A stretch of DNA of 64,000 nucleotides, from contig JBMOPW010000020.1 of the NCBI GenBank assembly GCA_049322915.1, positions 128,001 to 192,000 on the forward strand, written 5' to 3'. Numbering within the stretch: position 1 is the first letter of the stretch; each line of letters begins with the position of its first letter. The stretch is from Candidatus Zhuqueibacterota bacterium (GTDB lineage: Bacteria > Zhuqueibacterota > Zhuqueibacteria > Thermofontimicrobiales > Thermofontimicrobiaceae). The notes beneath the pieces are model-generated. The model saw only the letters and a program-made list of their open reading frames with translations. It had not been told where the DNA came from and made no database searches. A program made the position numbers and the translations under genes. Below are positions 1 through 64,000 of the stretch, one piece after another.

Positions 1-1424
1 AGAATGGCGACGTTCACCGAATGCGAACCGATTGTGTATTTCGATGGGCTATCCATTGCCAATTTCAGCAAACTTTTATCTCTGCTCAGCCGAATGTGCA
101 GGTTCTGGGCGATCTGCCATAAATCCAGCAACGCGACCTTTCTGTTTTCGGATGCGCTGACGTATTTTTCATTCACCTTGGCATTCAACAGGGCGTAAAA
201 TTCAGCATCGCTGACCGGGAGCGTGAAGACTGCACCAGATTTCATTTCGTCAGGCCTGGTTTGAGAAGCCTTCTCCGCGACATTTCCCGTGGTTGCCGTG
301 CGAGCAGAACCCTGATGAATGGGGCGTACATCGTGGCTCGAATGCGCCGGCGATGTTGCGGTCACAGGGCGCTGCGTCGATTGCTGGATGACAGAGTCCG
401 TCACAAGGGATGCGTCATTGGGTCTCAATTTTATATCCAGTACGGCATCGGGACACATCTCGCACAACTTTTCAATATCCGGGGGAGTTCCCGGATCACT
501 GCCTGAGAATTTATAGAGAGTGTCAACGACGATCGGCGCGCCGACGTTCGGGCGAGGCTCCGGCGCAATAGTGCGGATGGCGCGATTGGTATTGGGCGAA
601 AGAGTTTCTGAACTAAGGGGCGGAGCCGATTTCCGGGCGGTCAGATCCGCTACCAGAGCCGAATCAATGCGTTTTAATTTTTTTTCGCAACCGGCGAACA
701 GACATTTTGTGCACAATTTTTCGATACCTCCGGGGTTGCCCTGCTCGTGTTCAAAGATTTTTTGGATGGCATCGGCGTTGAAAATATTCTCGGATTGATT
801 TCCTGCCGCCTGAATTTTATGGTCGATGTATTCCCTGGTTTCCTCCGAAGTCAAATTGGAAATCTCAATGGTTGAAAACAGGCGCTGCCGGAACTGGGGT
901 AACCGGTCGATGATTGCGTTCAATTCCAGATGACCGGATAAAATCAGGTGAACGAAATACCTGCCATTGATTTGAGTAGTGATCAGCAGCCTCAGCTTTT
1001 CAAACACAGAAGGCTCCTGCATGAGATGAGCTTCATCGATGACGATGATTAATTTTCGAAAGGATTGGGAAAGCTGGCTGAGCCGCCGAGAGACCAATTC
1101 GGACTGCTGCGTGAAGCTGGCTGGAAAAGCTTTCACTCCCAATTGCGTCAGCAGGAATGGGTAAAACTCATGCATGAGGCCCAATGGATTGGCGATAAAC
1201 AGGGTTTTGAAATGCTGCTCGTGGATGTGCTGGAGAAAATAATTGATGAACGTGGTTTTCCCGACGCCGAAATCACCGACAACCGCCATCAATTCCTTGT
1301 GCTGTTGAATGCCTGCCAAAATCGTATGAAGATTCTCGATGAGGGAGTTCCTCACAAAAATTTCATGCGACGCCGGTGCGCCATCGAATGGATTTTTATA
1401 TAAATTCCAGTATTTTAGGCTCAT
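1..1424 (-). CDS. ExeA/GspA-type AAA+ ATPase fused to a C-terminal HD/HD-GYP-like domain (runs off the left edge)
   Basis: Absent from the ORF track because there is no stop in the window. Manual translation from ATG at 1424 gives MSLKYWNLYKNPF, Walker A GDFGVGKTT, Walker B IIVIDEAH, LILSGH, PQFRQR, then a low-complexity linker, ending at the edge in KYTIGSHSVNVAI, the typical start of an HD-GYP/HD_5 domain. Confidence 0.85.
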   Translation of the reverse strand, partial: MSLKYWNLYKNPFDGAPASHEIFVRNSLIENLHTILAGIQQHKELMAVVGDFGVGKTTFINYFLQHIHEQHFKTLFIANPLGLMHEFYPFLLTQLGVKAFPASFTQQSELVSRRLSQLSQSFRKLIIVIDEAHLMQEPSVFEKLRLLITTQINGRYFVHLILSGHLELNAIIDRLPQFRQRLFSTIEISNLTSEETREYIDHKIQAAGNQSENIFNADAIQKIFEHEQGNPGGIEKLCTKCLFAGCEKKLKRIDSALVADLTARKSAPPLSSETLSPNTNRAIRTIAPEPRPNVGAPIVVDTLYKFSGSDPGTPPDIEKLCEMCPDAVLDIKLRPNDASLVTDSVIQQSTQRPVTATSPAHSSHDVRPIHQGSARTATTGNVAEKASQTRPDEMKSGAVFTLPVSDAEFYALLNAKVNEKYVSASENRKVALLDLWQIAQNLHIRLSRDKSLLKLAMDSPSKYTIGSHSVNVAI

Positions 1425-1937
1425 GTATCAGTATAAAGAAATGATAAATTGACGAATTAAAATTCCGATGCGCTATCCCAGCCAAAGCCGGCCGCAGATA
1501 GCTGATCGGAATAACTGCGATCTCAGAGTTCATCCCCGGGAGTGCGCCGGCATGGCCCGATGAGATTCATCTTGTTTGGGCTGAGCAATGCGGTTTTGCC
1601 GTGTTGAATGAGTTATAATTATATCGGCCAAAAATGAATTTTATGAAATAGAATTGGGCTCGGAAGGGCGCCCCGGCGGACGGCGTGACCAAGATTTTCA
1701 CGGAACGAATTGCCGGAACTGCTTCGTGCACCGACTATGACGCAACTCAGACCGCGATGATTTTTCCAGAGTCATGATGTGTCCGTGAATCCATGCGTCA
1801 CAGTTTCGCGAATGATCTGAAATTCTCTCATCATTGATAGAATTCAGCACTGATTTTCTCTCAGAACTGGGAGAAGCCGCGCGGCGCATTCGGTGTATGT
1901 CCTTGAAAATATGGCAACAATGCCGCTGTAAATTTAC

Positions 1938-1953
1938 TGGTACGGTCTTTGTA
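1938..1953 (+). promoter_or_regulatory. Putative sigma-54 (-24/-12) promoter
   Basis: TGGTACG-GTCT-TTGTA versus consensus TGGCACG-N4-TTGCW, about 75 nt before the receiver gene. A second GG-N10-GC candidate starts at 1912. Confidence 0.4.
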
Positions 1954-2028
1954 TATTCAAAACGTCTAAATATGTCGGGCGACCTGCATCATGAATGATT
2001 GAATACACCTTCAAAAACTGAACGACCC

Positions 2029-2430
2029 ATGAAAAAAATAGTAATTGCATCAACGGACAGCGCCTTGAATACAGCCCTGAATTTTTTATTCCAAGACCGG
2101 TACAGCACAATGTCCATTGAGCTGAATAGCCGCTTCATCTCTATTATGCAAGACGAAAATATTGAATTGTTGATCATCGACTCCAATATCATCGATGAAG
2201 AAGGATTGAAAACAGTGGGGCTGTTGAAGAAAATCAACAGTTCGTTGCCGGTCATTGCGCTGTACGATATGAGCGCTCCCCGTCATTTCGAAAAAGAACT
2301 ATACAACATCGCTGATGTCATGTTCCGAAAACCGTTCTCCAACAAGCAATTGATCGATACGGTGCAGAATTTTATCGAGTCGGACGCCCGAACTAAACTG
2401 AATGAGGCTTTGCCCGGTGCACAGCAGTGA
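2029..2430 (+). CDS. Stand-alone atypical response-regulator receiver domain protein
   Basis: CheY-like pattern KKIVIA...LLIID...LPVIAL...RKPF. ATG at 2029 is preferred over the TTG at 1999. Confidence 0.75.
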
Positions 2431-2462
2431 GAATACCAAATACCACACGAAGGTTACCCAAT

Positions 2463-4142
2463 ATGTACAATTCAGATGACATAAAAAAAATCAGGCAGCA
2501 CAAGCAGGAGTGGGAGAAGCGTCAGATTCAACCCACAATCGAAAAATTTCCGGAGCGGAAGCCGTCATTCGTCACTGGCTCATCCGAACCGGTGGAACGG
2601 ATTTACGCGCCGGATTCCATCCCGGAGTTGGATTATCTGGATCGCATCGGTTTCCCCGGCGAATACCCGTTCACCCGCGGGGTGCAGCCGACCATGTATC
2701 GCGGCCGTCTGTGGACGATGCGGCAGTACGCCGGTTTTGGTACGGCTGAGGAATCGAATAAGCGTTACAAATACCTGCTGGCACAAGGGCAGACCGGATT
2801 GTCCGTCGCCTTCGATCTGGCCACGCAAATTGGGTATGACTCGGATGAGGAAATCAGTTACGGCGAGGTCGGCAAAGTCGGCGTCGCCATCGACAGTCTC
2901 GCGGATCTGGAGACTCTTTTCGATGGGATTCCCCTGGATAAAGTCTCCACGTCGATGACGATCAATGCGCCGGCCGCTGTGCTGCTGGCCATGTACATTG
3001 TCGTGGCGGAAAAGCAGGGAGTGCCGAGCACGAAGATCTCCGGCACCATTCAGAACGACATCCTGAAAGAATATGTGGCGCGCGGGACCTATATTTTCCC
3101 GCCGAAACCATCCATGCGGCTCATCACCGATATTTTTGAATACTGCTCCAAAGAAGTCCCGCGCTGGAATACCATCAGCATTTCAGGCTATCATATTCGC
3201 GAGGCCGGGTCCACGGCAGCCCAGGAAATTGGTTTCACGCTGGCCAATGGCATTGCCTACGTGCAGGCGGCTATCGACGCCGGCTTGGATGTGGATGATT
3301 TCGCCACGCGTCTCTCGTTCTTCTTCAACGCGCATAATGACTTATTGGAAGAAGTAGCAAAATTCAGAGCCGCCCGCCGGCTCTGGGCCGACATCATGAA
3401 AAACCGCTTTGGTTCCAATAATCCCAAAGCGCAAATGCTTCGTTTTCACACGCAGACAGGAGGCTCCACGCTGACAGCCCAGCAGCCGTTGAATAACGTC
3501 GTCCGCGTGGCCATTCAGACGCTGGCTGCGGTGCTCGGCGGCACGCAGAGTCTCCACACCAATAGTTACGACGAGGCCCTGGCCCTTCCGACGGAGGAGT
3601 CGGTGCGCATTGCGCTGCGCACGCAGCAGATCGTGGCCTACGAATCGGGCGTCGCGGAGACGATCGATCCACTGGCCGGGTCGTACTACATCGAAGCCAG
3701 GACCGACGAGATTGAAGCCGGCGCGCGGAAATATATCGATAAAATCGATGCGTTGGGCGGCGTGGTCAATGCGATTGAGCAGGGCTATATTCAACGGGAA
3801 ATTCAGAATTCATCCTACCGCTATCTGATGGATGTGGAACATCAGGAGCGGATCATTGTGGGGCAGAATAAATTCCAGGTTGAGGAAAAAGAAAAACCGG
3901 ATTTGCTGAAGATCGATTTCAGGGTTCAGGAAGAGCAGATTGCCCGGCTGAGAAAACTGAAGCAACAGCGCGACAATGAAGCCGTGACGGCAAGTCTGGT
4001 CGCGCTGAAACAAGTGGCGCAGAGTCAGAGAAACATCATGCCCGCCATTTTGGACGCTGTGAAAGCGTACGCCACGCTGGGTGAGATTTGCACGGTGTTG
4101 CGCCAGGTCTTTGGAGAATATAAAGAATCGGTGATGATGTAA
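2463..4142 (+). CDS. mcmA1: Methylmalonyl-CoA mutase, N-terminal catalytic subunit
   Basis: [18 protein letters not shown] (Tyr specificity residue), [13 protein letters not shown] (Arg), [20 protein letters not shown]. No B12-binding domain in this ORF. Confidence 0.95.
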
Positions 4143-4190
4143 CAAACATCGCATCGAAGTGAGCCGAAAATATTTTTGAGAAAGCAGAAC

Positions 4191-4589
4191 ATGAAGCATA
4201 AAATCAGAGTGGTCGTTGCCAAGCCCGGACTGGATGGCCATGACCGTGGCGCCAAAGTGATTGCCCAGGCCCTGCGCGACGCCGGCATGGAAGTGATTTA
4301 CACCGGCATTCGCCAGACGCCAGCGGCGATTGTGAACACTGTCATTCAGGAAGATGCCGATGTATTGGGATTGAGCATTCTGTCCGGGGCGCATAATTTC
4401 CTGCTGCCCAAAGTGATGCAGCTTCTGCAGGAAAATCAGATGACGGATGTGTGCGTTGTCGCCGGCGGCGTGATCCCGGACGAGGACATTCCTCATCTCA
4501 AAGAAATTGGCATCCGCGAGGTGTTCACGCCCGGAGCGTCGATACACAACGTGATTGAATTCATCAGGTCGAATGTGAAACATGGGTAA
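4191..4589 (+). CDS. mcmA2: Methylmalonyl-CoA mutase, cobalamin-binding small subunit
   Basis: KPGLDGHDRGAK (DxHxxG), GLSILSGAH, GGVIP. Confidence 0.95.
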   Translation: MKHKIRVVVAKPGLDGHDRGAKVIAQALRDAGMEVIYTGIRQTPAAIVNTVIQEDADVLGLSILSGAHNFLLPKVMQLLQENQMTDVCVVAGGVIPDEDIPHLKEIGIREVFTPGASIHNVIEFIRSNVKHG

Positions 4590-4603
4590 TTTACATATAG
4601 AGT

Positions 4604-4847
4604 GACAGGATCAGCAAGGATTCCGATGTCGGAGATAAAAATGAACACCACTGAGAACCGGATCGTGAGAAAAAATAGTGATGATGATTTGAATTCGGTT
4701 CAGTACCGGTGCAAGAATGTGATCAGGCGGTATAATGGATGAAACCTGGAATGCTTGTTGAGCGCTTATGCAATAGTCGTGTTATGAAAATTGTGAGGGA
4801 ACGGTTAACACAGTTTATTTCAACATTTAAAACTTGTTGATCCTGTC
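4604..4847. repeat. Intergenic element bounded by 15-bp inverted repeats
   Basis: GACAGGATCAGCAAG (4604-4618) and CTTGTTGATCCTGTC (4833-4847) are complementary at 14 of 15 positions. Confidence 0.55.
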
Positions 4848-4913
4848 TTTTTTTTAGTCACATGAGTTAACATAGCTTGTCGGTCATCGCTGGAGATACA
4901 TTTCGAGGTTTGC

Positions 4914-5315
4914 ATGATACTGAAAATCGATCATATCGGAATAGCTGTCAGGGATTTGCAGCAGCAGATCACGTTTTACAAAGACATCATGGGGCTCACG
5001 TGCACCGGCGTCGAAGAAGTGGCGGATCAAAAGGTGAAAGTCGCCATGTTCCCGGTGGGCGAGATCCGGCTGGAATTGCTGCAGCCGACCTCCCCGGACA
5101 GTCCCATCGCCAAATTTCTGGAGAAGAAAGGCGAGGGCGTGCATCATATCGCCTATCAGGTGGATAATATTGAAAAGCAACTCCAGAGTTTCGAAGATAA
5201 TAAAGTGCAGTTAATCGATAAAGTCCCGCGCAAGGGCGCCGAAGGCCTGAACATCGCGTTCCTCCATCCAAAGTCGACGTTCGGCGTGCTGACCGAAATC
5301 TGCGAAGAAGAATAG
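4914..5315 (+). CDS. mce: Methylmalonyl-CoA epimerase
   Basis: VOC-family motifs IDHIGIAV, ELLQP, GEGVHHIA, FLHPKSTFGVLTE; lies within the mutase cluster. Confidence 0.95.
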   Translation: MILKIDHIGIAVRDLQQQITFYKDIMGLTCTGVEEVADQKVKVAMFPVGEIRLELLQPTSPDSPIAKFLEKKGEGVHHIAYQVDNIEKQLQSFEDNKVQLIDKVPRKGAEGLNIAFLHPKSTFGVLTEICEEE

Positions 5316-5484
5316 TCGATAACTGCCGATAATACAAAAGGGACAGGGGAGCTTTATGCGCGGATCAGGCTAGTGGGCCAGTGATGTAACCGGCTGTTTT
5401 TATCAAAAAACAAACAAGTAACAAAACATAGAAATTCCGAAGTCAGCAGACATTCGGAATTTATCATTTGAAGATGAGGATTCC

Positions 5485-7038
5485 ATGGCAATAATAGAAG
5501 AAAAGTTGAAAGAACTGCTGGCCAAACGGGAAGAGGCCAAGAGGGGCGGAGGCGCCGATAAAATTGAGCGACAGCATGAAAAGGGAAAACTGTCAGCCCG
5601 CGAACGAATCGATCTCTTGCTGGATGACGGCAGCTTCGAGGAGTTCGATATGTTTGTCACGCATCGCTGCACCGATTTCGGACTGGAAAAACAGAAGTAC
5701 CTGTCCGACGGCGTGGTGACCGGCTACGGTACCGTGGATGGTCGGCTGGTGTATGTCTTTTCACAGGATTTCACCGTATTCGGTGGTTCGTTATCCGAAA
5801 CGTTTGCGCGAAAAATCTGCAAGGTGATGGATATGGCCATGAAAAATGGTGCGCCCATCATTGGCCTGAACGACAGCGGCGGCGCGAGAATTCAGGAGGG
5901 CGTCCTGAGCCTTGCCGGTTACGCCGATATTTTCCTGCGAAATGTGATGGCTTCCGGGGTTGTCCCCCAGCTTTCCGCAGTGTTTGGACCCTGCGCCGGC
6001 GGCGCGGTATATTCGCCGGCAATGACCGACTTTATCATCATGTCGAAAAATACTAGCTATATGTTTCTCACCGGCCCCAAAGTTGTAAAAACGGTGACCA
6101 ATGAGGATGTGACTGAAGAAGAATTAGGCGGCGCTATGGTTCACAACCAGGTTTCCGGCGTATCCCATTTTGCAGTTGAAGATGAACAAGAGGGGATTGC
6201 CCTGCTGCGAAAAATTCTCAGCTACCTGCCCCAGAACAATATGGAAGATCCTCCCATTACCGCGTGCAGCGACGCTATTGACCGATTGGAGGATTCCCTG
6301 AATTACATTATTCCGGAGAGTCCGACCAAGCCGTACGATATGATGGATGTGATCGAAGCCGTCGTTGATAACGGGGAATTCCTCCAGGTGCAGCGGCATT
6401 GGGCGCCCAATATCATCATCGGATTCGCGCGATTTAATGGTCGGTCCGTGGGCATTGTGGCCAACCAACCGAATGCTTTGGCCGGCGTGCTGGATATCAA
6501 CTCCTCCCGAAAGGCTGCGCGATTTGTCCGCTTCTGCGATGCCTTCAACGTCCCGCTGGTTACCTTTGTCGATGTTCCCGGGTTTCTGCCCGGCACCGGT
6601 CAGGAGTTCGGCGGCATCATCTCGCACGGCGCGAAATTGCTCTATGCGTACGCCGAAGCGACGGTCCCGAAAGTGACGATCATAACGCGAAAGGCCTATG
6701 GTGGCGCGTACGATGTGATGAGTTCCAAGCACCTGCGCGGCGATATTAATTATGCCTGGCCGACATCTGAAATTGCTGTGATGGGTCCAAAGGGCGCCAT
6801 TGAAATCATCTATGGAAAAGAAATCAAATCAGCAGAAAATCCTGATGAAGTCATTAGCCGGCGCGAATCGGAATACCGAAGTAAATTTGCAACGCCGTAC
6901 GCCGCAGCTCAATATGGCTTCATCGACGATGTGATCGAACCGCGTAATTCCCGGTTCCGAATCATCCGCGCGTTGGAAAGTATCGCCACAAAACGGGATT
7001 CCAATCCACCGAAAAAACACGGCAATATCCCTTTATAA
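5485..7038 (+). CDS. mmdA: Methylmalonyl-CoA decarboxylase alpha (carboxyltransferase) subunit, PccB family
   Basis: [46 protein letters not shown]; followed by delta, gamma and beta subunit genes. Confidence 0.92.
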
Positions 7039-7122
7039 AAGTGAATTGAGTGTTCCATAGCTTTGACCTGAATATGTAATAGCAAAAAACAAAACCGATT
7101 TTAAAAAACAGTGATTTCGACT

Positions 7123-7470
7123 ATGATAGATTTTTCAAAATTAGAATTGGGTTTCTCGCTCACAATCCTGGGAATGTTGGTTGTGTTTCTCAGCCTGTTG
7201 GCGCTTTTTTCCAGCATGAAACTCTTCATCCGACTCTTTGGCGCGAGTAAAAAGAGCAGCAAGAAAAGTGGAGAATTAATGGGAATAGCGGACAGTTCCG
7301 GCAAAGTAGCAATTACCGGGGAAATCGCTGTCGCTATTTCATTGGCCATTCAGCTCAGCCGGCATGAATTTCATGATTTGGAACAGACTATCGTAACGCT
7401 CAACCGGATTACAAAACCCTACTCTCCCTGGTCTTCAAAAATTCAAGGGATACGCAGCCCCTTGCGCTGA
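7123..7470 (+). CDS. mmdD: OadG-family membrane anchor subunit (decarboxylase delta)
   Basis: One N-terminal TM (LTILGMLVVFLSLLALF), EIAVAISLAI, C-terminal YSPWSSKI; position in the cluster. Start could be 7111. Confidence 0.8.
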   Translation: MIDFSKLELGFSLTILGMLVVFLSLLALFSSMKLFIRLFGASKKSSKKSGELMGIADSSGKVAITGEIAVAISLAIQLSRHEFHDLEQTIVTLNRITKPYSPWSSKIQGIRSPLR

Positions 7471-7682
7471 CCGGGATGAGGCGGAGTTATTATCAGGGAT
7501 GCATGGCGACGAGGTCAATTTGAGAATTCAGAAGGCTGAAATTTATCCAATACGACGCCGAGGCGTTTATATGAATTTTTTTCTTGTAAAGGAAATGAAT
7601 CGAAAGCCGAGTCAGGCTCTTTCAAATTGCAATGGGACAAAATCGAATGATGGAACAGAAAGAATTTTTTTTAGGATGACGA

Positions 7683-8120
7683 ATGAAGAACTATAAATTT
7701 TCGATTAATGGAAATCCGTATGGCGTGATCATAAAACAATTGGGTGATGACCATGCCATCGTTGAAGTGAATGGGGCCGAATATCAGGTGGACATCATCG
7801 AAGAGCCGATTCAAAGGAAAACGCCGCAACTCGTCCGCTCGAAAGTGGTTCCTGATACTACGAAGCGTCCCATCCAGTCGACTGCTTCCCATCGTGCCGG
7901 GACCTCCGGCGTTGTAAAAGCGCCCCTGCCCGGGTTGATTACCCAAATTCTGGTGAAGGAAGGCGATCAGGTCGATTTGGGACAGCATCTGCTGAAAATG
8001 GAAGCGATGAAAATGGAAAATAACATTCAGTCGACGAAGCGAGGTAAGGTGACCAGTATTAAAGTGAAAGCTGGCGATACCGTGCTGGAAGGGGATGTCC
8101 TGGTGGAGATAGGGGGCTGA
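7683..8120 (+). CDS. mmdC: Biotin carboxyl carrier subunit (gamma)
   Basis: APLPG and the EAMKMEN biotinylation motif. Confidence 0.93.
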   Translation: MKNYKFSINGNPYGVIIKQLGDDHAIVEVNGAEYQVDIIEEPIQRKTPQLVRSKVVPDTTKRPIQSTASHRAGTSGVVKAPLPGLITQILVKEGDQVDLGQHLLKMEAMKMENNIQSTKRGKVTSIKVKAGDTVLEGDVLVEIGG

Positions 8121-8121
8121 C

Positions 8122-9273
8122 ATGGAAGGTTTTTACAGATTTATTCAGTTCACCGGTTTTTACAATGTCACGATGGGCCACATTGTTATGATTTTGGTTG
8201 GCCTGTTTTTTATGTACATTGCGATCAAGAAGGATTACGAGCCGCTTCTGCTTGTCCCCATTGGATTTGGCATTCTCATCGGCAATATCCCATTTTTAGA
8301 AAATGTCGGTATGCAATTAGGTATTTATGAAACCGGCAGCGTCATGAATTACCTCTATTTTGGAGTGACCCAGGGGATTTATCCGCCACTCATTTTTTTA
8401 GGACTGGGGGCGATGACTGATTTTTCCGCATTGCTCTCCAATCCAAAACTCCTGTTTTTGGGAGCGGCCGCACAGATGGGAATATTTGCTACATTACTGG
8501 GCGCCCTGGCGCTGGGATTTTCCCCTCAGGAAGCCGGGGCAATTGGGATCATCGGTGGGGCAGACGGACCGACCGCTATTTTTCTCGCGTCAAAACTGGC
8601 GCCGCATCTTATTGGCGCAATTGCCATTGCGGCCTATTCCTACATGGCGCTCGTCCCAATCATTCAGCCGCCAATCATGAAACTGCTGACCACGAAGAAA
8701 GAACGGCTCATTCGAATGAAGCCATCACGGCACGTTTCAAAAACTGAGAAAATATTATTCCCGATATTTGCATTTATCATCACTGCATTCATTTCTCCCG
8801 GGGCAATACCATTGCTGGGCATGCTTTTTTTCGGAAACCTGCTGAAAGAGTCAGGCGTAACCGACCGTTTGGGCAACACCGCCCGGAATGCGATGATCGA
8901 CATCATGACAATTCTCCTGGGAATTACTGTGGGCGCAAGCACCCAGGCAACCACATTCCTGCGGCCACAATCCATTCTAATATTCGGACTCGGTGCAATC
9001 TCGTTCATGATTGCCACGGCGAGCGGAGTTCTTTTTGCCAAATTTATGAACCTGTTTTTAAAAGGTGATAATAAAATCAATCCGCTTATCGGAGCAGCGG
9101 GTGTTTCAGCAGTGCCAGATTCAGCCCGTGTCGCGCAGACCGTGGGTGCGCAGGAAGATTCGACGAACTATCTGCTCATGCATGCGATGGGGCCAAATGT
9201 TGCCGGGGTTATTGGCTCAGCAGTGGCGGCTGGCATCCTATTGGCGGTTTTGTTCAAGATAACGGGAATGTAG
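8122..9273 (+). CDS. mmdB: Na+-translocating decarboxylase beta subunit (OadB family)
   Basis: EPLLLVPIGFG, IIGGADGPTAIF, AYSYMALVP, HAMGPNVAG; polytopic membrane protein. Confidence 0.95.
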   Translation: MEGFYRFIQFTGFYNVTMGHIVMILVGLFFMYIAIKKDYEPLLLVPIGFGILIGNIPFLENVGMQLGIYETGSVMNYLYFGVTQGIYPPLIFLGLGAMTDFSALLSNPKLLFLGAAAQMGIFATLLGALALGFSPQEAGAIGIIGGADGPTAIFLASKLAPHLIGAIAIAAYSYMALVPIIQPPIMKLLTTKKERLIRMKPSRHVSKTEKILFPIFAFIITAFISPGAIPLLGMLFFGNLLKESGVTDRLGNTARNAMIDIMTILLGITVGASTQATTFLRPQSILIFGLGAISFMIATASGVLFAKFMNLFLKGDNKINPLIGAAGVSAVPDSARVAQTVGAQEDSTNYLLMHAMGPNVAGVIGSAVAAGILLAVLFKITGM

Positions 9274-9651
9274 CAGTGTGGAATGGGTATTTAACTTCGT
9301 AGAAATCCGGCAAGGATAGTGACAGAGAAAGTAGATAAATATTACGCTCTTATTTATTGATTAAAAGAAAAACATTACTGACAGCTCAGTTGCTTCTGCT
9401 TCTGTTGATCGATGCCGTCTGAAAACTGGTATTAACAATCCTGACTTAAAGCCTGTGCCACAAGTCAATATTCTGATTATATTACTGGTTGTCCTCTGCA
9501 TCAATTACATGCTACGCTTGGATTAGGTCATCATTACACCCTCCAGCACCTGACGGATGAGGTCGCTTGTTTAGGGTGAGAGTCGTTATTTGAACTGGTC
9601 TCTTTCTTTCTTCCACGCCCGAATTCTATCAAGCAGCTTCTTTCGTTCAGT

Positions 9652-10962
9652 TTATTTCATCTCTTGTCCCATCAGATGGGGCTCCATTTCTCTGTGGCAC
9701 ATGCGCGAATATTCCATCTGCTCAATTTCTTTCTCCAGCTCAATCGACTTCATCGTCAACTCCAGCGAAACCAGCACGTCTTTGGCCATAACCATGTGTT
9801 TGATGGCCTGATCCATTTCGCCCATTTCCGAGAGCATTTCAGCGTACTCCTGGCAACTATTGGCCAGACCTAATGGGATATCGAAATCCTGATAGAACCG
9901 GATGCTCTCCTCGTACCATTCCAGCGCGATGTTGTACTGACGATAGTTGCGAAAAATATGTCCATAAATGACAGCCACTTTGGCAAGTCCGATGGGATTT
10001 TTAATCTGGATGAGCCGCTTCAGTCCCTCGCTACAAAACTGCGCTGCATGGCGGTAATCCCCGACATGCAGGTAGAAAATGGCCTTGTTCAGATTGACGT
10101 AAGCCAGCAGTTGGTAATCGCCGTACGTGTTGCAGAGATCCACGCATTCGTTGAGGTAGTTGAGCGATTTCTCGTAATTGGATTTTTGAAGGTGGCTCAT
10201 GGCCAATTCATTGAGACTCTCGATCAGTCCCTGAATTTCATTGAGACTTTTAAAAGTCTCCACTGCCTTTTCCAGATAATCGATGCTGATGCCGCGCTCG
10301 TCCTTGATGCGGCTGACAACGCCAAGACGGTTTTTGAGATAGGCAGATTTATTAGGATTTTTAATTTCTTCAGCCAGGCGTAACGTCTGGGCATACAATT
10401 TTTGGGATAGATTGTATTCGCCTTTTTTAAAATACAAATCAGCCATCTCCGCTCGCACTTCGATGAGATTTGGTATGTCCTCTCTTTCCTGATAGTATTC
10501 ATACGTTTCACGGAAATAGAGTTCGGCAAGCTCCCAGCTCGCCAGTGCCGCGTGGGTCTTTCCAAGTTTGAACTTAATCTGAAATTGATACAATGCCAGC
10601 TTCAGTTCATCGGCGATGCTCAGCGTCCGAATATAGACAGCCTGGGCGCGATTGATTTCCCCGGCGATGAAATAGGTGTCACCCATACTAATCATTATTG
10701 GAATCTTATAGATATTTTCCCTGTGGTCTCCTTGATCCTGTAAAAATGACTCAAGAATGTCCGCGATCGGTTTTTGCTTGAGGGGCTCTGCCGGATTGGA
10801 ACTGCGGTTTTCGATGTCGTTGCAGATGTGCTGAATGCTGAAGATGATCTCCCTAATGTCTCTTTTTCGCTCTGGTGAAATATCTTTCAATAGTTTCCAT
10901 TGACTGTTGATGGTCATCAGCCTCTGCATGAATGAATCAATGATATCGTATTTATTTTTCAT
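9652..10962 (-). CDS. Cytoplasmic tetratricopeptide-repeat protein (MalT-like/TPR_12 repeats)
   Basis: About 8 repeats of ~40 aa (e.g. LGKTHAALASWELAELYF, LNELAMSHLQKSNYEKSLNYL) after a ~75-aa helical N-terminus; no signal peptide. Confidence 0.85.
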   Translation of the reverse strand: MKNKYDIIDSFMQRLMTINSQWKLLKDISPERKRDIREIIFSIQHICNDIENRSSNPAEPLKQKPIADILESFLQDQGDHRENIYKIPIMISMGDTYFIAGEINRAQAVYIRTLSIADELKLALYQFQIKFKLGKTHAALASWELAELYFRETYEYYQEREDIPNLIEVRAEMADLYFKKGEYNLSQKLYAQTLRLAEEIKNPNKSAYLKNRLGVVSRIKDERGISIDYLEKAVETFKSLNEIQGLIESLNELAMSHLQKSNYEKSLNYLNECVDLCNTYGDYQLLAYVNLNKAIFYLHVGDYRHAAQFCSEGLKRLIQIKNPIGLAKVAVIYGHIFRNYRQYNIALEWYEESIRFYQDFDIPLGLANSCQEYAEMLSEMGEMDQAIKHMVMAKDVLVSLELTMKSIELEKEIEQMEYSRMCHREMEPHLMGQEMK

Positions 10963-11368
10963 AAAATACCTGAGAATTTAATAGTGTAAACAAATGCAAG
11001 TCAAGAGTTAATTTCCCATTATTTATCGACACCACGCCCGTTTTTCTTTAATTGAAGTCGTGTTGTTTTATTTGGTTAGAGTGCATGTCGGTTCAGGACA
11101 ATTATTCTTCGGGCTGGTTTAATCAAAAAGGATCCCTGTATGAACGTGAAAAGGATAAGAGACTTGCTGAAACTGGCAAAATTGTAAAATGTGTAGAATT
11201 TGGAAAAATATTGCTACAGCCATGATAAGTGTCAACATCACTCTGAGTTTGAAATCCAGTTTCAATTAATGCCAATAAAAACAATTTAATGACTGTTCTG
11301 AAATATTTGGAAACAAAGAGTCATTGGTCAAAAAATAACAGAGTAGATATATATATGAAAAAAAATAC

Positions 11369-11397
11369 TTGACAAACATGTTATGATTTTGTATATT
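11369..11397 (+). promoter_or_regulatory. Sigma-70 promoter
   Basis: TTGACA-N17-TATATT with an upstream A-tract. Confidence 0.7.
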
Positions 11398-11623
11398 GGC
11401 GGTTGGATCATTGTAAAACAATGTTTTAACGTATATGGAGTCAAATCAAGCAAAGGGTTGGTTAACATAACGTAGTAAATTGTTCATTGTCCTTTTTTAG
11501 AATGGTGTTTTACAGAATTAAAAGAGTCGATTAGGTCGTTCATGTTTGTTTTTTCAATGCGTTAATGTGTATTAAATGAATTTGAACTCAATGAGATTTC
11601 TGTAATCACATGAGACAAACAAT

Positions 11624-11700
11624 AAAAAGCGAAAAAAATTCTATCCTGAAAATTCATGCGGGGGGTTCTGGATAGAGACTTTTTCGCTTTTTCTGTTTTT
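11624..11700 (+). terminator. Terminator-like hairpin inside the leader of the TonB receptor operon
   Basis: AAAAAGCGAAAAA..TCTATCC pairs with GGATAGA..TTTTTCGCTTTTT, followed by CTGTTTTT. Confidence 0.6.
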
Positions 11701-11741
11701 GGACAAAATTGTTGTTTTGGTAATTTATTGAAAATAAAAAT

Positions 11742-11845
11742 GAAGGAGGTGATGAAAGAAAATATCGTCTGACTACAAGCGCTAATTACAGAAAGGCATG
11801 CTCCCACAACGACGTGATAGAAGGAGGTGATGGAAAAAAATATCG
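11742..11845 (+). repeat. Two 26-bp direct repeats carrying a perfect extended Shine-Dalgarno core
   Basis: GAAGGAGGTGATGAAAGAAAATATCG (11742-11767) and GAAGGAGGTGATGGAAAAAAATATCG (11820-11845), 24 of 26 identical, 78 nt apart. Confidence 0.85.
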
Positions 11846-11907
11846 CGGTGTTTAGGAAACGATTTCTTTAATGAATCTTTAAATCCTATTTAATTTGGAG
11901 GACTCTT

Positions 11908-14865
11908 ATGTCATTGAAAAACTTAAGAAAAATGTCTATAGTATTTGCTATAGGCTTGATCGTAGCACTTTTATTCACTGCTCCGTCCTTTGCCGGATTG
12001 GGAAAAATCGCAGGGAAGGTGACAGATGAACAAACAGGAGACCCGCTTCCGGGAGCTCAAGTGCTCATCGCGGGCACCAAAATGGGTGCTGCTTCGAATG
12101 AGCAAGGGCAGTACTTTATTTTAAATGTTCCTCCCGGAACCTACACCATCCGCGTCGCTTTTATGGGGTATGCGACGAAAGAGATTGAAGGCGTTGTTTC
12201 GCAATTAGACGTGACAACGATGTTAGACGTGAAATTGAAATCCACAGTGATCGAGGGAGAGGTTGTTACAATCGTCGCTGAAAGACCTCCGGTCGATAAA
12301 ACCATGACTGCCACAAAAATTTCCTTCGGCGAAGACCTGGTCGACAACGTCCTCCCGGTGAATGGCCTGAACGAAATTCTGCAGGTATCAGTCACAACGC
12401 AATCCATGCGTGGCGCTAATAAAACTGGTGTGGCCTACATGATCGACGGCGTGAATATCACGGATATCATGTCCTCAACCGGCGGTGGCACAGATGGTTA
12501 CACCAACGTGAAAAGAAACACCAATTCCACGGGTTCGAGCACAGGTGACTATCGTTCGGAATCCGATATTGATGTGAGAGGTCGCTCATCCGAAATGGTT
12601 CAAACGGCTGCAGGGATCACCCAGAGCACCGTTGCCGAAGCCAACGTAATTGCCGGTACATTCAATGCCGAATACGGCGCTTCTGCTGGTGTTATCAATA
12701 TCGCTTCCAAAAACGGTGGTAAGGAATATGCCGGAAAATTGTTCTTCAGATCAAGCCTGGGCGGCTTGAGCCATGCTGGCCCGGATTGTTATTCCGCTCC
12801 GGTGTCTGGTGACTTGACAGCCGCTGACATGTATAATGCTCACAAACAGACATTGATCAACGCAGGAAATACGACCCTTGCTAACTTGATGAACTGGACC
12901 CCTGATTTATACGAATATGGCGATGATCCGCGCATGAGTTCGGAGTTCACCTTTAGTGGCCCGCTGACAGATAAAGGGAGCTTCTTCTTTGCTGGAAATT
13001 TCCTGAATGACCATGGCGTATTCCCGGGTGAGTTCCAGAGAAACCTTGGCCTGTCGCTGAAATTAAACTATGATATTACGTCTTCAGATCGTTTGGCTGC
13101 CTATGGCAAGATTGATGACTGGGGTCAATTGCTCGGTTGGACAAACCGCTCTTACTCCTATATGTATCAATTCTGGCTTGAGGGACAGCCGGTGTGGGAT
13201 CGTACCGGTCTCATTTCCTATTTGAAGCATACCCATGTGTTCAATCCAGCTAGCTTCCTGGAAACGACCGTTAGCTACGTTGGCAACGAGCGAACCTGGG
13301 GATACAAACCAGTCGATGATAAATTGCAGTATGATAATTACGGCGATGAATGGTTGATTCTGGATACAGTGGAAAAAGCCAATTACTACCTGAATGAACC
13401 GGCAACCCAAATATTCAACACATCACCAGGTAATGATCCGAATTATCAGGTCACCGGTTTCCAAAACCAGATCCGTTTCGGTTTGGCTGGCTACCATTAT
13501 GAAAATATGAAAACCAGCACCTTAACCCTGGCTTCAAACTACACCAACCAGATCAATTTCAATCATCAGTTAAAAACCGGAGTCGAGTATAAGCTGAATA
13601 ATGTGGATGAATTCCAGCACAAGTCAAGTGTGGGATTCCCTGATGCAGCATTCAAATTTGAGACAATTGATTTCGACGTTAATCCCTGGTCTTTTGGCAC
13701 ATTTATCCAGGATAAAATTGAGTACGAAGGCATCATCGTGAACCTCGGCGCCCGCTTCGACGCGTACAATCTGGACACCGAAATGTTCAAAGATGAATAC
13801 AAACCGGTCGCCTTTGACACTCTCTCCAACGGTCAGGCTGTGATGGTATGGGATGGCACCGAAGCGAGCAAAACCCATAAATATGTCAGCCCGCGCATTG
13901 GTATTTCTCATCCAATCACTGAAAATGCTGCCATGCACTATAGCTGGGGTATCTACACGACTCAACCCAATATGGGCTACTGGCTGCGAAACTACAATTC
14001 ATTCGCCAATGCCTCATTGCCGGCTGTTTACAATGCGGACCCGGATCCCGAAAAAGCCACTGCATATGAAATTGGCGTGAACGTAGCATTGACCAATGAT
14101 TTTGGCATGGACCTGACCGCGTACTATCGTGACGTCAGAAATGGTAGCGCGATTGGTTACAGCATTGGCCAGGACAAAACGGCCACAGGAACCCCGTTCA
14201 CTCTGTATACCTATATCACCAACTGGGGTTACCGGGATAGCCGCGGTGTGGAAATTAACTTCTGGAAACGCCCGACTGCTGAAAAATACTTTGGAGTTTT
14301 CGGACTTTCAGGCAATCTGAGCATTTCCTATGCGTATGATAAAACATCAGCGAGTGGCAGTGGTATCAGTCAGGAAACCGATTTTACCACAACATTGGCT
14401 TACAATACGACGAAGGATTATGATTGGGACATCGTCTATTTCTGGCCGACATACTCCCGCGGTTACAATGATTGGAAGAGCAAATTGTCACTGTTGTGGG
14501 ATTTCCCGTTTGATGTTAAAATGTCGACTGTGGCTACCTACCGCAGCCCGTGGCGTTATACTCAGATGGTTAATGTCGTTAATTCCCGTTACGAGAATAG
14601 ACTGGACGGCGAATCGTTCTTCCAGCTTGATTTACGTTTGACCAAATACATGACCGTCGCCGGAATTCGCGGTGGGCTTTTCTTCGAAATGCTGAATGTA
14701 CTGGATCGTGAAAATATCCTCACCTTCGACAACTACGGTGATACCAACCTGTACGAAACCGAAGGCAATGCATGGGGTATTTTGAATCGAGCGGTTGATC
14801 AATACGGTAGCCCGTTGGCCGGTATCGCACGCGAAATGTACGTCGGCTTCGAAGTTTCGTTCTAA
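11908..14865 (+). CDS. TonB-dependent receptor with N-terminal carboxypeptidase-regulatory-like domain
   Basis: Signal peptide, GKIAGKVTD..GDPLPGA, plug motifs YMIDG and GTFNAEYG, SPRIGISHPI, C-terminal YVGFEVSF. Confidence 0.92.
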   Translation: MSLKNLRKMSIVFAIGLIVALLFTAPSFAGLGKIAGKVTDEQTGDPLPGAQVLIAGTKMGAASNEQGQYFILNVPPGTYTIRVAFMGYATKEIEGVVSQLDVTTMLDVKLKSTVIEGEVVTIVAERPPVDKTMTATKISFGEDLVDNVLPVNGLNEILQVSVTTQSMRGANKTGVAYMIDGVNITDIMSSTGGGTDGYTNVKRNTNSTGSSTGDYRSESDIDVRGRSSEMVQTAAGITQSTVAEANVIAGTFNAEYGASAGVINIASKNGGKEYAGKLFFRSSLGGLSHAGPDCYSAPVSGDLTAADMYNAHKQTLINAGNTTLANLMNWTPDLYEYGDDPRMSSEFTFSGPLTDKGSFFFAGNFLNDHGVFPGEFQRNLGLSLKLNYDITSSDRLAAYGKIDDWGQLLGWTNRSYSYMYQFWLEGQPVWDRTGLISYLKHTHVFNPASFLETTVSYVGNERTWGYKPVDDKLQYDNYGDEWLILDTVEKANYYLNEPATQIFNTSPGNDPNYQVTGFQNQIRFGLAGYHYENMKTSTLTLASNYTNQINFNHQLKTGVEYKLNNVDEFQHKSSVGFPDAAFKFETIDFDVNPWSFGTFIQDKIEYEGIIVNLGARFDAYNLDTEMFKDEYKPVAFDTLSNGQAVMVWDGTEASKTHKYVSPRIGISHPITENAAMHYSWGIYTTQPNMGYWLRNYNSFANASLPAVYNADPDPEKATAYEIGVNVALTNDFGMDLTAYYRDVRNGSAIGYSIGQDKTATGTPFTLYTYITNWGYRDSRGVEINFWKRPTAEKYFGVFGLSGNLSISYAYDKTSASGSGISQETDFTTTLAYNTTKDYDWDIVYFWPTYSRGYNDWKSKLSLLWDFPFDVKMSTVATYRSPWRYTQMVNVVNSRYENRLDGESFFQLDLRLTKYMTVAGIRGGLFFEMLNVLDRENILTFDNYGDTNLYETEGNAWGILNRAVDQYGSPLAGIAREMYVGFEVSF

Positions 14866-14923
14866 TTATTAGCGGACTAATAGATTAGACCCTACCAAAT
14901 CAGTAAAAATTAGGAGAAACGTA

Positions 14924-17449
14924 ATGCTAAAAAAGAAATTATCAATCCTCATGATAATATTTCTCATGGGTCTCACTTCGATTGCTACGGCGACAGATTT
15001 TCCCAAAATAGGAATTGTCTGTTGCGGTGATCTGTGGGAAAGTTTTATGCCAAGCGGCATAAATAAATATTATGGCGAATCACAAACTGATGTGTTGAAA
15101 AACTTCGTCATCGCCAGACTCGGTAATTACGAACGAACCTGGAGCACACCAACATTTCATTATCCGGCCGGCGATATTTTCACGTTGACCTGGAATACCA
15201 ACCTGATGATGACTGAATATCATCCGACTGAGCAAATTGGCGCCTATCGAAAAACAGTCGCCAGCGATACAGCCAACTACCGGAATTATTGTAATGCGTT
15301 CTGGATGGCGTCAATGGGCAACACCACGGCAACACCGACTTCAACTGGTGACGCAGTGCGTGGCGCCGCTCAATGGACAGATGATAACACCCGTCATCAG
15401 CAATTATATGAATTCTTCTTCCCAACCAACATCGGTGTTGACATTAAAGGTCGTCTCCGCGGCTTCAGCTTCAATGAAGCGAACATGAACGACTTCATCG
15501 CCATGGAGTTCGAACTGACCAATACCGGAGTGCAGGACAACAACTGCGACGGAACCATCGATCGCAGCAATCATAAAATCGAAGCCCTGTCCATGTTGTT
15601 CTCCGAAGAGACGTTTGGATGTATGGCTCTGAGCGCCCGCGGTGTCCGTTGGACTGGCTGGTGGCCGGCCTCACGACTCTCCGGCTACGACGGAAGCCCG
15701 GATCCGGATGGCAATCCCTGGGATGTGCCTTTCTGCTGGGCAACCGGTATTGCTGAAAGCGATCTGGACGCCAACCGATGGGCCGCTGATGAGAAACGAA
15801 AAGTCAGCTACCGAACCTCCAGAGGTATTTTCTCTGACATCTGGAACGGCCAGCATTTCATCGCTGTGAAAAAAGGCACACTGGACGGCGGCGCCGCTGC
15901 TGAAGACAAACCGACGATTTACGGCAGCCATCCGATAGGTGAAGGCGTGCAACAAGGTTGGTATGTCACCCGCAACAGAACCAAACTTGGCGAGCCCTAC
16001 GGCAACTTCGTCATGGCCACCGGCGTGTTCTATCAAGAAGGTGGTAAATCTGAAGACCCGACATTGTTGCTGGGCAAATCAGTGAAACCAGATCCCAATT
16101 ACTTTGATACCACCCAGCCGTACACTGTGGGTAACCCTGTTTCGTTTGCCAGCCTGCCGATCAAAGGCGGACAGCCGAAGGGCGATATGAAGTATACAAA
16201 TTTCTGGTTCGAAAACTGGGAAAAGAATTATCCCGGCACTCCGGATCCGAAAATACCCAATGCAGATCTGTGGACTGCTGGCGGTACTCCAAAAACCATA
16301 TACAATTTCGACTCAGGCGCTTCGGTTGGTGTAGGCCCGTTCTCATTGGAAGTTGGCGAGTCAATGACGATCGTCGCCATCGAGTACGGTGGTTATCGAT
16401 TGAAGGGCGTGCGAAATGCTGTTGCCGCTGCCCGTTTTGCCTATGAGAATAACTGGAATGTTCCTCTGCCTCCGCCAATGCCGGAGATGAACGTTGCTGC
16501 GACAGAATATCAGGAACCCAGCGGTCTGACCGTAAAACCAAGAATCGTATGGGATGCCCGTGCTGAATCTGCTGCTGATTTTGCCGGCTACAAAATTTAT
16601 CGCGTCACCGCCTATCCAAAATATAAGTCAGCTCAATTTGGAACCCGTTTCCTGGATAAATACCATCATCAGGGCGCTGATGATATTGGCCTGTCCGATG
16701 ATGAACTGGAAGCCAAGTACTCCGAGCCGATCAACCCCAATAACAGTGTTCCGGCCAATTACAATCTCGATTGGGATCCGGGCATTCATGGACCGTGGAA
16801 AATTATAAATTATATTCCCAAGTCCGAATTGAATAACTATCTGAACACTGGCAGCGATGCTGCGACTTACAAATATGCTTGGATCGACGCATCCAGCGAA
16901 GCTCGGTTTGGCTATACCTTCTGGTATTATGTTGCCGCGTTCGATAATGAAAGTGGCACCATTGCCAATACGTCCTTCACCAGTTTGGAAAGCGGCAAAG
17001 AAAACTTCAACGGACGCTGGGGAGAATGGGCTGGTTCTTATCCCTGGTGTACAGCATCCACAGGATTCCCCACAGATGCTGCCGGCGTGAAAAACATGGG
17101 CGCCCCGTTTGTGCTTAATCTGCCGCGCGCTGATGTCACCGAACTGCTCAGCGGCGAAAAGAGCATTGCTGTAAAACCGAATCCCTATAAAGTCCAGGCA
17201 CCGCATGATGTCGGATTAGAGCATAAAGTGGTATTCTATAACTTACCGATGAACACCAAAATCACCATTTTTGATCTGTCCGGTCAAATCATGGATGTTA
17301 TCGAATACTACGGTTTGGATCCCAAGAATGGTACTATTTTCTGGGATATGTTCACCAAAGACGGCCCTGAAGTACAGAGTGGCTTGTATATTTGGGTTGC
17401 CGAATATCCGGGTGGCAAGCAAACCGGTCATTTAGCTGTTATGCGCTAA
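14924..17449 (+). CDS. Secreted protein with Fn3-like segment and T9SS-like C-terminal domain
   Basis: Signal peptide; PPPMP..W..DFAGYKIYR..YWYYVAAFD-like Fn3 pattern; CTD IAVKPNPY...FYNLP...IFDLSG...WD...VQSGLYIW...GHLAVMR. Confidence 0.8.
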   Translation: MLKKKLSILMIIFLMGLTSIATATDFPKIGIVCCGDLWESFMPSGINKYYGESQTDVLKNFVIARLGNYERTWSTPTFHYPAGDIFTLTWNTNLMMTEYHPTEQIGAYRKTVASDTANYRNYCNAFWMASMGNTTATPTSTGDAVRGAAQWTDDNTRHQQLYEFFFPTNIGVDIKGRLRGFSFNEANMNDFIAMEFELTNTGVQDNNCDGTIDRSNHKIEALSMLFSEETFGCMALSARGVRWTGWWPASRLSGYDGSPDPDGNPWDVPFCWATGIAESDLDANRWAADEKRKVSYRTSRGIFSDIWNGQHFIAVKKGTLDGGAAAEDKPTIYGSHPIGEGVQQGWYVTRNRTKLGEPYGNFVMATGVFYQEGGKSEDPTLLLGKSVKPDPNYFDTTQPYTVGNPVSFASLPIKGGQPKGDMKYTNFWFENWEKNYPGTPDPKIPNADLWTAGGTPKTIYNFDSGASVGVGPFSLEVGESMTIVAIEYGGYRLKGVRNAVAAARFAYENNWNVPLPPPMPEMNVAATEYQEPSGLTVKPRIVWDARAESAADFAGYKIYRVTAYPKYKSAQFGTRFLDKYHHQGADDIGLSDDELEAKYSEPINPNNSVPANYNLDWDPGIHGPWKIINYIPKSELNNYLNTGSDAATYKYAWIDASSEARFGYTFWYYVAAFDNESGTIANTSFTSLESGKENFNGRWGEWAGSYPWCTASTGFPTDAAGVKNMGAPFVLNLPRADVTELLSGEKSIAVKPNPYKVQAPHDVGLEHKVVFYNLPMNTKITIFDLSGQIMDVIEYYGLDPKNGTIFWDMFTKDGPEVQSGLYIWVAEYPGGKQTGHLAVMR

Positions 17450-17499
17450 ACCTAATGATAAATAATTAATAAAACTAAGAAATCAGGAGAATATGCTCT

Positions 17500-18552
17500 A
17501 TGAGACATAAAATAATCTCCACGCTACTTATACTAGTGTTGATCATTTTTGTAAGTAGCGGTTATGGACAGGAAATGAAAAAAACTGGTTCATCAGGTGC
17601 CTCCATACTGAAAGTCGCCGTCGGCGCTAAAGCATCTGCATTAGCAAGCGCAATGACAACGACTCAGGGCGATGTCAACCAGTTATTCTGGAATCCGGCC
17701 GGTATTGTCCTTGAAGCCGGTCAGACTCAGGTGACCTTTTCTTACAATAACTGGATTGCTGACCTGAGCCACAATGCATTCGCAGTGGCTCGCTCCTTCG
17801 GCAATCTGGGAACATTTGCACTCGGCGGCATGATGGCTGGCGTTTCCGACATCACGGCCAACCGTGATATTCAACCCGGCCTCGAAGGCGTTGAATATAT
17901 CGATGACGCGACATTCGATTATAACTCCAACTTTTTAGCTTTGAGCTACGGTCGTCAATTCACAGATAAATTAGCACTGGGCATCACTGCAAAATATTAC
18001 AGTGAGTCAATCGATGGCGTTGGCATTCATTCCTTTGCCATGGATTTCGGTGCAATTTATGAAGTCGGATTCAAAGACCTGACTATCGGCGCCAGAATTC
18101 AAAACCTGGGCCAGGACATGACCTATTACTATGTCCCGGTCAACCTGCCATTGGTGTTCAGTTTTGGTGTTTCCTATAGCCTGATCAATTCCGATCTGTT
18201 CGGATTGAAAGGCTATCTCGATGCAACCAAACCGCTGGATGCCGACCAGATGATTCTCACTGGCGCAGAAATGCATCTCTACAAGACCATGTTCGTGCGC
18301 GGTGGTTACAAACTCAACTACACCGGCATTCAGGATGAGTTCATGGGCCGCGATGTGTATTATAACAATGAAGCGGTTACGCGAACTTCCTGGTTGAGCA
18401 AACAAAGCTACAATCGTACCGACGAAGGATTGTCCATCGGCGCCGGTATCGAAATTCCGTATGACAAATACAAATTGATCGTCGATTATGCCTGGACAAG
18501 CTTCGACGTTATGGATGATGTCAATCGTTTCTCATTGACGTTCAAATTCTAA
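17500..18552 (+). CDS. PorV/PorQ-family (UPF0164) outer-membrane beta-barrel
   Basis: G.S.LKVAVGAKASAL, LFWNPAG, alternating beta strands, C-terminal NRFSLTFKF. Confidence 0.88.
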   Translation: MRHKIISTLLILVLIIFVSSGYGQEMKKTGSSGASILKVAVGAKASALASAMTTTQGDVNQLFWNPAGIVLEAGQTQVTFSYNNWIADLSHNAFAVARSFGNLGTFALGGMMAGVSDITANRDIQPGLEGVEYIDDATFDYNSNFLALSYGRQFTDKLALGITAKYYSESIDGVGIHSFAMDFGAIYEVGFKDLTIGARIQNLGQDMTYYYVPVNLPLVFSFGVSYSLINSDLFGLKGYLDATKPLDADQMILTGAEMHLYKTMFVRGGYKLNYTGIQDEFMGRDVYYNNEAVTRTSWLSKQSYNRTDEGLSIGAGIEIPYDKYKLIVDYAWTSFDVMDDVNRFSLTFKF

Positions 18553-18610
18553 CCAGACGAATGTCCCGAAGGCCCTGGCCTCGATGTAAATTTGTAGTGT
18601 AAAAATCGCG

Positions 18611-18653
18611 ATGGGGGACTCTTGAACTAGTTGCTCAGAGTCCCCCATTTTTT
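18611..18653 (+). terminator. Intrinsic terminator
   Basis: 12-bp stem ATGGGGGACTCT/AGAGTCCCCCAT plus T-run. Confidence 0.9.
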
Positions 18654-18691
18654 AATTATTCAGGTATCATTCATTTTAAGGACTGACTGAT

Positions 18692-19699
18692 TTGAAGTTA
18701 AACCGATATTCTTCACTGTGGCTATTTACGATCATCGCTGTGTTAGCGGGTAGCTTTTCCGGATGCAGCAAAAGCGTACCAACGTACGAGATGGAAATTG
18801 TGAAATCATTTCGCCTGAACATCCCGAATGTCGATCTTGACAAATATTTTAAAAGAGTGACAGATGTAGACCTGTCCCAAAATGGAGGATTTGTCATCGT
18901 CGATATCGCCGGGCCGGGAGTGCTGCTGTTTGATGAACAGGGCAATTACATCAATAACATTGCCGGATATGGCAGTGGCAACTTCGAAACCCTCTGCTCC
19001 GCCACGTTTGTGGATACGCTAATCGCTGTCTATACGCTCAACCAGATCGAATTTTTTACAGCAAATGGAACACCGGTGAAACGCCATTTTACGAGGGGAC
19101 GAGGCGATGCCGCAATCGCACGGGATGGAAGTTTCGTTTTCAATCGCATGATCGATGCAAGAACTCAGGGAGCATGCCTGGAAACATACGACACGAACGG
19201 AAAATTGATCACGAAATTCAGGTCTCCGCGAGCGAAGGAAGAAGGGATGGAGATGCTGGATTTCGGTTTTTCGAGGTTGACTCCGGATTCGCGGATTGTG
19301 TATGTCCCGGTTGTCGTCGACTCCGCATTCATTTATGATTTTAACGGTAACGTGCTGTTGTCCAAAAAGCTGAAATCCGCCCTGAAACCATATAAAAATA
19401 AAGACGATAAACCCGGCGCATTGGTAGAAGATGTCGTTGTCAATGACGATGGGATTTTCATCGTCCGATTGGATAAGGAGCTGTCGAACGAAACGATCGT
19501 ATATTTTAATTTGATAGAACAATATGATTTCAATCTCAACCGTGTCGCTGCCTATAAATTTGCCACGCCAATCACCATGACAACTGCGACGGAAATATAC
19601 TCGCCCTGGTACAACAATTTCGCCGTGCGCAATGGAGTTTTTTATCTGATGGTCTCGCAGCCATTCCAACAGCTCATTGCATTCCAGGCGAAGAAGTGA
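18692..19699 (+). CDS. Lipoprotein, probable 6-bladed beta-propeller
   Basis: Lipobox FSGC; LLFDEQGNYINNIAGYGSG.FE, YDTNGKLI and YDFNGNVL blade repeats. Confidence 0.75.
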   Translation: MKLNRYSSLWLFTIIAVLAGSFSGCSKSVPTYEMEIVKSFRLNIPNVDLDKYFKRVTDVDLSQNGGFVIVDIAGPGVLLFDEQGNYINNIAGYGSGNFETLCSATFVDTLIAVYTLNQIEFFTANGTPVKRHFTRGRGDAAIARDGSFVFNRMIDARTQGACLETYDTNGKLITKFRSPRAKEEGMEMLDFGFSRLTPDSRIVYVPVVVDSAFIYDFNGNVLLSKKLKSALKPYKNKDDKPGALVEDVVVNDDGIFIVRLDKELSNETIVYFNLIEQYDFNLNRVAAYKFATPITMTTATEIYSPWYNNFAVRNGVFYLMVSQPFQQLIAFQAKK

Positions 19700-19723
19700 A
19701 TCATTTGAAATTGGACATCAAAC

Positions 19724-21283
19724 GTGAATAGTGTGAAACAGAACCATCGGCTCAGGAAAATCATTTTTTATTTCATTGCAGTGGTCGCTCCGTTCGTTGT
19801 CTGGATTGTCGCAGAAATGGCGGCCAATGCCATCACCCAACGATTCGAGCCGCTCAAAGTTGACAAGAAAAAAGGCACGCTGTACATCAATCAGGAGTAT
19901 TTCACCGATTACTTCCTGTACGATCTGGATCGCTATGTTAATACTTCCATCTCCAATCGGGCGATTCACAAGGACAAGAAATATCGTTTCAGAATTTTCT
20001 GCCTCGGCGGCTCGACAACTGCGGGCTATCCTTACAACACTCTGCCGGAGTATAATTGCCCGGCGTCATTCCCGAATTACCTGCGGGCTATTTTGCAGTA
20101 TACTAAAAACATGCCCGAAATCGAGATGCTCAATTTGGGCAGCAATGCATTCAACAGCCTTTCGGTGCTGAAGGTGTTTGAGGACGTCAAAAAATACGAT
20201 CCTGATTTGATCATCGTTTACAGCGGGCATAACGAGTATTTCGGTCCCAACGAATTTGCTCTGTCCAAATCGGCCAACGAACTCTATACGAAGAAATTTT
20301 TCAATCATACTTTCCTGCGGCTGCGACAGACCTACCTGTATCAGGGATTGAAATGGGTTTTAAAAAAAGTGACAAAGCGGGGCGAAGTTGACTATCAGGA
20401 TTATGCGCATTGGAGCCTGGCCAACACGGTGCCGTTCAATGACGCGTTCCACGAACAGGTGAAAACAAATTTCAGGCGCAACCTGACTGAACTGGTGCGA
20501 CTCGCCCGCAAAGAAGGCATTCAGGTGGTGATCTGCACGCCCGTGTCCAATCTGACATTCCCGCCCTTTGTCAGCCAATTCCGCGAAGAGCCGGTGTATG
20601 GGGTCAAAGCCCGATGGGATTCCCTGCGCAACCAGGCAAGCGACCTGTTCGACGCCCGCGACAATGCCGGCGCGCTGGAAAAATGGAGGGAAATGTACCT
20701 GATCGATTCCACTTACGCGGACGTACATTATTATACCGGCATGAATTACGCGCGACTGAATGAATACCGCATCGCCAATGAGGCATTGACCCGCGCCGTG
20801 GATTTGGATAATCTGCCGTTTCGTGCAAATTTAGATATACAAAATATCACCCGCGACGTGGCGAAAAATGAACAAGTCATCCTGGCGGATGTGGATCAGT
20901 TTTTCCGGCAACTCTCCGGCAAATATTATCCGGAGCCGTCGATGCTGCTGGATCATGTGCATCCCACAGAGCCGGGTTATTATTATGTGGCGCTTTTTCT
21001 GGCTCGCACTCTCGTGACTAATGGCGTCTTCCCCGGCGTGAAGGAAATCGAATTTCCCACGCTGGAAAAGACGCGCGAGGCTTTGGAAATTTATGATTTC
21101 GTGGCGTATAAAGTCGAGTTCGATTTCACCAATCAAAGCTATTTGAAACAGCTCAGCGAACTGAATCCGGCCATCAAAATCGTGATCAATCAGATCCGGC
21201 AAAATGCCATCACCCAGGCCAAAGCAGTCGGCAAGAAGTTCTTTGACGAAATGAATGGAAAAGAAAAAGAGGAAACAAAGTAA
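19724..21283 (+). CDS. Membrane-anchored SGNH/GDSL hydrolase-fold protein with TPR insertion
   Basis: N-terminal TM; RIFCLGGSTTAG (block I), YSGHNEY (block III), DHVHP (block V); TPR at YADVHYYTG. Confidence 0.85.
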   Translation: MNSVKQNHRLRKIIFYFIAVVAPFVVWIVAEMAANAITQRFEPLKVDKKKGTLYINQEYFTDYFLYDLDRYVNTSISNRAIHKDKKYRFRIFCLGGSTTAGYPYNTLPEYNCPASFPNYLRAILQYTKNMPEIEMLNLGSNAFNSLSVLKVFEDVKKYDPDLIIVYSGHNEYFGPNEFALSKSANELYTKKFFNHTFLRLRQTYLYQGLKWVLKKVTKRGEVDYQDYAHWSLANTVPFNDAFHEQVKTNFRRNLTELVRLARKEGIQVVICTPVSNLTFPPFVSQFREEPVYGVKARWDSLRNQASDLFDARDNAGALEKWREMYLIDSTYADVHYYTGMNYARLNEYRIANEALTRAVDLDNLPFRANLDIQNITRDVAKNEQVILADVDQFFRQLSGKYYPEPSMLLDHVHPTEPGYYYVALFLARTLVTNGVFPGVKEIEFPTLEKTREALEIYDFVAYKVEFDFTNQSYLKQLSELNPAIKIVINQIRQNAITQAKAVGKKFFDEMNGKEKEETK

Positions 21284-21285
21284 GC

Positions 21286-24200
21286 ATGCATCCATATATT
21301 ATTTACCTGTTATTTTTTTTTTCAGGGGCGACCGGATTAATTTACCAGCTTGTCTGGGCGCGAAAATTGGCGCTGCTGTTTGGCAATACCACCTACGCGA
21401 CCAGCGCCATTTTGACTGCATTTATGGGCGGTCTCGCCCTGGGCAGCTTTTTGATTGGGCGCTACGCGGATAGAATCAAACGGCCGCTGCGACTTTACGG
21501 GAAATTGGAACTGGGCATTGGCGCAGCGGCGCTGGCCATCCTTTTCCTTCTCATTCCCATTTCCGATGCAGTGTATGTCTGGCTGTTTCATCACATCGGC
21601 AGTAGCCCGCTTGTCATCAATATCTTCCGGTTCATTCTGGCCGTTTTCATCCTCATTATTCCCACAACCCTGATGGGCGGCACACTGCCTGTCATCAGCA
21701 AATATTTCATTCAGAAATCCGAGGAATTCGGCCGGGGCGTGGGACGACTGTACAGCTTCAACACATTCGGGGCGGTGATTGGCGCATTCATCACCGGCTA
21801 TTTTCTGATTGGCGCGTTCGGCGTGCGGACAACGCTGTGGCTGGCCATTGTTTTGAACCTGATCATCGGAGCGGTGGCTCTGTGGCTGGACGGCCGGAAG
21901 CCCCAGCATGTCCCTGAAAAACCGAAGAAATCCGATTCAGCAAAGTCACAACCGGCGCAGCCGACCGGGGACAAACTGAAAATCAGCGCCTACTCCGCGC
22001 CACAAGCCCGACTGATGCTCTGGTTATTTGGCCTAGCCGGCTTTGCTTCACTGGCCTACGAAGTTGTCTGGACGCGGGCATTGATTTTTTTCATCAGTTC
22101 AACGACCTATTCGTTCACTATTATTCTCACCACGTTTCTCGTCGGCATTGCCCTGGGCAGCGCCATCATGGCCAGGCCAACGGATCATTTGAAGCGATTA
22201 TTTTTCTGGTTCGGCGCGTTCGAACTGATCATCGCGATTGCGGCCATTGCCTCCGTGCCTCTGCTCGGGCATCTCAACGCCATTCAAAGCTATCTGGTGC
22301 AGCAGGTACAATCTCAAAACTGGACGCAAATTTCGCTGCTGCTGTTTCTATCCACCTTTCTGATTTTGATCATCCCGACGCTTTTCATGGGCGCTGTATT
22401 TCCCATCGTCAATCGAATTTATGTGGATAATCTGAAAACAGTGGGACAGGGCGTCGGCAAAGTCTATACGGCCAACACCATTGGCGCGATCCTGGGCTCG
22501 TTCATCTCCGGATTCATCCTGCTCCCGGTTTTCGGGATGAACGGCAGTATTCTCGCGCTCGGGCTGATTAATCTGGCCATTGGACTGGTGTCGTTATTCT
22601 CCGAGAGCGCGGGCCGACAGCGAAAACGGGCGACGTTCCTGTATGCCGGAATTCCCGTCCTCGCGTTTGCAGCGATATTGATTATCGGTTTCAGCACGAA
22701 ACCGCTTTTCATCAGCGGCGCCGGTTTCAAAGACACGCGGCTCCTGCATTACAAAGACACGGCTGCGGCGACGGTGAGCGTGCTTGAGAAAAAAGACCAG
22801 GTCAATATTTGGGGCAAAAATGTCCGCTATCTCAATGTCAACGGGCATAACACCGCCCATACCACGTACTCGGACATGATCATTCATAAGCTGCTGGCGC
22901 ATTTGCCGGTGCTGCTCACCCCTGATCCGAGGGAGGTGCTCGTCGTCGGCTTCGGTTTCGGGAACACGTGCAAATCGTTTCTGGAATATGACTTCATCAA
23001 AAAAGTCGACTGCGTCGAATTGGTCGAACACGAGAAAAAAACAGCCGCGTTTTTCGAAGATGAAAATAAGGGCGTTCTGCAGGATGACCGATTCCGCTTC
23101 ATTGTCTCGGACGGACGAAATTATATCCTGGCAGCGGATGCGACCTATGATATCATTTCAATCAATTCCGTGGACCCGAAGTTCAGTCCCACGCTGTATA
23201 CCGAAGAATTTTACCGACTTGTCAGAAAACGGCTGAATGCCAATGGACAGCTCGTCGCGTGGCTTCCGATTTACGGGATGAATCTCGATGAAGTGCGCGC
23301 GCTGGTGAAAAGCTTCATCGACGTATTTCCCGAAGCAGAACTGTGGTACAATAATCCGGAGCACCTGTTGCTGGTTGGCAAAAAAGGCAATTATCCCATC
23401 GACGTGGAATCGCTGAAGCATCGAATGATGAAGCCGCGAATTTGGAAAAGCCTGGAAGAAATTCATCTGAACGACCCGTATACTTTTTTAGCGAATTTCT
23501 TCTGCGGCCGGCAGATGCTGAGTAAATTCGCCGGCGATGTGCAGAGCCACTCCGACAATCACCCGGTTGTCGAATTCAGCCGGATTACATCCAAAGAGAT
23601 GATCCCTGAAGTGTATCGGGAACTGCTGAACTGCCGGGAGACCGTCCTGTTGTACTCCATGAATTTCGATGCGCTGGGTGAAACGGAGACGGTGCGCAAG
23701 CAAATCCTCAATTACGAACGGGAGATGAAAAATCTCATGGCAGCGTTTTTCAACTATCGGCTGTTCGCTGCCCGGCCTGAGGCGCAGGAGACGCTCGTTG
23801 AAATCATCGCGACCATGCAGAAAATCCTCAATGAAGAGCCGGCCAATGACTTTGCGCTGATGCAATACGTCGACCTCCTCAGCCACGGCGACATGGTGGC
23901 GAATCAGCGGTATTTCGATGCGGCCATTGCCATCGCCCCGAATTTCGCCAAGGCCTATGTGCTTTCCGGCCTCGCCCATGCAGCGAAGCAGGAATGGGAC
24001 CTGGCCCTGGCCAGCTACCAGCGCGCGCTCGCAATAAATCCGGCGTATTTTACCGCGAAGAACAATGCCGGTCTGATTTTGATTCAGCAACAGAAATGGG
24101 CTGAAGCGGAACAAATCTATCGCACGCTGCTCCAGGAAAACCCGGACGATAGCTTCGCTCATTCCACCATCGCGCAGGTGTATTACATGCTGGAAAACTA

Positions 24201-24399
24201 CGACGCCGCCATCCTGCACATGAAAATAGCGATTGAAACCCAGCCGGAACAGGCCAATCTCTATTTTAACCTGGGCCGGATGTATCACAAACAGGGACAC
24301 ATTCCGGAAGCGATTCAGGCCATGGAAGAAGGACTGAAGATTTCGCCCTACGATCAGCGCGCCATTCAGTTTCTGGAAGAATTGAAAAGAATGAAATAA
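21286..24399 (+). CDS. Fused multi-TM / spermidine-synthase-like SAM-binding domain / TPR protein
   Basis: About 13 TM helices with duplicated motifs (LIYQLVW..NTFGA and LAYEVVW..NTIGA), VLVVGFGFG, VDCVEL, DGRNYI, C-terminal TPRs. Confidence 0.88.
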   Translation: MHPYIIYLLFFFSGATGLIYQLVWARKLALLFGNTTYATSAILTAFMGGLALGSFLIGRYADRIKRPLRLYGKLELGIGAAALAILFLLIPISDAVYVWLFHHIGSSPLVINIFRFILAVFILIIPTTLMGGTLPVISKYFIQKSEEFGRGVGRLYSFNTFGAVIGAFITGYFLIGAFGVRTTLWLAIVLNLIIGAVALWLDGRKPQHVPEKPKKSDSAKSQPAQPTGDKLKISAYSAPQARLMLWLFGLAGFASLAYEVVWTRALIFFISSTTYSFTIILTTFLVGIALGSAIMARPTDHLKRLFFWFGAFELIIAIAAIASVPLLGHLNAIQSYLVQQVQSQNWTQISLLLFLSTFLILIIPTLFMGAVFPIVNRIYVDNLKTVGQGVGKVYTANTIGAILGSFISGFILLPVFGMNGSILALGLINLAIGLVSLFSESAGRQRKRATFLYAGIPVLAFAAILIIGFSTKPLFISGAGFKDTRLLHYKDTAAATVSVLEKKDQVNIWGKNVRYLNVNGHNTAHTTYSDMIIHKLLAHLPVLLTPDPREVLVVGFGFGNTCKSFLEYDFIKKVDCVELVEHEKKTAAFFEDENKGVLQDDRFRFIVSDGRNYILAADATYDIISINSVDPKFSPTLYTEEFYRLVRKRLNANGQLVAWLPIYGMNLDEVRALVKSFIDVFPEAELWYNNPEHLLLVGKKGNYPIDVESLKHRMMKPRIWKSLEEIHLNDPYTFLANFFCGRQMLSKFAGDVQSHSDNHPVVEFSRITSKEMIPEVYRELLNCRETVLLYSMNFDALGETETVRKQILNYEREMKNLMAAFFNYRLFAARPEAQETLVEIIATMQKILNEEPANDFALMQYVDLLSHGDMVANQRYFDAAIAIAPNFAKAYVLSGLAHAAKQEWDLALASYQRALAINPAYFTAKNNAGLILIQQQKWAEAEQIYRTLLQENPDDSFAHSTIAQVYYMLENYDAAILHMKIAIETQPEQANLYFNLGRMYHKQGHIPEAIQAMEEGLKISPYDQRAIQFLEELKRMK

Positions 24400-24441
24400 A
24401 TTTGAGTCGTTTGTACTTGATAAATGTCATCAATAAATTTG

Positions 24442-24473
24442 CCGGGATGTCACCGTCCCGGGTTTGCTTTTTT
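24442..24473 (+). terminator. Intrinsic terminator
   Basis: CCGGGAT/GTCCCGG stem followed by GTTTGCTTTTTT. Confidence 0.6.
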
Positions 24474-24600
24474 GTTTTGATGAAATCTGCCATCCCCCCA
24501 AAAATGCGCTGCCTTCGAATTTGAACAGCGCTTGAGCAATCAGATTGTTTTAATGTGATTTAATTCACGAACAAAATATGGCATACTCATGATTTGATGA

Positions 24601-25128
24601 ATGAAAAAATATTCCACATATTCCGATGAGAAGCTCACCAGCGCTGTGAAATCAGCAGATGCTGCTGCATTCAAGGAACTCTATTACCGCTATTACAAGC
24701 CGCTCCATTCCTTTATTTGTCTTCGCACGAATTCGACCGAACTGGCGCCGGATTTCATTCAGGAAGTTTTCACACGCCTGTGGCAAAATCGTGACAAGCT
24801 CATTCCTGAAAACTCTGTGAAAGCCTACCTCTACAAAATCGCTAACAATCTGATCATTGATTTTTTCCGTAAAAAAAATACAGAACGAACTTATCTGGCT
24901 GAAAAATCTTCTGCAACAATCCTGCAAACCGATAATTTGCTCGAATCCGTATCTGACATAAATTTCGCCATTCAAAATCTCCCTGAAAATTGCCGCATCG
25001 TTTTTATGCTGAGCCGCTACCAGAACCTCACATATCTTGAAATTGCCAAAGCGTTGAATATATCCATCAAAACCGTGGAAGCCCGAATGAGCCAGGCGCT
25101 GAAGATTTTACGAACTGAATTGCTATAA
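24601..25128 (+). CDS. ECF RNA polymerase sigma-70 factor (FecI-like, Bacteroidetes-type)
   Basis: AFKELY.RY, DFIQEVF..LW, KAYLYKIANN, LPENCR.VF.LSR, EIA..LNISIKTVE; adjacent to FecR. Confidence 0.93.
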   Translation: MKKYSTYSDEKLTSAVKSADAAAFKELYYRYYKPLHSFICLRTNSTELAPDFIQEVFTRLWQNRDKLIPENSVKAYLYKIANNLIIDFFRKKNTERTYLAEKSSATILQTDNLLESVSDINFAIQNLPENCRIVFMLSRYQNLTYLEIAKALNISIKTVEARMSQALKILRTELL

Positions 25129-25189
25129 GCAATCGTTGAATCTTCGAGTCCGGACGGGAAAATTTCTTTCACTTTTCAAAAAATATTTA

Positions 25190-25216
25190 TAGGGTTTTCT
25201 TTGGTTCAATCGTATT
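25190..25216 (+). promoter_or_regulatory. Possible ECF-type promoter upstream of fecR
   Basis: TAGGGT...CGTATT bipartite motif shortly before fecR; the CGT resembles an ECF -10 element. Confidence 0.3.
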
Positions 25217-25252
25217 ATAAGTGAACAAGATATCAAAGGAAAATGAATTATC

Positions 25253-26278
25253 ATGCAGAACGAAAAATTTCACAACCTCTGTATTAAATCCATTGCCGGC
25301 GAAATTTCATCCGCAGAACAAAAGGAATTGGAACACTGGTTGAACGCTTCAGCGGAAAATCGAAGCGGCTACCAGGAAATTCAACAGATATGGCAAAAGG
25401 CTGAAATCATCTCTATTGCCGGGAATTTACAAATCGATGAACAATGGGAGCGACTCAGTCGTGACCTCGGCTTAATGCACGCGGAGAAGCATCGAAAACT
25501 ATCGCCTGCCAGCTCCGGGATTCGGGTAAGAATGAAACGATTTTTTAAGCCCGGGCTCAGGCCAGCTTACGCTATAGTAGGGGTGGCGATAATCGTGTTG
25601 ATCGCGTTGGTTTCAATCCAAAAACAGGAGGTAATTCCTGTGCTGCAGGAAATTGTAACCAATAATGGAGAGACCACTGAATGCATGTTTTCCGATGGTT
25701 CGACCGTGCGCCTCAACAGCGGCAGTTCAATTCAGTTTTCGAGTGTCTTTTCCGACACGGCTCGGCAGGTATTTTTGAAGGGCGAAGGTTTTTTTGCCAT
25801 TGCAAAAGAAAACCGTCCATTTGTTGTGAATACTGAAAGTGCAAAAACTGTGGTGCTTGGCACGGAATTCAATGTGTGGGCGCGGGGGAGCGAAACCAGG
25901 GTTATTGTAAAAAGCGGAATAGTGCGCTTTTTGTCCTTAAAAAATAAAGAGGATGTCGTTTTACTTGAGAATCAAATGAGTTGCCTGGATGAAAAAGCTG
26001 CGCCGACATCGCCCAAAACAGTGGATGCGGATTTTCTGTTAGGCTGGCTGAAAGGCAGATTGGTATTCGAGCGAACTCCCATACTAGAGATTATCGCTGA
26101 ACTTGAACGTCGATACAATATTTCCATCGTGATGGACAATGTGGATGTGAAAAATGAAACGATCACAGCAAGTTTCGATTCGTCGTCTTTGGAGACTATT
26201 TTTGCTTCACTTTGCCTGACGCTGGGTATTCAATATAAAATTGAACAGGCCCGGGTTACGCTTTTCAAAACATTATAG
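25253..26278 (+). CDS. fecR: FecR-family anti-sigma factor
   Basis: ELEHWL..S.EN, a single TM, DGSTVRLNSGS, R.VFLKGEGFF, VLGTEFNV, W.KG.LVF..TP..EI..ELER.Y. Confidence 0.93.
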   Translation: MQNEKFHNLCIKSIAGEISSAEQKELEHWLNASAENRSGYQEIQQIWQKAEIISIAGNLQIDEQWERLSRDLGLMHAEKHRKLSPASSGIRVRMKRFFKPGLRPAYAIVGVAIIVLIALVSIQKQEVIPVLQEIVTNNGETTECMFSDGSTVRLNSGSSIQFSSVFSDTARQVFLKGEGFFAIAKENRPFVVNTESAKTVVLGTEFNVWARGSETRVIVKSGIVRFLSLKNKEDVVLLENQMSCLDEKAAPTSPKTVDADFLLGWLKGRLVFERTPILEIIAELERRYNISIVMDNVDVKNETITASFDSSSLETIFASLCLTLGIQYKIEQARVTLFKTL

Positions 26279-26327
26279 AATAAAATTATAACGATTGGCA
26301 TCTTGCAGAGTTTTTGGAATCTCACTT

Positions 26328-27470
26328 ATGCAAAAAATGATATCACAATTGATAATCGTTTTATTTCTAATACAATTTGGGTCAAAAGTCGTTCTTGGGC
26401 AAGCGGCAGTGGACTCAGCGCGGGTTACGCTGTATTGTTCAAATCTGCCGTTGAGAACGGTGCTGGAAGAAATCTCCAGGCAATCGCGAACACGTTTTGT
26501 TTTCAACGATAGGTTGGTCGAATCCAAAGAGGTCACCTGCAATATTGAAAACGTAACTGTTGAAGTCGCGATTCACCAGGTACTTAAAAATCTGGACATT
26601 GGCTATCGGATGTTTCCGTGCAGGACTGTTGCCCTGTTTACAAAAATACAGATATCCGGAGTGCTTGTGAAAAAAAAGAAAGAGAATGAAATTTGTGCGC
26701 CCATTCAACCGCCGACGCTTCGGGTGAAAATTAAACCGCATTATCCGCTCAGCGCCCAGAAGGAGGGACTTGAGGGGCGAGTAAAGCTCGATCTTCTCGT
26801 TGACAAAAACGGCAAAGTTGCCAAAGCCAAAGTGACGCGGTCAGCCGGGGCCGCGCTTCTTGATTCTACAGCTGTAGAGTATTCGAAACAATTGAAATTT
26901 TATCCGGCAACTCAAAAAGGCCAACCGACCGATGTATGGTTAACCTGGAACGTAAATTATAAATCCCAACAGACCAGTTTGCTGGAATCGAAATACATTG
27001 ACAGAATTCAAACGCTCCACCGGCTTTCCTGCGAGTACAACGATTCAACACGCAGCAGGATTCTCGATGCCATCGTTTCAACACACAAAGTGTTAATAGA
27101 CTATTTTCTCGAGCGCCCCAATCTCAGTTATAATGAAGTTGTTAAAGAAGTCATTCTGGATGAAATTTACCAAAAATGGAAAGCGTACTGGAATGACTGG
27201 CAACTGCATTTTGTTGTATTCCAGGATTTTCTTTTACGCTATCCGGATTCCAAATTTTCCACTCTCGTAATTGAGGAACTTGTGCATCATTTTGAGCAGG
27301 ATTTGTCTATAATAAAAAAGTCTGCGGGAAATGATGAGGCTCAAAAAAGCAAAATCGAACACCTCGAAAACAGATTGATAGATTTCATGAAAGCAAAATA
27401 TCGACAAACTGATAAGGAATTTATTTCAGATCAGGGAGAGAATGTCAAACTCCCTGATCTCGTTAATTAA
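26328..27470 (+). CDS. Exported STN + TonB_C + helical-domain fusion protein
   Basis: Signal peptide; STN (LPLRTVLEEISRQSRTRFVFN...VLKNLDIGY); TonB_C (YPLSAQKEGLEGRV...LLD..A...KFYPA.QKG); C-terminal helices including FLLRYPDSKF. Confidence 0.85.
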   Translation: MQKMISQLIIVLFLIQFGSKVVLGQAAVDSARVTLYCSNLPLRTVLEEISRQSRTRFVFNDRLVESKEVTCNIENVTVEVAIHQVLKNLDIGYRMFPCRTVALFTKIQISGVLVKKKKENEICAPIQPPTLRVKIKPHYPLSAQKEGLEGRVKLDLLVDKNGKVAKAKVTRSAGAALLDSTAVEYSKQLKFYPATQKGQPTDVWLTWNVNYKSQQTSLLESKYIDRIQTLHRLSCEYNDSTRSRILDAIVSTHKVLIDYFLERPNLSYNEVVKEVILDEIYQKWKAYWNDWQLHFVVFQDFLLRYPDSKFSTLVIEELVHHFEQDLSIIKKSAGNDEAQKSKIEHLENRLIDFMKAKYRQTDKEFISDQGENVKLPDLVN

Positions 27471-27560
27471 ATTTTTTCGAATTCATGTGAGTGAAGATGT
27501 GTTATGTCAGCCAGTGGTTTAGTAGAAATATAAATGACAAGCTAAAATTTCAGCACCTAT

Positions 27561-27586
27561 GTGGACGGTCGCGACCGTCCACTACA
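27561..27586. repeat. REP-like palindrome
   Basis: Perfect 22-bp palindrome GTGGACGGTCGCGACCGTCCAC followed by TACA, giving a CTAC end as in GTAG-family REPs. Confidence 0.7.
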
Positions 27587-27687
27587 GATATAACAAAATA
27601 TCGAATATAGTGCACATGTTTTCAACTCGTCATTCTTATTAACAATTCCTATAATTCTATCCTGCGTATAAAATTATCGGAGGTGTA

Positions 27688-30531
27688 ATGAAAAAGAATA
27701 GAATTTCATGTTGCGTTTTGCTAACGATTTTATTTGCGCAGATTTCACTTGGAGCCGATTTTACAGTGCGCGGAAGGGTGACAGATTCGCAGACCGATGC
27801 CCCGCTTCCCAAAGCAAATGTCATGATAGAAGGAACTTCCCTGGGAACGATCTCAGATGATGCCGGTCGTTTTACTCTGAAAATTCCCAACCCAGGGACT
27901 TATGTCCTTCAGGTCAAATACATCGGATATAAGAAATACAGGCAGTCGCTAAACTTTTCGTCCGATCGAATTGTGGAGGTGAATATTGCCCTGGTACCCA
28001 CTGTCATTTCCAGCCAGGGAGTGACGGTTACGGCGAAAGCTGATGTGAACAGGGCTATGGAGCGGAAAACGCCGGTGGCGTTCACTAAACTGGACGTGGT
28101 TGAAATACAGAGAAACTACACCACAGGCGATCTGCCGGAGCTCATTCAGGATGTGCCTGGCGTTTGGACTTCCAGCGCCGGTCTTGGCGAATCGGAAATT
28201 ATAGTCCGTGGTTTTACCTCCGACAAAGTGCGTTTTATGATTAATGATATTCCCATGAATGAGCCGGAGGACAACCAGGTTTACTGGTCGAACTGGGCAT
28301 CGCTTTCCAGCACAGCACAATCCATCGAAGTGCACCGCGGTCCCGGTTATTCGCTGTACGGGCCGGCGGCGTTTGGCGGCTCGGTTCACATCGAAACCAT
28401 GGGTGTCGCTTTGGTACCGGGTTCGATATTTCGAGTTTCCAGCGGTGTTTTTCAGCGACTTGGTATTAGCAACGGGATGAACGCCGGCCGTGTGTTCAAT
28501 CCCGAAGTTCCGGGAGAGATGACCGAAGCGACAAATGCGATAAATTATACCTATTCACTCAGAATGAATTCCGGTCCGCTTATGAAAGGGAAACTGAATG
28601 TATGCGCATTTCTGGAATATAAAACCGGCGATTCCTATCTTTATGGGACAACGTACGACGGCTACTCTTTTGGTCTCGAAGCAGAGAGTCTGTTGCGCCA
28701 GCACCGACTTCGCTTCAGCTTCTTCATTTCACCTCAATCGCATAACCAGGCCTTTGCTCTGCAGGACATCGATTTGCTGGATTCCATTGGCCGTGAATAC
28801 AACCGGAAAGATCACAGTTACCAGGAAAATTATTATTCGAAACCATTCTGGTCGTTGAAACACGAATGGACTATCTCAGATAAGCAAATTTTGGTGAGCA
28901 GTGTTTATTATACTATTGGAAAAGGCGCCGATCAAACGCTGGTGAATGATGTGTTTGATGTGAACACTGGTGCTGTCGAATTTCAGCCCGTTAATACTGG
29001 CACAACGCTGCAAGCGTTCGGAAAACATGCTGCATTTTTGTATGAAAAATTTGGCCTGTGGTGCACCGATTTTATGCCGTTGAATGAAGATTGGTCTTTG
29101 TCCGATCCGTACAATCAAAACAGCTACAAGCAAACATTAGTCGGGAGATCCGGCGTCAATCTTTTCACTGAAAATCATGATCATAGCTGGCAGCGGAGAA
29201 ATCGCCGAGATCACAATCAATTGGGGATTTACAGTTACTATAAAAGAGACATTGGAGCAAAAATTCAGGTGATTGCCGGAGGCGAGGGACGCGTCTGGCG
29301 TGGCCATCGTGAAGCAGAGATCTGGTATTTGAAGTTCGGGCCAGGCATCACGTTCAGGGGCCTGGATGTTCACAATATCGTCGGCGAAAATGTGCAGACC
29401 GACCAATTGCAATCGCTATATAATTATAATACAGAAGTAGATAATTTATCGGTATTCTCTCGCGTTAATTTAAATCCGTTCGAGGATTTTACGTTGCAGG
29501 CGGGCGGGCAATTTGCCTTCACAAACATGAAAGTTATTGAAAATCCAATTCGTTTTTTGGATATCGGCAGTTTTCTTTTTTTTAAGGACTCCTATCGCAC
29601 TTCAGCGGATCAGATCAATGAAGATGGCTCACTAAAATTCACTGATGGCGACTATAAAAGATCATTCAACTTTTTTACGCCATGGCTGGGGTGCAACTAC
29701 AATATAACAGAGACAATGAATGCATTTTCCAACTACGCGACATCAAAAAAAGAACCTGCTATTCTGGACTGGTATGATTTCGCAGAAGGTCCCATGTTGG
29801 CAGAGGCAAACGGGAGGAAATTGCAGCCGGAAACAGCAACCAGCCTCGAAGTCGGAGTGGGGTATAAAACATTACTTTTGGAATCGAAATTGAATTGTTA
29901 TTACACGCGCTACAGCGACAAGATTGAATCGGTCATCGATATTAACGAGCAGCGGCGAACCATGAACGCTGGCCGCGCTGTTTTCCAGGGATTTGAGTGG
30001 GAATTCAAGGGGAAGATGATGGATTTTGATTTTTCCGGCACGGCAACAATTTCCCGAAACCGCTGGATTTCCATGAATGTTGATTCAATCTTCGGCGCAG
30101 CGGCAACAGATGTGAAGGGTAAGGTTGTGCCTTTTGCACCGGAGCGAATGTTTTCAGCCTGCTTCGGATATCGCTTCGAACCATTTCCTAGTCATAATTA
30201 TCATTTTGCATTCCGTTTGAATTATTGGGACGAGTACTACGGCACTTATACGAACGAACATATCGATGCCAAAGGATATGTAAAAAAAGCCAAATTGCCT
30301 TATTTTCTCGACATCAGCGGTCAGTTAAGTTTTACGAAGATAATGAAAAAAGTCGATCTCACGTTTCGGCTCGATGTGAATAATCTACTCAACCGTCGAG
30401 ACAATTTCATGCGCGCGCAGTACACAATCGATTACACCCGAAATGATATTCTTGCCGGAAAATATAACTGGTATGTGTTGCAAGCGCCGCTTTTCAATGT
30501 GTTTCTGACAGGCGAGGTTGCCATTCATTAA
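27688..30531 (+). CDS. TonB-dependent receptor (CarboxypepD_reg N-terminus, no STN)
   Basis: VRGRVTD..PLPKANV, plug VRGF...INDIPMN...YWSNW...RGPG.S.YG...GGSV, LQPETATSLEVG, DVNNLLN. Confidence 0.93.
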   Translation: MKKNRISCCVLLTILFAQISLGADFTVRGRVTDSQTDAPLPKANVMIEGTSLGTISDDAGRFTLKIPNPGTYVLQVKYIGYKKYRQSLNFSSDRIVEVNIALVPTVISSQGVTVTAKADVNRAMERKTPVAFTKLDVVEIQRNYTTGDLPELIQDVPGVWTSSAGLGESEIIVRGFTSDKVRFMINDIPMNEPEDNQVYWSNWASLSSTAQSIEVHRGPGYSLYGPAAFGGSVHIETMGVALVPGSIFRVSSGVFQRLGISNGMNAGRVFNPEVPGEMTEATNAINYTYSLRMNSGPLMKGKLNVCAFLEYKTGDSYLYGTTYDGYSFGLEAESLLRQHRLRFSFFISPQSHNQAFALQDIDLLDSIGREYNRKDHSYQENYYSKPFWSLKHEWTISDKQILVSSVYYTIGKGADQTLVNDVFDVNTGAVEFQPVNTGTTLQAFGKHAAFLYEKFGLWCTDFMPLNEDWSLSDPYNQNSYKQTLVGRSGVNLFTENHDHSWQRRNRRDHNQLGIYSYYKRDIGAKIQVIAGGEGRVWRGHREAEIWYLKFGPGITFRGLDVHNIVGENVQTDQLQSLYNYNTEVDNLSVFSRVNLNPFEDFTLQAGGQFAFTNMKVIENPIRFLDIGSFLFFKDSYRTSADQINEDGSLKFTDGDYKRSFNFFTPWLGCNYNITETMNAFSNYATSKKEPAILDWYDFAEGPMLAEANGRKLQPETATSLEVGVGYKTLLLESKLNCYYTRYSDKIESVIDINEQRRTMNAGRAVFQGFEWEFKGKMMDFDFSGTATISRNRWISMNVDSIFGAAATDVKGKVVPFAPERMFSACFGYRFEPFPSHNYHFAFRLNYWDEYYGTYTNEHIDAKGYVKKAKLPYFLDISGQLSFTKIMKKVDLTFRLDVNNLLNRRDNFMRAQYTIDYTRNDILAGKYNWYVLQAPLFNVFLTGEVAIH

Positions 30532-30570
30532 TTTGATGAGGACAGTCATAAATATTAAAGAGGGAAAAGA

Positions 30571-31515
30571 ATGAAATTTAAGAAATTATTATTCGCTGCT
30601 CTGTTTTTCTTGTTGTTCTTTTCTTCCGCGTTGTTGTCGCAGGACGAAATCTCTCACCTGAAAGTTACGGGTAAACTGGGAATTCTTTTGGCTGCGGATA
30701 GGGGTGCGGAAGATGGTATTGAAATTGATTGGGTTTACGACATGAAACGAATTGTAATGAACGATACCTTTCATGTCGGAACAGCGGTTGTGTCCAGAGT
30801 AGAACCTAAAATGTGTTATTTGAAACCATTCTTTGTGAGTCCGTTCAGGGCACGGGAGAATGATGATTTATTTAAAAATGTGGCTTTGACCGAAAGTCTC
30901 ATGCGCACCAAATCGAATGATTTCTGGAACGAAATTCAGAGCTGCAATGCGGGTGTTGGCAACCTTGATTTTATTGATGGTAGGAATTTCAGGAACTGTG
31001 TTATCACCATGAAGGACGGGGTAAGCGTCAAAGTGAAAGATCTCATTGTAAAAGCGAATGAAGGAATATTAATACCGCAAAAATACACAACCAAGCGGGA
31101 GCTTGTGCCGATTGAGGGTATTCAAAGTATCAAGACTTCCACAGGTAACTATGCATTATTTGGCGCGGTGATTGGGGCTTCGATTGGCGGAGGAGCAGTG
31201 CTGCTGTTGCATCAGAGCAATGTTGAATTGGACACTACTTATTACTTCGTAAGTTCGCTGAATCAGTACGGCAACATCATCGGCTGGTCCAAGATGATGA
31301 AGGTAGTAAAAAAAGACCATCGGCTACCAATGTTCACGCGGATTGCCATGGTAAGCGGCGGTTATCTTTTAGGCTCAATCATCGGATACGCGTTCAAAGG
31401 TAACTATAAGGAAATCTATTCATCGGGAAAGTGGGATGGAAAAATGTCCTTGAATTGGAATATTACCCAGCCCTGGCCGGATGCGATTGGTATCAACCTC
31501 AATCTTTGTTTTTGA
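30571..31515 (+). CDS. Hypothetical exported protein with two Gly-rich hydrophobic helices
   Basis: Signal peptide, good RBS, GAVIGASIGGG and GGYLLGSIIG segments, C-terminal GINLNLCF. Confidence 0.75.
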   Translation: MKFKKLLFAALFFLLFFSSALLSQDEISHLKVTGKLGILLAADRGAEDGIEIDWVYDMKRIVMNDTFHVGTAVVSRVEPKMCYLKPFFVSPFRARENDDLFKNVALTESLMRTKSNDFWNEIQSCNAGVGNLDFIDGRNFRNCVITMKDGVSVKVKDLIVKANEGILIPQKYTTKRELVPIEGIQSIKTSTGNYALFGAVIGASIGGGAVLLLHQSNVELDTTYYFVSSLNQYGNIIGWSKMMKVVKKDHRLPMFTRIAMVSGGYLLGSIIGYAFKGNYKEIYSSGKWDGKMSLNWNITQPWPDAIGINLNLCF

Positions 31516-31572
31516 AATTTAAAGCATATTCACGTTTGGGCAGAATGTCGAATTTAAGCCAGGAGTCCAAAG

Positions 31573-32463
31573 ATGAGAAGGATAGTACTGATTATTTTAT
31601 CACTGTTCATTTCAGTTCTTTTCATGCAATGCACAAGCTATACCATCAATGTAGCAACAGTGCCGGCAAAGAAAGTAGAGATATATGTGAATGATGAATA
31701 CAAAGCGACGACAGATGAAAATGGCACGGCCACCATGAAAATTGATGGCGCATCGTTTGAGGAAATGCAGCTTGTTGAAGCGAAGGCTGATAATTACTAC
31801 GGCTTTGTAAGTGTCAGTTATGGCAAAGGCGTTTCACCCGAGACGCAAAATGTATATTCGGTTGTCAATCCCAACCCAAAAGAAGGTAAGCAGAAAGCAA
31901 AGATGCATTACAACATTGTTTTCATGATCCCTGAAGGTGAAACAACTCAGCCACGGTTTGTTGAATCAAAAATTGCAGCGATAAAAGAAGACACATCGTT
32001 TCTGGATGAATCTGAACTCGATTCACGGTTTGAGCAATGCGCGTACATCGCCACAAAGAAAGAAAAGGATGATTTCGAGAAGCTTTCATTTGAAGAGAAA
32101 AAAATATTCTGGCGTAATTTCTGGCAGAAACGGGATTTGGACTTGAGCACGGAAATTAATGAATTTCAAATTCAGTATTTTGATCGTGTTCGCAAGGCCA
32201 ATAAAGAATTCTCTGTGCAAAAAAAAGAAGGGTGGGAAACCGATCGCGGAAGGGTCCTCATTCTTTATGGAGACCCTGATGAAGTTGAATTATTCCCCCA
32301 ACTAATGGAAACCAAAGCGTACGAAATTTGGCGCTATTACGGACTGCAAGGGGGCATTGAATTTGTGTTCGTCAGCTTACGCGGAGGACGCGACATGCGG
32401 CTGGTTCATTCCACAGCGCAAAATGAATTGTTCGATTCCAACTGGGAGCGCTGGTTGAAGTGA
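31573..32463 (+). CDS. GWxTD-domain lipoprotein with PEGA-like N-terminus
   Basis: Lipoprotein-like FMQC; FW..RD...NE...R...AN.EF...GWETDRGRV...YG.P...E.W.Y. Confidence 0.88.
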   Translation: MRRIVLIILSLFISVLFMQCTSYTINVATVPAKKVEIYVNDEYKATTDENGTATMKIDGASFEEMQLVEAKADNYYGFVSVSYGKGVSPETQNVYSVVNPNPKEGKQKAKMHYNIVFMIPEGETTQPRFVESKIAAIKEDTSFLDESELDSRFEQCAYIATKKEKDDFEKLSFEEKKIFWRNFWQKRDLDLSTEINEFQIQYFDRVRKANKEFSVQKKEGWETDRGRVLILYGDPDEVELFPQLMETKAYEIWRYYGLQGGIEFVFVSLRGGRDMRLVHSTAQNELFDSNWERWLK

Positions 32464-32645
32464 GTTCGTTGTGAAATGGGCAAAAATCCTTCGTACTGGG
32501 ATTCCAAATCACAAAAGATTTGGTGGGCACTGCCTTGAAAAAACGATTTTCATTAGAAGAAATTGTCTGAGCCGATCTTTCGATTCCTGCTAAGTTACAG
32601 TATAATTTTAAAAGCGTAAAACAATATTTTTAACTTGAGGCAAGG

Positions 32646-33398
32646 ATGAATAAAAAGATTAATCACGTACTTTTCATTTTATCATTCACGTGCCTATCTC
32701 ATTTTTACTGTGATTTTGTCAGGCTGACAGAGGAAGAAATCGTGAAGATAAATTATCTGCCTGTCTTTAATTTTGTTACCATAGAAATTCCTCAGAAAAT
32801 GGTGACTTCTACAGATTCAATGGCGCAGAGACTACTGAAATTATTGGAATTTCATAATAGCATGCAGAATTACGTTGAACTTTTGGAGATGCCATTAGAT
32901 AGCATGGATGCCGGGCCGCCTTGGGAAAAAAAGATTAAACTGGAGAAGGGTGTGCTTACTACACTTTATTTGTATTATGAACAGGATATGGAAAGCTACG
33001 TTTGGAATGTTACAAAATCGGGTTATGACTCCCTTTCCGAAGTGACATTTGATGACTGGCTCAGTGTCATTGCTGAATATGAGCCAGCCAGTGGTTCGGA
33101 ATATCTTTCGGTATTTGATAAGAACACTGATTGGTATAAAGTACGGATGTCGTTTAATTATTCAAGCGCCGGGAAAATGATTCTCTTGCTTTATACGACC
33201 TATCTGGTTGATCTTCCAGGACATTTCGTGATCGAATATTTCGATGAAGTCCAAACTATAAATACCGAGTTTCACGCTAATGGGCATGTTGCGTATTTGG
33301 AAGGTTTCATTTATTTCGATATTTATTGGAATGAACAGGGCAACGGATACTGGCGGCTCACAGAAGAAGGGGAGATCGCTGAATCAGGTACATGGTGA
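32646..33398 (+). CDS. Hypothetical protein, probable lipoprotein
   Basis: 250-aa ORF with RBS and signal-like N-terminus ending near Cys; no family recognised. Confidence 0.7.
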   Translation: MNKKINHVLFILSFTCLSHFYCDFVRLTEEEIVKINYLPVFNFVTIEIPQKMVTSTDSMAQRLLKLLEFHNSMQNYVELLEMPLDSMDAGPPWEKKIKLEKGVLTTLYLYYEQDMESYVWNVTKSGYDSLSEVTFDDWLSVIAEYEPASGSEYLSVFDKNTDWYKVRMSFNYSSAGKMILLLYTTYLVDLPGHFVIEYFDEVQTINTEFHANGHVAYLEGFIYFDIYWNEQGNGYWRLTEEGEIAESGTW

Positions 33399-33455
33399 TA
33401 TTGTTCAGACAGTTTATGTGCGTCGGAGACTTCATATACCTGGCGTATTTATCGA

Positions 33456-33656
33456 ATGAACAAGATAATTTTCCTATTTGTCTCAACAGCTATTGTCCTA
33501 TTCGCGTCCGATTAGCCAACGCCACAGGAATTTATCCTGAAACAGGGTTGCTTTATTCAGCACTATCTTTTCGATTTTATTGCAAGACCTGCTGCACTTG
33601 CTGCTTCAGCGGATTCCGTGTCCCAGACAATTGTTGTTAGCCTGCATTATTCATAG
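33456..33656 (+). pseudogene. Possible remnant of a secreted protein gene
   Basis: MNKIIFLFVSTAIVLFASD, then in-frame TAG (33513), then PTPQEFILKQG...; signal-peptide-like start. Confidence 0.35.
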
Positions 33657-34142
33657 TATTTTTAAAGGAGGCTGGCTAACCTGAATGGTGCTCTTTTTAG
33701 AATAAACGTACAAAAACTGAGTTTCAAAATTGCTTAACCTTTAGCTAATTGAAAATCTGAATGTTGACTCAAATTCTGAGCATGTTCATGAATAATTCAG
33801 GTTAGAATTCAAAAATAAAATTCCACTATTGACTATACCGCTCTTTTTGAGGTTGAGAAATAGGAAGTAACATGAAATTATCAATGGAAGAAAATACGGG
33901 CCAATGACAACGGTGTATAGGTGACAACTTATCCGATATCATTTCAATATATTTGCAGAATTCATTGCAGCGGAACGGATACAAACTCCGGGAAACAGGT
34001 CGAAAATTGGCTTTTTTTTAGAACAAGTCAGAGAGTCTGATGTTGTTATAATCCAGGGGGAGCAGAGATTGGTATATGACTGTCAATTAGTACTTTTGAG
34101 CAGAAATCAATTTGTGTGCACCAAATAATTTGAAAAATCATA

Positions 34143-34171
34143 TTGCTTTATTGTAACGGAATCATTACATT
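34143..34171 (+). promoter_or_regulatory. Putative sigma-70 promoter
   Basis: TTGCTT-N17-TACATT about 35 nt before the GTG start. Confidence 0.5.
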
Positions 34172-34206
34172 GAGCCGTGTAAACGAACATCACGAAAGGA
34201 GCTACC

Positions 34207-35628
34207 GTGAGAACAGGCAGGACTCAAACCACGTTTCGATTCATCCGGTGGATCGGAGTGAGTCTTTTTTTCATTCTTCTTCCGATGAATTCGGCAGATG
34301 CCCAGGTTGAGAAAGATGGATTTGTGCTGGACTTCAACCGATTCAGCCTTAAAAATGGGGATTCATTTGTCGAGATTTATTACTCCATTCCGAGGCAAAA
34401 ATTGAACTATCAGGCAATCAGCGATGGGCATCAGGCGGGTGGGCTCATTCAAACCTTTATTAAAATGGGCGATAAAGCCATGCTGGCCGATAGCCTGGTC
34501 ATCACCGATGTCACCAAATCGCTTTCGGAAATTACTCCAACCCAGAAATTCACCGAGCAGACCAATATTCAATTATCCCCGGGCCGCTATGAAATTGTCA
34601 CGCGGTTCATCGACCTCGTCTCGAAAAAAATGACTCTGGTGACAGATAGCATTCGCATCTCTGCCCGGGCGACGATGCCGGCCATCAGCGATATTCAATT
34701 GGCCAGTACCCTCAGCCGGCAGCCGAAAGCGGAGAACAAATTCGATAAAAATGGACTGCGGGTCGTCCCCAATCCATCGCGCGCGTACGGCTCCGGCTTT
34801 TCGAAACTCTTCTATTATGCGGAAATATACGCGCTGGAATTCCAAGGCGCCGGAAGCGATTCCACGTTTTGTGTGAATTATGCGGTGCTGGATGTCTCCG
34901 GCGCTGTTGTGAAGCAAGTGCCCGGCAATCATCAGACAAAACCGGGCAGTTCGGCTGTCATTCACGGTTCCTTTGATCTGGAAGGATTGTCCAGCGGTTT
35001 CTACAGTTTCCAAATCGAGGTCACGGACGATCGGAATGGCCGAACTGCGGTGCAGCAGAAGGAATTTCAGATTTTCAGGCCCGGCGATTTTCTCGTTTCC
35101 CAGACGGAAAGTCCTAAGCCCATAGAAGAGACCGGCAAAGTCGATGATGAATTTGCATTGATGAGTGAGAAGGAGATCGATGACTATTTTCTGATGGTGA
35201 AATACATAGCCCTGAAGGATGAAAAGAAACTGTTCGATAATCTCGACCTCAATGGCAAACGCAATTTTATGAATAACTTCTGGCAGCAGCGGGATCCTGA
35301 GCCGAGAACTGCCATCAATGAGCGGAAGAAAGAATACCTGGAGTGCATGGGTCGCGCCAATGAACAATTCTCCATGGGCCAGAAAATGGGGTGGAAGACG
35401 GATCGCGGTCGCGTGCTGCTGGTATATGGTCATCCCGACGAAATCGAGAGTGTCCCTTCCGACGGGAGCACAAAGTCGTACGAGATCTGGCATTATTACT
35501 CTGTGGAGGGAGGGGTCATCTTTGTGTTTGTCGATATTATGAGAATCAAAGATTACCGGCTGGTCCATTCCACGCATCGCAATGAGATTCAGGAGCCAGG
35601 GTGGCAGGAGCGTTATCTGGGCTTATAA
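34207..35628 (+). CDS. GWxTD-domain exported protein
   Basis: Signal peptide, beta-sandwich domains (ISDIQLA, PNPSR, YYAEIY), FWQQRDP...GWKTDRGRV...YG.PD...YEIWHY. Confidence 0.9.
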   Translation: MRTGRTQTTFRFIRWIGVSLFFILLPMNSADAQVEKDGFVLDFNRFSLKNGDSFVEIYYSIPRQKLNYQAISDGHQAGGLIQTFIKMGDKAMLADSLVITDVTKSLSEITPTQKFTEQTNIQLSPGRYEIVTRFIDLVSKKMTLVTDSIRISARATMPAISDIQLASTLSRQPKAENKFDKNGLRVVPNPSRAYGSGFSKLFYYAEIYALEFQGAGSDSTFCVNYAVLDVSGAVVKQVPGNHQTKPGSSAVIHGSFDLEGLSSGFYSFQIEVTDDRNGRTAVQQKEFQIFRPGDFLVSQTESPKPIEETGKVDDEFALMSEKEIDDYFLMVKYIALKDEKKLFDNLDLNGKRNFMNNFWQQRDPEPRTAINERKKEYLECMGRANEQFSMGQKMGWKTDRGRVLLVYGHPDEIESVPSDGSTKSYEIWHYYSVEGGVIFVFVDIMRIKDYRLVHSTHRNEIQEPGWQERYLGL

Positions 35629-35640
35629 ATTATCCTGTTC

Positions 35641-35806
35641 CTAAATTGAGCGATTAGCGATTAGCAACCAGCCATCAGCTCTTACAAATTCAATCAGTTA
35701 AGCCTGACCCGCTTTTTCTGTTTTAGGTGATTTCAGGCTTGTATCTAACGCCATGTTATTTCTTTCGCTGAACGATGATCGCTGTAAGCTGACCGCTTAT
35801 TTTACG
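35641..35806. repeat. Miniature element with opposed heptamer arrays, copy 1
   Basis: First 40 nt are 35/40 identical to 51057-51096; AGC recurs every 7 nt at the left end and GCT at the right end. Confidence 0.7.
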
Positions 35807-35833
35807 CTATCATTAAAATCAAAGGCATGAAGT

Positions 35834-36958
35834 ATGGTCAAAGTATCGGAACGTTTACTCTCTCTTGATGTGTTTCGTGGACTCACGATCGCCGGGATGA
35901 TTCTGGTCAATAACCCCGGCAGTTGGAGTCATATTTATCCGCCGCTGGGACACGCTCCCTGGAATGGCTGGACTCCCACAGATTTCATCTTCCCTTTTTT
36001 CCTGTTCATCGTTGGCGTGGCCATGTCGCTTTCGTTCTCGAAACGAATTGAACAGGGCGATGGTTTGGCGCAATTGATGGGCAAGGTGACCAGGCGAACT
36101 CTGATTATTTTTGCCATCGGTCTGTTCCTGAATTTATTTCCGTTCTTCAATTTCAATGTAGTCCGCATTCCTGGCGTGCTGCAACGGATTGCGGTCTGTT
36201 ACTTCTTCGCTGGGCTCATCATCATTTACGCCAATAAAAAATTTCAGATTGTCTGGACGGCTGGATTGCTGATCGGCTACTGGCTCCTGGTGAAGCTGGT
36301 CCCTGTTCCGGGATACGGCGCCGGTGTGCTGGAACCGATGGGCAGCCTCTGCTGGTACGTGGATAGCAATCTGCTGGCCGGACATACCTGGCGAGGCGCC
36401 CCGGTGCCGGGTTTCGATCCTGAGGGATTGGTCAGCACACTGCCGGCAATCGCCACGGTGATGTTCGGCATTTTCGCCGGGGATTGGATTCGTTCTCCGC
36501 GCGATCACTTCGAGAAGATCAGCGGCATGTTTGTGTTCGGCGTGCTGGGCCTTGTGCTCGGCGAAATGTTAAAAGGCTGGCTGCCCATCAACAAGAATCT
36601 CTGGACAAGCACCTATTCCATTTTCATGGCTGGCATGGCGCTCATCTTCCTGGCTATGTGCTACTGGTTCATTGATATCAAAGGATATAAACGCTGGGTG
36701 AAGCCGTTCATCGTGTTTGGCAGCAATGCCATCATCGTGTTCGCGCTGTCCTCGCTGGTTGCGAAGTTGTTTTACATCATCAAAGTGACCTCGCCGGATG
36801 GGGCCAAAATCACCGTGACCCAATTCATTTACACGAACTGGTTCCTACCCTGGGCCGGAGAACTCAACGGCTCCCTGTTTTATGCCATCGCCTACATTTC
36901 GATCTGGCTCGGTTTAGCCTGGTTGTTGTACTGGAGGAAAATCTTTATTAAAGTGTAA
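35834..36958 (+). CDS. nagX: NagX/DUF5009-family membrane protein (heparan-alpha-glucosaminide N-acetyltransferase-like)
   Basis: RLLSLDVFRGLTIAGMILVN, HAPWNG.T.TD..FP.FLFIVG, GVLQRI, DPEG, PINKNLWTS. Confidence 0.9.
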   Translation: MVKVSERLLSLDVFRGLTIAGMILVNNPGSWSHIYPPLGHAPWNGWTPTDFIFPFFLFIVGVAMSLSFSKRIEQGDGLAQLMGKVTRRTLIIFAIGLFLNLFPFFNFNVVRIPGVLQRIAVCYFFAGLIIIYANKKFQIVWTAGLLIGYWLLVKLVPVPGYGAGVLEPMGSLCWYVDSNLLAGHTWRGAPVPGFDPEGLVSTLPAIATVMFGIFAGDWIRSPRDHFEKISGMFVFGVLGLVLGEMLKGWLPINKNLWTSTYSIFMAGMALIFLAMCYWFIDIKGYKRWVKPFIVFGSNAIIVFALSSLVAKLFYIIKVTSPDGAKITVTQFIYTNWFLPWAGELNGSLFYAIAYISIWLGLAWLLYWRKIFIKV

Positions 36959-37487
36959 TGCGAGCAACGTATGAATTGTGCATCCTGCCTGGAACGACCG
37001 GGCAGGATGTCGGCGTATTCGTCACTCTTTTTGATCTGATACAGAATGAAAAATTCCCAGGGTGGAGAGAAGTCCGTTGCACGGGCTGCGCAGTCAGCGA
37101 ATTGACTCCGCCTTTCTGCTTTGTCTGGCTGAGGCCTCATGGAAGCAACGAATGATGCGAGTGAATTCGCAATGGCCGGACGTTACCGGCGCTTCGCAAT
37201 CGTCCCCGTCCACATCCTATGCTACTATCTCTTCGCTTCAGCGACCTGCCCCTCTTGTCGTTACACTTGAACATCGTCCCGGTTAATCCTGTCATCGCCC
37301 CGGCCCGACATCCTTTGTGTCGGGAGTTCATTCTATCTGCGATAGCATGGTGCAATCACTGAAAATTGCATACGCACGCCAACACCGCGGAGCTACATAA
37401 TTGAAATTGCGTTGAGAAATAGCCGAAGCGGGAATGGCAGCGTCGTGTGACTCTTCTTTTTATTTTCTCGCTGTGACTTTTTTTCGC

Positions 37488-37516
37488 TTGACTATCGGCG
37501 TCTTAATGTTTAAATT
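37488..37516 (+). promoter_or_regulatory. Putative sigma-70 promoter about 570 nt upstream of the S8 protease
   Basis: TTGACT-N17-TAAATT. Confidence 0.5.
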
Positions 37517-38088
37517 ACCCGTTGAATTTGACAAAGATAACTCGGATTCTCGATATGTCATTGCAGCGGATCCCGTCATTAGTGGTGCTGTGACTAAGAT
37601 GATTCGTGAAGTACGTTAACGCTGTTGAGTGTGAACTCAAAGAATGGTTTACGCGAAATGCTCGGCTTGAACGTAGTTATAACCTGATAAAGCAATGAAA
37701 TCTGGGTGGTTAGTGGTTGAGGTGAGAAATTCCTTTTCACTGAATTCGATGGATGAGTGAACCCATTTGAAATGAGAAAACCATGCGCCAACCAGGCGTT
37801 TTTCGGGGGGATCGCTTCACTTCTTTTGTTGATATTTTCGGTGTGAGAAATTCACGTCACGAAGAATTATTGAATCAACCCTTTCTCATTTTTTGCTTCC
37901 ACTTCCCTCGAAAACCGTGCGCAGAATCGATTGAATTTCAAACTGATTATAAATATTGAAAGCATAAGAAATTGCAGGATGAGCAATTTTGTATGTTGCT
38001 AAAAAATTGAGAAAAGGAGGTGAGACTCGGAGTTTACAAGTTATTAAGTTACTAATACACGTGATCGCAAACGAATACGGAGGACCAG

Positions 38089-41000
38089 ATGAAAAAAGTT
38101 TTTCTGTTTACACTCATGGTGTCAATTTTGTTAACTTCATTTGTTTTTGGGCAGGATGCAAAGATGTACCGGGGTGATCGGACGACTTTGCAGACCGATG
38201 TCAACGATTTTGTAGGGTATGTGCCCAACGCAATTGTTGTGAAATTCAGTGCCTCTTCATTGAATACTATCGAAACATCCTCGCTTTTGCAGGGCATCAC
38301 AGGCAACAGGCAGATCGATGCGTTGAATCAGAAATACAATGTCCGGGCGTTTCAGGAAATGTTCCCCAATGCAGAAACCAGGTTTTTCGAAGGCAAACGA
38401 GTTGAATTAGCTGGCTATTATCGAATTACGTTTAAATCCCAATTGAAAAACGTCGAACAGGTTGTCGCGGAATATGAAGCGATTCCCGGCGTTGAAAAAG
38501 CTGAACCGATTGGCGTTCATGCGGTTCATGCCGATCCCAATGACGGCAACTATTCCGATCAATGGCATCTCAACCAGACCAACGACAATGACGTGGATGC
38601 TCCTGAAGCCTGGGATGTTGAAACCGGCAATTCCAGCATCATCGTTGGAATTCTGGATACCGGCGTTCGGTATTTCCACAAAGACCTTGGCGGCGCCAAT
38701 GCGTCGTATTCCAATCCCCAGGGAACGGATGGCAACATGTGGATCAACTGGACCGAGAAAAACGGTACGACCGGCGTCGACGATGACGGGAACGGCTATG
38801 TGGACGACTGGGTAGGCTGGGACTTTGTGAACGATGCGGATGATTATTACTATCCCATCTGGCCTGGTGAAGACGGCGATGTTGAAGACAACGATCCCCG
38901 CGATTTTAATGGACACGGCACGCATTGCGCCGGCAACGTGGGCGCCATCAATAACAACGGCTACGCGACCTGCGCGCCCTCTGGTGGCTGGGGAAGCGAT
39001 GGCAATGGCGTGAAAGTTATGGCCCTGCGAGTTGGCTGGTCAGTGAAATACCTCCGCAAGAATTACGAAGTCGGACTTATTCGAATGGATTTCGCTGCTC
39101 AGGCCATGTATTACGCTGCCAACAACGGCGCGAAAATCATCTCCTGCAGTTGGGGATCTTCCAACAGCGGCGGTATCGAAGATGCTTTGAATTACTTCGT
39201 CGGCAGCGGCGGATTGATCTTCAAATCAGCCGGCAATAGCGACAACGAAAGCACCGATTTTATGACCGCGCGAAGCGATGTCATCGCCGTTGCGGCGAGC
39301 GACCAGAACGACTGTCGCTCCGATTTTTCTAGCTACGGCACCTGGGTGGATATCACCGCCCCCGGCACGGACATTTTGAGCCTTTACGAAAACCATGCGG
39401 ATACCCAGAATGACTACGTCGCAACCTTAAGCGGCACTTCGATGGCGTCGCCATTGGCTGCCAGCGTTGCAGCGTTGATCTGGTCACAGAATCCCGGTCA
39501 GAGCGCGAACGATGTAAAACAAAAACTGTTCGATACTGCGGACAATATTTATACTGAATCATGCAATGCCAGCTATGCCGGCAAATTGGGCGCTGGCCGC
39601 GTGAATGCGTTCGAAGCTGTCAGTGGCTCAGGACCGGTTGCGCCAACCGCGCAATTCTCCGGCGCCCCTGTTTCTGGGAACGCGCCACTGGTCGTGAATT
39701 TCACGGACATGTCGACCGGCACGGTTGAATCGTGGTCATGGAACTTCGGCGATGGCGGCACCTCGACCTCGCAGAATCCATCTCATACCTACTCGGCCGC
39801 TGGAACGTACAGCGTCGAATTGACGGTCACTGGCCCGGCTGGTTCCGATTCTGAACTGAAAACAAATTATATCACCGTCACCATTCCTGCGCCGGTTGCG
39901 GCATTTTCAGGAACACCAACTTCCGGAACCGCTCCGCTGAACGTGAGCTTCACCGATGCGTCCACCGGAAATATCAGTTCCTGGTCATGGAATTTTGGTG
40001 ATGGCGGCGCCTCGACTGCCCAGAATCCAAGCCACAGCTACGCGGCGGTTGGCACATACACGGTTGCGTTGACCGTGACCGGCCCCGGTGGTTCGGATAC
40101 TGAAACCAAAACCAATTATATCACTGTCAATCCTGAACCAGTACCTCCAGTCGCAGCATTTTCAGGCGTCCCGACATCAGGCAATGCCCCGTTGTCCGTG
40201 GTTTTCACGGATGCTTCGACCGGTGATGTTACATCCTGGTCGTGGACATTCGGTGATGGTGGTACATCTACCGCGGAAAATCCGACTCATGTTTACAACG
40301 CTGCCGGCGCCTACACAGTCGCGTTGACCGTCACCGGCCCGGCCGGCTCGGATACAGAGACGAAAACCAATTATATCACTGTTACAGTAGCAGCCCCGGT
40401 GGCCGCATTCTCCGGCACACCAACATCCGGCACAGTGCCACTTACAGTGAATTTTACCGATGCGTCAACTGGCAGCGTTTCAAGCTGGTCATGGAATTTT
40501 GGCGATGGTGGAATGTCCACAGCGCAGAATCCATCACATCAATATACGACTGCCGGAACCTACACCGTGTCGCTGACAGTGACCGGCCCTGGCGGCTCGG
40601 ACACTGAAACCAAAACCAATTATATCACTGTCAATGCGCAACCTGTCCCACCGGTGGCGCAATTCTCAGGCTCGCCCACTTCAGGGACCGCCCCGCTCGC
40701 AGTGAATTTCACCGATGCTTCCACTGGCCAAATTTCAAGCTGGTCATGGAATTTTGGCGATGGCGGCACGTCGACGCAGCAGAATCCGTCTCATACCTAT
40801 TCCACCGCTGGCACATACACAGTCGCTTTGACAGTCACCGGCCCGGGCGGTTCAGACACGGAGACAAAAGCGAGTTATATCACCGTGAATCCAGGCGCTC
40901 AGAATTTAATGCATGTCAACGACGTCAAAGTGACCAAAATTCAGGTGCTTAAAAAATGGAATTATGGCAAAGCTGAAGTGCAAATCGTCGATCAAAACGG

Positions 41001-41568
41001 CGCCGCAGTCAGCAACGCGACAGTTACCGGCGAATGGACACAGGGCGCAAGCGGCACTGCCACCTTCACCACTGGCTCCAATGGCTGGGGCAGCGTATCG
41101 ACTTCCTACAGCAAAACCGCGACAGTCTATTGCTTCAGGGTGACCAATGTGACAAAGACCGATTGGACCTATGATTCTGAAGCCAACGTCGAGACCTGGG
41201 CGTGCAGCGACGGTTCTTCCGGCCTCGATATATCGCTACCGAAATTGTTGACCAGTCAGGCGCCTGTGGTTTCCGATGAGGCGCAGTTGGATGAAGACGA
41301 TATCGTCGCTTATCCCAATCCGTTCAATTCTTCCACAGTGATCACGTTCTTCGCTCCATCCGCCGGACGGGTGACCGTGGATATTTACAACATCCTGGGT
41401 GAGAAAATAACCACACTCATCGACCAGGAAGTTCAGGTTGGTCCGACCACAGTGCGCTGGAACGGAACCAATGCGAACGGAGACATTGTGAGCGGCGGCT
41501 ATTATTTCTACAATATCCGATTCAACACTGGACAGACTATTACCAAGAAAATGTTATACCTAAAGTAA
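38089..41568 (+). CDS. S8 subtilisin-like serine protease with five PKD domains and T9SS type A/FlgD-like CTD
   Basis: Triad ILDTG, HGTH, GTSMASP; five W.FGDG PKD units; CTD YPNPFN...IYNILGE...WNG...TKKMLYLK. Confidence 0.95.
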   Translation: MKKVFLFTLMVSILLTSFVFGQDAKMYRGDRTTLQTDVNDFVGYVPNAIVVKFSASSLNTIETSSLLQGITGNRQIDALNQKYNVRAFQEMFPNAETRFFEGKRVELAGYYRITFKSQLKNVEQVVAEYEAIPGVEKAEPIGVHAVHADPNDGNYSDQWHLNQTNDNDVDAPEAWDVETGNSSIIVGILDTGVRYFHKDLGGANASYSNPQGTDGNMWINWTEKNGTTGVDDDGNGYVDDWVGWDFVNDADDYYYPIWPGEDGDVEDNDPRDFNGHGTHCAGNVGAINNNGYATCAPSGGWGSDGNGVKVMALRVGWSVKYLRKNYEVGLIRMDFAAQAMYYAANNGAKIISCSWGSSNSGGIEDALNYFVGSGGLIFKSAGNSDNESTDFMTARSDVIAVAASDQNDCRSDFSSYGTWVDITAPGTDILSLYENHADTQNDYVATLSGTSMASPLAASVAALIWSQNPGQSANDVKQKLFDTADNIYTESCNASYAGKLGAGRVNAFEAVSGSGPVAPTAQFSGAPVSGNAPLVVNFTDMSTGTVESWSWNFGDGGTSTSQNPSHTYSAAGTYSVELTVTGPAGSDSELKTNYITVTIPAPVAAFSGTPTSGTAPLNVSFTDASTGNISSWSWNFGDGGASTAQNPSHSYAAVGTYTVALTVTGPGGSDTETKTNYITVNPEPVPPVAAFSGVPTSGNAPLSVVFTDASTGDVTSWSWTFGDGGTSTAENPTHVYNAAGAYTVALTVTGPAGSDTETKTNYITVTVAAPVAAFSGTPTSGTVPLTVNFTDASTGSVSSWSWNFGDGGMSTAQNPSHQYTTAGTYTVSLTVTGPGGSDTETKTNYITVNAQPVPPVAQFSGSPTSGTAPLAVNFTDASTGQISSWSWNFGDGGTSTQQNPSHTYSTAGTYTVALTVTGPGGSDTETKASYITVNPGAQNLMHVNDVKVTKIQVLKKWNYGKAEVQIVDQNGAAVSNATVTGEWTQGASGTATFTTGSNGWGSVSTSYSKTATVYCFRVTNVTKTDWTYDSEANVETWACSDGSSGLDISLPKLLTSQAPVVSDEAQLDEDDIVAYPNPFNSSTVITFFAPSAGRVTVDIYNILGEKITTLIDQEVQVGPTTVRWNGTNANGDIVSGGYYFYNIRFNTGQTITKKMLYLK
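39643..40890 (+). repeat. Five tandem intragenic PKD repeats (~250 bp each)
   Basis: TGGTCATGGAA(C/T)TT(C/T)GG and AC(C)GGCCC recur at ~250-nt spacing. Confidence 0.9.
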
Positions 41569-41589
41569 TTCTCAATTCGATTTTAAAAT

Positions 41590-41626
41590 CAGGGCGCCGG
41601 CTTTCTATGCTGGCGCCCTGGTTTTT
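41590..41626 (+). terminator. Intrinsic terminator
   Basis: CAGGGCGCCGGC/GCTGGCGCCCTG stem plus GTTTTT. Confidence 0.9.
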
Positions 41627-41810
41627 ACCGAAGCATCTGACCGAATCCTATTCCTGATCCCCTTGATTTTAGTACCATTTCCGGAAGCTGATTTTATTCG
41701 ACGTGACGAAATCCCTGAGAGAAGCTGAACTCCCAATCATTGGGGATGTTGTTACAATGACGCCCGAAATCAGGTGTTCTCCGGACATTTGATGTTATCC
41801 CTGATTACCC

Positions 41811-42069
41811 GGCTATGCCCCGGCGACGACACCGGCCGAAGCGACGCTGGGAATGGCTGTGAAGAAATGCGGCCGCACCACCTGACTCACGTTTGGGACG
41901 GTCACCGGCGTGAATGTAACGATTGTCGTCAACTACATGCCGGCCGGGTATGCCCGTTTTGAAAACCCAGCCTGTGGCGCTTCATTTTGCCGGAGGCAGC
42001 ACTGCCGGCTACGGCAATCCCATTCAGCCAATTCTGGATTATTTTGGCGTGACGATTTACAATAATTAA
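41811..42069 (+). pseudogene. Decayed Nal1-like trypsin-fold serine protease (C-terminal part)
   Basis: GYAPATTPAEATLGMAVKKCGRTT*LTFGTVTGVNVTIVVNYMPAGYARFEN, then a frameshift to PVALHFAGGSTAGYGNPIQPILDYFGVTIYNN*. The GDSGS catalytic segment is missing. Confidence 0.75.
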
Positions 42070-42087
42070 GCAAGCGAAGCAAAATTC

Positions 42088-42125
42088 ACAGGGGGATTTC
42101 TTGCTGAAGAACTCCCCCTGTTTTT
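42088..42125 (+). terminator. Intrinsic terminator-like hairpin
   Basis: ACAGGGGGATTTCTT/AAGAACTCCCCCTGT stem plus T-run. Confidence 0.75.
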
Positions 42126-42151
42126 ATTCAATCAAAGGAAAGGAGAATACA

Positions 42152-42370
42152 ATGGACAGACCAACGATCGAAGAGACCAAAAAGAAATTTCAGAAGCAAA
42201 TAATGGCCATCCGCGGCGTGGTGGGACTGGGCATTGCGCTGGAAAATGGCGATGAGGTGATCAAAGTGATGGTCGCGAAACATACCAAAGCGATCGATCA
42301 GAAAATTCCGAAAGACCTGGATGGCTATCGCGTGGTCATTTCCGAGACAGGTATTATTCGCGCATTCTGA
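42152..42370 (+). CDS. Small protein resembling a stand-alone Nal1-type protease N-terminal domain
   Basis: Strong RBS AAGGAG; IMAIRGVVGLGI...IKVMV...IPKDLDGYRVVISETGIIRA. Confidence 0.75.
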   Translation: MDRPTIEETKKKFQKQIMAIRGVVGLGIALENGDEVIKVMVAKHTKAIDQKIPKDLDGYRVVISETGIIRAF

Positions 42371-42706
42371 CGGTTGGATGAAACAGCGATTCATTTGCTC
42401 GTTCGAAAAGATACCGGATTTGAGGCTGGACGCGCCGACCCGTTTGGTTCAACGGCAGTGGTTTGAATAGACAGGCTTTCCGCGCTCCGACGACTGAAAA
42501 TTATCTTTCAACAATTCTTGCTGCAGCATTCCCGCAACGTGCCTGACTGAAATTTTTCATTCATGTCATATAAATTTCATTTGAATTTTACAAAATATTT
42601 AGTAACTTATAGACCGAAAATTCACAGCAAATATATTTTGCGCGTTTTCAGAACGATATTATAGTGTCATGAAAATCAAATCTTATTTGATTTTAGGGAT
42701 TGAAGA

Positions 42707-44383
42707 ATGATAAGATTAATCAACTTAGAAATTGACAACTTTCGATCAATTATTAGCACGACTTTACAAATTGAATTTTCCAATATAACATCGGTAATTG
42801 GACCCAATAATTCTGGAAAGTCAAATATTCTTCGTGCGCTACAACTTTTTTTTAATGGTAAAATAGATAATAAACCGTATACAGCTGATCTTGATTATCC
42901 AAAGAATTCAAGTTTGAGTCCTAGTAAACAAACAAAGATTACAGTTACTATAAGCTATGAACCTCATAGAGAAACTATTATCAATAATGCAATTCAAGAA
43001 CTTGAAAATAATTCTGGACAGCAGAGATTAGATAATAATCAAGTTAGGTTGAGACTATCTTATTCCAAAAAGGGAATCGAATCATGGCAGTTTATAGGTC
43101 GTGGAGGAGCACGAAATATCTCAAAGGAATTGATTAACAAAGTTAGAGATGCTGTACGTTCTTCGGTAAGATTTAAGTATATTCCTGTTGGACGAGATAT
43201 TAAAGAAACGATATATTCTGAATTAAGTGATGAATTGATCAGAACAATTTTTAGTGGCTGGAGTGGACAAATTCAATCAAGACAAGCGATAAATAATGCA
43301 ATTCAAAATTTAATTATGTCTTTAGAACCTAAATTAAATGAGACTAGTAATTCAATTACTCACTCAATAAATGATGCTTTCCAAGAAATACAAAATTTAT
43401 CATTTTCTCTACCATTTAATGATTTAGAAAGTATGTTGCCGTCATTATCGCTTAATATAACAGATAATTATGAAACAGGATTAACTGAAAAGGGTGCAGG
43501 TATTCAAACAAGTAGTCTAATTTTTCTTTTAAAGTATTTAGCAGATAATCATCCTCAAAGACATAACTCTAGAGTAACATTTTTTTGGGCTATTGAAGAA
43601 CCAGAATCGTATTTACACCCCGCAAGACAAAAAAATATCTCATCAATTTTAAACAGTTTCTCAAGTGAAGTGCAAACTATTATTACTACGCATAGTCCAC
43701 ATTTTGTACCAAGAACAAATAAAGAAAAATCATATATCATAGAAAAAAGTAATGATGAACCCTATTCTACGATGATAATAGGTCAAGATTATGAGCTTGC
43801 AAGAAATTCTCTTGGTGTAACATTACTTGATTCCATGTATTTACAACAAATAAACATCGTTGTTGAAGGTCCTTCTGATGAAATCGTACTCCGAAATGTT
43901 ATTGAGAAAGCATATTCTAATTCTCAATTAAATCTTGATCCAACAGAAATAAAATTTTTCCCATCTGGGAATGCTCAATCAGCATGCTATTTATATGAAT
44001 CACTTAGATATTTTGGGGATTCAGATCAAACTAATATCTACTTAATAATTGATGGTGACGATGCAGGTCGAAAGGCACTAAATGGATTGATAAATAGACT
44101 GAGAAATATATCTGGAATAACAATCAAAGCCAATAAAGATTATTTTCAGTTGCCGATTGATGTAGAGAACTTGACTCCACGTCGGATAATTGAAATATTA
44201 GAGCAGGAGAGACCAGCTCAAGTTCAGGTTAATCGTGATACAAACAGTCAGATTACTTTTTTTAAAATATTAGACAGTCATAAAAAAGCTGTTGCTAGAC
44301 GAATCGGGGAGCTAATTCAAGAAGAAGAACTAAATGAATATTTGACCATATTTAAAACAATAGAATCACTTTCGCAGATATAA
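42707..44383 (+). CDS. OLD-family ATP-dependent nuclease (ABC ATPase + TOPRIM)
   Basis: NFRSI, Walker A GPNNSGKSN, signature KGAGIQ, Walker B AIEEPE, TTHSP, TOPRIM VVEGPSD and DGDDAG; visibly AT-rich. Confidence 0.9.
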   Translation: MIRLINLEIDNFRSIISTTLQIEFSNITSVIGPNNSGKSNILRALQLFFNGKIDNKPYTADLDYPKNSSLSPSKQTKITVTISYEPHRETIINNAIQELENNSGQQRLDNNQVRLRLSYSKKGIESWQFIGRGGARNISKELINKVRDAVRSSVRFKYIPVGRDIKETIYSELSDELIRTIFSGWSGQIQSRQAINNAIQNLIMSLEPKLNETSNSITHSINDAFQEIQNLSFSLPFNDLESMLPSLSLNITDNYETGLTEKGAGIQTSSLIFLLKYLADNHPQRHNSRVTFFWAIEEPESYLHPARQKNISSILNSFSSEVQTIITTHSPHFVPRTNKEKSYIIEKSNDEPYSTMIIGQDYELARNSLGVTLLDSMYLQQINIVVEGPSDEIVLRNVIEKAYSNSQLNLDPTEIKFFPSGNAQSACYLYESLRYFGDSDQTNIYLIIDGDDAGRKALNGLINRLRNISGITIKANKDYFQLPIDVENLTPRRIIEILEQERPAQVQVNRDTNSQITFFKILDSHKKAVARRIGELIQEEELNEYLTIFKTIESLSQI

Positions 44384-44587
44384 AATATTTATTATAACAA
44401 TTGACTTCACTTGGTATAACCGCTGATGATGAATTCTATAATTTTGAAAATTTAATCGTTCATTACTTTAGTATAATACGGTGTAACGGTTTTGCAGGTG
44501 AGCCGCCCGATAAATAGCTGCATGATTGAATCATGCGTTGTTGCCATGTTGAAATGAGTTTGAACCCGGAAAAATAAGGAGTGGCAG

Positions 44588-46246
44588 ATGGATGAATTAT
44601 TGAAACAACTGAACCATATTGTTGGCCAGGACTATGTCATAAGTCCTGATAAACCCGAGTATTTCGCCTATACATTTGGGGATGCGACGATGTATCGGTC
44701 CAAGCCGGAGGTGATTGTCTACCCCGGCGCCGTGGAGGAAATTCAGCAGATCGTGAAGCTGGCGAATGAGAAAAAGATCGCTGTCACGACGAGCGCCGGA
44801 CTCACCGGTCTGTCCGGAGGCGCCATTGCGCAAAAAGGCATCCTGCTCAATGTATCCCGGTTGAGGCGCATTGTGGCCGTGGACGAAGTGTCCAAAACAG
44901 TGACGGTTGAGCCTGGCGTGAGTTGCGCCAAACTGAACGACTATTTAGCGCAATACAGATTGATTATCCCGGTGGCGCCGGCTTCGCATTTAATCTCGAC
45001 GTTAGGCGCCAATATCGCTGAGGCTTCCGGCGGAACGTTCGGCATGTCCAAAGGGACATTCAAGAACTATTTGCTCACGCTGAATGTGGTTGACGGTCAG
45101 GGAAATCTGTTTCAAACGGGCAGACCGTTCCCCAAGCAGAGCACTGGTCCGGATCTGACAGCGCTTTTCCTCGGTTCTGAAGGGACTATGGGCATCATCA
45201 CGGAAATGACCTTCCGCTGCGACTACCTGCCTGAGGATACCTGGACGATTCGCTGCCAGTTCGAAGATGAATCTGCGCTGCAAGCCATTCACGAAGGATT
45301 GGCCAGGGAGAAAATCGAGCTGTTCTCGTTCGAATATATGGACGATAAAATCATGAAGTGCCTGGGAAAAGAGCACATGCTGCTATTGCTGCAAACCGCC
45401 GGCTCCAAACAGTGTTCGAAGATCAATGCCGAAAAAGTGGTTGCGCTGCTCGAAAAGCTTCATCCCATAGAATTGAAATATACCAACGATCCCAAAGAAG
45501 CGGATGTCTTGTACACGGAGCGCAGAAGCGCTCTGGGCGCGCTGGCTAAAGCGGACCCGAATAAGCCGGTCATCGTTCAATTCGATCCGGTGCTGCCGCT
45601 TCACAAATTCAACGAGGGCGTGAAAAAAATGCGCGAGTTGGCTGCCCGCGAAAATCTTGAATTGATCATTTACGGCCATGCCGGCGATGGCAATCTCCAT
45701 CCCAGTTTCATTGTCGAAGATGATATTGAGCAGAAGAAGAAGGCCCGGAAGGTGATCCGCGAGTTCGACGTATGGATTGAAAAAGAGGGCGGTGTGTATG
45801 CCGGCGAGCATGCCGTTGGTTTCTTCTTAGGACGCGGTCAGGATTTTATCCGGCCGGAGGTCGGCCGATACCTCAGCGCGATCAAAGATACCTTCGATCC
45901 CAATCACGTTCTCAATCCCGGGAAAATTGTGCATATCGAGGAACCGTCCCTGGAACTGGAACCGGTCAAAGAACAGTACAAGCCCATCGCCGCAATCTGC
46001 TCGCTGTGCGCCAAGTGTCACCTGTGCAAGAATGACAGCCCGAAATTTGCCCAGATGCCATTCGAGCACAATACAATACGCGGGCGCATTGCCATGATCG
46101 ATTCGGCAACGCGCGGGAAAATCCCGTTCGACGAGATCAAACCATTTGTCGCGGAGATGGAGCCCTGGACCAAAGGGATGAATTGCCCGACATTCATCAA
46201 GAACAGAATGGGCGAGTTGATCTCGCTGAGTCTATCCGAAGTCTGA
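44588..46246 (+). CDS. FAD-linked oxidoreductase (GlcD/D-lactate dehydrogenase family) with C-terminal Fe-S segment
   Basis: TGLSGGA, GSEGTMGII, GHAGDGNLH, GEHAVG, FDP..VLNPGK, CAKCHLC. Confidence 0.9.
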   Translation: MDELLKQLNHIVGQDYVISPDKPEYFAYTFGDATMYRSKPEVIVYPGAVEEIQQIVKLANEKKIAVTTSAGLTGLSGGAIAQKGILLNVSRLRRIVAVDEVSKTVTVEPGVSCAKLNDYLAQYRLIIPVAPASHLISTLGANIAEASGGTFGMSKGTFKNYLLTLNVVDGQGNLFQTGRPFPKQSTGPDLTALFLGSEGTMGIITEMTFRCDYLPEDTWTIRCQFEDESALQAIHEGLAREKIELFSFEYMDDKIMKCLGKEHMLLLLQTAGSKQCSKINAEKVVALLEKLHPIELKYTNDPKEADVLYTERRSALGALAKADPNKPVIVQFDPVLPLHKFNEGVKKMRELAARENLELIIYGHAGDGNLHPSFIVEDDIEQKKKARKVIREFDVWIEKEGGVYAGEHAVGFFLGRGQDFIRPEVGRYLSAIKDTFDPNHVLNPGKIVHIEEPSLELEPVKEQYKPIAAICSLCAKCHLCKNDSPKFAQMPFEHNTIRGRIAMIDSATRGKIPFDEIKPFVAEMEPWTKGMNCPTFIKNRMGELISLSLSEV

Positions 46247-46377
46247 TTCACTCGGGATTGATTTAGAAGCAAGTTCATTGACATCCGGTCGCGCATGACC
46301 CTGTCGCGTGTGCGACCGGATCGCTCCCTGATTCCGTACACACCATATCGAAAATCGGCAAGCATAGGAGACCGTGG

Positions 46378-48897
46378 ATGAAGAAACGCTGTTGTTGGGC
46401 GGTTTTATTCGTGCTGCTCGGATTGACTTCCCTGCCATTGTTCTCACAATCGCTGCAACATCCAAATGAATATTTTAATCTCACCCTGGGCGCAGACCGT
46501 ACGCTCGTCAACTATGAGCAACTCCTCGACTATTTCGACTATCTCTCCCGGCATTCTCCCCGAATTCAAATCGAAAACCTGGGTGTTACAACTGAGCGTC
46601 GTTCGCTTGTGCTGGCAATTATCAGTTCGGAAAAAAACATGCGTCACCTGGAGCAACTCCGCAGCATGCAGCAGGCACTGGCTGACCCACGCCGGGTGAA
46701 ACAGGACGAGCTCTCCATGCTGCTGTCTCAGGGAAGATCGATTGTCAGCGTCAACTGTTCCATTCACTCGACGGAAATTGGAGCCACGCAAATGGCGCCG
46801 CTGCTGGCCTACTATCTGACGACCGATACCTCGCGCTACGTGCGGGAAATACTGGATGAAGTGATTCTATTGCTGCTGCCGTGTCAAAATCCGGATGGGA
46901 TGAATAGCGTTGTCGACTGGTACAAGCGCAATCTGGGAACTCAGTATGAAACCGCGCCGCTGCCGTGGCTGTACCACACCTATACCGGGCATGATATCAA
47001 TCGGGATTGGTACATGCTGAGCCAGCGGGAGACGCGACTCACGGCCGAGAAAATTTACAATGTCTGGCACCCTGTCATCACGCTGGATATGCATCAGATG
47101 GGCGGCCAGGGCGTGCGACTGTTCGTTCCGCCCTACGTCGATCCGATCGATCCAAACGTGGATCCGCTTCTGGTCAGTGAGATCAATATGCTGGGCTGCA
47201 CCATCGCAGCGGATTTGACAGCCAGGGGTAAGTCCGGCGTCATCACACATAGTGGATTTGACGCCTGGTCGCCGTCCCGGACCTACAGCCATTACCACGG
47301 CGGAATCCGCATTCTCTCCGAAGTCGCAAGCTGCTACATCGCAACACCCATTGAACCAATTTCCGAACGCCATCCGTCCCGAACCATGAAGCCATCGTGG
47401 AATCTGCCGCTGCCGTGGAACGAGTCCGCGTGGCGTCTGTCCGATATTATCGATTATGACAGGGACGTGGTTCTGTCCGTACTGACTCACGCGGCGCGGT
47501 ATCGGGAGAACTGGCTGCGAAATTTTTATCAGGTGGGCGTGAACGCCATCCGAGATACGTCCTGCTTCGCCTATGTCATTCCCGACAGCCAGCGCGATCC
47601 GGCCCTGGCCTGGGAGTTGTTGCGCGTGCTGGAACGGGGACAGGTGGAAATTCATCGCTCAGAATCCGGTTTCCAGGCTGACGGCAAGCGCTTTGAAGCG
47701 GGCAGCTATATCGTGTACAATGCCCAGCCGTACGGCGCGTTCGCCCGAACCCTGCTGAACGCGCAGCATTATTCGTGGGAAGAAAACGCCCAGGCTTACG
47801 ACATCGTTGGGCATACGCTTCCGTTGGCGATGGGAGTCAGTGTCGACCGAATTCGCCGGCCATTCGATGTCGCTGTCAGTAAAATGGATACGTGCCTGTT
47901 GGCTGAAGGCGTCGTCGTTGATTCGGCCGCTAAACTTTTTTTGTGCGAAAACCGATCTACCTACACGGCCAGAGCCATAAACCAATTGCTGAAAAAGGGC
48001 GTCCCTGTTCACTGGTCGGTCAAGCCAGTTGAAATCGATGGCCGCGTTTATTCCGAAGGCAGCATCGTCGTGGAGACGGATCGCGCTGCCGAGGTCTTGC
48101 AGCCTCTGTCCCGCGATCTGGGATTGTCGTTCTTCGGCGCCCGACTGAGAAAAGAAGACCTGTCGCTGAAGCGAATCCGGCCATTCACGGCTGGATTGTA
48201 CCGGAGCTGGACCGCCAATATCGATGAAGGCTGGCTGCGATTCGTTCTGGAGGAATATGGCTTCAATTTCAAACCTCTCTTTGATGCGGATATCCGCGCC
48301 GGCAAGCTGGGGCGAACATGTCACGCCATCATTTTCCCGGATATCGCGGGGGATGGAATTGTGCACGGCAATCGGCCGGAGCGGATGCCGGAGCTCTATT
48401 GCGGCGGCATTGGCGAGGAAGGCATTCAAAATTTGAAGTCGTTTGTGCTGGAAGGGGGAACGCTTGTCCTCGTCGGGGACGCTGCATTTTTAGGATTGAA
48501 TCATTTCGATGCGCCGGTGGGCGATTTCCAGGCCAGCCAGACAAAAGGATTTCGCGTCGGCGGGTCCATCCTCAAACTGAATCTGGATACCACCTCGCCG
48601 ATCTGTTACGGGATGCCGGCGCAGGTGAGCATCCTGTTTCAGCAGCGGAATCCCCTGTTCGAGACAGCGACTGCCCGCACCGTCGGTCGGTTTCCTGACA
48701 AGGATTTGCTGCTGAGCGGCGGACTGTTGGGCGAGGAGGCCATCGCCAATAAAGCTGCCATTGTCCACGTCCCTTATGGCAAAGGCCAGCTCATCCTGTT
48801 CGGATTTCGACCCTATTTCCGCGCGCAAACCCGGGGGACGTACAAATTATTATTCAATGCCCTGTTTTTATCCAATTTGAAAAAGCAGGAAAATTAG
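46378..48897 (+). CDS. M14-family zinc carboxypeptidase, exported
   Basis: Signal peptide, HSTE (HxxE), NPDG, DINRD, DMHQM; C-terminal class I glutamine amidotransferase-like region. Confidence 0.9.
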   Translation: MKKRCCWAVLFVLLGLTSLPLFSQSLQHPNEYFNLTLGADRTLVNYEQLLDYFDYLSRHSPRIQIENLGVTTERRSLVLAIISSEKNMRHLEQLRSMQQALADPRRVKQDELSMLLSQGRSIVSVNCSIHSTEIGATQMAPLLAYYLTTDTSRYVREILDEVILLLLPCQNPDGMNSVVDWYKRNLGTQYETAPLPWLYHTYTGHDINRDWYMLSQRETRLTAEKIYNVWHPVITLDMHQMGGQGVRLFVPPYVDPIDPNVDPLLVSEINMLGCTIAADLTARGKSGVITHSGFDAWSPSRTYSHYHGGIRILSEVASCYIATPIEPISERHPSRTMKPSWNLPLPWNESAWRLSDIIDYDRDVVLSVLTHAARYRENWLRNFYQVGVNAIRDTSCFAYVIPDSQRDPALAWELLRVLERGQVEIHRSESGFQADGKRFEAGSYIVYNAQPYGAFARTLLNAQHYSWEENAQAYDIVGHTLPLAMGVSVDRIRRPFDVAVSKMDTCLLAEGVVVDSAAKLFLCENRSTYTARAINQLLKKGVPVHWSVKPVEIDGRVYSEGSIVVETDRAAEVLQPLSRDLGLSFFGARLRKEDLSLKRIRPFTAGLYRSWTANIDEGWLRFVLEEYGFNFKPLFDADIRAGKLGRTCHAIIFPDIAGDGIVHGNRPERMPELYCGGIGEEGIQNLKSFVLEGGTLVLVGDAAFLGLNHFDAPVGDFQASQTKGFRVGGSILKLNLDTTSPICYGMPAQVSILFQQRNPLFETATARTVGRFPDKDLLLSGGLLGEEAIANKAAIVHVPYGKGQLILFGFRPYFRAQTRGTYKLLFNALFLSNLKKQEN

Positions 48898-48970
48898 CGT
48901 CGATGCAAAGGCGCTGGGCCGCTCCGCTGCCGGCCAATTCATTCACCAAACGCCACGAAAGGGTACAATT

Positions 48971-49702
48971 ATGGTGCATTCCACCCGCGATGTGAGTCCT
49001 TATTTGCGAAGTATCAAAGACTGGCAGGTTCGTGATATTATCAGTCGCTACCTTGAAGCGTTCATTATGTTCAAAGAATTCAACCAATCGTTCAGCAAGG
49101 GCGAGATCATGTCGTTCGGCAATCTTCGGAAAATCCATGACATTTTATGGGATGTGAAGGAGAAGCTGCATCTCATTTTCAAGCGCGTAATAAATCCGAA
49201 AAAGCGCATCTTTGAGCAGGCGAATAAATTCACGCCGACAGCAAGTGAAATCGATTTCATGAACAATGTTGGATTGCTCTTTCACAAAGTGATGGTAGCG
49301 CGGGAGTTGAAATACGTTCTGGATTATTACCAGGAAGAGGACGCCGGATTTCAGGAGACAAAGGCATCGCTCGACCACAATCTGGATCGGGTAAGCGCCT
49401 TGTTCGATCAGGGAGTTGAGCTGCTGGTTCAGACGCTGGTCAATTACAGGGACAATATTCAACTGCTCACCTATTTTCTGGAAAATAAAGAAGTCTGCGA
49501 ACCGCTGCTGAAGCGGCGTCATGAAGAGATATTGAAGATAATTTCCGGAGGGAGCGCGCTCGAAGATATTTACATGGCCGTGGTGAGGTACTACCAGTAT
49601 AGCGGCTGGATCCATAAGGCGGAAGTGGTTTTGAAAGAACTGTTGGATATTCGGCCGGGACATAAAGAGGCGACCGTGCTTCTGCAGGCGATCAATATGT
49701 AG
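48971..49702 (+). CDS. Hypothetical all-helical protein with a C-terminal TPR-like motif
   Basis: 243-aa ORF with RBS; YQYSGWIHKAEVVLKELLDIRPGH. Confidence 0.75.
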   Translation: MVHSTRDVSPYLRSIKDWQVRDIISRYLEAFIMFKEFNQSFSKGEIMSFGNLRKIHDILWDVKEKLHLIFKRVINPKKRIFEQANKFTPTASEIDFMNNVGLLFHKVMVARELKYVLDYYQEEDAGFQETKASLDHNLDRVSALFDQGVELLVQTLVNYRDNIQLLTYFLENKEVCEPLLKRRHEEILKIISGGSALEDIYMAVVRYYQYSGWIHKAEVVLKELLDIRPGHKEATVLLQAINM

Positions 49703-49703
49703 C

Positions 49704-50657
49704 TCAATCCTGATCCGCGTATTTGATGAGCGTCACCTCGTTGCCGCTTTCATTGAATTTCACCTCATCGAAATAAAACCGGGTCATCAAAATCCCTCGT
49801 CCGTGCGGCCGGCTGAGCGTTTCCATGTCATCTTCGTAAGTCACGGATTCCCAATCGAATCCCTTTCCCTGGTCGCGAATGGTGAACCGGAGCTTTTCAT
49901 CATCCATTTCGTAATCGATGATCACTTTCCTTTTCTGATAATCCGGATTATTGAATCGCGCTTCCAGCAAATCGTTGTAAGCGTCCTGATCCAGCGCGTG
50001 GCTCTTTTCCTCGAAGGTGATATCGAGATTGCCGTGCTCGATGGCGTTGATGATCATTTCATACAAGCCGGTCTTCAATCCGGTCAGAGAAGCCGGTTTG
50101 CAAATATTGGAAGCGCACTGGAGCAACTGGTTGATCACGCCGGAGATTTCATAGATATTATTATCAACGGATAACAGCTTCCGTTCCTGCTTCACCGGCA
50201 CCACAGTTATTTTCTTCTGCTGCTCCTCGTGATACAGAGTAACGATTTTTTTTGTGATCAAGATAAGCTCCTCAATGTTGACAGGCTTTTTTAAATAATT
50301 CAATGCGCCGGCTCTCAGGGCGCGAATGATCATTTCTTCCGTGCCGTAGCCGGAGAGCAACACCACGTTTGCGCCGGGGTCCAGCTCTTTCAATTTTTCG
50401 AGAAAGGTGAGCCCGTCCATCACCGGCATGATGATGTCGCTGAAGACGCAGATCGGTTTGAATTGACGATACAATTCCAGAGCCTCTTTGCCATTGCCGG
50501 CGCATACGATTTTGTAGGTGCTGAATTTGGCGAGAGTCCTTTGTATGAGCAATCGAATCATCTCTTCGTCATCGACCACCAGAATCGTGACGTGTTCTTC
50601 TTTCAGTATTATCCTGTTTGGAATCATGAGTTGTACAGTTGTATTAATTTTTCCCAC
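49704..50657 (-). CDS. Response regulator receiver fused to an RsbW-like HATPase domain
   Basis: VVDDE, SDIIMP.MDG, KP; EMIINAIEHGN, DQGKGF, GRGI, FNESGN. Confidence 0.9.
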   Translation of the reverse strand: MGKINTTVQLMIPNRIILKEEHVTILVVDDEEMIRLLIQRTLAKFSTYKIVCAGNGKEALELYRQFKPICVFSDIIMPVMDGLTFLEKLKELDPGANVVLLSGYGTEEMIIRALRAGALNYLKKPVNIEELILITKKIVTLYHEEQQKKITVVPVKQERKLLSVDNNIYEISGVINQLLQCASNICKPASLTGLKTGLYEMIINAIEHGNLDITFEEKSHALDQDAYNDLLEARFNNPDYQKRKVIIDYEMDDEKLRFTIRDQGKGFDWESVTYEDDMETLSRPHGRGILMTRFYFDEVKFNESGNEVTLIKYADQD

Positions 50658-50902
50658 ACATGCAAACGGTTTTCTCTTTTATTTTCGACATGTTTCTATT
50701 TTTATTCATCGTGTTTAAGAAAAATTAAGAATTGCGCCGGTTGCAACAGCCATATCCCGTACCAAACGGACGAAGCAGCGTGTGCCTTGCTCTGGAAAGA
50801 CATGCTATTTCCGCACATGCAATCAATGCCCGGAACAGGAATGCGAAGGACGCGTTGGCGCAGGGTGCCATGCGGCTCGCCAGGAGATTCCCAATTCGGG
50901 GC

Positions 50903-50931
50903 TTGACTTGTACGCTTAATTTTTTTATATT
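50903..50931 (+). promoter_or_regulatory. Sigma-70 promoter upstream of araA
   Basis: TTGACT-N17-TATATT. Confidence 0.6.
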
Positions 50932-51056
50932 GGCTGAACAAAGCCGGGACCATCCCGGAATAGGTCGGGGAAGGCATCCCCGGGTTTCGATTGCAGACCA
51001 AAGGATGAGCGTTCGAAGCGGTGCTTCTGCGACGGTTGGTTCGATTTAATTAATTT

Positions 51057-51193
51057 CTAAATTGAGCGATAAGCGAACAGCATTCAGCCATCAGCTTATA
51101 ACAACAATGAATTGGGACATTTGCAAGGTTTCACACATTTGGCGATAGCTGATAGCTGACGGCTGATAGCTATAAGCTATTCGCTTCTTTTCG
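51057..51193. repeat. Miniature element with opposed heptamer arrays, copy 2
   Basis: Shares its left end with 35641; right end GCGATA-GCTGATA-GCTGACG-GCTGATA-GCTATAA-GCT. Confidence 0.7.
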
Positions 51194-51224
51194 TTAATCA
51201 TCTACTGAGTGAAAGGTATGATCC

Positions 51225-52721
51225 ATGATCCATTTCAAGGAACTGGAAGTCTGGTTTGTGACTGGCAGTCAGCACCTGTACGGCGAAGCCACCCTGGCGC
51301 GGGTGGCAGAAGATTCCACTGCCATTGCAAACGCATTGAACGACTCGTTGAAAATCCCTGTGCGCGTTGTGTTCAAACCGGTACTGAAAACGCCGGATGA
51401 AATTTACAATCTCTGCATCGAGGCCAATACCTCGCCGCGGTGCATCGGGCTCTTGACCTGGATGCACACGTTTTCCCCTGCGAAAATGTGGATTGATGGA
51501 TTGAAGGCGCTCCACAAGCCTTTTCTGCACCTGCATACCCAGTTCAATCAGCTCATTCCCTGGGCGGATATTGACATGGATTTTATGAACCTCAACCAGT
51601 CGGCGCACGGTGGACGCGAGTTCGGTTTTATCTGCACGCGAATGGGGCTGCATCGTAAAGTGGTGGTCGGACATTGGCAGGATGAAGCGGTGCAAGGCCA
51701 GGTCGCTGTGTGGATGCGCGCCGCGGCTGCCTGGGCCGATTGGCAGGGCGCAAAATTCGCTCGCTTCGGCGATAACATGCGGGAGGTGGCTGTCACTGAA
51801 GGGGATAAGGTGGAGGCGCAGATCAAATTGGGATATTCCGTCAATGGGTACGGTGTCGGCGAACTGGTCGATCGCGTTCAGGCTGTGGCGGATCCCGACG
51901 TCGGCCGGCTGGTGGCGGAGTACCTCGATTCATACCAGGTGGCAGCTTCCCTCCGCCAGTCCGGGGTGAAGAATCATTCGCTGCGAACCGCGGCGAAGAT
52001 CGAATTGGGTCTGCGCGCTTTTCTCACGGAAGGAAATTTTAAAGGCTTCACCACGACGTTCGAAGACCTGCATGGCCTCGATCAATTGCCCGGTCTGGCG
52101 GTGCAACGGCTCATGGCTGATGGCTACGGATTTGGCGCCGAGGGTGACTGGAAAACAGCGGCGCTGGTTCGCGCCATGAAAGTGATGAGCGTCGGATTAG
52201 AAGGCGGCACATCTTTCATGGAGGATTATACCTATCACCTGGATCCCGCCGGCATGAAAGTGCTTGGCGCGCACATGTTGGAAGTATGCGCTTCCATCGC
52301 GCCGGACAAACCCTCGCTGGAGGTGCATCCCCTTTCCATCGGCGGCAAGGCGGATCCGGCGCGACTCGTGTTCGATGTTCCTCCCGGGCCTGCGTTAAAC
52401 GCCACGTTGATCGATATGGGCAATCGGTTCCGGCTGATTGTCAATGCGGTGGAAGTTATTGCTCCGGCAGCGCCGCTGCCCAAACTCCCTGTGGCGCGAG
52501 CGCTTTGGGTTCCCCTGCCAAATCTCAACGTGGCGGCTGCAGCGTGGATACTGGCCGGGGGCGCGCATCACACCAGTTTCAGCCAGAGCCTTTCAATGGA
52601 ATATCTGGAAGACTTCGCAGGGATGGCCGGCATTGAGTGTCTGTTTATTGATGAATCAACCCGGCTTTCACAATTCAAAAAAGAGCTTCTGTGGAATGAC
52701 GCCGCTTATTCATTCCGATGA
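51225..52721 (+). CDS. araA: L-arabinose isomerase
   Basis: [56 protein letters not shown]. Confidence 0.97.
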
Positions 52722-54106
52722 AGTTGCTGAGGCTGCGCCAAATTCATTCTTACAACCAAGACTTGAAGAGGTCCGCTTTGTTGACATCAAAATCAAAATT
52801 CATTAACAAGTACTTCTGGATTTTTGCCATCGCCCTGATTGCTGTTATGATCGGCATCTCCTCTATCGTGCCTGTCAGTTTTAACTTCAGCTCACCCGAC
52901 CGGGTCAGTCGGATCTACTATGCCGACAATCTCTCCATCGCGCACCAGCAGTTGATTGAAAAATTCAATCGCGAGTACCACGGGAAAATTGAAGTGATCC
53001 CTGTCGATTTGCCCTTCACCAAATTTAGCACCAACGAGCGAAAAGAACTCCTGGCGCGATCGTTGCGCAGCAAGAGCAATCGCATCGATGTCTTTTCCGT
53101 GGACGTCATCTGGGTGCCGCGATTCGCGCGATGGAGCGAGCCGCTCGACCGCTATTTCAGCAAGGCTGAGACAGACTGCATCATCCCTGATGTATTAAAA
53201 TCATGCTACACTGACACCATGTTGTACGCGCTCCCACATTACTCGGATATTGGCGTGTTGTATTATCGCAGCGATCTGCTGAGCCGCCTGCCTGATGCCG
53301 ATGCGCTCGATCAGAAATTACAGCAATCCATCACATGGGAGGAGTTCATCGAGTTGGGCTATCGGTTCCCGCAGTCAAAAGATGCATATTACCTGTTCGC
53401 CGCCGACAATTTTGAAGGCTTGATTTGCAGCTACATCGAAGGACTTGCCGGGCTAAACCAGCCGATGTTTCATAATGATTCCCTGCTGCTGGACACTCCC
53501 AACAGCCGAAAAGCGGTGCAGCTGCTCGTGGATCTGGTACACACGCATCATTTAACATCGCCAGCCGTCACCAAATACGATGAGTTTGAATGCTATCTCT
53601 ATGCTTTTAAAAACAACACTGTGTTTTTCAGGGGCTGGCCTGGTTTTCTGAGGCATTTCAAAAAAATCTTCGATGGCGTCGAAGCGACAAAGTACATCAA
53701 AACCGCGCCGCTGCCTCATTTCAAGGGGGGCGTTCCGGCGTTTGTGTTCGGCGGCTGGAATCTGATGGTCTCCAAATATTCAAACAATAAAGATGAGGCT
53801 GTCACGTTCATCAAATTTTTGCTCCGGGAAGAAAACCAGAAACTTTTCTATAGCACCGGCGGGTACCTGCCGATCATCCAGTCGGTCTACGAAGACACCG
53901 CGTATTGCGCGAAAGAACCGGACATTCAGTTTTATCGGGGACTCATGGAGTCCGGCGTGCACCGGCCGTACCTGGTCGAATATACAAAAATATCAGACAT
54001 CATTTCCTATTATGTCCATCAGGCCATTAAAAAAGAAATAACGGTTGCCGAATGTCTGCAGCGAGCCACTGCCCTCGTGAATGATAACTATGTCCTCATC
54101 AAATAA
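52718..54106 (+). CDS. Membrane-anchored extracellular solute-binding protein (sugar-binding family 1)
   Basis: N-terminal [16 protein letters not shown]...[19 protein letters not shown]; start uncertain. Confidence 0.85.
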
Positions 54107-55610
54107 AAGAGCGCTTACAATGAGAAAATTAAAGAAGAAACGCATTGTCGATAAAGTAAAAAACTATCATTTTGAATTGCGGCATCTGTTGGTCTTGCTG
54201 ATAATCCTGTTTTCGTTTCAAATTTTCACCACGTTAATTCAAAAGGTATCCATGCGGAAGTTCCTGCTGGAAACGCAGGAATGGTATCAGCAAGACTTCG
54301 CCGAACGCATCGCCAATCTCACCGCTACATCGCTGGAGATGCTTTTGGAAACTTCAGCCCTGAACCAGAAACTCGGTCAGGTGGAGATCAAAAAAATCAT
54401 CCAGGCGTTCAACATCATCCTCAGCCAGCAACTCCTCCAGCATCACGTGGAGGATGTCTGCGTCATTTTATCCACCAAGGGCGAGCAGATCATTGCCACG
54501 GACAATGGCCAGGTGCTGTTCTCCTACTTTTTCGAGGAATCGCGGATGCCCATTTTTGCCGATACCACGCATTCGCACGTCATTGAAATGTATAAAAAAC
54601 TGTCCCGGCAGATTGAGGCGTCCGAGCAAATCTACAGTTATCTGGAGGGCAAACAGACCTTCCACGTATTTGTGCCGTTTGTACCCAAAGGCGAATATGC
54701 CGGGGCTGTGTACATGAAGAGCAATCCCGAATTCACATTGATCACCAGCGGCATCATTTCCGGCTACAATGAAATCAGTCTTCTCTCGACCGGTCTGATT
54801 CTGTTCGGGTTACTGGCTATGTTCTACATTTCAACGTACACACTTCAGGAAAGGAATGAGGCGCAGGAGTTGCTGTTTCAGGAGCGGGAACGGCAGATTA
54901 AAGAAAATATCCACCTGCAGAAGGAGTCCCTGTTCACGAAGCGGATTTATCACACGCATCACAAGGCGGAGAAGATCATGGGATTCATCAAGGAAGACCT
55001 GGCCGCGCTGGCCCAGGATAATATCGCCGTCATCAAATATCGGATGACAAAGTATGCCAATTTCATCTCGCGCGTCATCTACGACATGAAGTGGTTCGAG
55101 CCGCCGATTCATGCGATCCGAAATCCCATTTTTCAGACCGATTTAAATGAGTTGATTCGCTTTATAATTGACAATATCTTTTTGCGGATTTCCAAAAACC
55201 GGGATCAAAATGTTTTTCTGCTGGACCTTGATCCGACATTGCCGAAGCTGCAAGTGAATGAATTTGTCATTTGGGAAATTCTGGAGCCGTTGATTCAGAA
55301 CAGCATCGACCATTCGGACGATCAGAAAATTATCGTCAGTATCCGGACGAAATTCGATGCTGACCAGAAAATTTCCCGGGTGGTCGTTTCAGATGGTGGA
55401 AAAGGCATTAATCCGATACTGCTGCAGAAGAATGAAGTGGGAATAAAAAAAATCTTTTTAGAGAATGTGTCCACCAAACCGCAGAGCCGGAAGTCCGGGT
55501 ATGGCTGCTACATCGCCTACGAAATTGCTACCGAGCGATGCGGCTGGACGATCGACGCGGAGAATTTACCGGATCGGGGCTGCCAGTTTATATTGACGAT
55601 CCCGCATTAA
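54081..55610 (+). CDS. Membrane sensor histidine kinase
   Basis: Two TM helices around a periplasmic domain; HATPase boxes LIQNSIDH, DGGKGI, GYGCYI; atypical H-box YHTHHKAE. Confidence 0.85.
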   Translation: MITMSSSNKRALTMRKLKKKRIVDKVKNYHFELRHLLVLLIILFSFQIFTTLIQKVSMRKFLLETQEWYQQDFAERIANLTATSLEMLLETSALNQKLGQVEIKKIIQAFNIILSQQLLQHHVEDVCVILSTKGEQIIATDNGQVLFSYFFEESRMPIFADTTHSHVIEMYKKLSRQIEASEQIYSYLEGKQTFHVFVPFVPKGEYAGAVYMKSNPEFTLITSGIISGYNEISLLSTGLILFGLLAMFYISTYTLQERNEAQELLFQERERQIKENIHLQKESLFTKRIYHTHHKAEKIMGFIKEDLAALAQDNIAVIKYRMTKYANFISRVIYDMKWFEPPIHAIRNPIFQTDLNELIRFIIDNIFLRISKNRDQNVFLLDLDPTLPKLQVNEFVIWEILEPLIQNSIDHSDDQKIIVSIRTKFDADQKISRVVVSDGGKGINPILLQKNEVGIKKIFLENVSTKPQSRKSGYGCYIAYEIATERCGWTIDAENLPDRGCQFILTIPH

Positions 55611-55721
55611 AAGATGCGGCTGTCTCCTGCATGCACTGCGGCTGACGGATAGCCGCGCTGCAAACGGACATCGTTCCCGCCCCCTGCTTTTTCATCGTGG
55701 AGGCGCTGCTTTTATTTTAAA

Positions 55722-56180
55722 TAGTATCTGTCCGAAAAAACCTCAATTAGCTATGGGGTTGATATTTTCAAACTTCATTACATCAGACCTCATCCACTAA
55801 ACCCTTTCATACCCTGCGGGCAAGAAGGGGAATATCTGTTTTCCCTCGCCTTTTAGGCTTACCCTTACCCATATCTTTTCTAAGGCAGAGGTCGCAGAGA
55901 CCGCAGAGTTTTGTTATTGAAAAAAGATGTTTGCAAACTCATGAAACAAGGTATTTTCCCGGTTATTTTGGTCTTCTGTTACTATGGGTGAACATGATTT
56001 TCATTGGTTGATTGAAAATTTTACAATCACCCAGGCCAATTTAAAGCGGGTCATTTCTCTGCGCCCTTCGCGACCTCTGCGTTTCTATTGATTTGTTAAT
56101 ATCCTCCAACATATGTAAGGATTAGCCATTTAGGAGAGGGTTAAGGTGGGGTCAATATAAGAAGTTTCCGGACGACACTA
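55722..56180. mobile_element. Nested non-autonomous elements (MITE-like > REP-like > MITE-like > nonamer IR)
   Basis: Four concentric pairs of imperfect inverted repeats (detailed in findings); no transposase. Confidence 0.6.
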
Positions 56181-56204
56181 AAACTAACTCTCGAATTCAA
56201 GGAT

Positions 56205-56247
56205 AAAAAAAACACATGGTCGAAAAGTCAGCGACCATGTGTTTTTT
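56205..56247. terminator. Bidirectional intrinsic terminator
   Basis: AAAAAAAACACATGGTCG/CGACCATGTGTTTTTT between convergent genes. Confidence 0.9.
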
Positions 56248-56269
56248 GTTTCGATCAAATTCAACACTA

Positions 56270-58354
56270 TCAGCGGGCAGATTCAATCTCATCGACGAGA
56301 TTTTTCGCATCGTACAGGGAGCGCAGCGCTTTCAAAATATAGCCGCTGTGCACCGAGACGGCCCGGTTTTTCGTCCCATCGTAGACAAATCGTCCCGGCA
56401 AACTTTCAATATTCCCATCAAAAATTAGCCCAACCAGTTCAGCATTTTTATTGATAACCGGGGAACCGGAATTGCCGCCAATGATATCGCACGTGCTGAC
56501 AAAATTGACTGGGGTTGCCAGATCCAGTTGATCTTTTCTGTCCCAGAAACGCTTCGGCAGTTCAAAGTCGCCTTTATTTCCGAAGCTCGCTGCGCGGTCG
56601 TAAGCGCCATACAGCGTTGTTTGATATGGAGCAATCGTCCCATTGTAGGGATATCCCTGAACAGTGCCATAGGAAAGTCGCAGCGTGAACGTTGCGTCCG
56701 GATAGGTCGTTTTGCCGTACACTGCGAAGCGGGCTTTGGCGACTTTTTCCGAAGCCGGCGTCAGTTTGCTCTCGACATTTTCGCGGAACCATGTATCGCT
56801 TTCGCGCAACATGGGATCGATTTTCAGCGCCAATTTGATCAGCGGGTCCTGGCAATTTTTCACCGCATCGGCTCCGCCTTCGATCAGTTTCGTGCGGAAC
56901 TCGGCTTTATCCATCTGGGAATTCTCGATGAGGTTTTTGACCACGTCGGCAGGATTCTTGCCATCCAGAACCAGTGTCAGAAACTGGTCATTCGCGCCCA
57001 GAGCCGCGACGGCGCTTTCCAGCATTTTTGTGAAGATGGTAATCTCCATATCTTTGTAAATCGGCGCCGGAGAGAGTAATCGAAATTTCAGCTCATCGGT
57101 TTGAGAATCGTGATAGCCAGGCAGCCGGTCGGCATCGTTCTTTTTAATTTCTTCCACGAAGCGAACAATCGTCAGCGCATTGCCAGCCATGGTTGAGCCG
57201 CGGAGGCTGCGGTAAAAGCGTTTTTCGGCGAGGTTGAAATTTTCCTTCATGATTTTTTCGATAGTGTCCCACGCGTCGCCGAATTGTTGCTGCAGTTCAG
57301 GATTGTCAGCGACAAGCTTGCGAAACTCCTGCTCGTCTTTGAGGCGTTTCGCCATGAGCTCTTCGTCCAGCAGCCCCTGGTACTCGCCGGTCATGGCTTT
57401 CTTTCCGTTCTCAAGTCCAAAAATACGGCCAAGCGCCCGTCGCGATTGCTCTTCGCCCTGGCTGGCGTATTCGCGCAAAGCTTCCAGGTATTTATCGATG
57501 TATTTCAGGATAAACGCATATTGAAAATCACGTTGGTCCACAAGCTGCGCGTAGGTGTACAGGCGGTCCGTTGAACCGGGATGACCCGAAACAAAGACCA
57601 ATTCATTTTCGGCAGCGCCGTTTTCATTCCATTTGAAGTAATGTTTGGACTGAATGGGTTTGTCATTTTCATAAACTCGGAAAAATGCCATATCCAGATC
57701 GTAGCGGGGATAGGTGAAGTTATCATAATCGCCGCCAAAGTAGGCAGCTTGACGCTCCGGCGCCATGACGAGCCGGACATCGGTATATTTTTTATACTGG
57801 TACAGCCAGTATTCGCCGCCATGGTACAGGCTGACGACGTCGGAGCGCAGACCGGTCTTTTTAAGGCTCTTCTTCTCGATCTCAGCGATGACCGCGCGTC
57901 GCGCTTTGAGCGCTTCGGCTTCATTCATATCTTTTTTGATCGCTTTACGAACCTGGTCGGTGACATTTTCCACTGCGACCAGTATATTTACTTCCAGATC
58001 CGGGCATTTAATTTCCTCAGCCAGCGAATTGGCTAAAAATCCTGTAGCCACATAATTGTGCTCGGCCGTGGATAATTTCTGGAGCTGACCCATAGCGACG
58101 TGGTGATTGGTGAGTACAAGTCCATTGGGGCTGATGAAAGAGCCTGAGCCGCCATCCATGAAACGAACACTGGCTAACCGAACCAGGTCGAGCCATTCCT
58201 GAGTCGGAGTGAAACCATATTGTTCCTGAAGTTGTTTGATCGGCGGATTATCGAACGTCCACATGCCTTCATCCGGGAAAGCATGAACGCCCGCCGTCAT
58301 TGCCAGGAAAATGAAAACTCCAACAACCATAATTACCATCTGTTTTTTAAGCAT
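56270..58354 (-). CDS. dpp7: S46-family dipeptidyl peptidase (DPP7-like)
   Basis: DEGMW, LTNHH, DIIGGNSGSPV; FDGN has Gly at the S1 position where DPP11 has Arg. Confidence 0.92.
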   Translation of the reverse strand: MLKKQMVIMVVGVFIFLAMTAGVHAFPDEGMWTFDNPPIKQLQEQYGFTPTQEWLDLVRLASVRFMDGGSGSFISPNGLVLTNHHVAMGQLQKLSTAEHNYVATGFLANSLAEEIKCPDLEVNILVAVENVTDQVRKAIKKDMNEAEALKARRAVIAEIEKKSLKKTGLRSDVVSLYHGGEYWLYQYKKYTDVRLVMAPERQAAYFGGDYDNFTYPRYDLDMAFFRVYENDKPIQSKHYFKWNENGAAENELVFVSGHPGSTDRLYTYAQLVDQRDFQYAFILKYIDKYLEALREYASQGEEQSRRALGRIFGLENGKKAMTGEYQGLLDEELMAKRLKDEQEFRKLVADNPELQQQFGDAWDTIEKIMKENFNLAEKRFYRSLRGSTMAGNALTIVRFVEEIKKNDADRLPGYHDSQTDELKFRLLSPAPIYKDMEITIFTKMLESAVAALGANDQFLTLVLDGKNPADVVKNLIENSQMDKAEFRTKLIEGGADAVKNCQDPLIKLALKIDPMLRESDTWFRENVESKLTPASEKVAKARFAVYGKTTYPDATFTLRLSYGTVQGYPYNGTIAPYQTTLYGAYDRAASFGNKGDFELPKRFWDRKDQLDLATPVNFVSTCDIIGGNSGSPVINKNAELVGLIFDGNIESLPGRFVYDGTKNRAVSVHSGYILKALRSLYDAKNLVDEIESAR

Positions 58355-58424
58355 ACATCACCTCTTTGTTATTAGATTAAGAAAATTAGTTATCAATTTA
58401 CGGGATAAACATAAAAAGTTTCAA

Positions 58425-58453
58425 AAGATATGAAATCCCCCGGGAAAAGTCAA
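58425..58453 (-). promoter_or_regulatory. Sigma-70 promoter for the S46 peptidase
   Basis: Minus strand TTGACT-N17-TATCTT. Confidence 0.55.
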
Positions 58454-58555
58454 GTGAATTTATGGAGGAGAGCAATGCCGGAAGTTGCCCGATCGTTAAC
58501 GCCGCAACCGGAATGAGCGACGTTTATTTCTGTATCGTGTTGGGAATTGAATCTG

Positions 58556-59233
58556 CTACTTTGATTTTTTATGAATCATACCATCGACCAGGTGAATGGT
58601 GCGGTGGCCGTATGCTGCCCACTTTTCGTTATGCGTCACCTGAACGATCGTGGCGCCCTGTTCGTTCAGCTTTTTCAACATGTCCATTATCTCTTTGCCC
58701 TGGGCTGAATTCAAATTGCCGGTTGGCTCGTCCGCCAGTATCACTTTCGGATCTGTGATGATGGCGCGGGCGATACCGACAATCTGTTGCTGCCCGCCGG
58801 AGAGTTGATTGGGGAATAAATCCTTTTTGGCGACAATCTGAAATCGGTCGAGCGCGTCTGCCACCAGTGCTTTTCGTTCTGAAGCCGGCACCTTTTTATA
58901 GAGCAAGGGCGTTTCCAGATTTTCGTACACAGTCAAATCATCGATCAAATGGTATGCCTGAAAAATGAAACCGATGTTCTGCTGGAACAGTTGTGTCCGT
59001 TCACGTTCCTTGAGTTGAAAAACAGATTGATCCCCGAAAAAATATTCGCCGTCCGATGGTTCGTCCAGCATGCCGATGATATGCATCAGAGTGGATTTAC
59101 CGGCGCCCGATGGGCCCATGATGGTGATGAATTCGCCAGGATTAATTTCCATCGAGATATCCTGAAGCACATACGTTTTCACAAATCGGTTGGAGTAGTA
59201 TTTGAAAATATCATGCAGTCTAATCATGGACAT
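58556..59233 (-). CDS. ABC transporter ATP-binding protein (MacB/LolD type)
   Basis: [29 protein letters not shown]; start at 59233 or 59227. Confidence 0.95.
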
Positions 59234-59573
59234 TCCTTTCAATGGTAATGTAAGCATTATTTTTAGTTGAAATGGATTCGGATCGCAACGGCAGTTGACG
59301 GAATGGTCGAAGTACCGAAAGCAACGGCAACGAAATCCGGCTTTTCAATGATGAGATTTCTCTCTGCTGAATTCCGTTGGGCAGTAAGTCCCCGTTCGGA
59401 GTCGGATGCCGTAAAGCTTGTTTCTTTCCCAGTGATGCAGCTTGTCTATTTTTACATGCGCAGCGACCTTCTGCTCTGGAGCAACGATTCAATCGGATAA
59501 AAGGTCTTGGAATTTCCAAACTGCAATAATTCATATCTCAAACTCTTCATCCGCCAAAGGACAGATTTCATCA

Positions 59574-61919
59574 CTACTCACAACGCAGTGATTCCACTGG
59601 ATTCGCCAGCGCCGCTTTAATCGACTGATAGCTCACTGTTAAAAATGCGATCATTAATGCCAGCAATGCTGCTAAAACAAACATCCACCAATTGATTGCA
59701 ATTCGATACGCAAAATCATGGAGCCATTGATTCATAAAATAATAAGCCACTGGCCAGGCGATGAGATTGGCGATCAACACCCATTTGGCGAATTCTCTGG
59801 ACAGCAAAACCACAATTCCTGCGATGGATGCGCCCAGCACCTTCCTTACTCCAATCTCTTTGGTGCGTTGTTCCGCCATGAATGACGCCAGACCGAATAG
59901 TCCAAGACATGAGAGAAAGATCGCCAGCAGGGCAAAGGTACGGACGATGTTGGTGGTTCGGTCGATCCAATGGTACATTTGATCGTACGCCTCGTCCAGA
60001 AAATGGTATTCAAACGGATAATTCGGATTAAATTTAGTGACCACGTCTTTGATAAAAGTAATCGTCTGCGGAACGTCTGGCGCATTAATTTTCAGGTACA
60101 CGTAGCGATAAGGGCGAATGTCTGGATTATTGAAAATCATGATCGGCCCGATCTCTCCCTCGTGAACAGGCTTGAAATGAAAATCTTTGACGATCCCGAT
60201 AATTTCAAGCGAAATATCACCACGATAGATTCGATTGCCCGCTGCGGTTTCCACATTCATCATCTGAGCCAAACGCTCGTTAATGACGACGACCGCCTGA
60301 TTTTTTGATTCCTCAGTAAAAAAGCGACCGTTTGCCATGTCGATCTGGAAGGTCTTCAGAAAATCGGCATCGACCTGAAAATAGGTGATCAGTGGATTTA
60401 CGTTGGGATCTTTTTCCTGCCATTGCCAGTCCTGACCGTTCCAATAAATTCCTGTAATCGCATCCGAAGCAAGCGAAATACTCTGGATCGCTGGATTTTT
60501 TAATAATTCATTTTTCACCGTTTCATTATTTTCTCCCAGATTTCCTTCGACAGGGAGGGACAGGATTTGTTCTTTGTTCAATCCCAGGTTTTTATTGCGC
60601 ATAAAATGGACTTGATTGTAAACCACCGTCGTGGCTATGATGAGGATGATCGACAGCGTAAACTGCGTGACGACCAGTATCTTTCTGAATGAACTACCTT
60701 TCGAACTCGAAAATCGTAAACCTGTGAAAATCTGGACAGGTTGAAACGATGAAAGGAACAGCGCTGGATAGCTTCCTGATATGATTCCTGTGACAATGGC
60801 AATCCCCATGATTCCCATTAAAGCGGAGAGATTTTTCAAATAATGCAGCTCTAATGGTCGTTGCGTCATTTGTCGAAAAACAGGCAAGAAAAGCTCAACC
60901 AAAAAGATGGCAAGCGCCAGTGAAATAATAGTCAGCAAAATCGATTCGCCAAAGAATTGCCGCACCAGATGTTTTCGCTGGGCGCCGACGACCTTGCGCA
61001 AGCCCACTTCCTTTATTCGTCTGGCTGAGCGTGCCGTGGTGAGATTCATGAAATTGATGCAGGCGATAACCAGAACAAACAGGGCAATCACCCCGAAAAT
61101 TTTGACCTGATCCAGCCGTCCCCATAGCTTCAAATAAATATCTTTGAACGGGTAGAGGAACGGTTCCAATATGGTATTGGGATCGGATTGACGAATGCGA
61201 TTGGCGATTTTTTGGTTGAATTCCTGGTATGAGACATTTTCCGCCAGTTGAACGTACGTGCGAAACGCCAGGTTGTACCAGGTATCGAGATAATTGGGTC
61301 GATATATTTCCCTGGTAAAATCAATTGGTATCCAGATCGCAAAATCTATGGTTGAATTATACGGAATATCTTCAATCACACCAACCACCTTAAACTCATA
61401 CCGATTCTCCAATGTAACGATCTTGCCGATGGGATTCTCATTGCCAAAATATTTCTGCGCCGTCTTTTCGGCCATGACCAAAACATGCGGATCTGAGAAG
61501 GCGTCCTTTGAATTTCCTTTCACAAAAGGAATAGTAAAAATCTCAAAAACCGTCGGCTCAGCCAATTGGACTTCATCCTTGAATTTTTTATTTTCGTATT
61601 GAATGAGAAATTCATGCAGTCCATTATTGATTAACGCTGAATTGACTACTTCGGGGAATTCGGTTTTCAGTGTTCGTCCCAGAATGGGCGGTGTGCCCTG
61701 GCCTGGCATCCTTTCAGCTCCATATTGCTCCCAGCAGCGCATCAGGTAAATCGAATCGAGGTTTTTGTGCATCGAATTGAAGCTCAATTCATATTGAATC
61801 CATAGCATGATCAGAATGCAGCACGCCATGCCGATTGCAAGACCCAGAATGTTGATGAAAGAATAAGCTTTGTGGCGTCGGATGTTTCGCAAAGCGATTT
61901 TTAAGTAGTTTTTAAACAT
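59574..61919 (-). CDS. ABC transporter permease (duplicated MacB_PCD/FtsX)
   Basis: MFKNYLKIALRN, INFMNLTTARS..R.KEVGLRKVVGA, RTKEIGVRKVLGAS, ANPVESLR.E. Confidence 0.95.
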   Translation of the reverse strand: MFKNYLKIALRNIRRHKAYSFINILGLAIGMACCILIMLWIQYELSFNSMHKNLDSIYLMRCWEQYGAERMPGQGTPPILGRTLKTEFPEVVNSALINNGLHEFLIQYENKKFKDEVQLAEPTVFEIFTIPFVKGNSKDAFSDPHVLVMAEKTAQKYFGNENPIGKIVTLENRYEFKVVGVIEDIPYNSTIDFAIWIPIDFTREIYRPNYLDTWYNLAFRTYVQLAENVSYQEFNQKIANRIRQSDPNTILEPFLYPFKDIYLKLWGRLDQVKIFGVIALFVLVIACINFMNLTTARSARRIKEVGLRKVVGAQRKHLVRQFFGESILLTIISLALAIFLVELFLPVFRQMTQRPLELHYLKNLSALMGIMGIAIVTGIISGSYPALFLSSFQPVQIFTGLRFSSSKGSSFRKILVVTQFTLSIILIIATTVVYNQVHFMRNKNLGLNKEQILSLPVEGNLGENNETVKNELLKNPAIQSISLASDAITGIYWNGQDWQWQEKDPNVNPLITYFQVDADFLKTFQIDMANGRFFTEESKNQAVVVINERLAQMMNVETAAGNRIYRGDISLEIIGIVKDFHFKPVHEGEIGPIMIFNNPDIRPYRYVYLKINAPDVPQTITFIKDVVTKFNPNYPFEYHFLDEAYDQMYHWIDRTTNIVRTFALLAIFLSCLGLFGLASFMAEQRTKEIGVRKVLGASIAGIVVLLSREFAKWVLIANLIAWPVAYYFMNQWLHDFAYRIAINWWMFVLAALLALMIAFLTVSYQSIKAALANPVESLRCE

Positions 61920-61939
61920 TTCATTTTCTCCATTTTCCT

Positions 61940-61991
61940 GCAGAGCGCATAGCCTAAATTTACGCTATGCGCTCTGCGCCATGCTCTATGC
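61940..61991. repeat. Hairpin plus heptamer tandem between the permease genes
   Basis: Perfect 14-bp IR GCAGAGCGCATAGC/GCTATGCGCTCTGC continuing as GCCATGC-TCTATGC. Confidence 0.7.
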
Positions 61992-61995
61992 ATTT

Positions 61996-64000
61996 TTACT
62001 CATACCGCAGCGATTCCACTGGATTCGCCAATGTAACTTTCAATGTTTGTGATGTAACAGCAACCAGCGCTGTACCGAACGAAATGAAAATCACAAATAG
62101 ATATGTCCCGACGCCAATCCCTTGCATGTACAACAATCCAGTCTGCAATACTTGATTCCATCCAAAATGGATGATTGATAAGCCAATGACGTTGGCAAGG
62201 ACGACCAGCATGATAAATTCCCTGATCATGGTCCAGGTTACACGGATCATGGAAGCGCCAAGCACCTTGCGAATGCAGATTTCTTTTGTCCTCTGTTCTA
62301 CCAGGTAAGATACCAATCCCAGCAATCCCAGGCAGGAGAAAAATACGGCAACGAATCCAATCAAACCGAAAAAACCAGAGATTTTATTCACAAGTCCCAA
62401 AACATCCTGGAAATAATCATCAATGGATGTGCAGTCAAAAGGCAGATCAGGGAAAAAAACCAGCCATTGTTCTTTCAAGAGATGTTCGATGTCCTTGAAA
62501 TCATGGGCAGCAGAGTATTTGACCAGAAGATAATTTAAATCTTCAGGCGCTAAATATAAAGCGGCAGGAGGAATTTCAAAACCAATATCGGCAAAGAGAA
62601 AATCCTTTGCCACCCCGATTACCATGCCAGCCCTGTCCCCAATTATTATCTGTTTGCCAATCGGATCTTCAATATTCAATCTTTTGACAGCACTTTCATT
62701 CAGGATAATGCTGTTAACATCCTTGTTTTCCCTTGAAAAGCTTCTGCCGTTGGTCAGCTTCATCTCAAGGGCTTCGATAAAATTGTAGTCAACGCCGTAA
62801 GCCTCAATTGTTTTGGCGTCTTGCTCATTTTGCTCTGGCAGCCTGGCACGTTTTGGCGATGACCATATTAAAGGGATGTTAGCTGAAGCCGAAACAAGAT
62901 TTATCCCTGCCTGACGGGTAATTTCTGTTTTGAGAGCTTCGAGCCTGGGGCGAGATTCATCGGAAAGCTTCACCACAGCCAATCGCTCTCGATTGTAACC
63001 AAAGTCAGCTTTTAGCAGGTGATCCAGTTGGCCTTTTAATAAGCTTGCAAAGGCAATCAAGATGATCGACAAAGTAAATTGGGTGACGATTAAAATTTTG
63101 CTGCCACGTCTTTTTTTCTTGCCTGTCTGCAAGCTGCCTTTGAGCACTGCCTGGGGTTGAAATTTGGACAAAAAGAATGCTGGATAGGCGCCTGAAAATA
63201 TGCCCACTAAAAATGATGTGCCAACAAGATATTTCAACAGGAACGGATAGTTCCAGATCGAGTTGGAGACCTTCGGCGTGTACATCGTCGCTGAAAGCTT
63301 TCCGACATAAGCCGTGTAAATCGGTTCGATTAATTCATAAAGTATCAGGGCGACGGGTAACGCAATCAGCGATAACAAAACCGATTCGCTAATAAATTGA
63401 ATGATCAACTGCGAGCGTCGAGCGCCGATGACTTTTCGTACACCAACCTCTTGAACCCGCTGCATATATCTGGCAGTTGACAGGTTTATGAAATTAATGC
63501 TGACGATCAGCAGCAGGATGATTCCAATGCCCAAAATGATTACAATACCTGCCCGATTGCTGCTGCTCAGGAAAGAAGTAATATGTTCCGAATCCAGCCG
63601 AAAACTTAGAAAGGGGAAAAGATACATTTTCTTTGGTGATTCAGGCGTGTCTCCCAGGTATTTCTTTATCAGCGACTGGAATTTAGCCTCAAACTGTACC
63701 CGATCAAATTCTTCAGAGAGCAGCACAAAAGTAGCCAGTTGATTTTGTTTCCAGTCATCGGTTAAATGGTATAATGATCGGGCGGTCTCCATCGAGATCA
63801 GAAAATCAAATCTCATGGATGAAGTTCGGGGCACATTCTGAACAACTCCTGTAACAGTAACATCGCTATTTTTTTCAAGCGTCAGCACCTTTCCAATTGG
63901 ATCATGATTGCCGAAATATTTTTCGGCGAAGGCTTTGGTCAAAACAATCGAATTGGGTCTTGCCAGCGCTGTTTGTGGATTCCCCGCAATCATTTCAAAT
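61996..64000 (-). CDS. ABC transporter permease (MacB_PCD/FtsX), 5' end beyond the window
   Basis: Paralogue of 59574-61919; open frame to the right edge. Confidence 0.93.
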   Translation of the reverse strand, partial: FEMIAGNPQTALARPNSIVLTKAFAEKYFGNHDPIGKVLTLEKNSDVTVTGVVQNVPRTSSMRFDFLISMETARSLYHLTDDWKQNQLATFVLLSEEFDRVQFEAKFQSLIKKYLGDTPESPKKMYLFPFLSFRLDSEHITSFLSSSNRAGIVIILGIGIILLLIVSINFINLSTARYMQRVQEVGVRKVIGARRSQLIIQFISESVLLSLIALPVALILYELIEPIYTAYVGKLSATMYTPKVSNSIWNYPFLLKYLVGTSFLVGIFSGAYPAFFLSKFQPQAVLKGSLQTGKKKRRGSKILIVTQFTLSIILIAFASLLKGQLDHLLKADFGYNRERLAVVKLSDESRPRLEALKTEITRQAGINLVSASANIPLIWSSPKRARLPEQNEQDAKTIEAYGVDYNFIEALEMKLTNGRSFSRENKDVNSIILNESAVKRLNIEDPIGKQIIIGDRAGMVIGVAKDFLFADIGFEIPPAALYLAPEDLNYLLVKYSAAHDFKDIEHLLKEQWLVFFPDLPFDCTSIDDYFQDVLGLVNKISGFFGLIGFVAVFFSCLGLLGLVSYLVEQRTKEICIRKVLGASMIRVTWTMIREFIMLVVLANVIGLSIIHFGWNQVLQTGLLYMQGIGVGTYLFVIFISFGTALVAVTSQTLKVTLANPVESLRYE

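Follow-up and report, generated by a model that had tools for sequence, protein, structure and literature searches.

Textbook accounts present classical cell-surface signaling as a device of three parts, with the signaling domain borne by the transporter. In FecA-FecR-FecI, FoxA-FoxR-FoxI, and PupB-PupR-PupI, the STN domain is the N-terminus of the transporter and lies just before the TonB box. Martens and colleagues reportedly described trans-envelope signaling in the polysaccharide utilization loci of Bacteroides as consisting of a SusC-like transducer, an anti-sigma factor, and an ECF sigma factor. One exception to the three-part device has been described, VreA, whose partner and signal have not been known since 2009 as far as the accessible portions of the sources go. 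Described that year in the PUMA3 system of Pseudomonas aeruginosa, VreA is exported and mainly soluble, and its location is probably the periplasm; it combines an STN-like with a TolA/TonB-C-like domain and acts with the sigma factor VreI and the anti-sigma factor VreR, according to the available part of the report (Llamas et al. 2009, PMC2729926). Its C-terminal domain was detected by SUPERFAMILY only and was modeled on TolA at 9.3% identity (PMC2729926, same part). Deletion of vreA left expression of the regulon unchanged under the single condition tested, according to the available part of a later study (Quesada et al. 2016, PMC4971064).

We analyzed a locus within a 64,000-nucleotide stretch of a Candidatus Zhuqueibacterota genome, hereafter the window. 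An ECF sigma factor, a FecR, an adaptor composed of STN, TonB_C, and helical domains, and a TonB-dependent receptor are encoded here in that order, all on the + strand. This gene order and domain content were claimed by the original prediction and are borne out by the open reading frames, Pfam, and fold matches. The same prediction held that no characterized example of such an arrangement was known, a statement that VreA contradicts. The features of the locus are as follows.

24442..24461, + strand: terminator-like hairpin after the upstream gene (8-pair stem with 6 GC pairs, T-rich tail; consensus match only)
24601..25128, + strand: ECF sigma factor, Bacteroides-expansion type (Pfam Sigma70_r2 and r4_2; TIGR02985)
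25253..26278, + strand: FecR-type anti-sigma factor (Pfam DUF4880 at residues 15-45, FecR at 133-225, FecR_C at 269-336)
26328-27470, + strand: adaptor gene (exported STN + TonB_C + helical protein)
26328..26399, + strand: predicted cleavable signal peptide, adaptor residues 1-24 (by eye; variable N-terminus in 39 relatives)
26415..26651, + strand: STN domain of the adaptor, residues 30-108 (relatives' Pfam matches, fold, BLASTP, family HMM)
26700..26969, + strand: TonB_C domain of the adaptor, residues 125-214 (Pfam, 7.2e-19; fold; profile matches to PDB TonB chains)
26967..27428, + strand: C-terminal all-helical domain of the adaptor, residues 214-367 (common to the TonB_C-helical lipoprotein family)
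27561..27582, no strand: perfect 22-nt palindrome within the 217-nt spacer ahead of the receptor gene
27688..30531, + strand: TonB-dependent receptor without STN (signal peptide, CarboxypepD_reg-like extension, Plug, barrel)
28012..28035, + strand: TonB-box-like segment QGVTVTAK, receptor residues 109-116, ahead of Plug and after the N-terminal extension
30571..31515, + strand: 314-aa exported protein with no family match (kept with the cluster in L004, E 6e-41 to L004:7116-8060)
31573..32463, + strand: GWxTD-domain protein (domain search; comparison with relatives' loci)
32646..33398, + strand: 250-aa protein with no family match (weak conservation in L004, E 1e-09)
34207..35628, + strand: second GWxTD-domain protein (kept beside the adaptor in L004 and L072)

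The terminator-like hairpin suggests that the sigma gene opens a new unit. Within the cluster, a consensus scan found a single sigma-70-like match (27627-27655) preceding the receptor gene. Upstream regions were compared by eye for the sigma genes of 20 loci and, in L004 and the window, for the genes of the cluster; together with a consensus scan, this yielded no nameable shared ECF-type promoter motif. No mention of GWxTD was found in the literature searched.

The sigma factor matches Sigma70_r2 (5.7e-14) and r4_2 (3.3e-15) in Pfam and is of the FecI-like, Bacteroides-expansion type (TIGR02985 at 138.8 bits, cut-off 126.4), the subfamily also found in Bacteroides SusC-type signaling. The FecR consists of an N-terminal anti-sigma part, one membrane helix at about residues 104-122, a FecR domain (4.3e-17), and an STN-like FecR_C domain (1e-16), carried in this genome by this FecR only. 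Its residues G203-T204 are invariant across 20 orthologs. The locus resembles the Fec, Fox, and Pup systems in having an ECF sigma factor and a FecR-type anti-sigma factor with an STN-like C-terminal domain. It differs from them in that the STN belongs to a protein of its own, predicted to be soluble, in which it is joined to TonB_C; the transducer has none.

VreA (PA0674) is the closest counterpart. Both are exported proteins lacking barrel and plug, in which a short linker joins an N-terminal STN to a TolA/TonB-C-like domain at the C-terminus, and both are encoded with an ECF sigma factor and a FecR-type anti-sigma factor; this likeness is one of described domain architecture, not of compared sequences. 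Several differences stand out. The order here is sigma-FecR-adaptor, whereas PUMA3 reads vreA-vreI-vreR in an operon under PhoB control with the receptor-like gene first. The C-terminal domain is here an unambiguous Pfam TonB_C (E 7e-19), and in the adaptor a helical domain of 150 residues is added to it. The host phylum belongs to the FCB group, and an STN-less receptor adjoins the adaptor.

The STN assignment of the adaptor needed several lines of evidence. In the Pfam check that the original prediction had proposed, TonB_C scored clearly, but the STN of the window copy fell below threshold (E 0.0034; 17.6 bits where 28.4 are required). We take this weak match as real because the domain was matched by Pfam in all five close family members (best E 4.3e-6), because the fold matches, because BLASTP finds substantial identity, and because a classical receptor served as positive control. 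A structure model built from a 54-row alignment (mean pLDDT 88.2; an earlier model from 5 sequences was poor, at 65.5) places residues 30-110 onto the PupB signaling domain with Z 10.8 and an rmsd of 2.2 Å over 81 residues, and onto PupA and FecA with Z 10.3 and 10.2. Residues 25-113 share 34% identity over 90 residues with the STN of a classical receptor of the same phylum (BLASTP, E 7e-12). Scored with an HMM of the adaptor STN, the STNs of receptors reach 56-60 bits and the FecR_C domains of the cognate FecRs 18-28 bits. These comparisons identify the adaptor STN as receptor-type.

The presence of TonB_C raises the question of whether the adaptor is an ordinary TonB paralog, with an uncleaved N-terminal anchor coupled to ExbB/ExbD, that energizes the adjoining receptor. 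The TonB_C domain is strong and shares both fold and Pfam family with that of TonB, and relatives are named "TonB family protein" in databases. However, TonB_C is where the likeness ends: the adaptor has neither a conserved membrane anchor nor a Pro-rich rod and carries a predicted signal peptide and an STN instead. Its N-terminus reads MQK, followed by 12 hydrophobic residues and VLG|QAA; the first 24 residues are not conserved in 39 aligned relatives, and the consensus at their end, AQ, is signal-peptidase-like. A cleavable-looking signal peptide, as opposed to a TonB anchor, had been predicted, and this pattern agrees with it. The absence of a Pro-rich linker had likewise been anticipated: residues 106-128 are rich in Lys and Glu, and in the structure model a folded STN would occupy the position of the spacer. 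Moreover, the gene always stands beside FecR, and STN-less relatives have lipoprotein-type N-termini. An ordinary TonB is thus already disfavored, and we consider it highly improbable.

The remainder of the adaptor comprises TonB_C and a helical tail. Residues 125-214 of the model align with TonB C-terminal domains (Z 12.5 and 12.2), and profile and structure comparisons both match TonB chains whose structures were determined with a TonB box bound. Seven residues (Y139, P140, G150, G162, L178, D179, and P193) are invariant in all 39 aligned members. By build, the adaptor belongs to a TonB_C-helical lipoprotein family, in which TonB_C is followed by a helical domain with the motif W..W...L.F.VF.DF; its residues 122-361 match many proteins of 260-300 aa, with E down to 1e-52. 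The lipoprotein-type N-termini of the STN-less members were read from their sequences by eye. For the helical tail, a structure-atlas search gave weak TPR/BamD-like leads only (scores 0.75, TM under 0.56), and structural alignment gave helical-bundle and designed-repeat matches at Z of about 7-7.5, below the meaningful level for helical folds; neither yielded a convincing fold or a family.

The original prediction also proposed that the adaptor relays a signal to FecR in trans. A complex model of the adaptor STN with the FecR C-terminal domain scored 0.85 in three runs, and the best of three controls scored 0.00; among complexes of solved structure 116 of 157 attain the mark for this score, and among mismatched pairs 2 of 215. 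The runs share 100% of their contacts, and the pLDDT of the partner is at least 84. The predicted interface joins FecR 302-312 and 318-325 to adaptor 43, 56-64, and 94-105, and it holds invariant or near-invariant residues (FecR T303, T305, A306, and F308; adaptor F57 and D61). The adaptor STN is thereby predicted to pair with the FecR C-terminal domain as PupB does with PupR. Since the similar PupR:PupB complex has been solved (6OVK), the score may be recall of that structure and not prediction. The model supports binding of the adaptor STN to the FecR C-terminal domain, and with it the proposed contact in trans, to the extent that its score does not reflect memory of 6OVK. A free FoxA signaling domain binds the FoxR C-terminal domain without signal and blocks FoxR proteolysis, as stated in the available part of that work (PMC11637429).

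The receptor next door shows the converse absence. Its Pfam domains are CarbopepD_reg_2 (27-114), Plug (126-231), and barrel (477-900), a build of extension, Plug, and barrel shared with Bacteroides SusC-type transducers. In the classical form of the latter the STN lies ahead of the extension, as in our positive control from the same phylum (L026; STN 78-126, CarboxypepD_reg 132-218); in the window receptor Pfam finds none even at E<=0.1. The mature chain thus begins with CarboxypepD_reg, as had been predicted. The same holds genome-wide: among the 41 ORFs with a Plug domain, no STN is found by Pfam or by a family-specific STN HMM run over all genome ORFs, the only other STN match being a pilus secretin. 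The segment QGVTVTAK, a putative TonB box by its position and consensus, includes T115 and A116, both invariant in a five-receptor alignment.

These features suggest how the locus might work. FecR would hold the ECF sigma factor at the membrane, and edge-strand pairing would join the adaptor STN to the periplasmic STN-like domain of FecR. This contact would shield FecR from periplasmic proteolysis, as the FoxA/FoxR and PupB/PupR pairs suggest by analogy. TonB_C and the helical tail would dock on an envelope partner, for which the TonB box of the downstream STN-less receptor is the likeliest candidate here. Ligand would expose the TonB box, TonB_C would engage it, and the STN-FecR contact would be altered or broken. 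FecR would then be degraded, and the freed sigma factor would transcribe the receptor/GWxTD cluster. We give about an even chance to the reading of the locus as a barrel-less, VreA-type cell-surface signaling module with the receptor TonB box as its likeliest partner. The unaltered regulon expression on deletion of vreA counts against this reading. As a tentative proposal on the doubtful side, a free-standing adaptor would sense when an STN-less SusC-type transporter exposes its TonB box and turn this into FecR/ECF signaling.

The distribution of the adaptor bears directly on the choice of partner. We surveyed 22 adaptor loci, drawn from six families of the window's phylum, two Bacteroidota genomes, and one metagenome contig. 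A FecR homolog lies upstream on the same strand in 22/22, directly adjacent in 20; in L004 and L078 a single ORF intervenes. Of the 22, 21 also have a sigma gene, and in the remaining one, L060, the contig stops before that position is reached. Because the synteny is kept in all 22 loci, a chance arrangement is excluded, and the fusion beside FecR is no one-off. The survey thus upheld the expected ECF/FecR neighborhood but not the expected STN-less receptor, which appears in the fetched flanks of only 4 loci. The statement that the STN has moved off "the" receptor is therefore not a rule for the family. In the other 18 no receptor was seen in the flanks, several of which are on short contigs (6-9 kb) where absence is only partly assessable. 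With 41 receptors spread over 6.25 Mb, our own arithmetic gives a probability of roughly 1 in 10 that one of them lies by chance no farther than +/-8 kb away, and 4/22 is thus not impressive. The case for a receptor partner rests instead on orthologous receptors kept in two separate clades, the window with L004 and L077 with L078. All four of these adjacent receptors lack STN and have a conserved xxV(T/I/V)VTA segment.

A receptor-independent envelope sensor is an alternative reading. The STN would again guard FecR, but TonB_C and the tail would bind a target other than a TonB box, such as a co-encoded lipoprotein, another outer-membrane protein, or peptidoglycan, and the receptor would be a regulon member or merely a neighbor. 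Besides the 18 loci without a receptor in their flanks, the adaptor is directly followed, in 14 of 20 loci, by a conserved lipoprotein of 208 aa that contains two DxxxDG-like loops, and the partner and signal of VreA are still not known after 15 years, by the available parts of the two reports (PMC2729926, PMC4971064). However, a search with one query found no homolog of this lipoprotein in the window's genome. The TonB_C of the adaptor is as canonical as the genome's true TonB domains (72.1 bits in an own-genome search in which the other matches above cut-off range from 28.3 to 76.2), and it matches the TonB chains solved with TonB boxes. Close STN-less TonB_C-helical relatives also occur in receptor loci: in 4 of 5 examined, the flanks show a TonB-dependent receptor, encoded about 3.5 kb upstream of the relative and on its strand. 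We regard a receptor-independent sensor as possible but rather doubtful.

Alternatively, the adaptor could be a constitutive damper or decoy. It would do no more than stabilize FecR, or would occupy TonB boxes in competition with TonB, and would thereby set a threshold for signaling or transport without carrying a signal itself. Overproduced free signaling domains do block cell-surface signaling in P. aeruginosa, according to the available part of one study (PMC11637429), and the adaptor gene has the orientation of sigma and FecR. Yet an STN alone would suffice for a pure stabilizer, and TonB_C is strictly conserved across the 39 aligned members, which speaks for the importance of its binding function. 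This explanation seems unlikely.

Other searches help to delimit the family. Scanning metagenomes returned two loci, L003 and L004; scanning genome contigs with the family alignment returned two matches only, both TonB_C-only; and a word-based search at shorter lengths returned no homolog. The two Bacteroidota loci stand among glycoside hydrolase genes. In one relative, L074, FecR is fused straight to TonB_C; we dropped this fusion as a marker of a family, as it is a singleton among the 120 FecR relatives listed. The works found in a literature search on STN/TonB_C fusions with FecR or ECF nowhere describe the FCB-group family, and such a fusion is not mentioned in the available parts of a B. 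thetaiotaomicron TonB preprint and an ECF reclassification paper.

Finally, the adaptor family shows that the barrel-less form of cell-surface signaling is conserved outside Proteobacteria, with a textbook TonB_C domain. It also fits the recent evidence that a free signaling domain can guard an anti-sigma factor. The retention of the adaptor beside STN-less receptors in two clades offers a concrete candidate partner, the receptor TonB box. If the signaling reading is true, any transporter could be wired to a sigma factor without a signaling domain of its own, which would explain ECF regulation fed by transporters that lack STN. The same logic would name the missing partner class of Pseudomonas VreA.

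An ORF listing gave four ORFs, all in one orientation and with the coordinates of the original prediction. Pfam and NCBIfam searches bore out its order of sigma factor, FecR, adaptor, and STN-less receptor. As predicted, the receptor begins with a CarboxypepD_reg-like domain, and Pfam detected no STN in it even at E ≤ 0.1. Overall, the observation is confirmed.

Features of the gene cluster (window coordinates)
24442–24461, terminator-like hairpin closing the upstream gene
24601–25128, ECF sigma factor of the Bacteroides-expansion subfamily (NCBIfam TIGR02985, 138.8 bits against a cut-off of 126.4)
25253–26278, FecR-type anti-sigma factor (Pfam FecR at residues 133–225, FecR_C at 269–336)
26328–27470, adaptor, 380 aa (Pfam TonB_C, E 7.2e-19; STN below threshold, 17.6 bits against a cut-off of 28.4)
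27688–30531, TonB-dependent receptor (CarboxypepD_reg-like extension from residue 27, then Plug, then barrel)

The spacer preceding the receptor gene holds a 22-nt perfect palindrome (GTGGACGGTCG/CGACCGTCCAC; window 27561–27582) without a T-tail, and the whole spacer folds better than its shuffles (z −2.7). Window 21286–24399 encodes a 1037-aa protein with TPR repeats at its C-terminus, joined to an MFS-like membrane portion and a domain resembling spermidine synthase.

The STN of the adaptor, subthreshold in Pfam, is genuine, being upheld by relatives, fold, and BLASTP. All five close relatives examined match Pfam STN (best E 4.3e-6). In a structure model built from a 54-row alignment (mean pLDDT 88.2), residues 30–110 superpose on the PupB signaling domain (VIA-align Z 10.8, rmsd 2.2 Å over 81 residues) and on those of PupA (Z 10.3) and FecA (Z 10.2), while residues 125–214 superpose on TonB C-domains (Z 12.5 and 12.2); Foldseek agrees on both folds. 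Against L026, a receptor from this phylum with the classical built-in STN, BLASTP aligns the adaptor STN over 90 residues at 34% identity (E 7e-12). The STN is of the receptor type, since its HMM scores 56–60 bits on receptor STNs versus only 18–28 bits on cognate FecR_C domains. The adaptor N-terminus, judged by its sequence, resembles a cleavable signal peptide; it is variable in 39 relatives save for an AQ consensus at its end. The linker is rich in Lys and Glu, and the model places a helical domain at residues 214–367, for which structure comparison gave no convincing known fold.

The genome of the window has 41 Plug ORFs. Its Pfam STN matches are only the adaptor and a 457-aa type IV pilus secretin (contig C7, 290021–291394; L081:5021–6394) adjoining PilM-like and PilX-like genes, and its only FecR_C is that of this FecR. 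Therefore, the adaptor is the sole candidate STN partner. The proposed STN–FecR contact was modeled with FecR residues 125–341 and adaptor residues 25–112, an alignment being supplied for each chain. The complex scored 0.85 across three runs, a mark attained by 116 of 157 solved complexes versus 2 of 215 mismatched pairs; the best of three controls scored 0.00. Contacts were identical between runs (100%), with partner pLDDT of at least 84. The modeled interface sets FecR 302–312 and 318–325 against adaptor 56–64 and 94–105, and includes the positions that each family conserves best. This model supports binding of the adaptor STN to the C-terminal part of FecR, although the score may reflect likeness rather than the behavior of this pair, because a PupR:PupB complex has been solved (6OVK).

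The STN-TonB_C protein with FecR and sigma is a conserved module, not a one-off. In 22 adaptor loci (the window, L004, L017, L057–L073, L077, and L078), whose flanks were searched with the window's proteins, a same-strand FecR lies upstream of the adaptor in every case. It immediately adjoins the adaptor in 20, a single ORF intervening in the metagenome locus L004 and in L078. All loci but L060, whose contig stops too early, also have a sigma gene (21 of 22). These loci span six families of the window's phylum, a second phylum, and one metagenome contig. The intervening ORF of L004 (2550–3296, 248 aa) aligns with a TonB-dependent receptor (E 2e-09) solely in its barrel (positions 615–817 of 913) and looks like a receptor remnant.

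An exhaustive search of representative proteins found 44 at E ≤ 1e-30 to the adaptor. By matched ranges they form three architectures: STN-TonB_C-helical (∼370 aa), STN-TonB_C (∼220 aa), and TonB_C-helical (∼270 aa). Databases name the STN-TonB_C proteins merely "TonB family protein." A profile of the short STN-TonB_C proteins, run over 167 genomes of the window's phylum (the unpublished G158 and G162 counted solely as non-holders), found one ORF spanning both domains in 19 genomes, the window's included. Among 401 Bacteroidota genomes sampled, the fusion occurs in just 2, with at most seven candidates scored per genome. Bacteroidota locus L078 carries the halves split after FecR (8322–9853, minus strand), TonB_C-helical (282 aa) and then STN-TonB_C (224 aa). 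In genome G103, a single 479-aa chain contains FecR, FecR_C, and TonB_C, with no second STN (L074:3065–4504, minus strand), followed by a TonB_C-helical gene and then a sigma gene; this fusion is a singleton among the 120 FecR relatives listed.

A receptor beside the adaptor is the exception in this family. With seven receptor queries, true receptors turned up around the adaptor at four loci (the window, L004, L077, L078) out of 22, within the flanks retrieved; several contigs are short, so some absences are not fully assessed. All four begin with CarboxypepD_reg, lack STN, and keep an xxV(T/I/V)VTA segment ahead of Plug. The predicted STN-less neighbor thus holds wherever a receptor was found, but not as a general rule. 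The receptors of the window and L004 are orthologous (E 2e-147 and 2e-185) and both have the 314-aa and GWxTD genes nearby, ordered differently; L077 and L078 share a receptor/T9SS-protein/sigma/FecR layout amid glycoside hydrolases. GWxTD-domain genes accompany the adaptor in three loci (window 30571–35628, L004:4708–8060, and L072:6570–7982); the term was not met in the literature searched. The gene immediately after the adaptor encodes, at 14 loci (L057–L067 and L069–L071) out of the 20 in the first flank search, a conserved ∼208-aa lipoprotein without a Pfam family (L057:1909–2562 in that locus). Its two DxxxDG-like loops, AIDKEQDGxxD and ADGxLN, recall calcium-binding loops, and one query found no homolog in the window's genome.

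At L003, L018, L019, and L021, a TonB_C-helical protein that lacks STN and has a lipoprotein-like N-terminus is encoded ∼3.5 kb downstream of a 1100-aa receptor. ORFs of ∼730 and ∼350 aa without Pfam families precede it, and the loci are sugar-utilization-like. The STN-less protein is an uncharacterized accessory of such transport loci.

We favor TonB_C as the putative sensing end of the adaptor because its residues are strictly conserved, because TonB chains with structures solved in complex with TonB boxes are among its matches, because four of its five closest STN-less relatives sit in receptor loci, and because the G103 singleton joins FecR_C straight to TonB_C.

The original interpretation is partly supported: the FecR neighborhood is borne out and the model favors the STN–FecR contact, whereas general receptor adjacency fails. 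It knew of no characterized example, but VreA of P. aeruginosa is one (Llamas et al. 2009, PMC2729926). In their account, a short linker connects an STN-like N-domain (modeled on FpvA) to a TolA/TonB-C-like C-domain in VreA, which carries a signal sequence, is largely soluble, and probably resides in the periplasm. It works with sigma VreI and anti-sigma VreR, and they proposed that its C-domain touches an unknown partner in the outer membrane. Deleting vreA had no effect during phosphate starvation in the work of Quesada et al. (2016, PMC4971064). According to Wettstadt et al. (2024, PMC11637429), the free FoxA signaling domain binds the FoxR C-domain without signal and stops FoxR proteolysis, and they propose that the signaling domain is cut off the receptor. 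The invariant G203-T204 of the window's FecR domain is a Gly-Thr pair similar in type to the site where FoxR cleaves itself (PMC11637429). A barrel-less partner of FecR with STN-like and TonB-C-like domains is a kind already known, if poorly understood, and the window's system is a variant of it.
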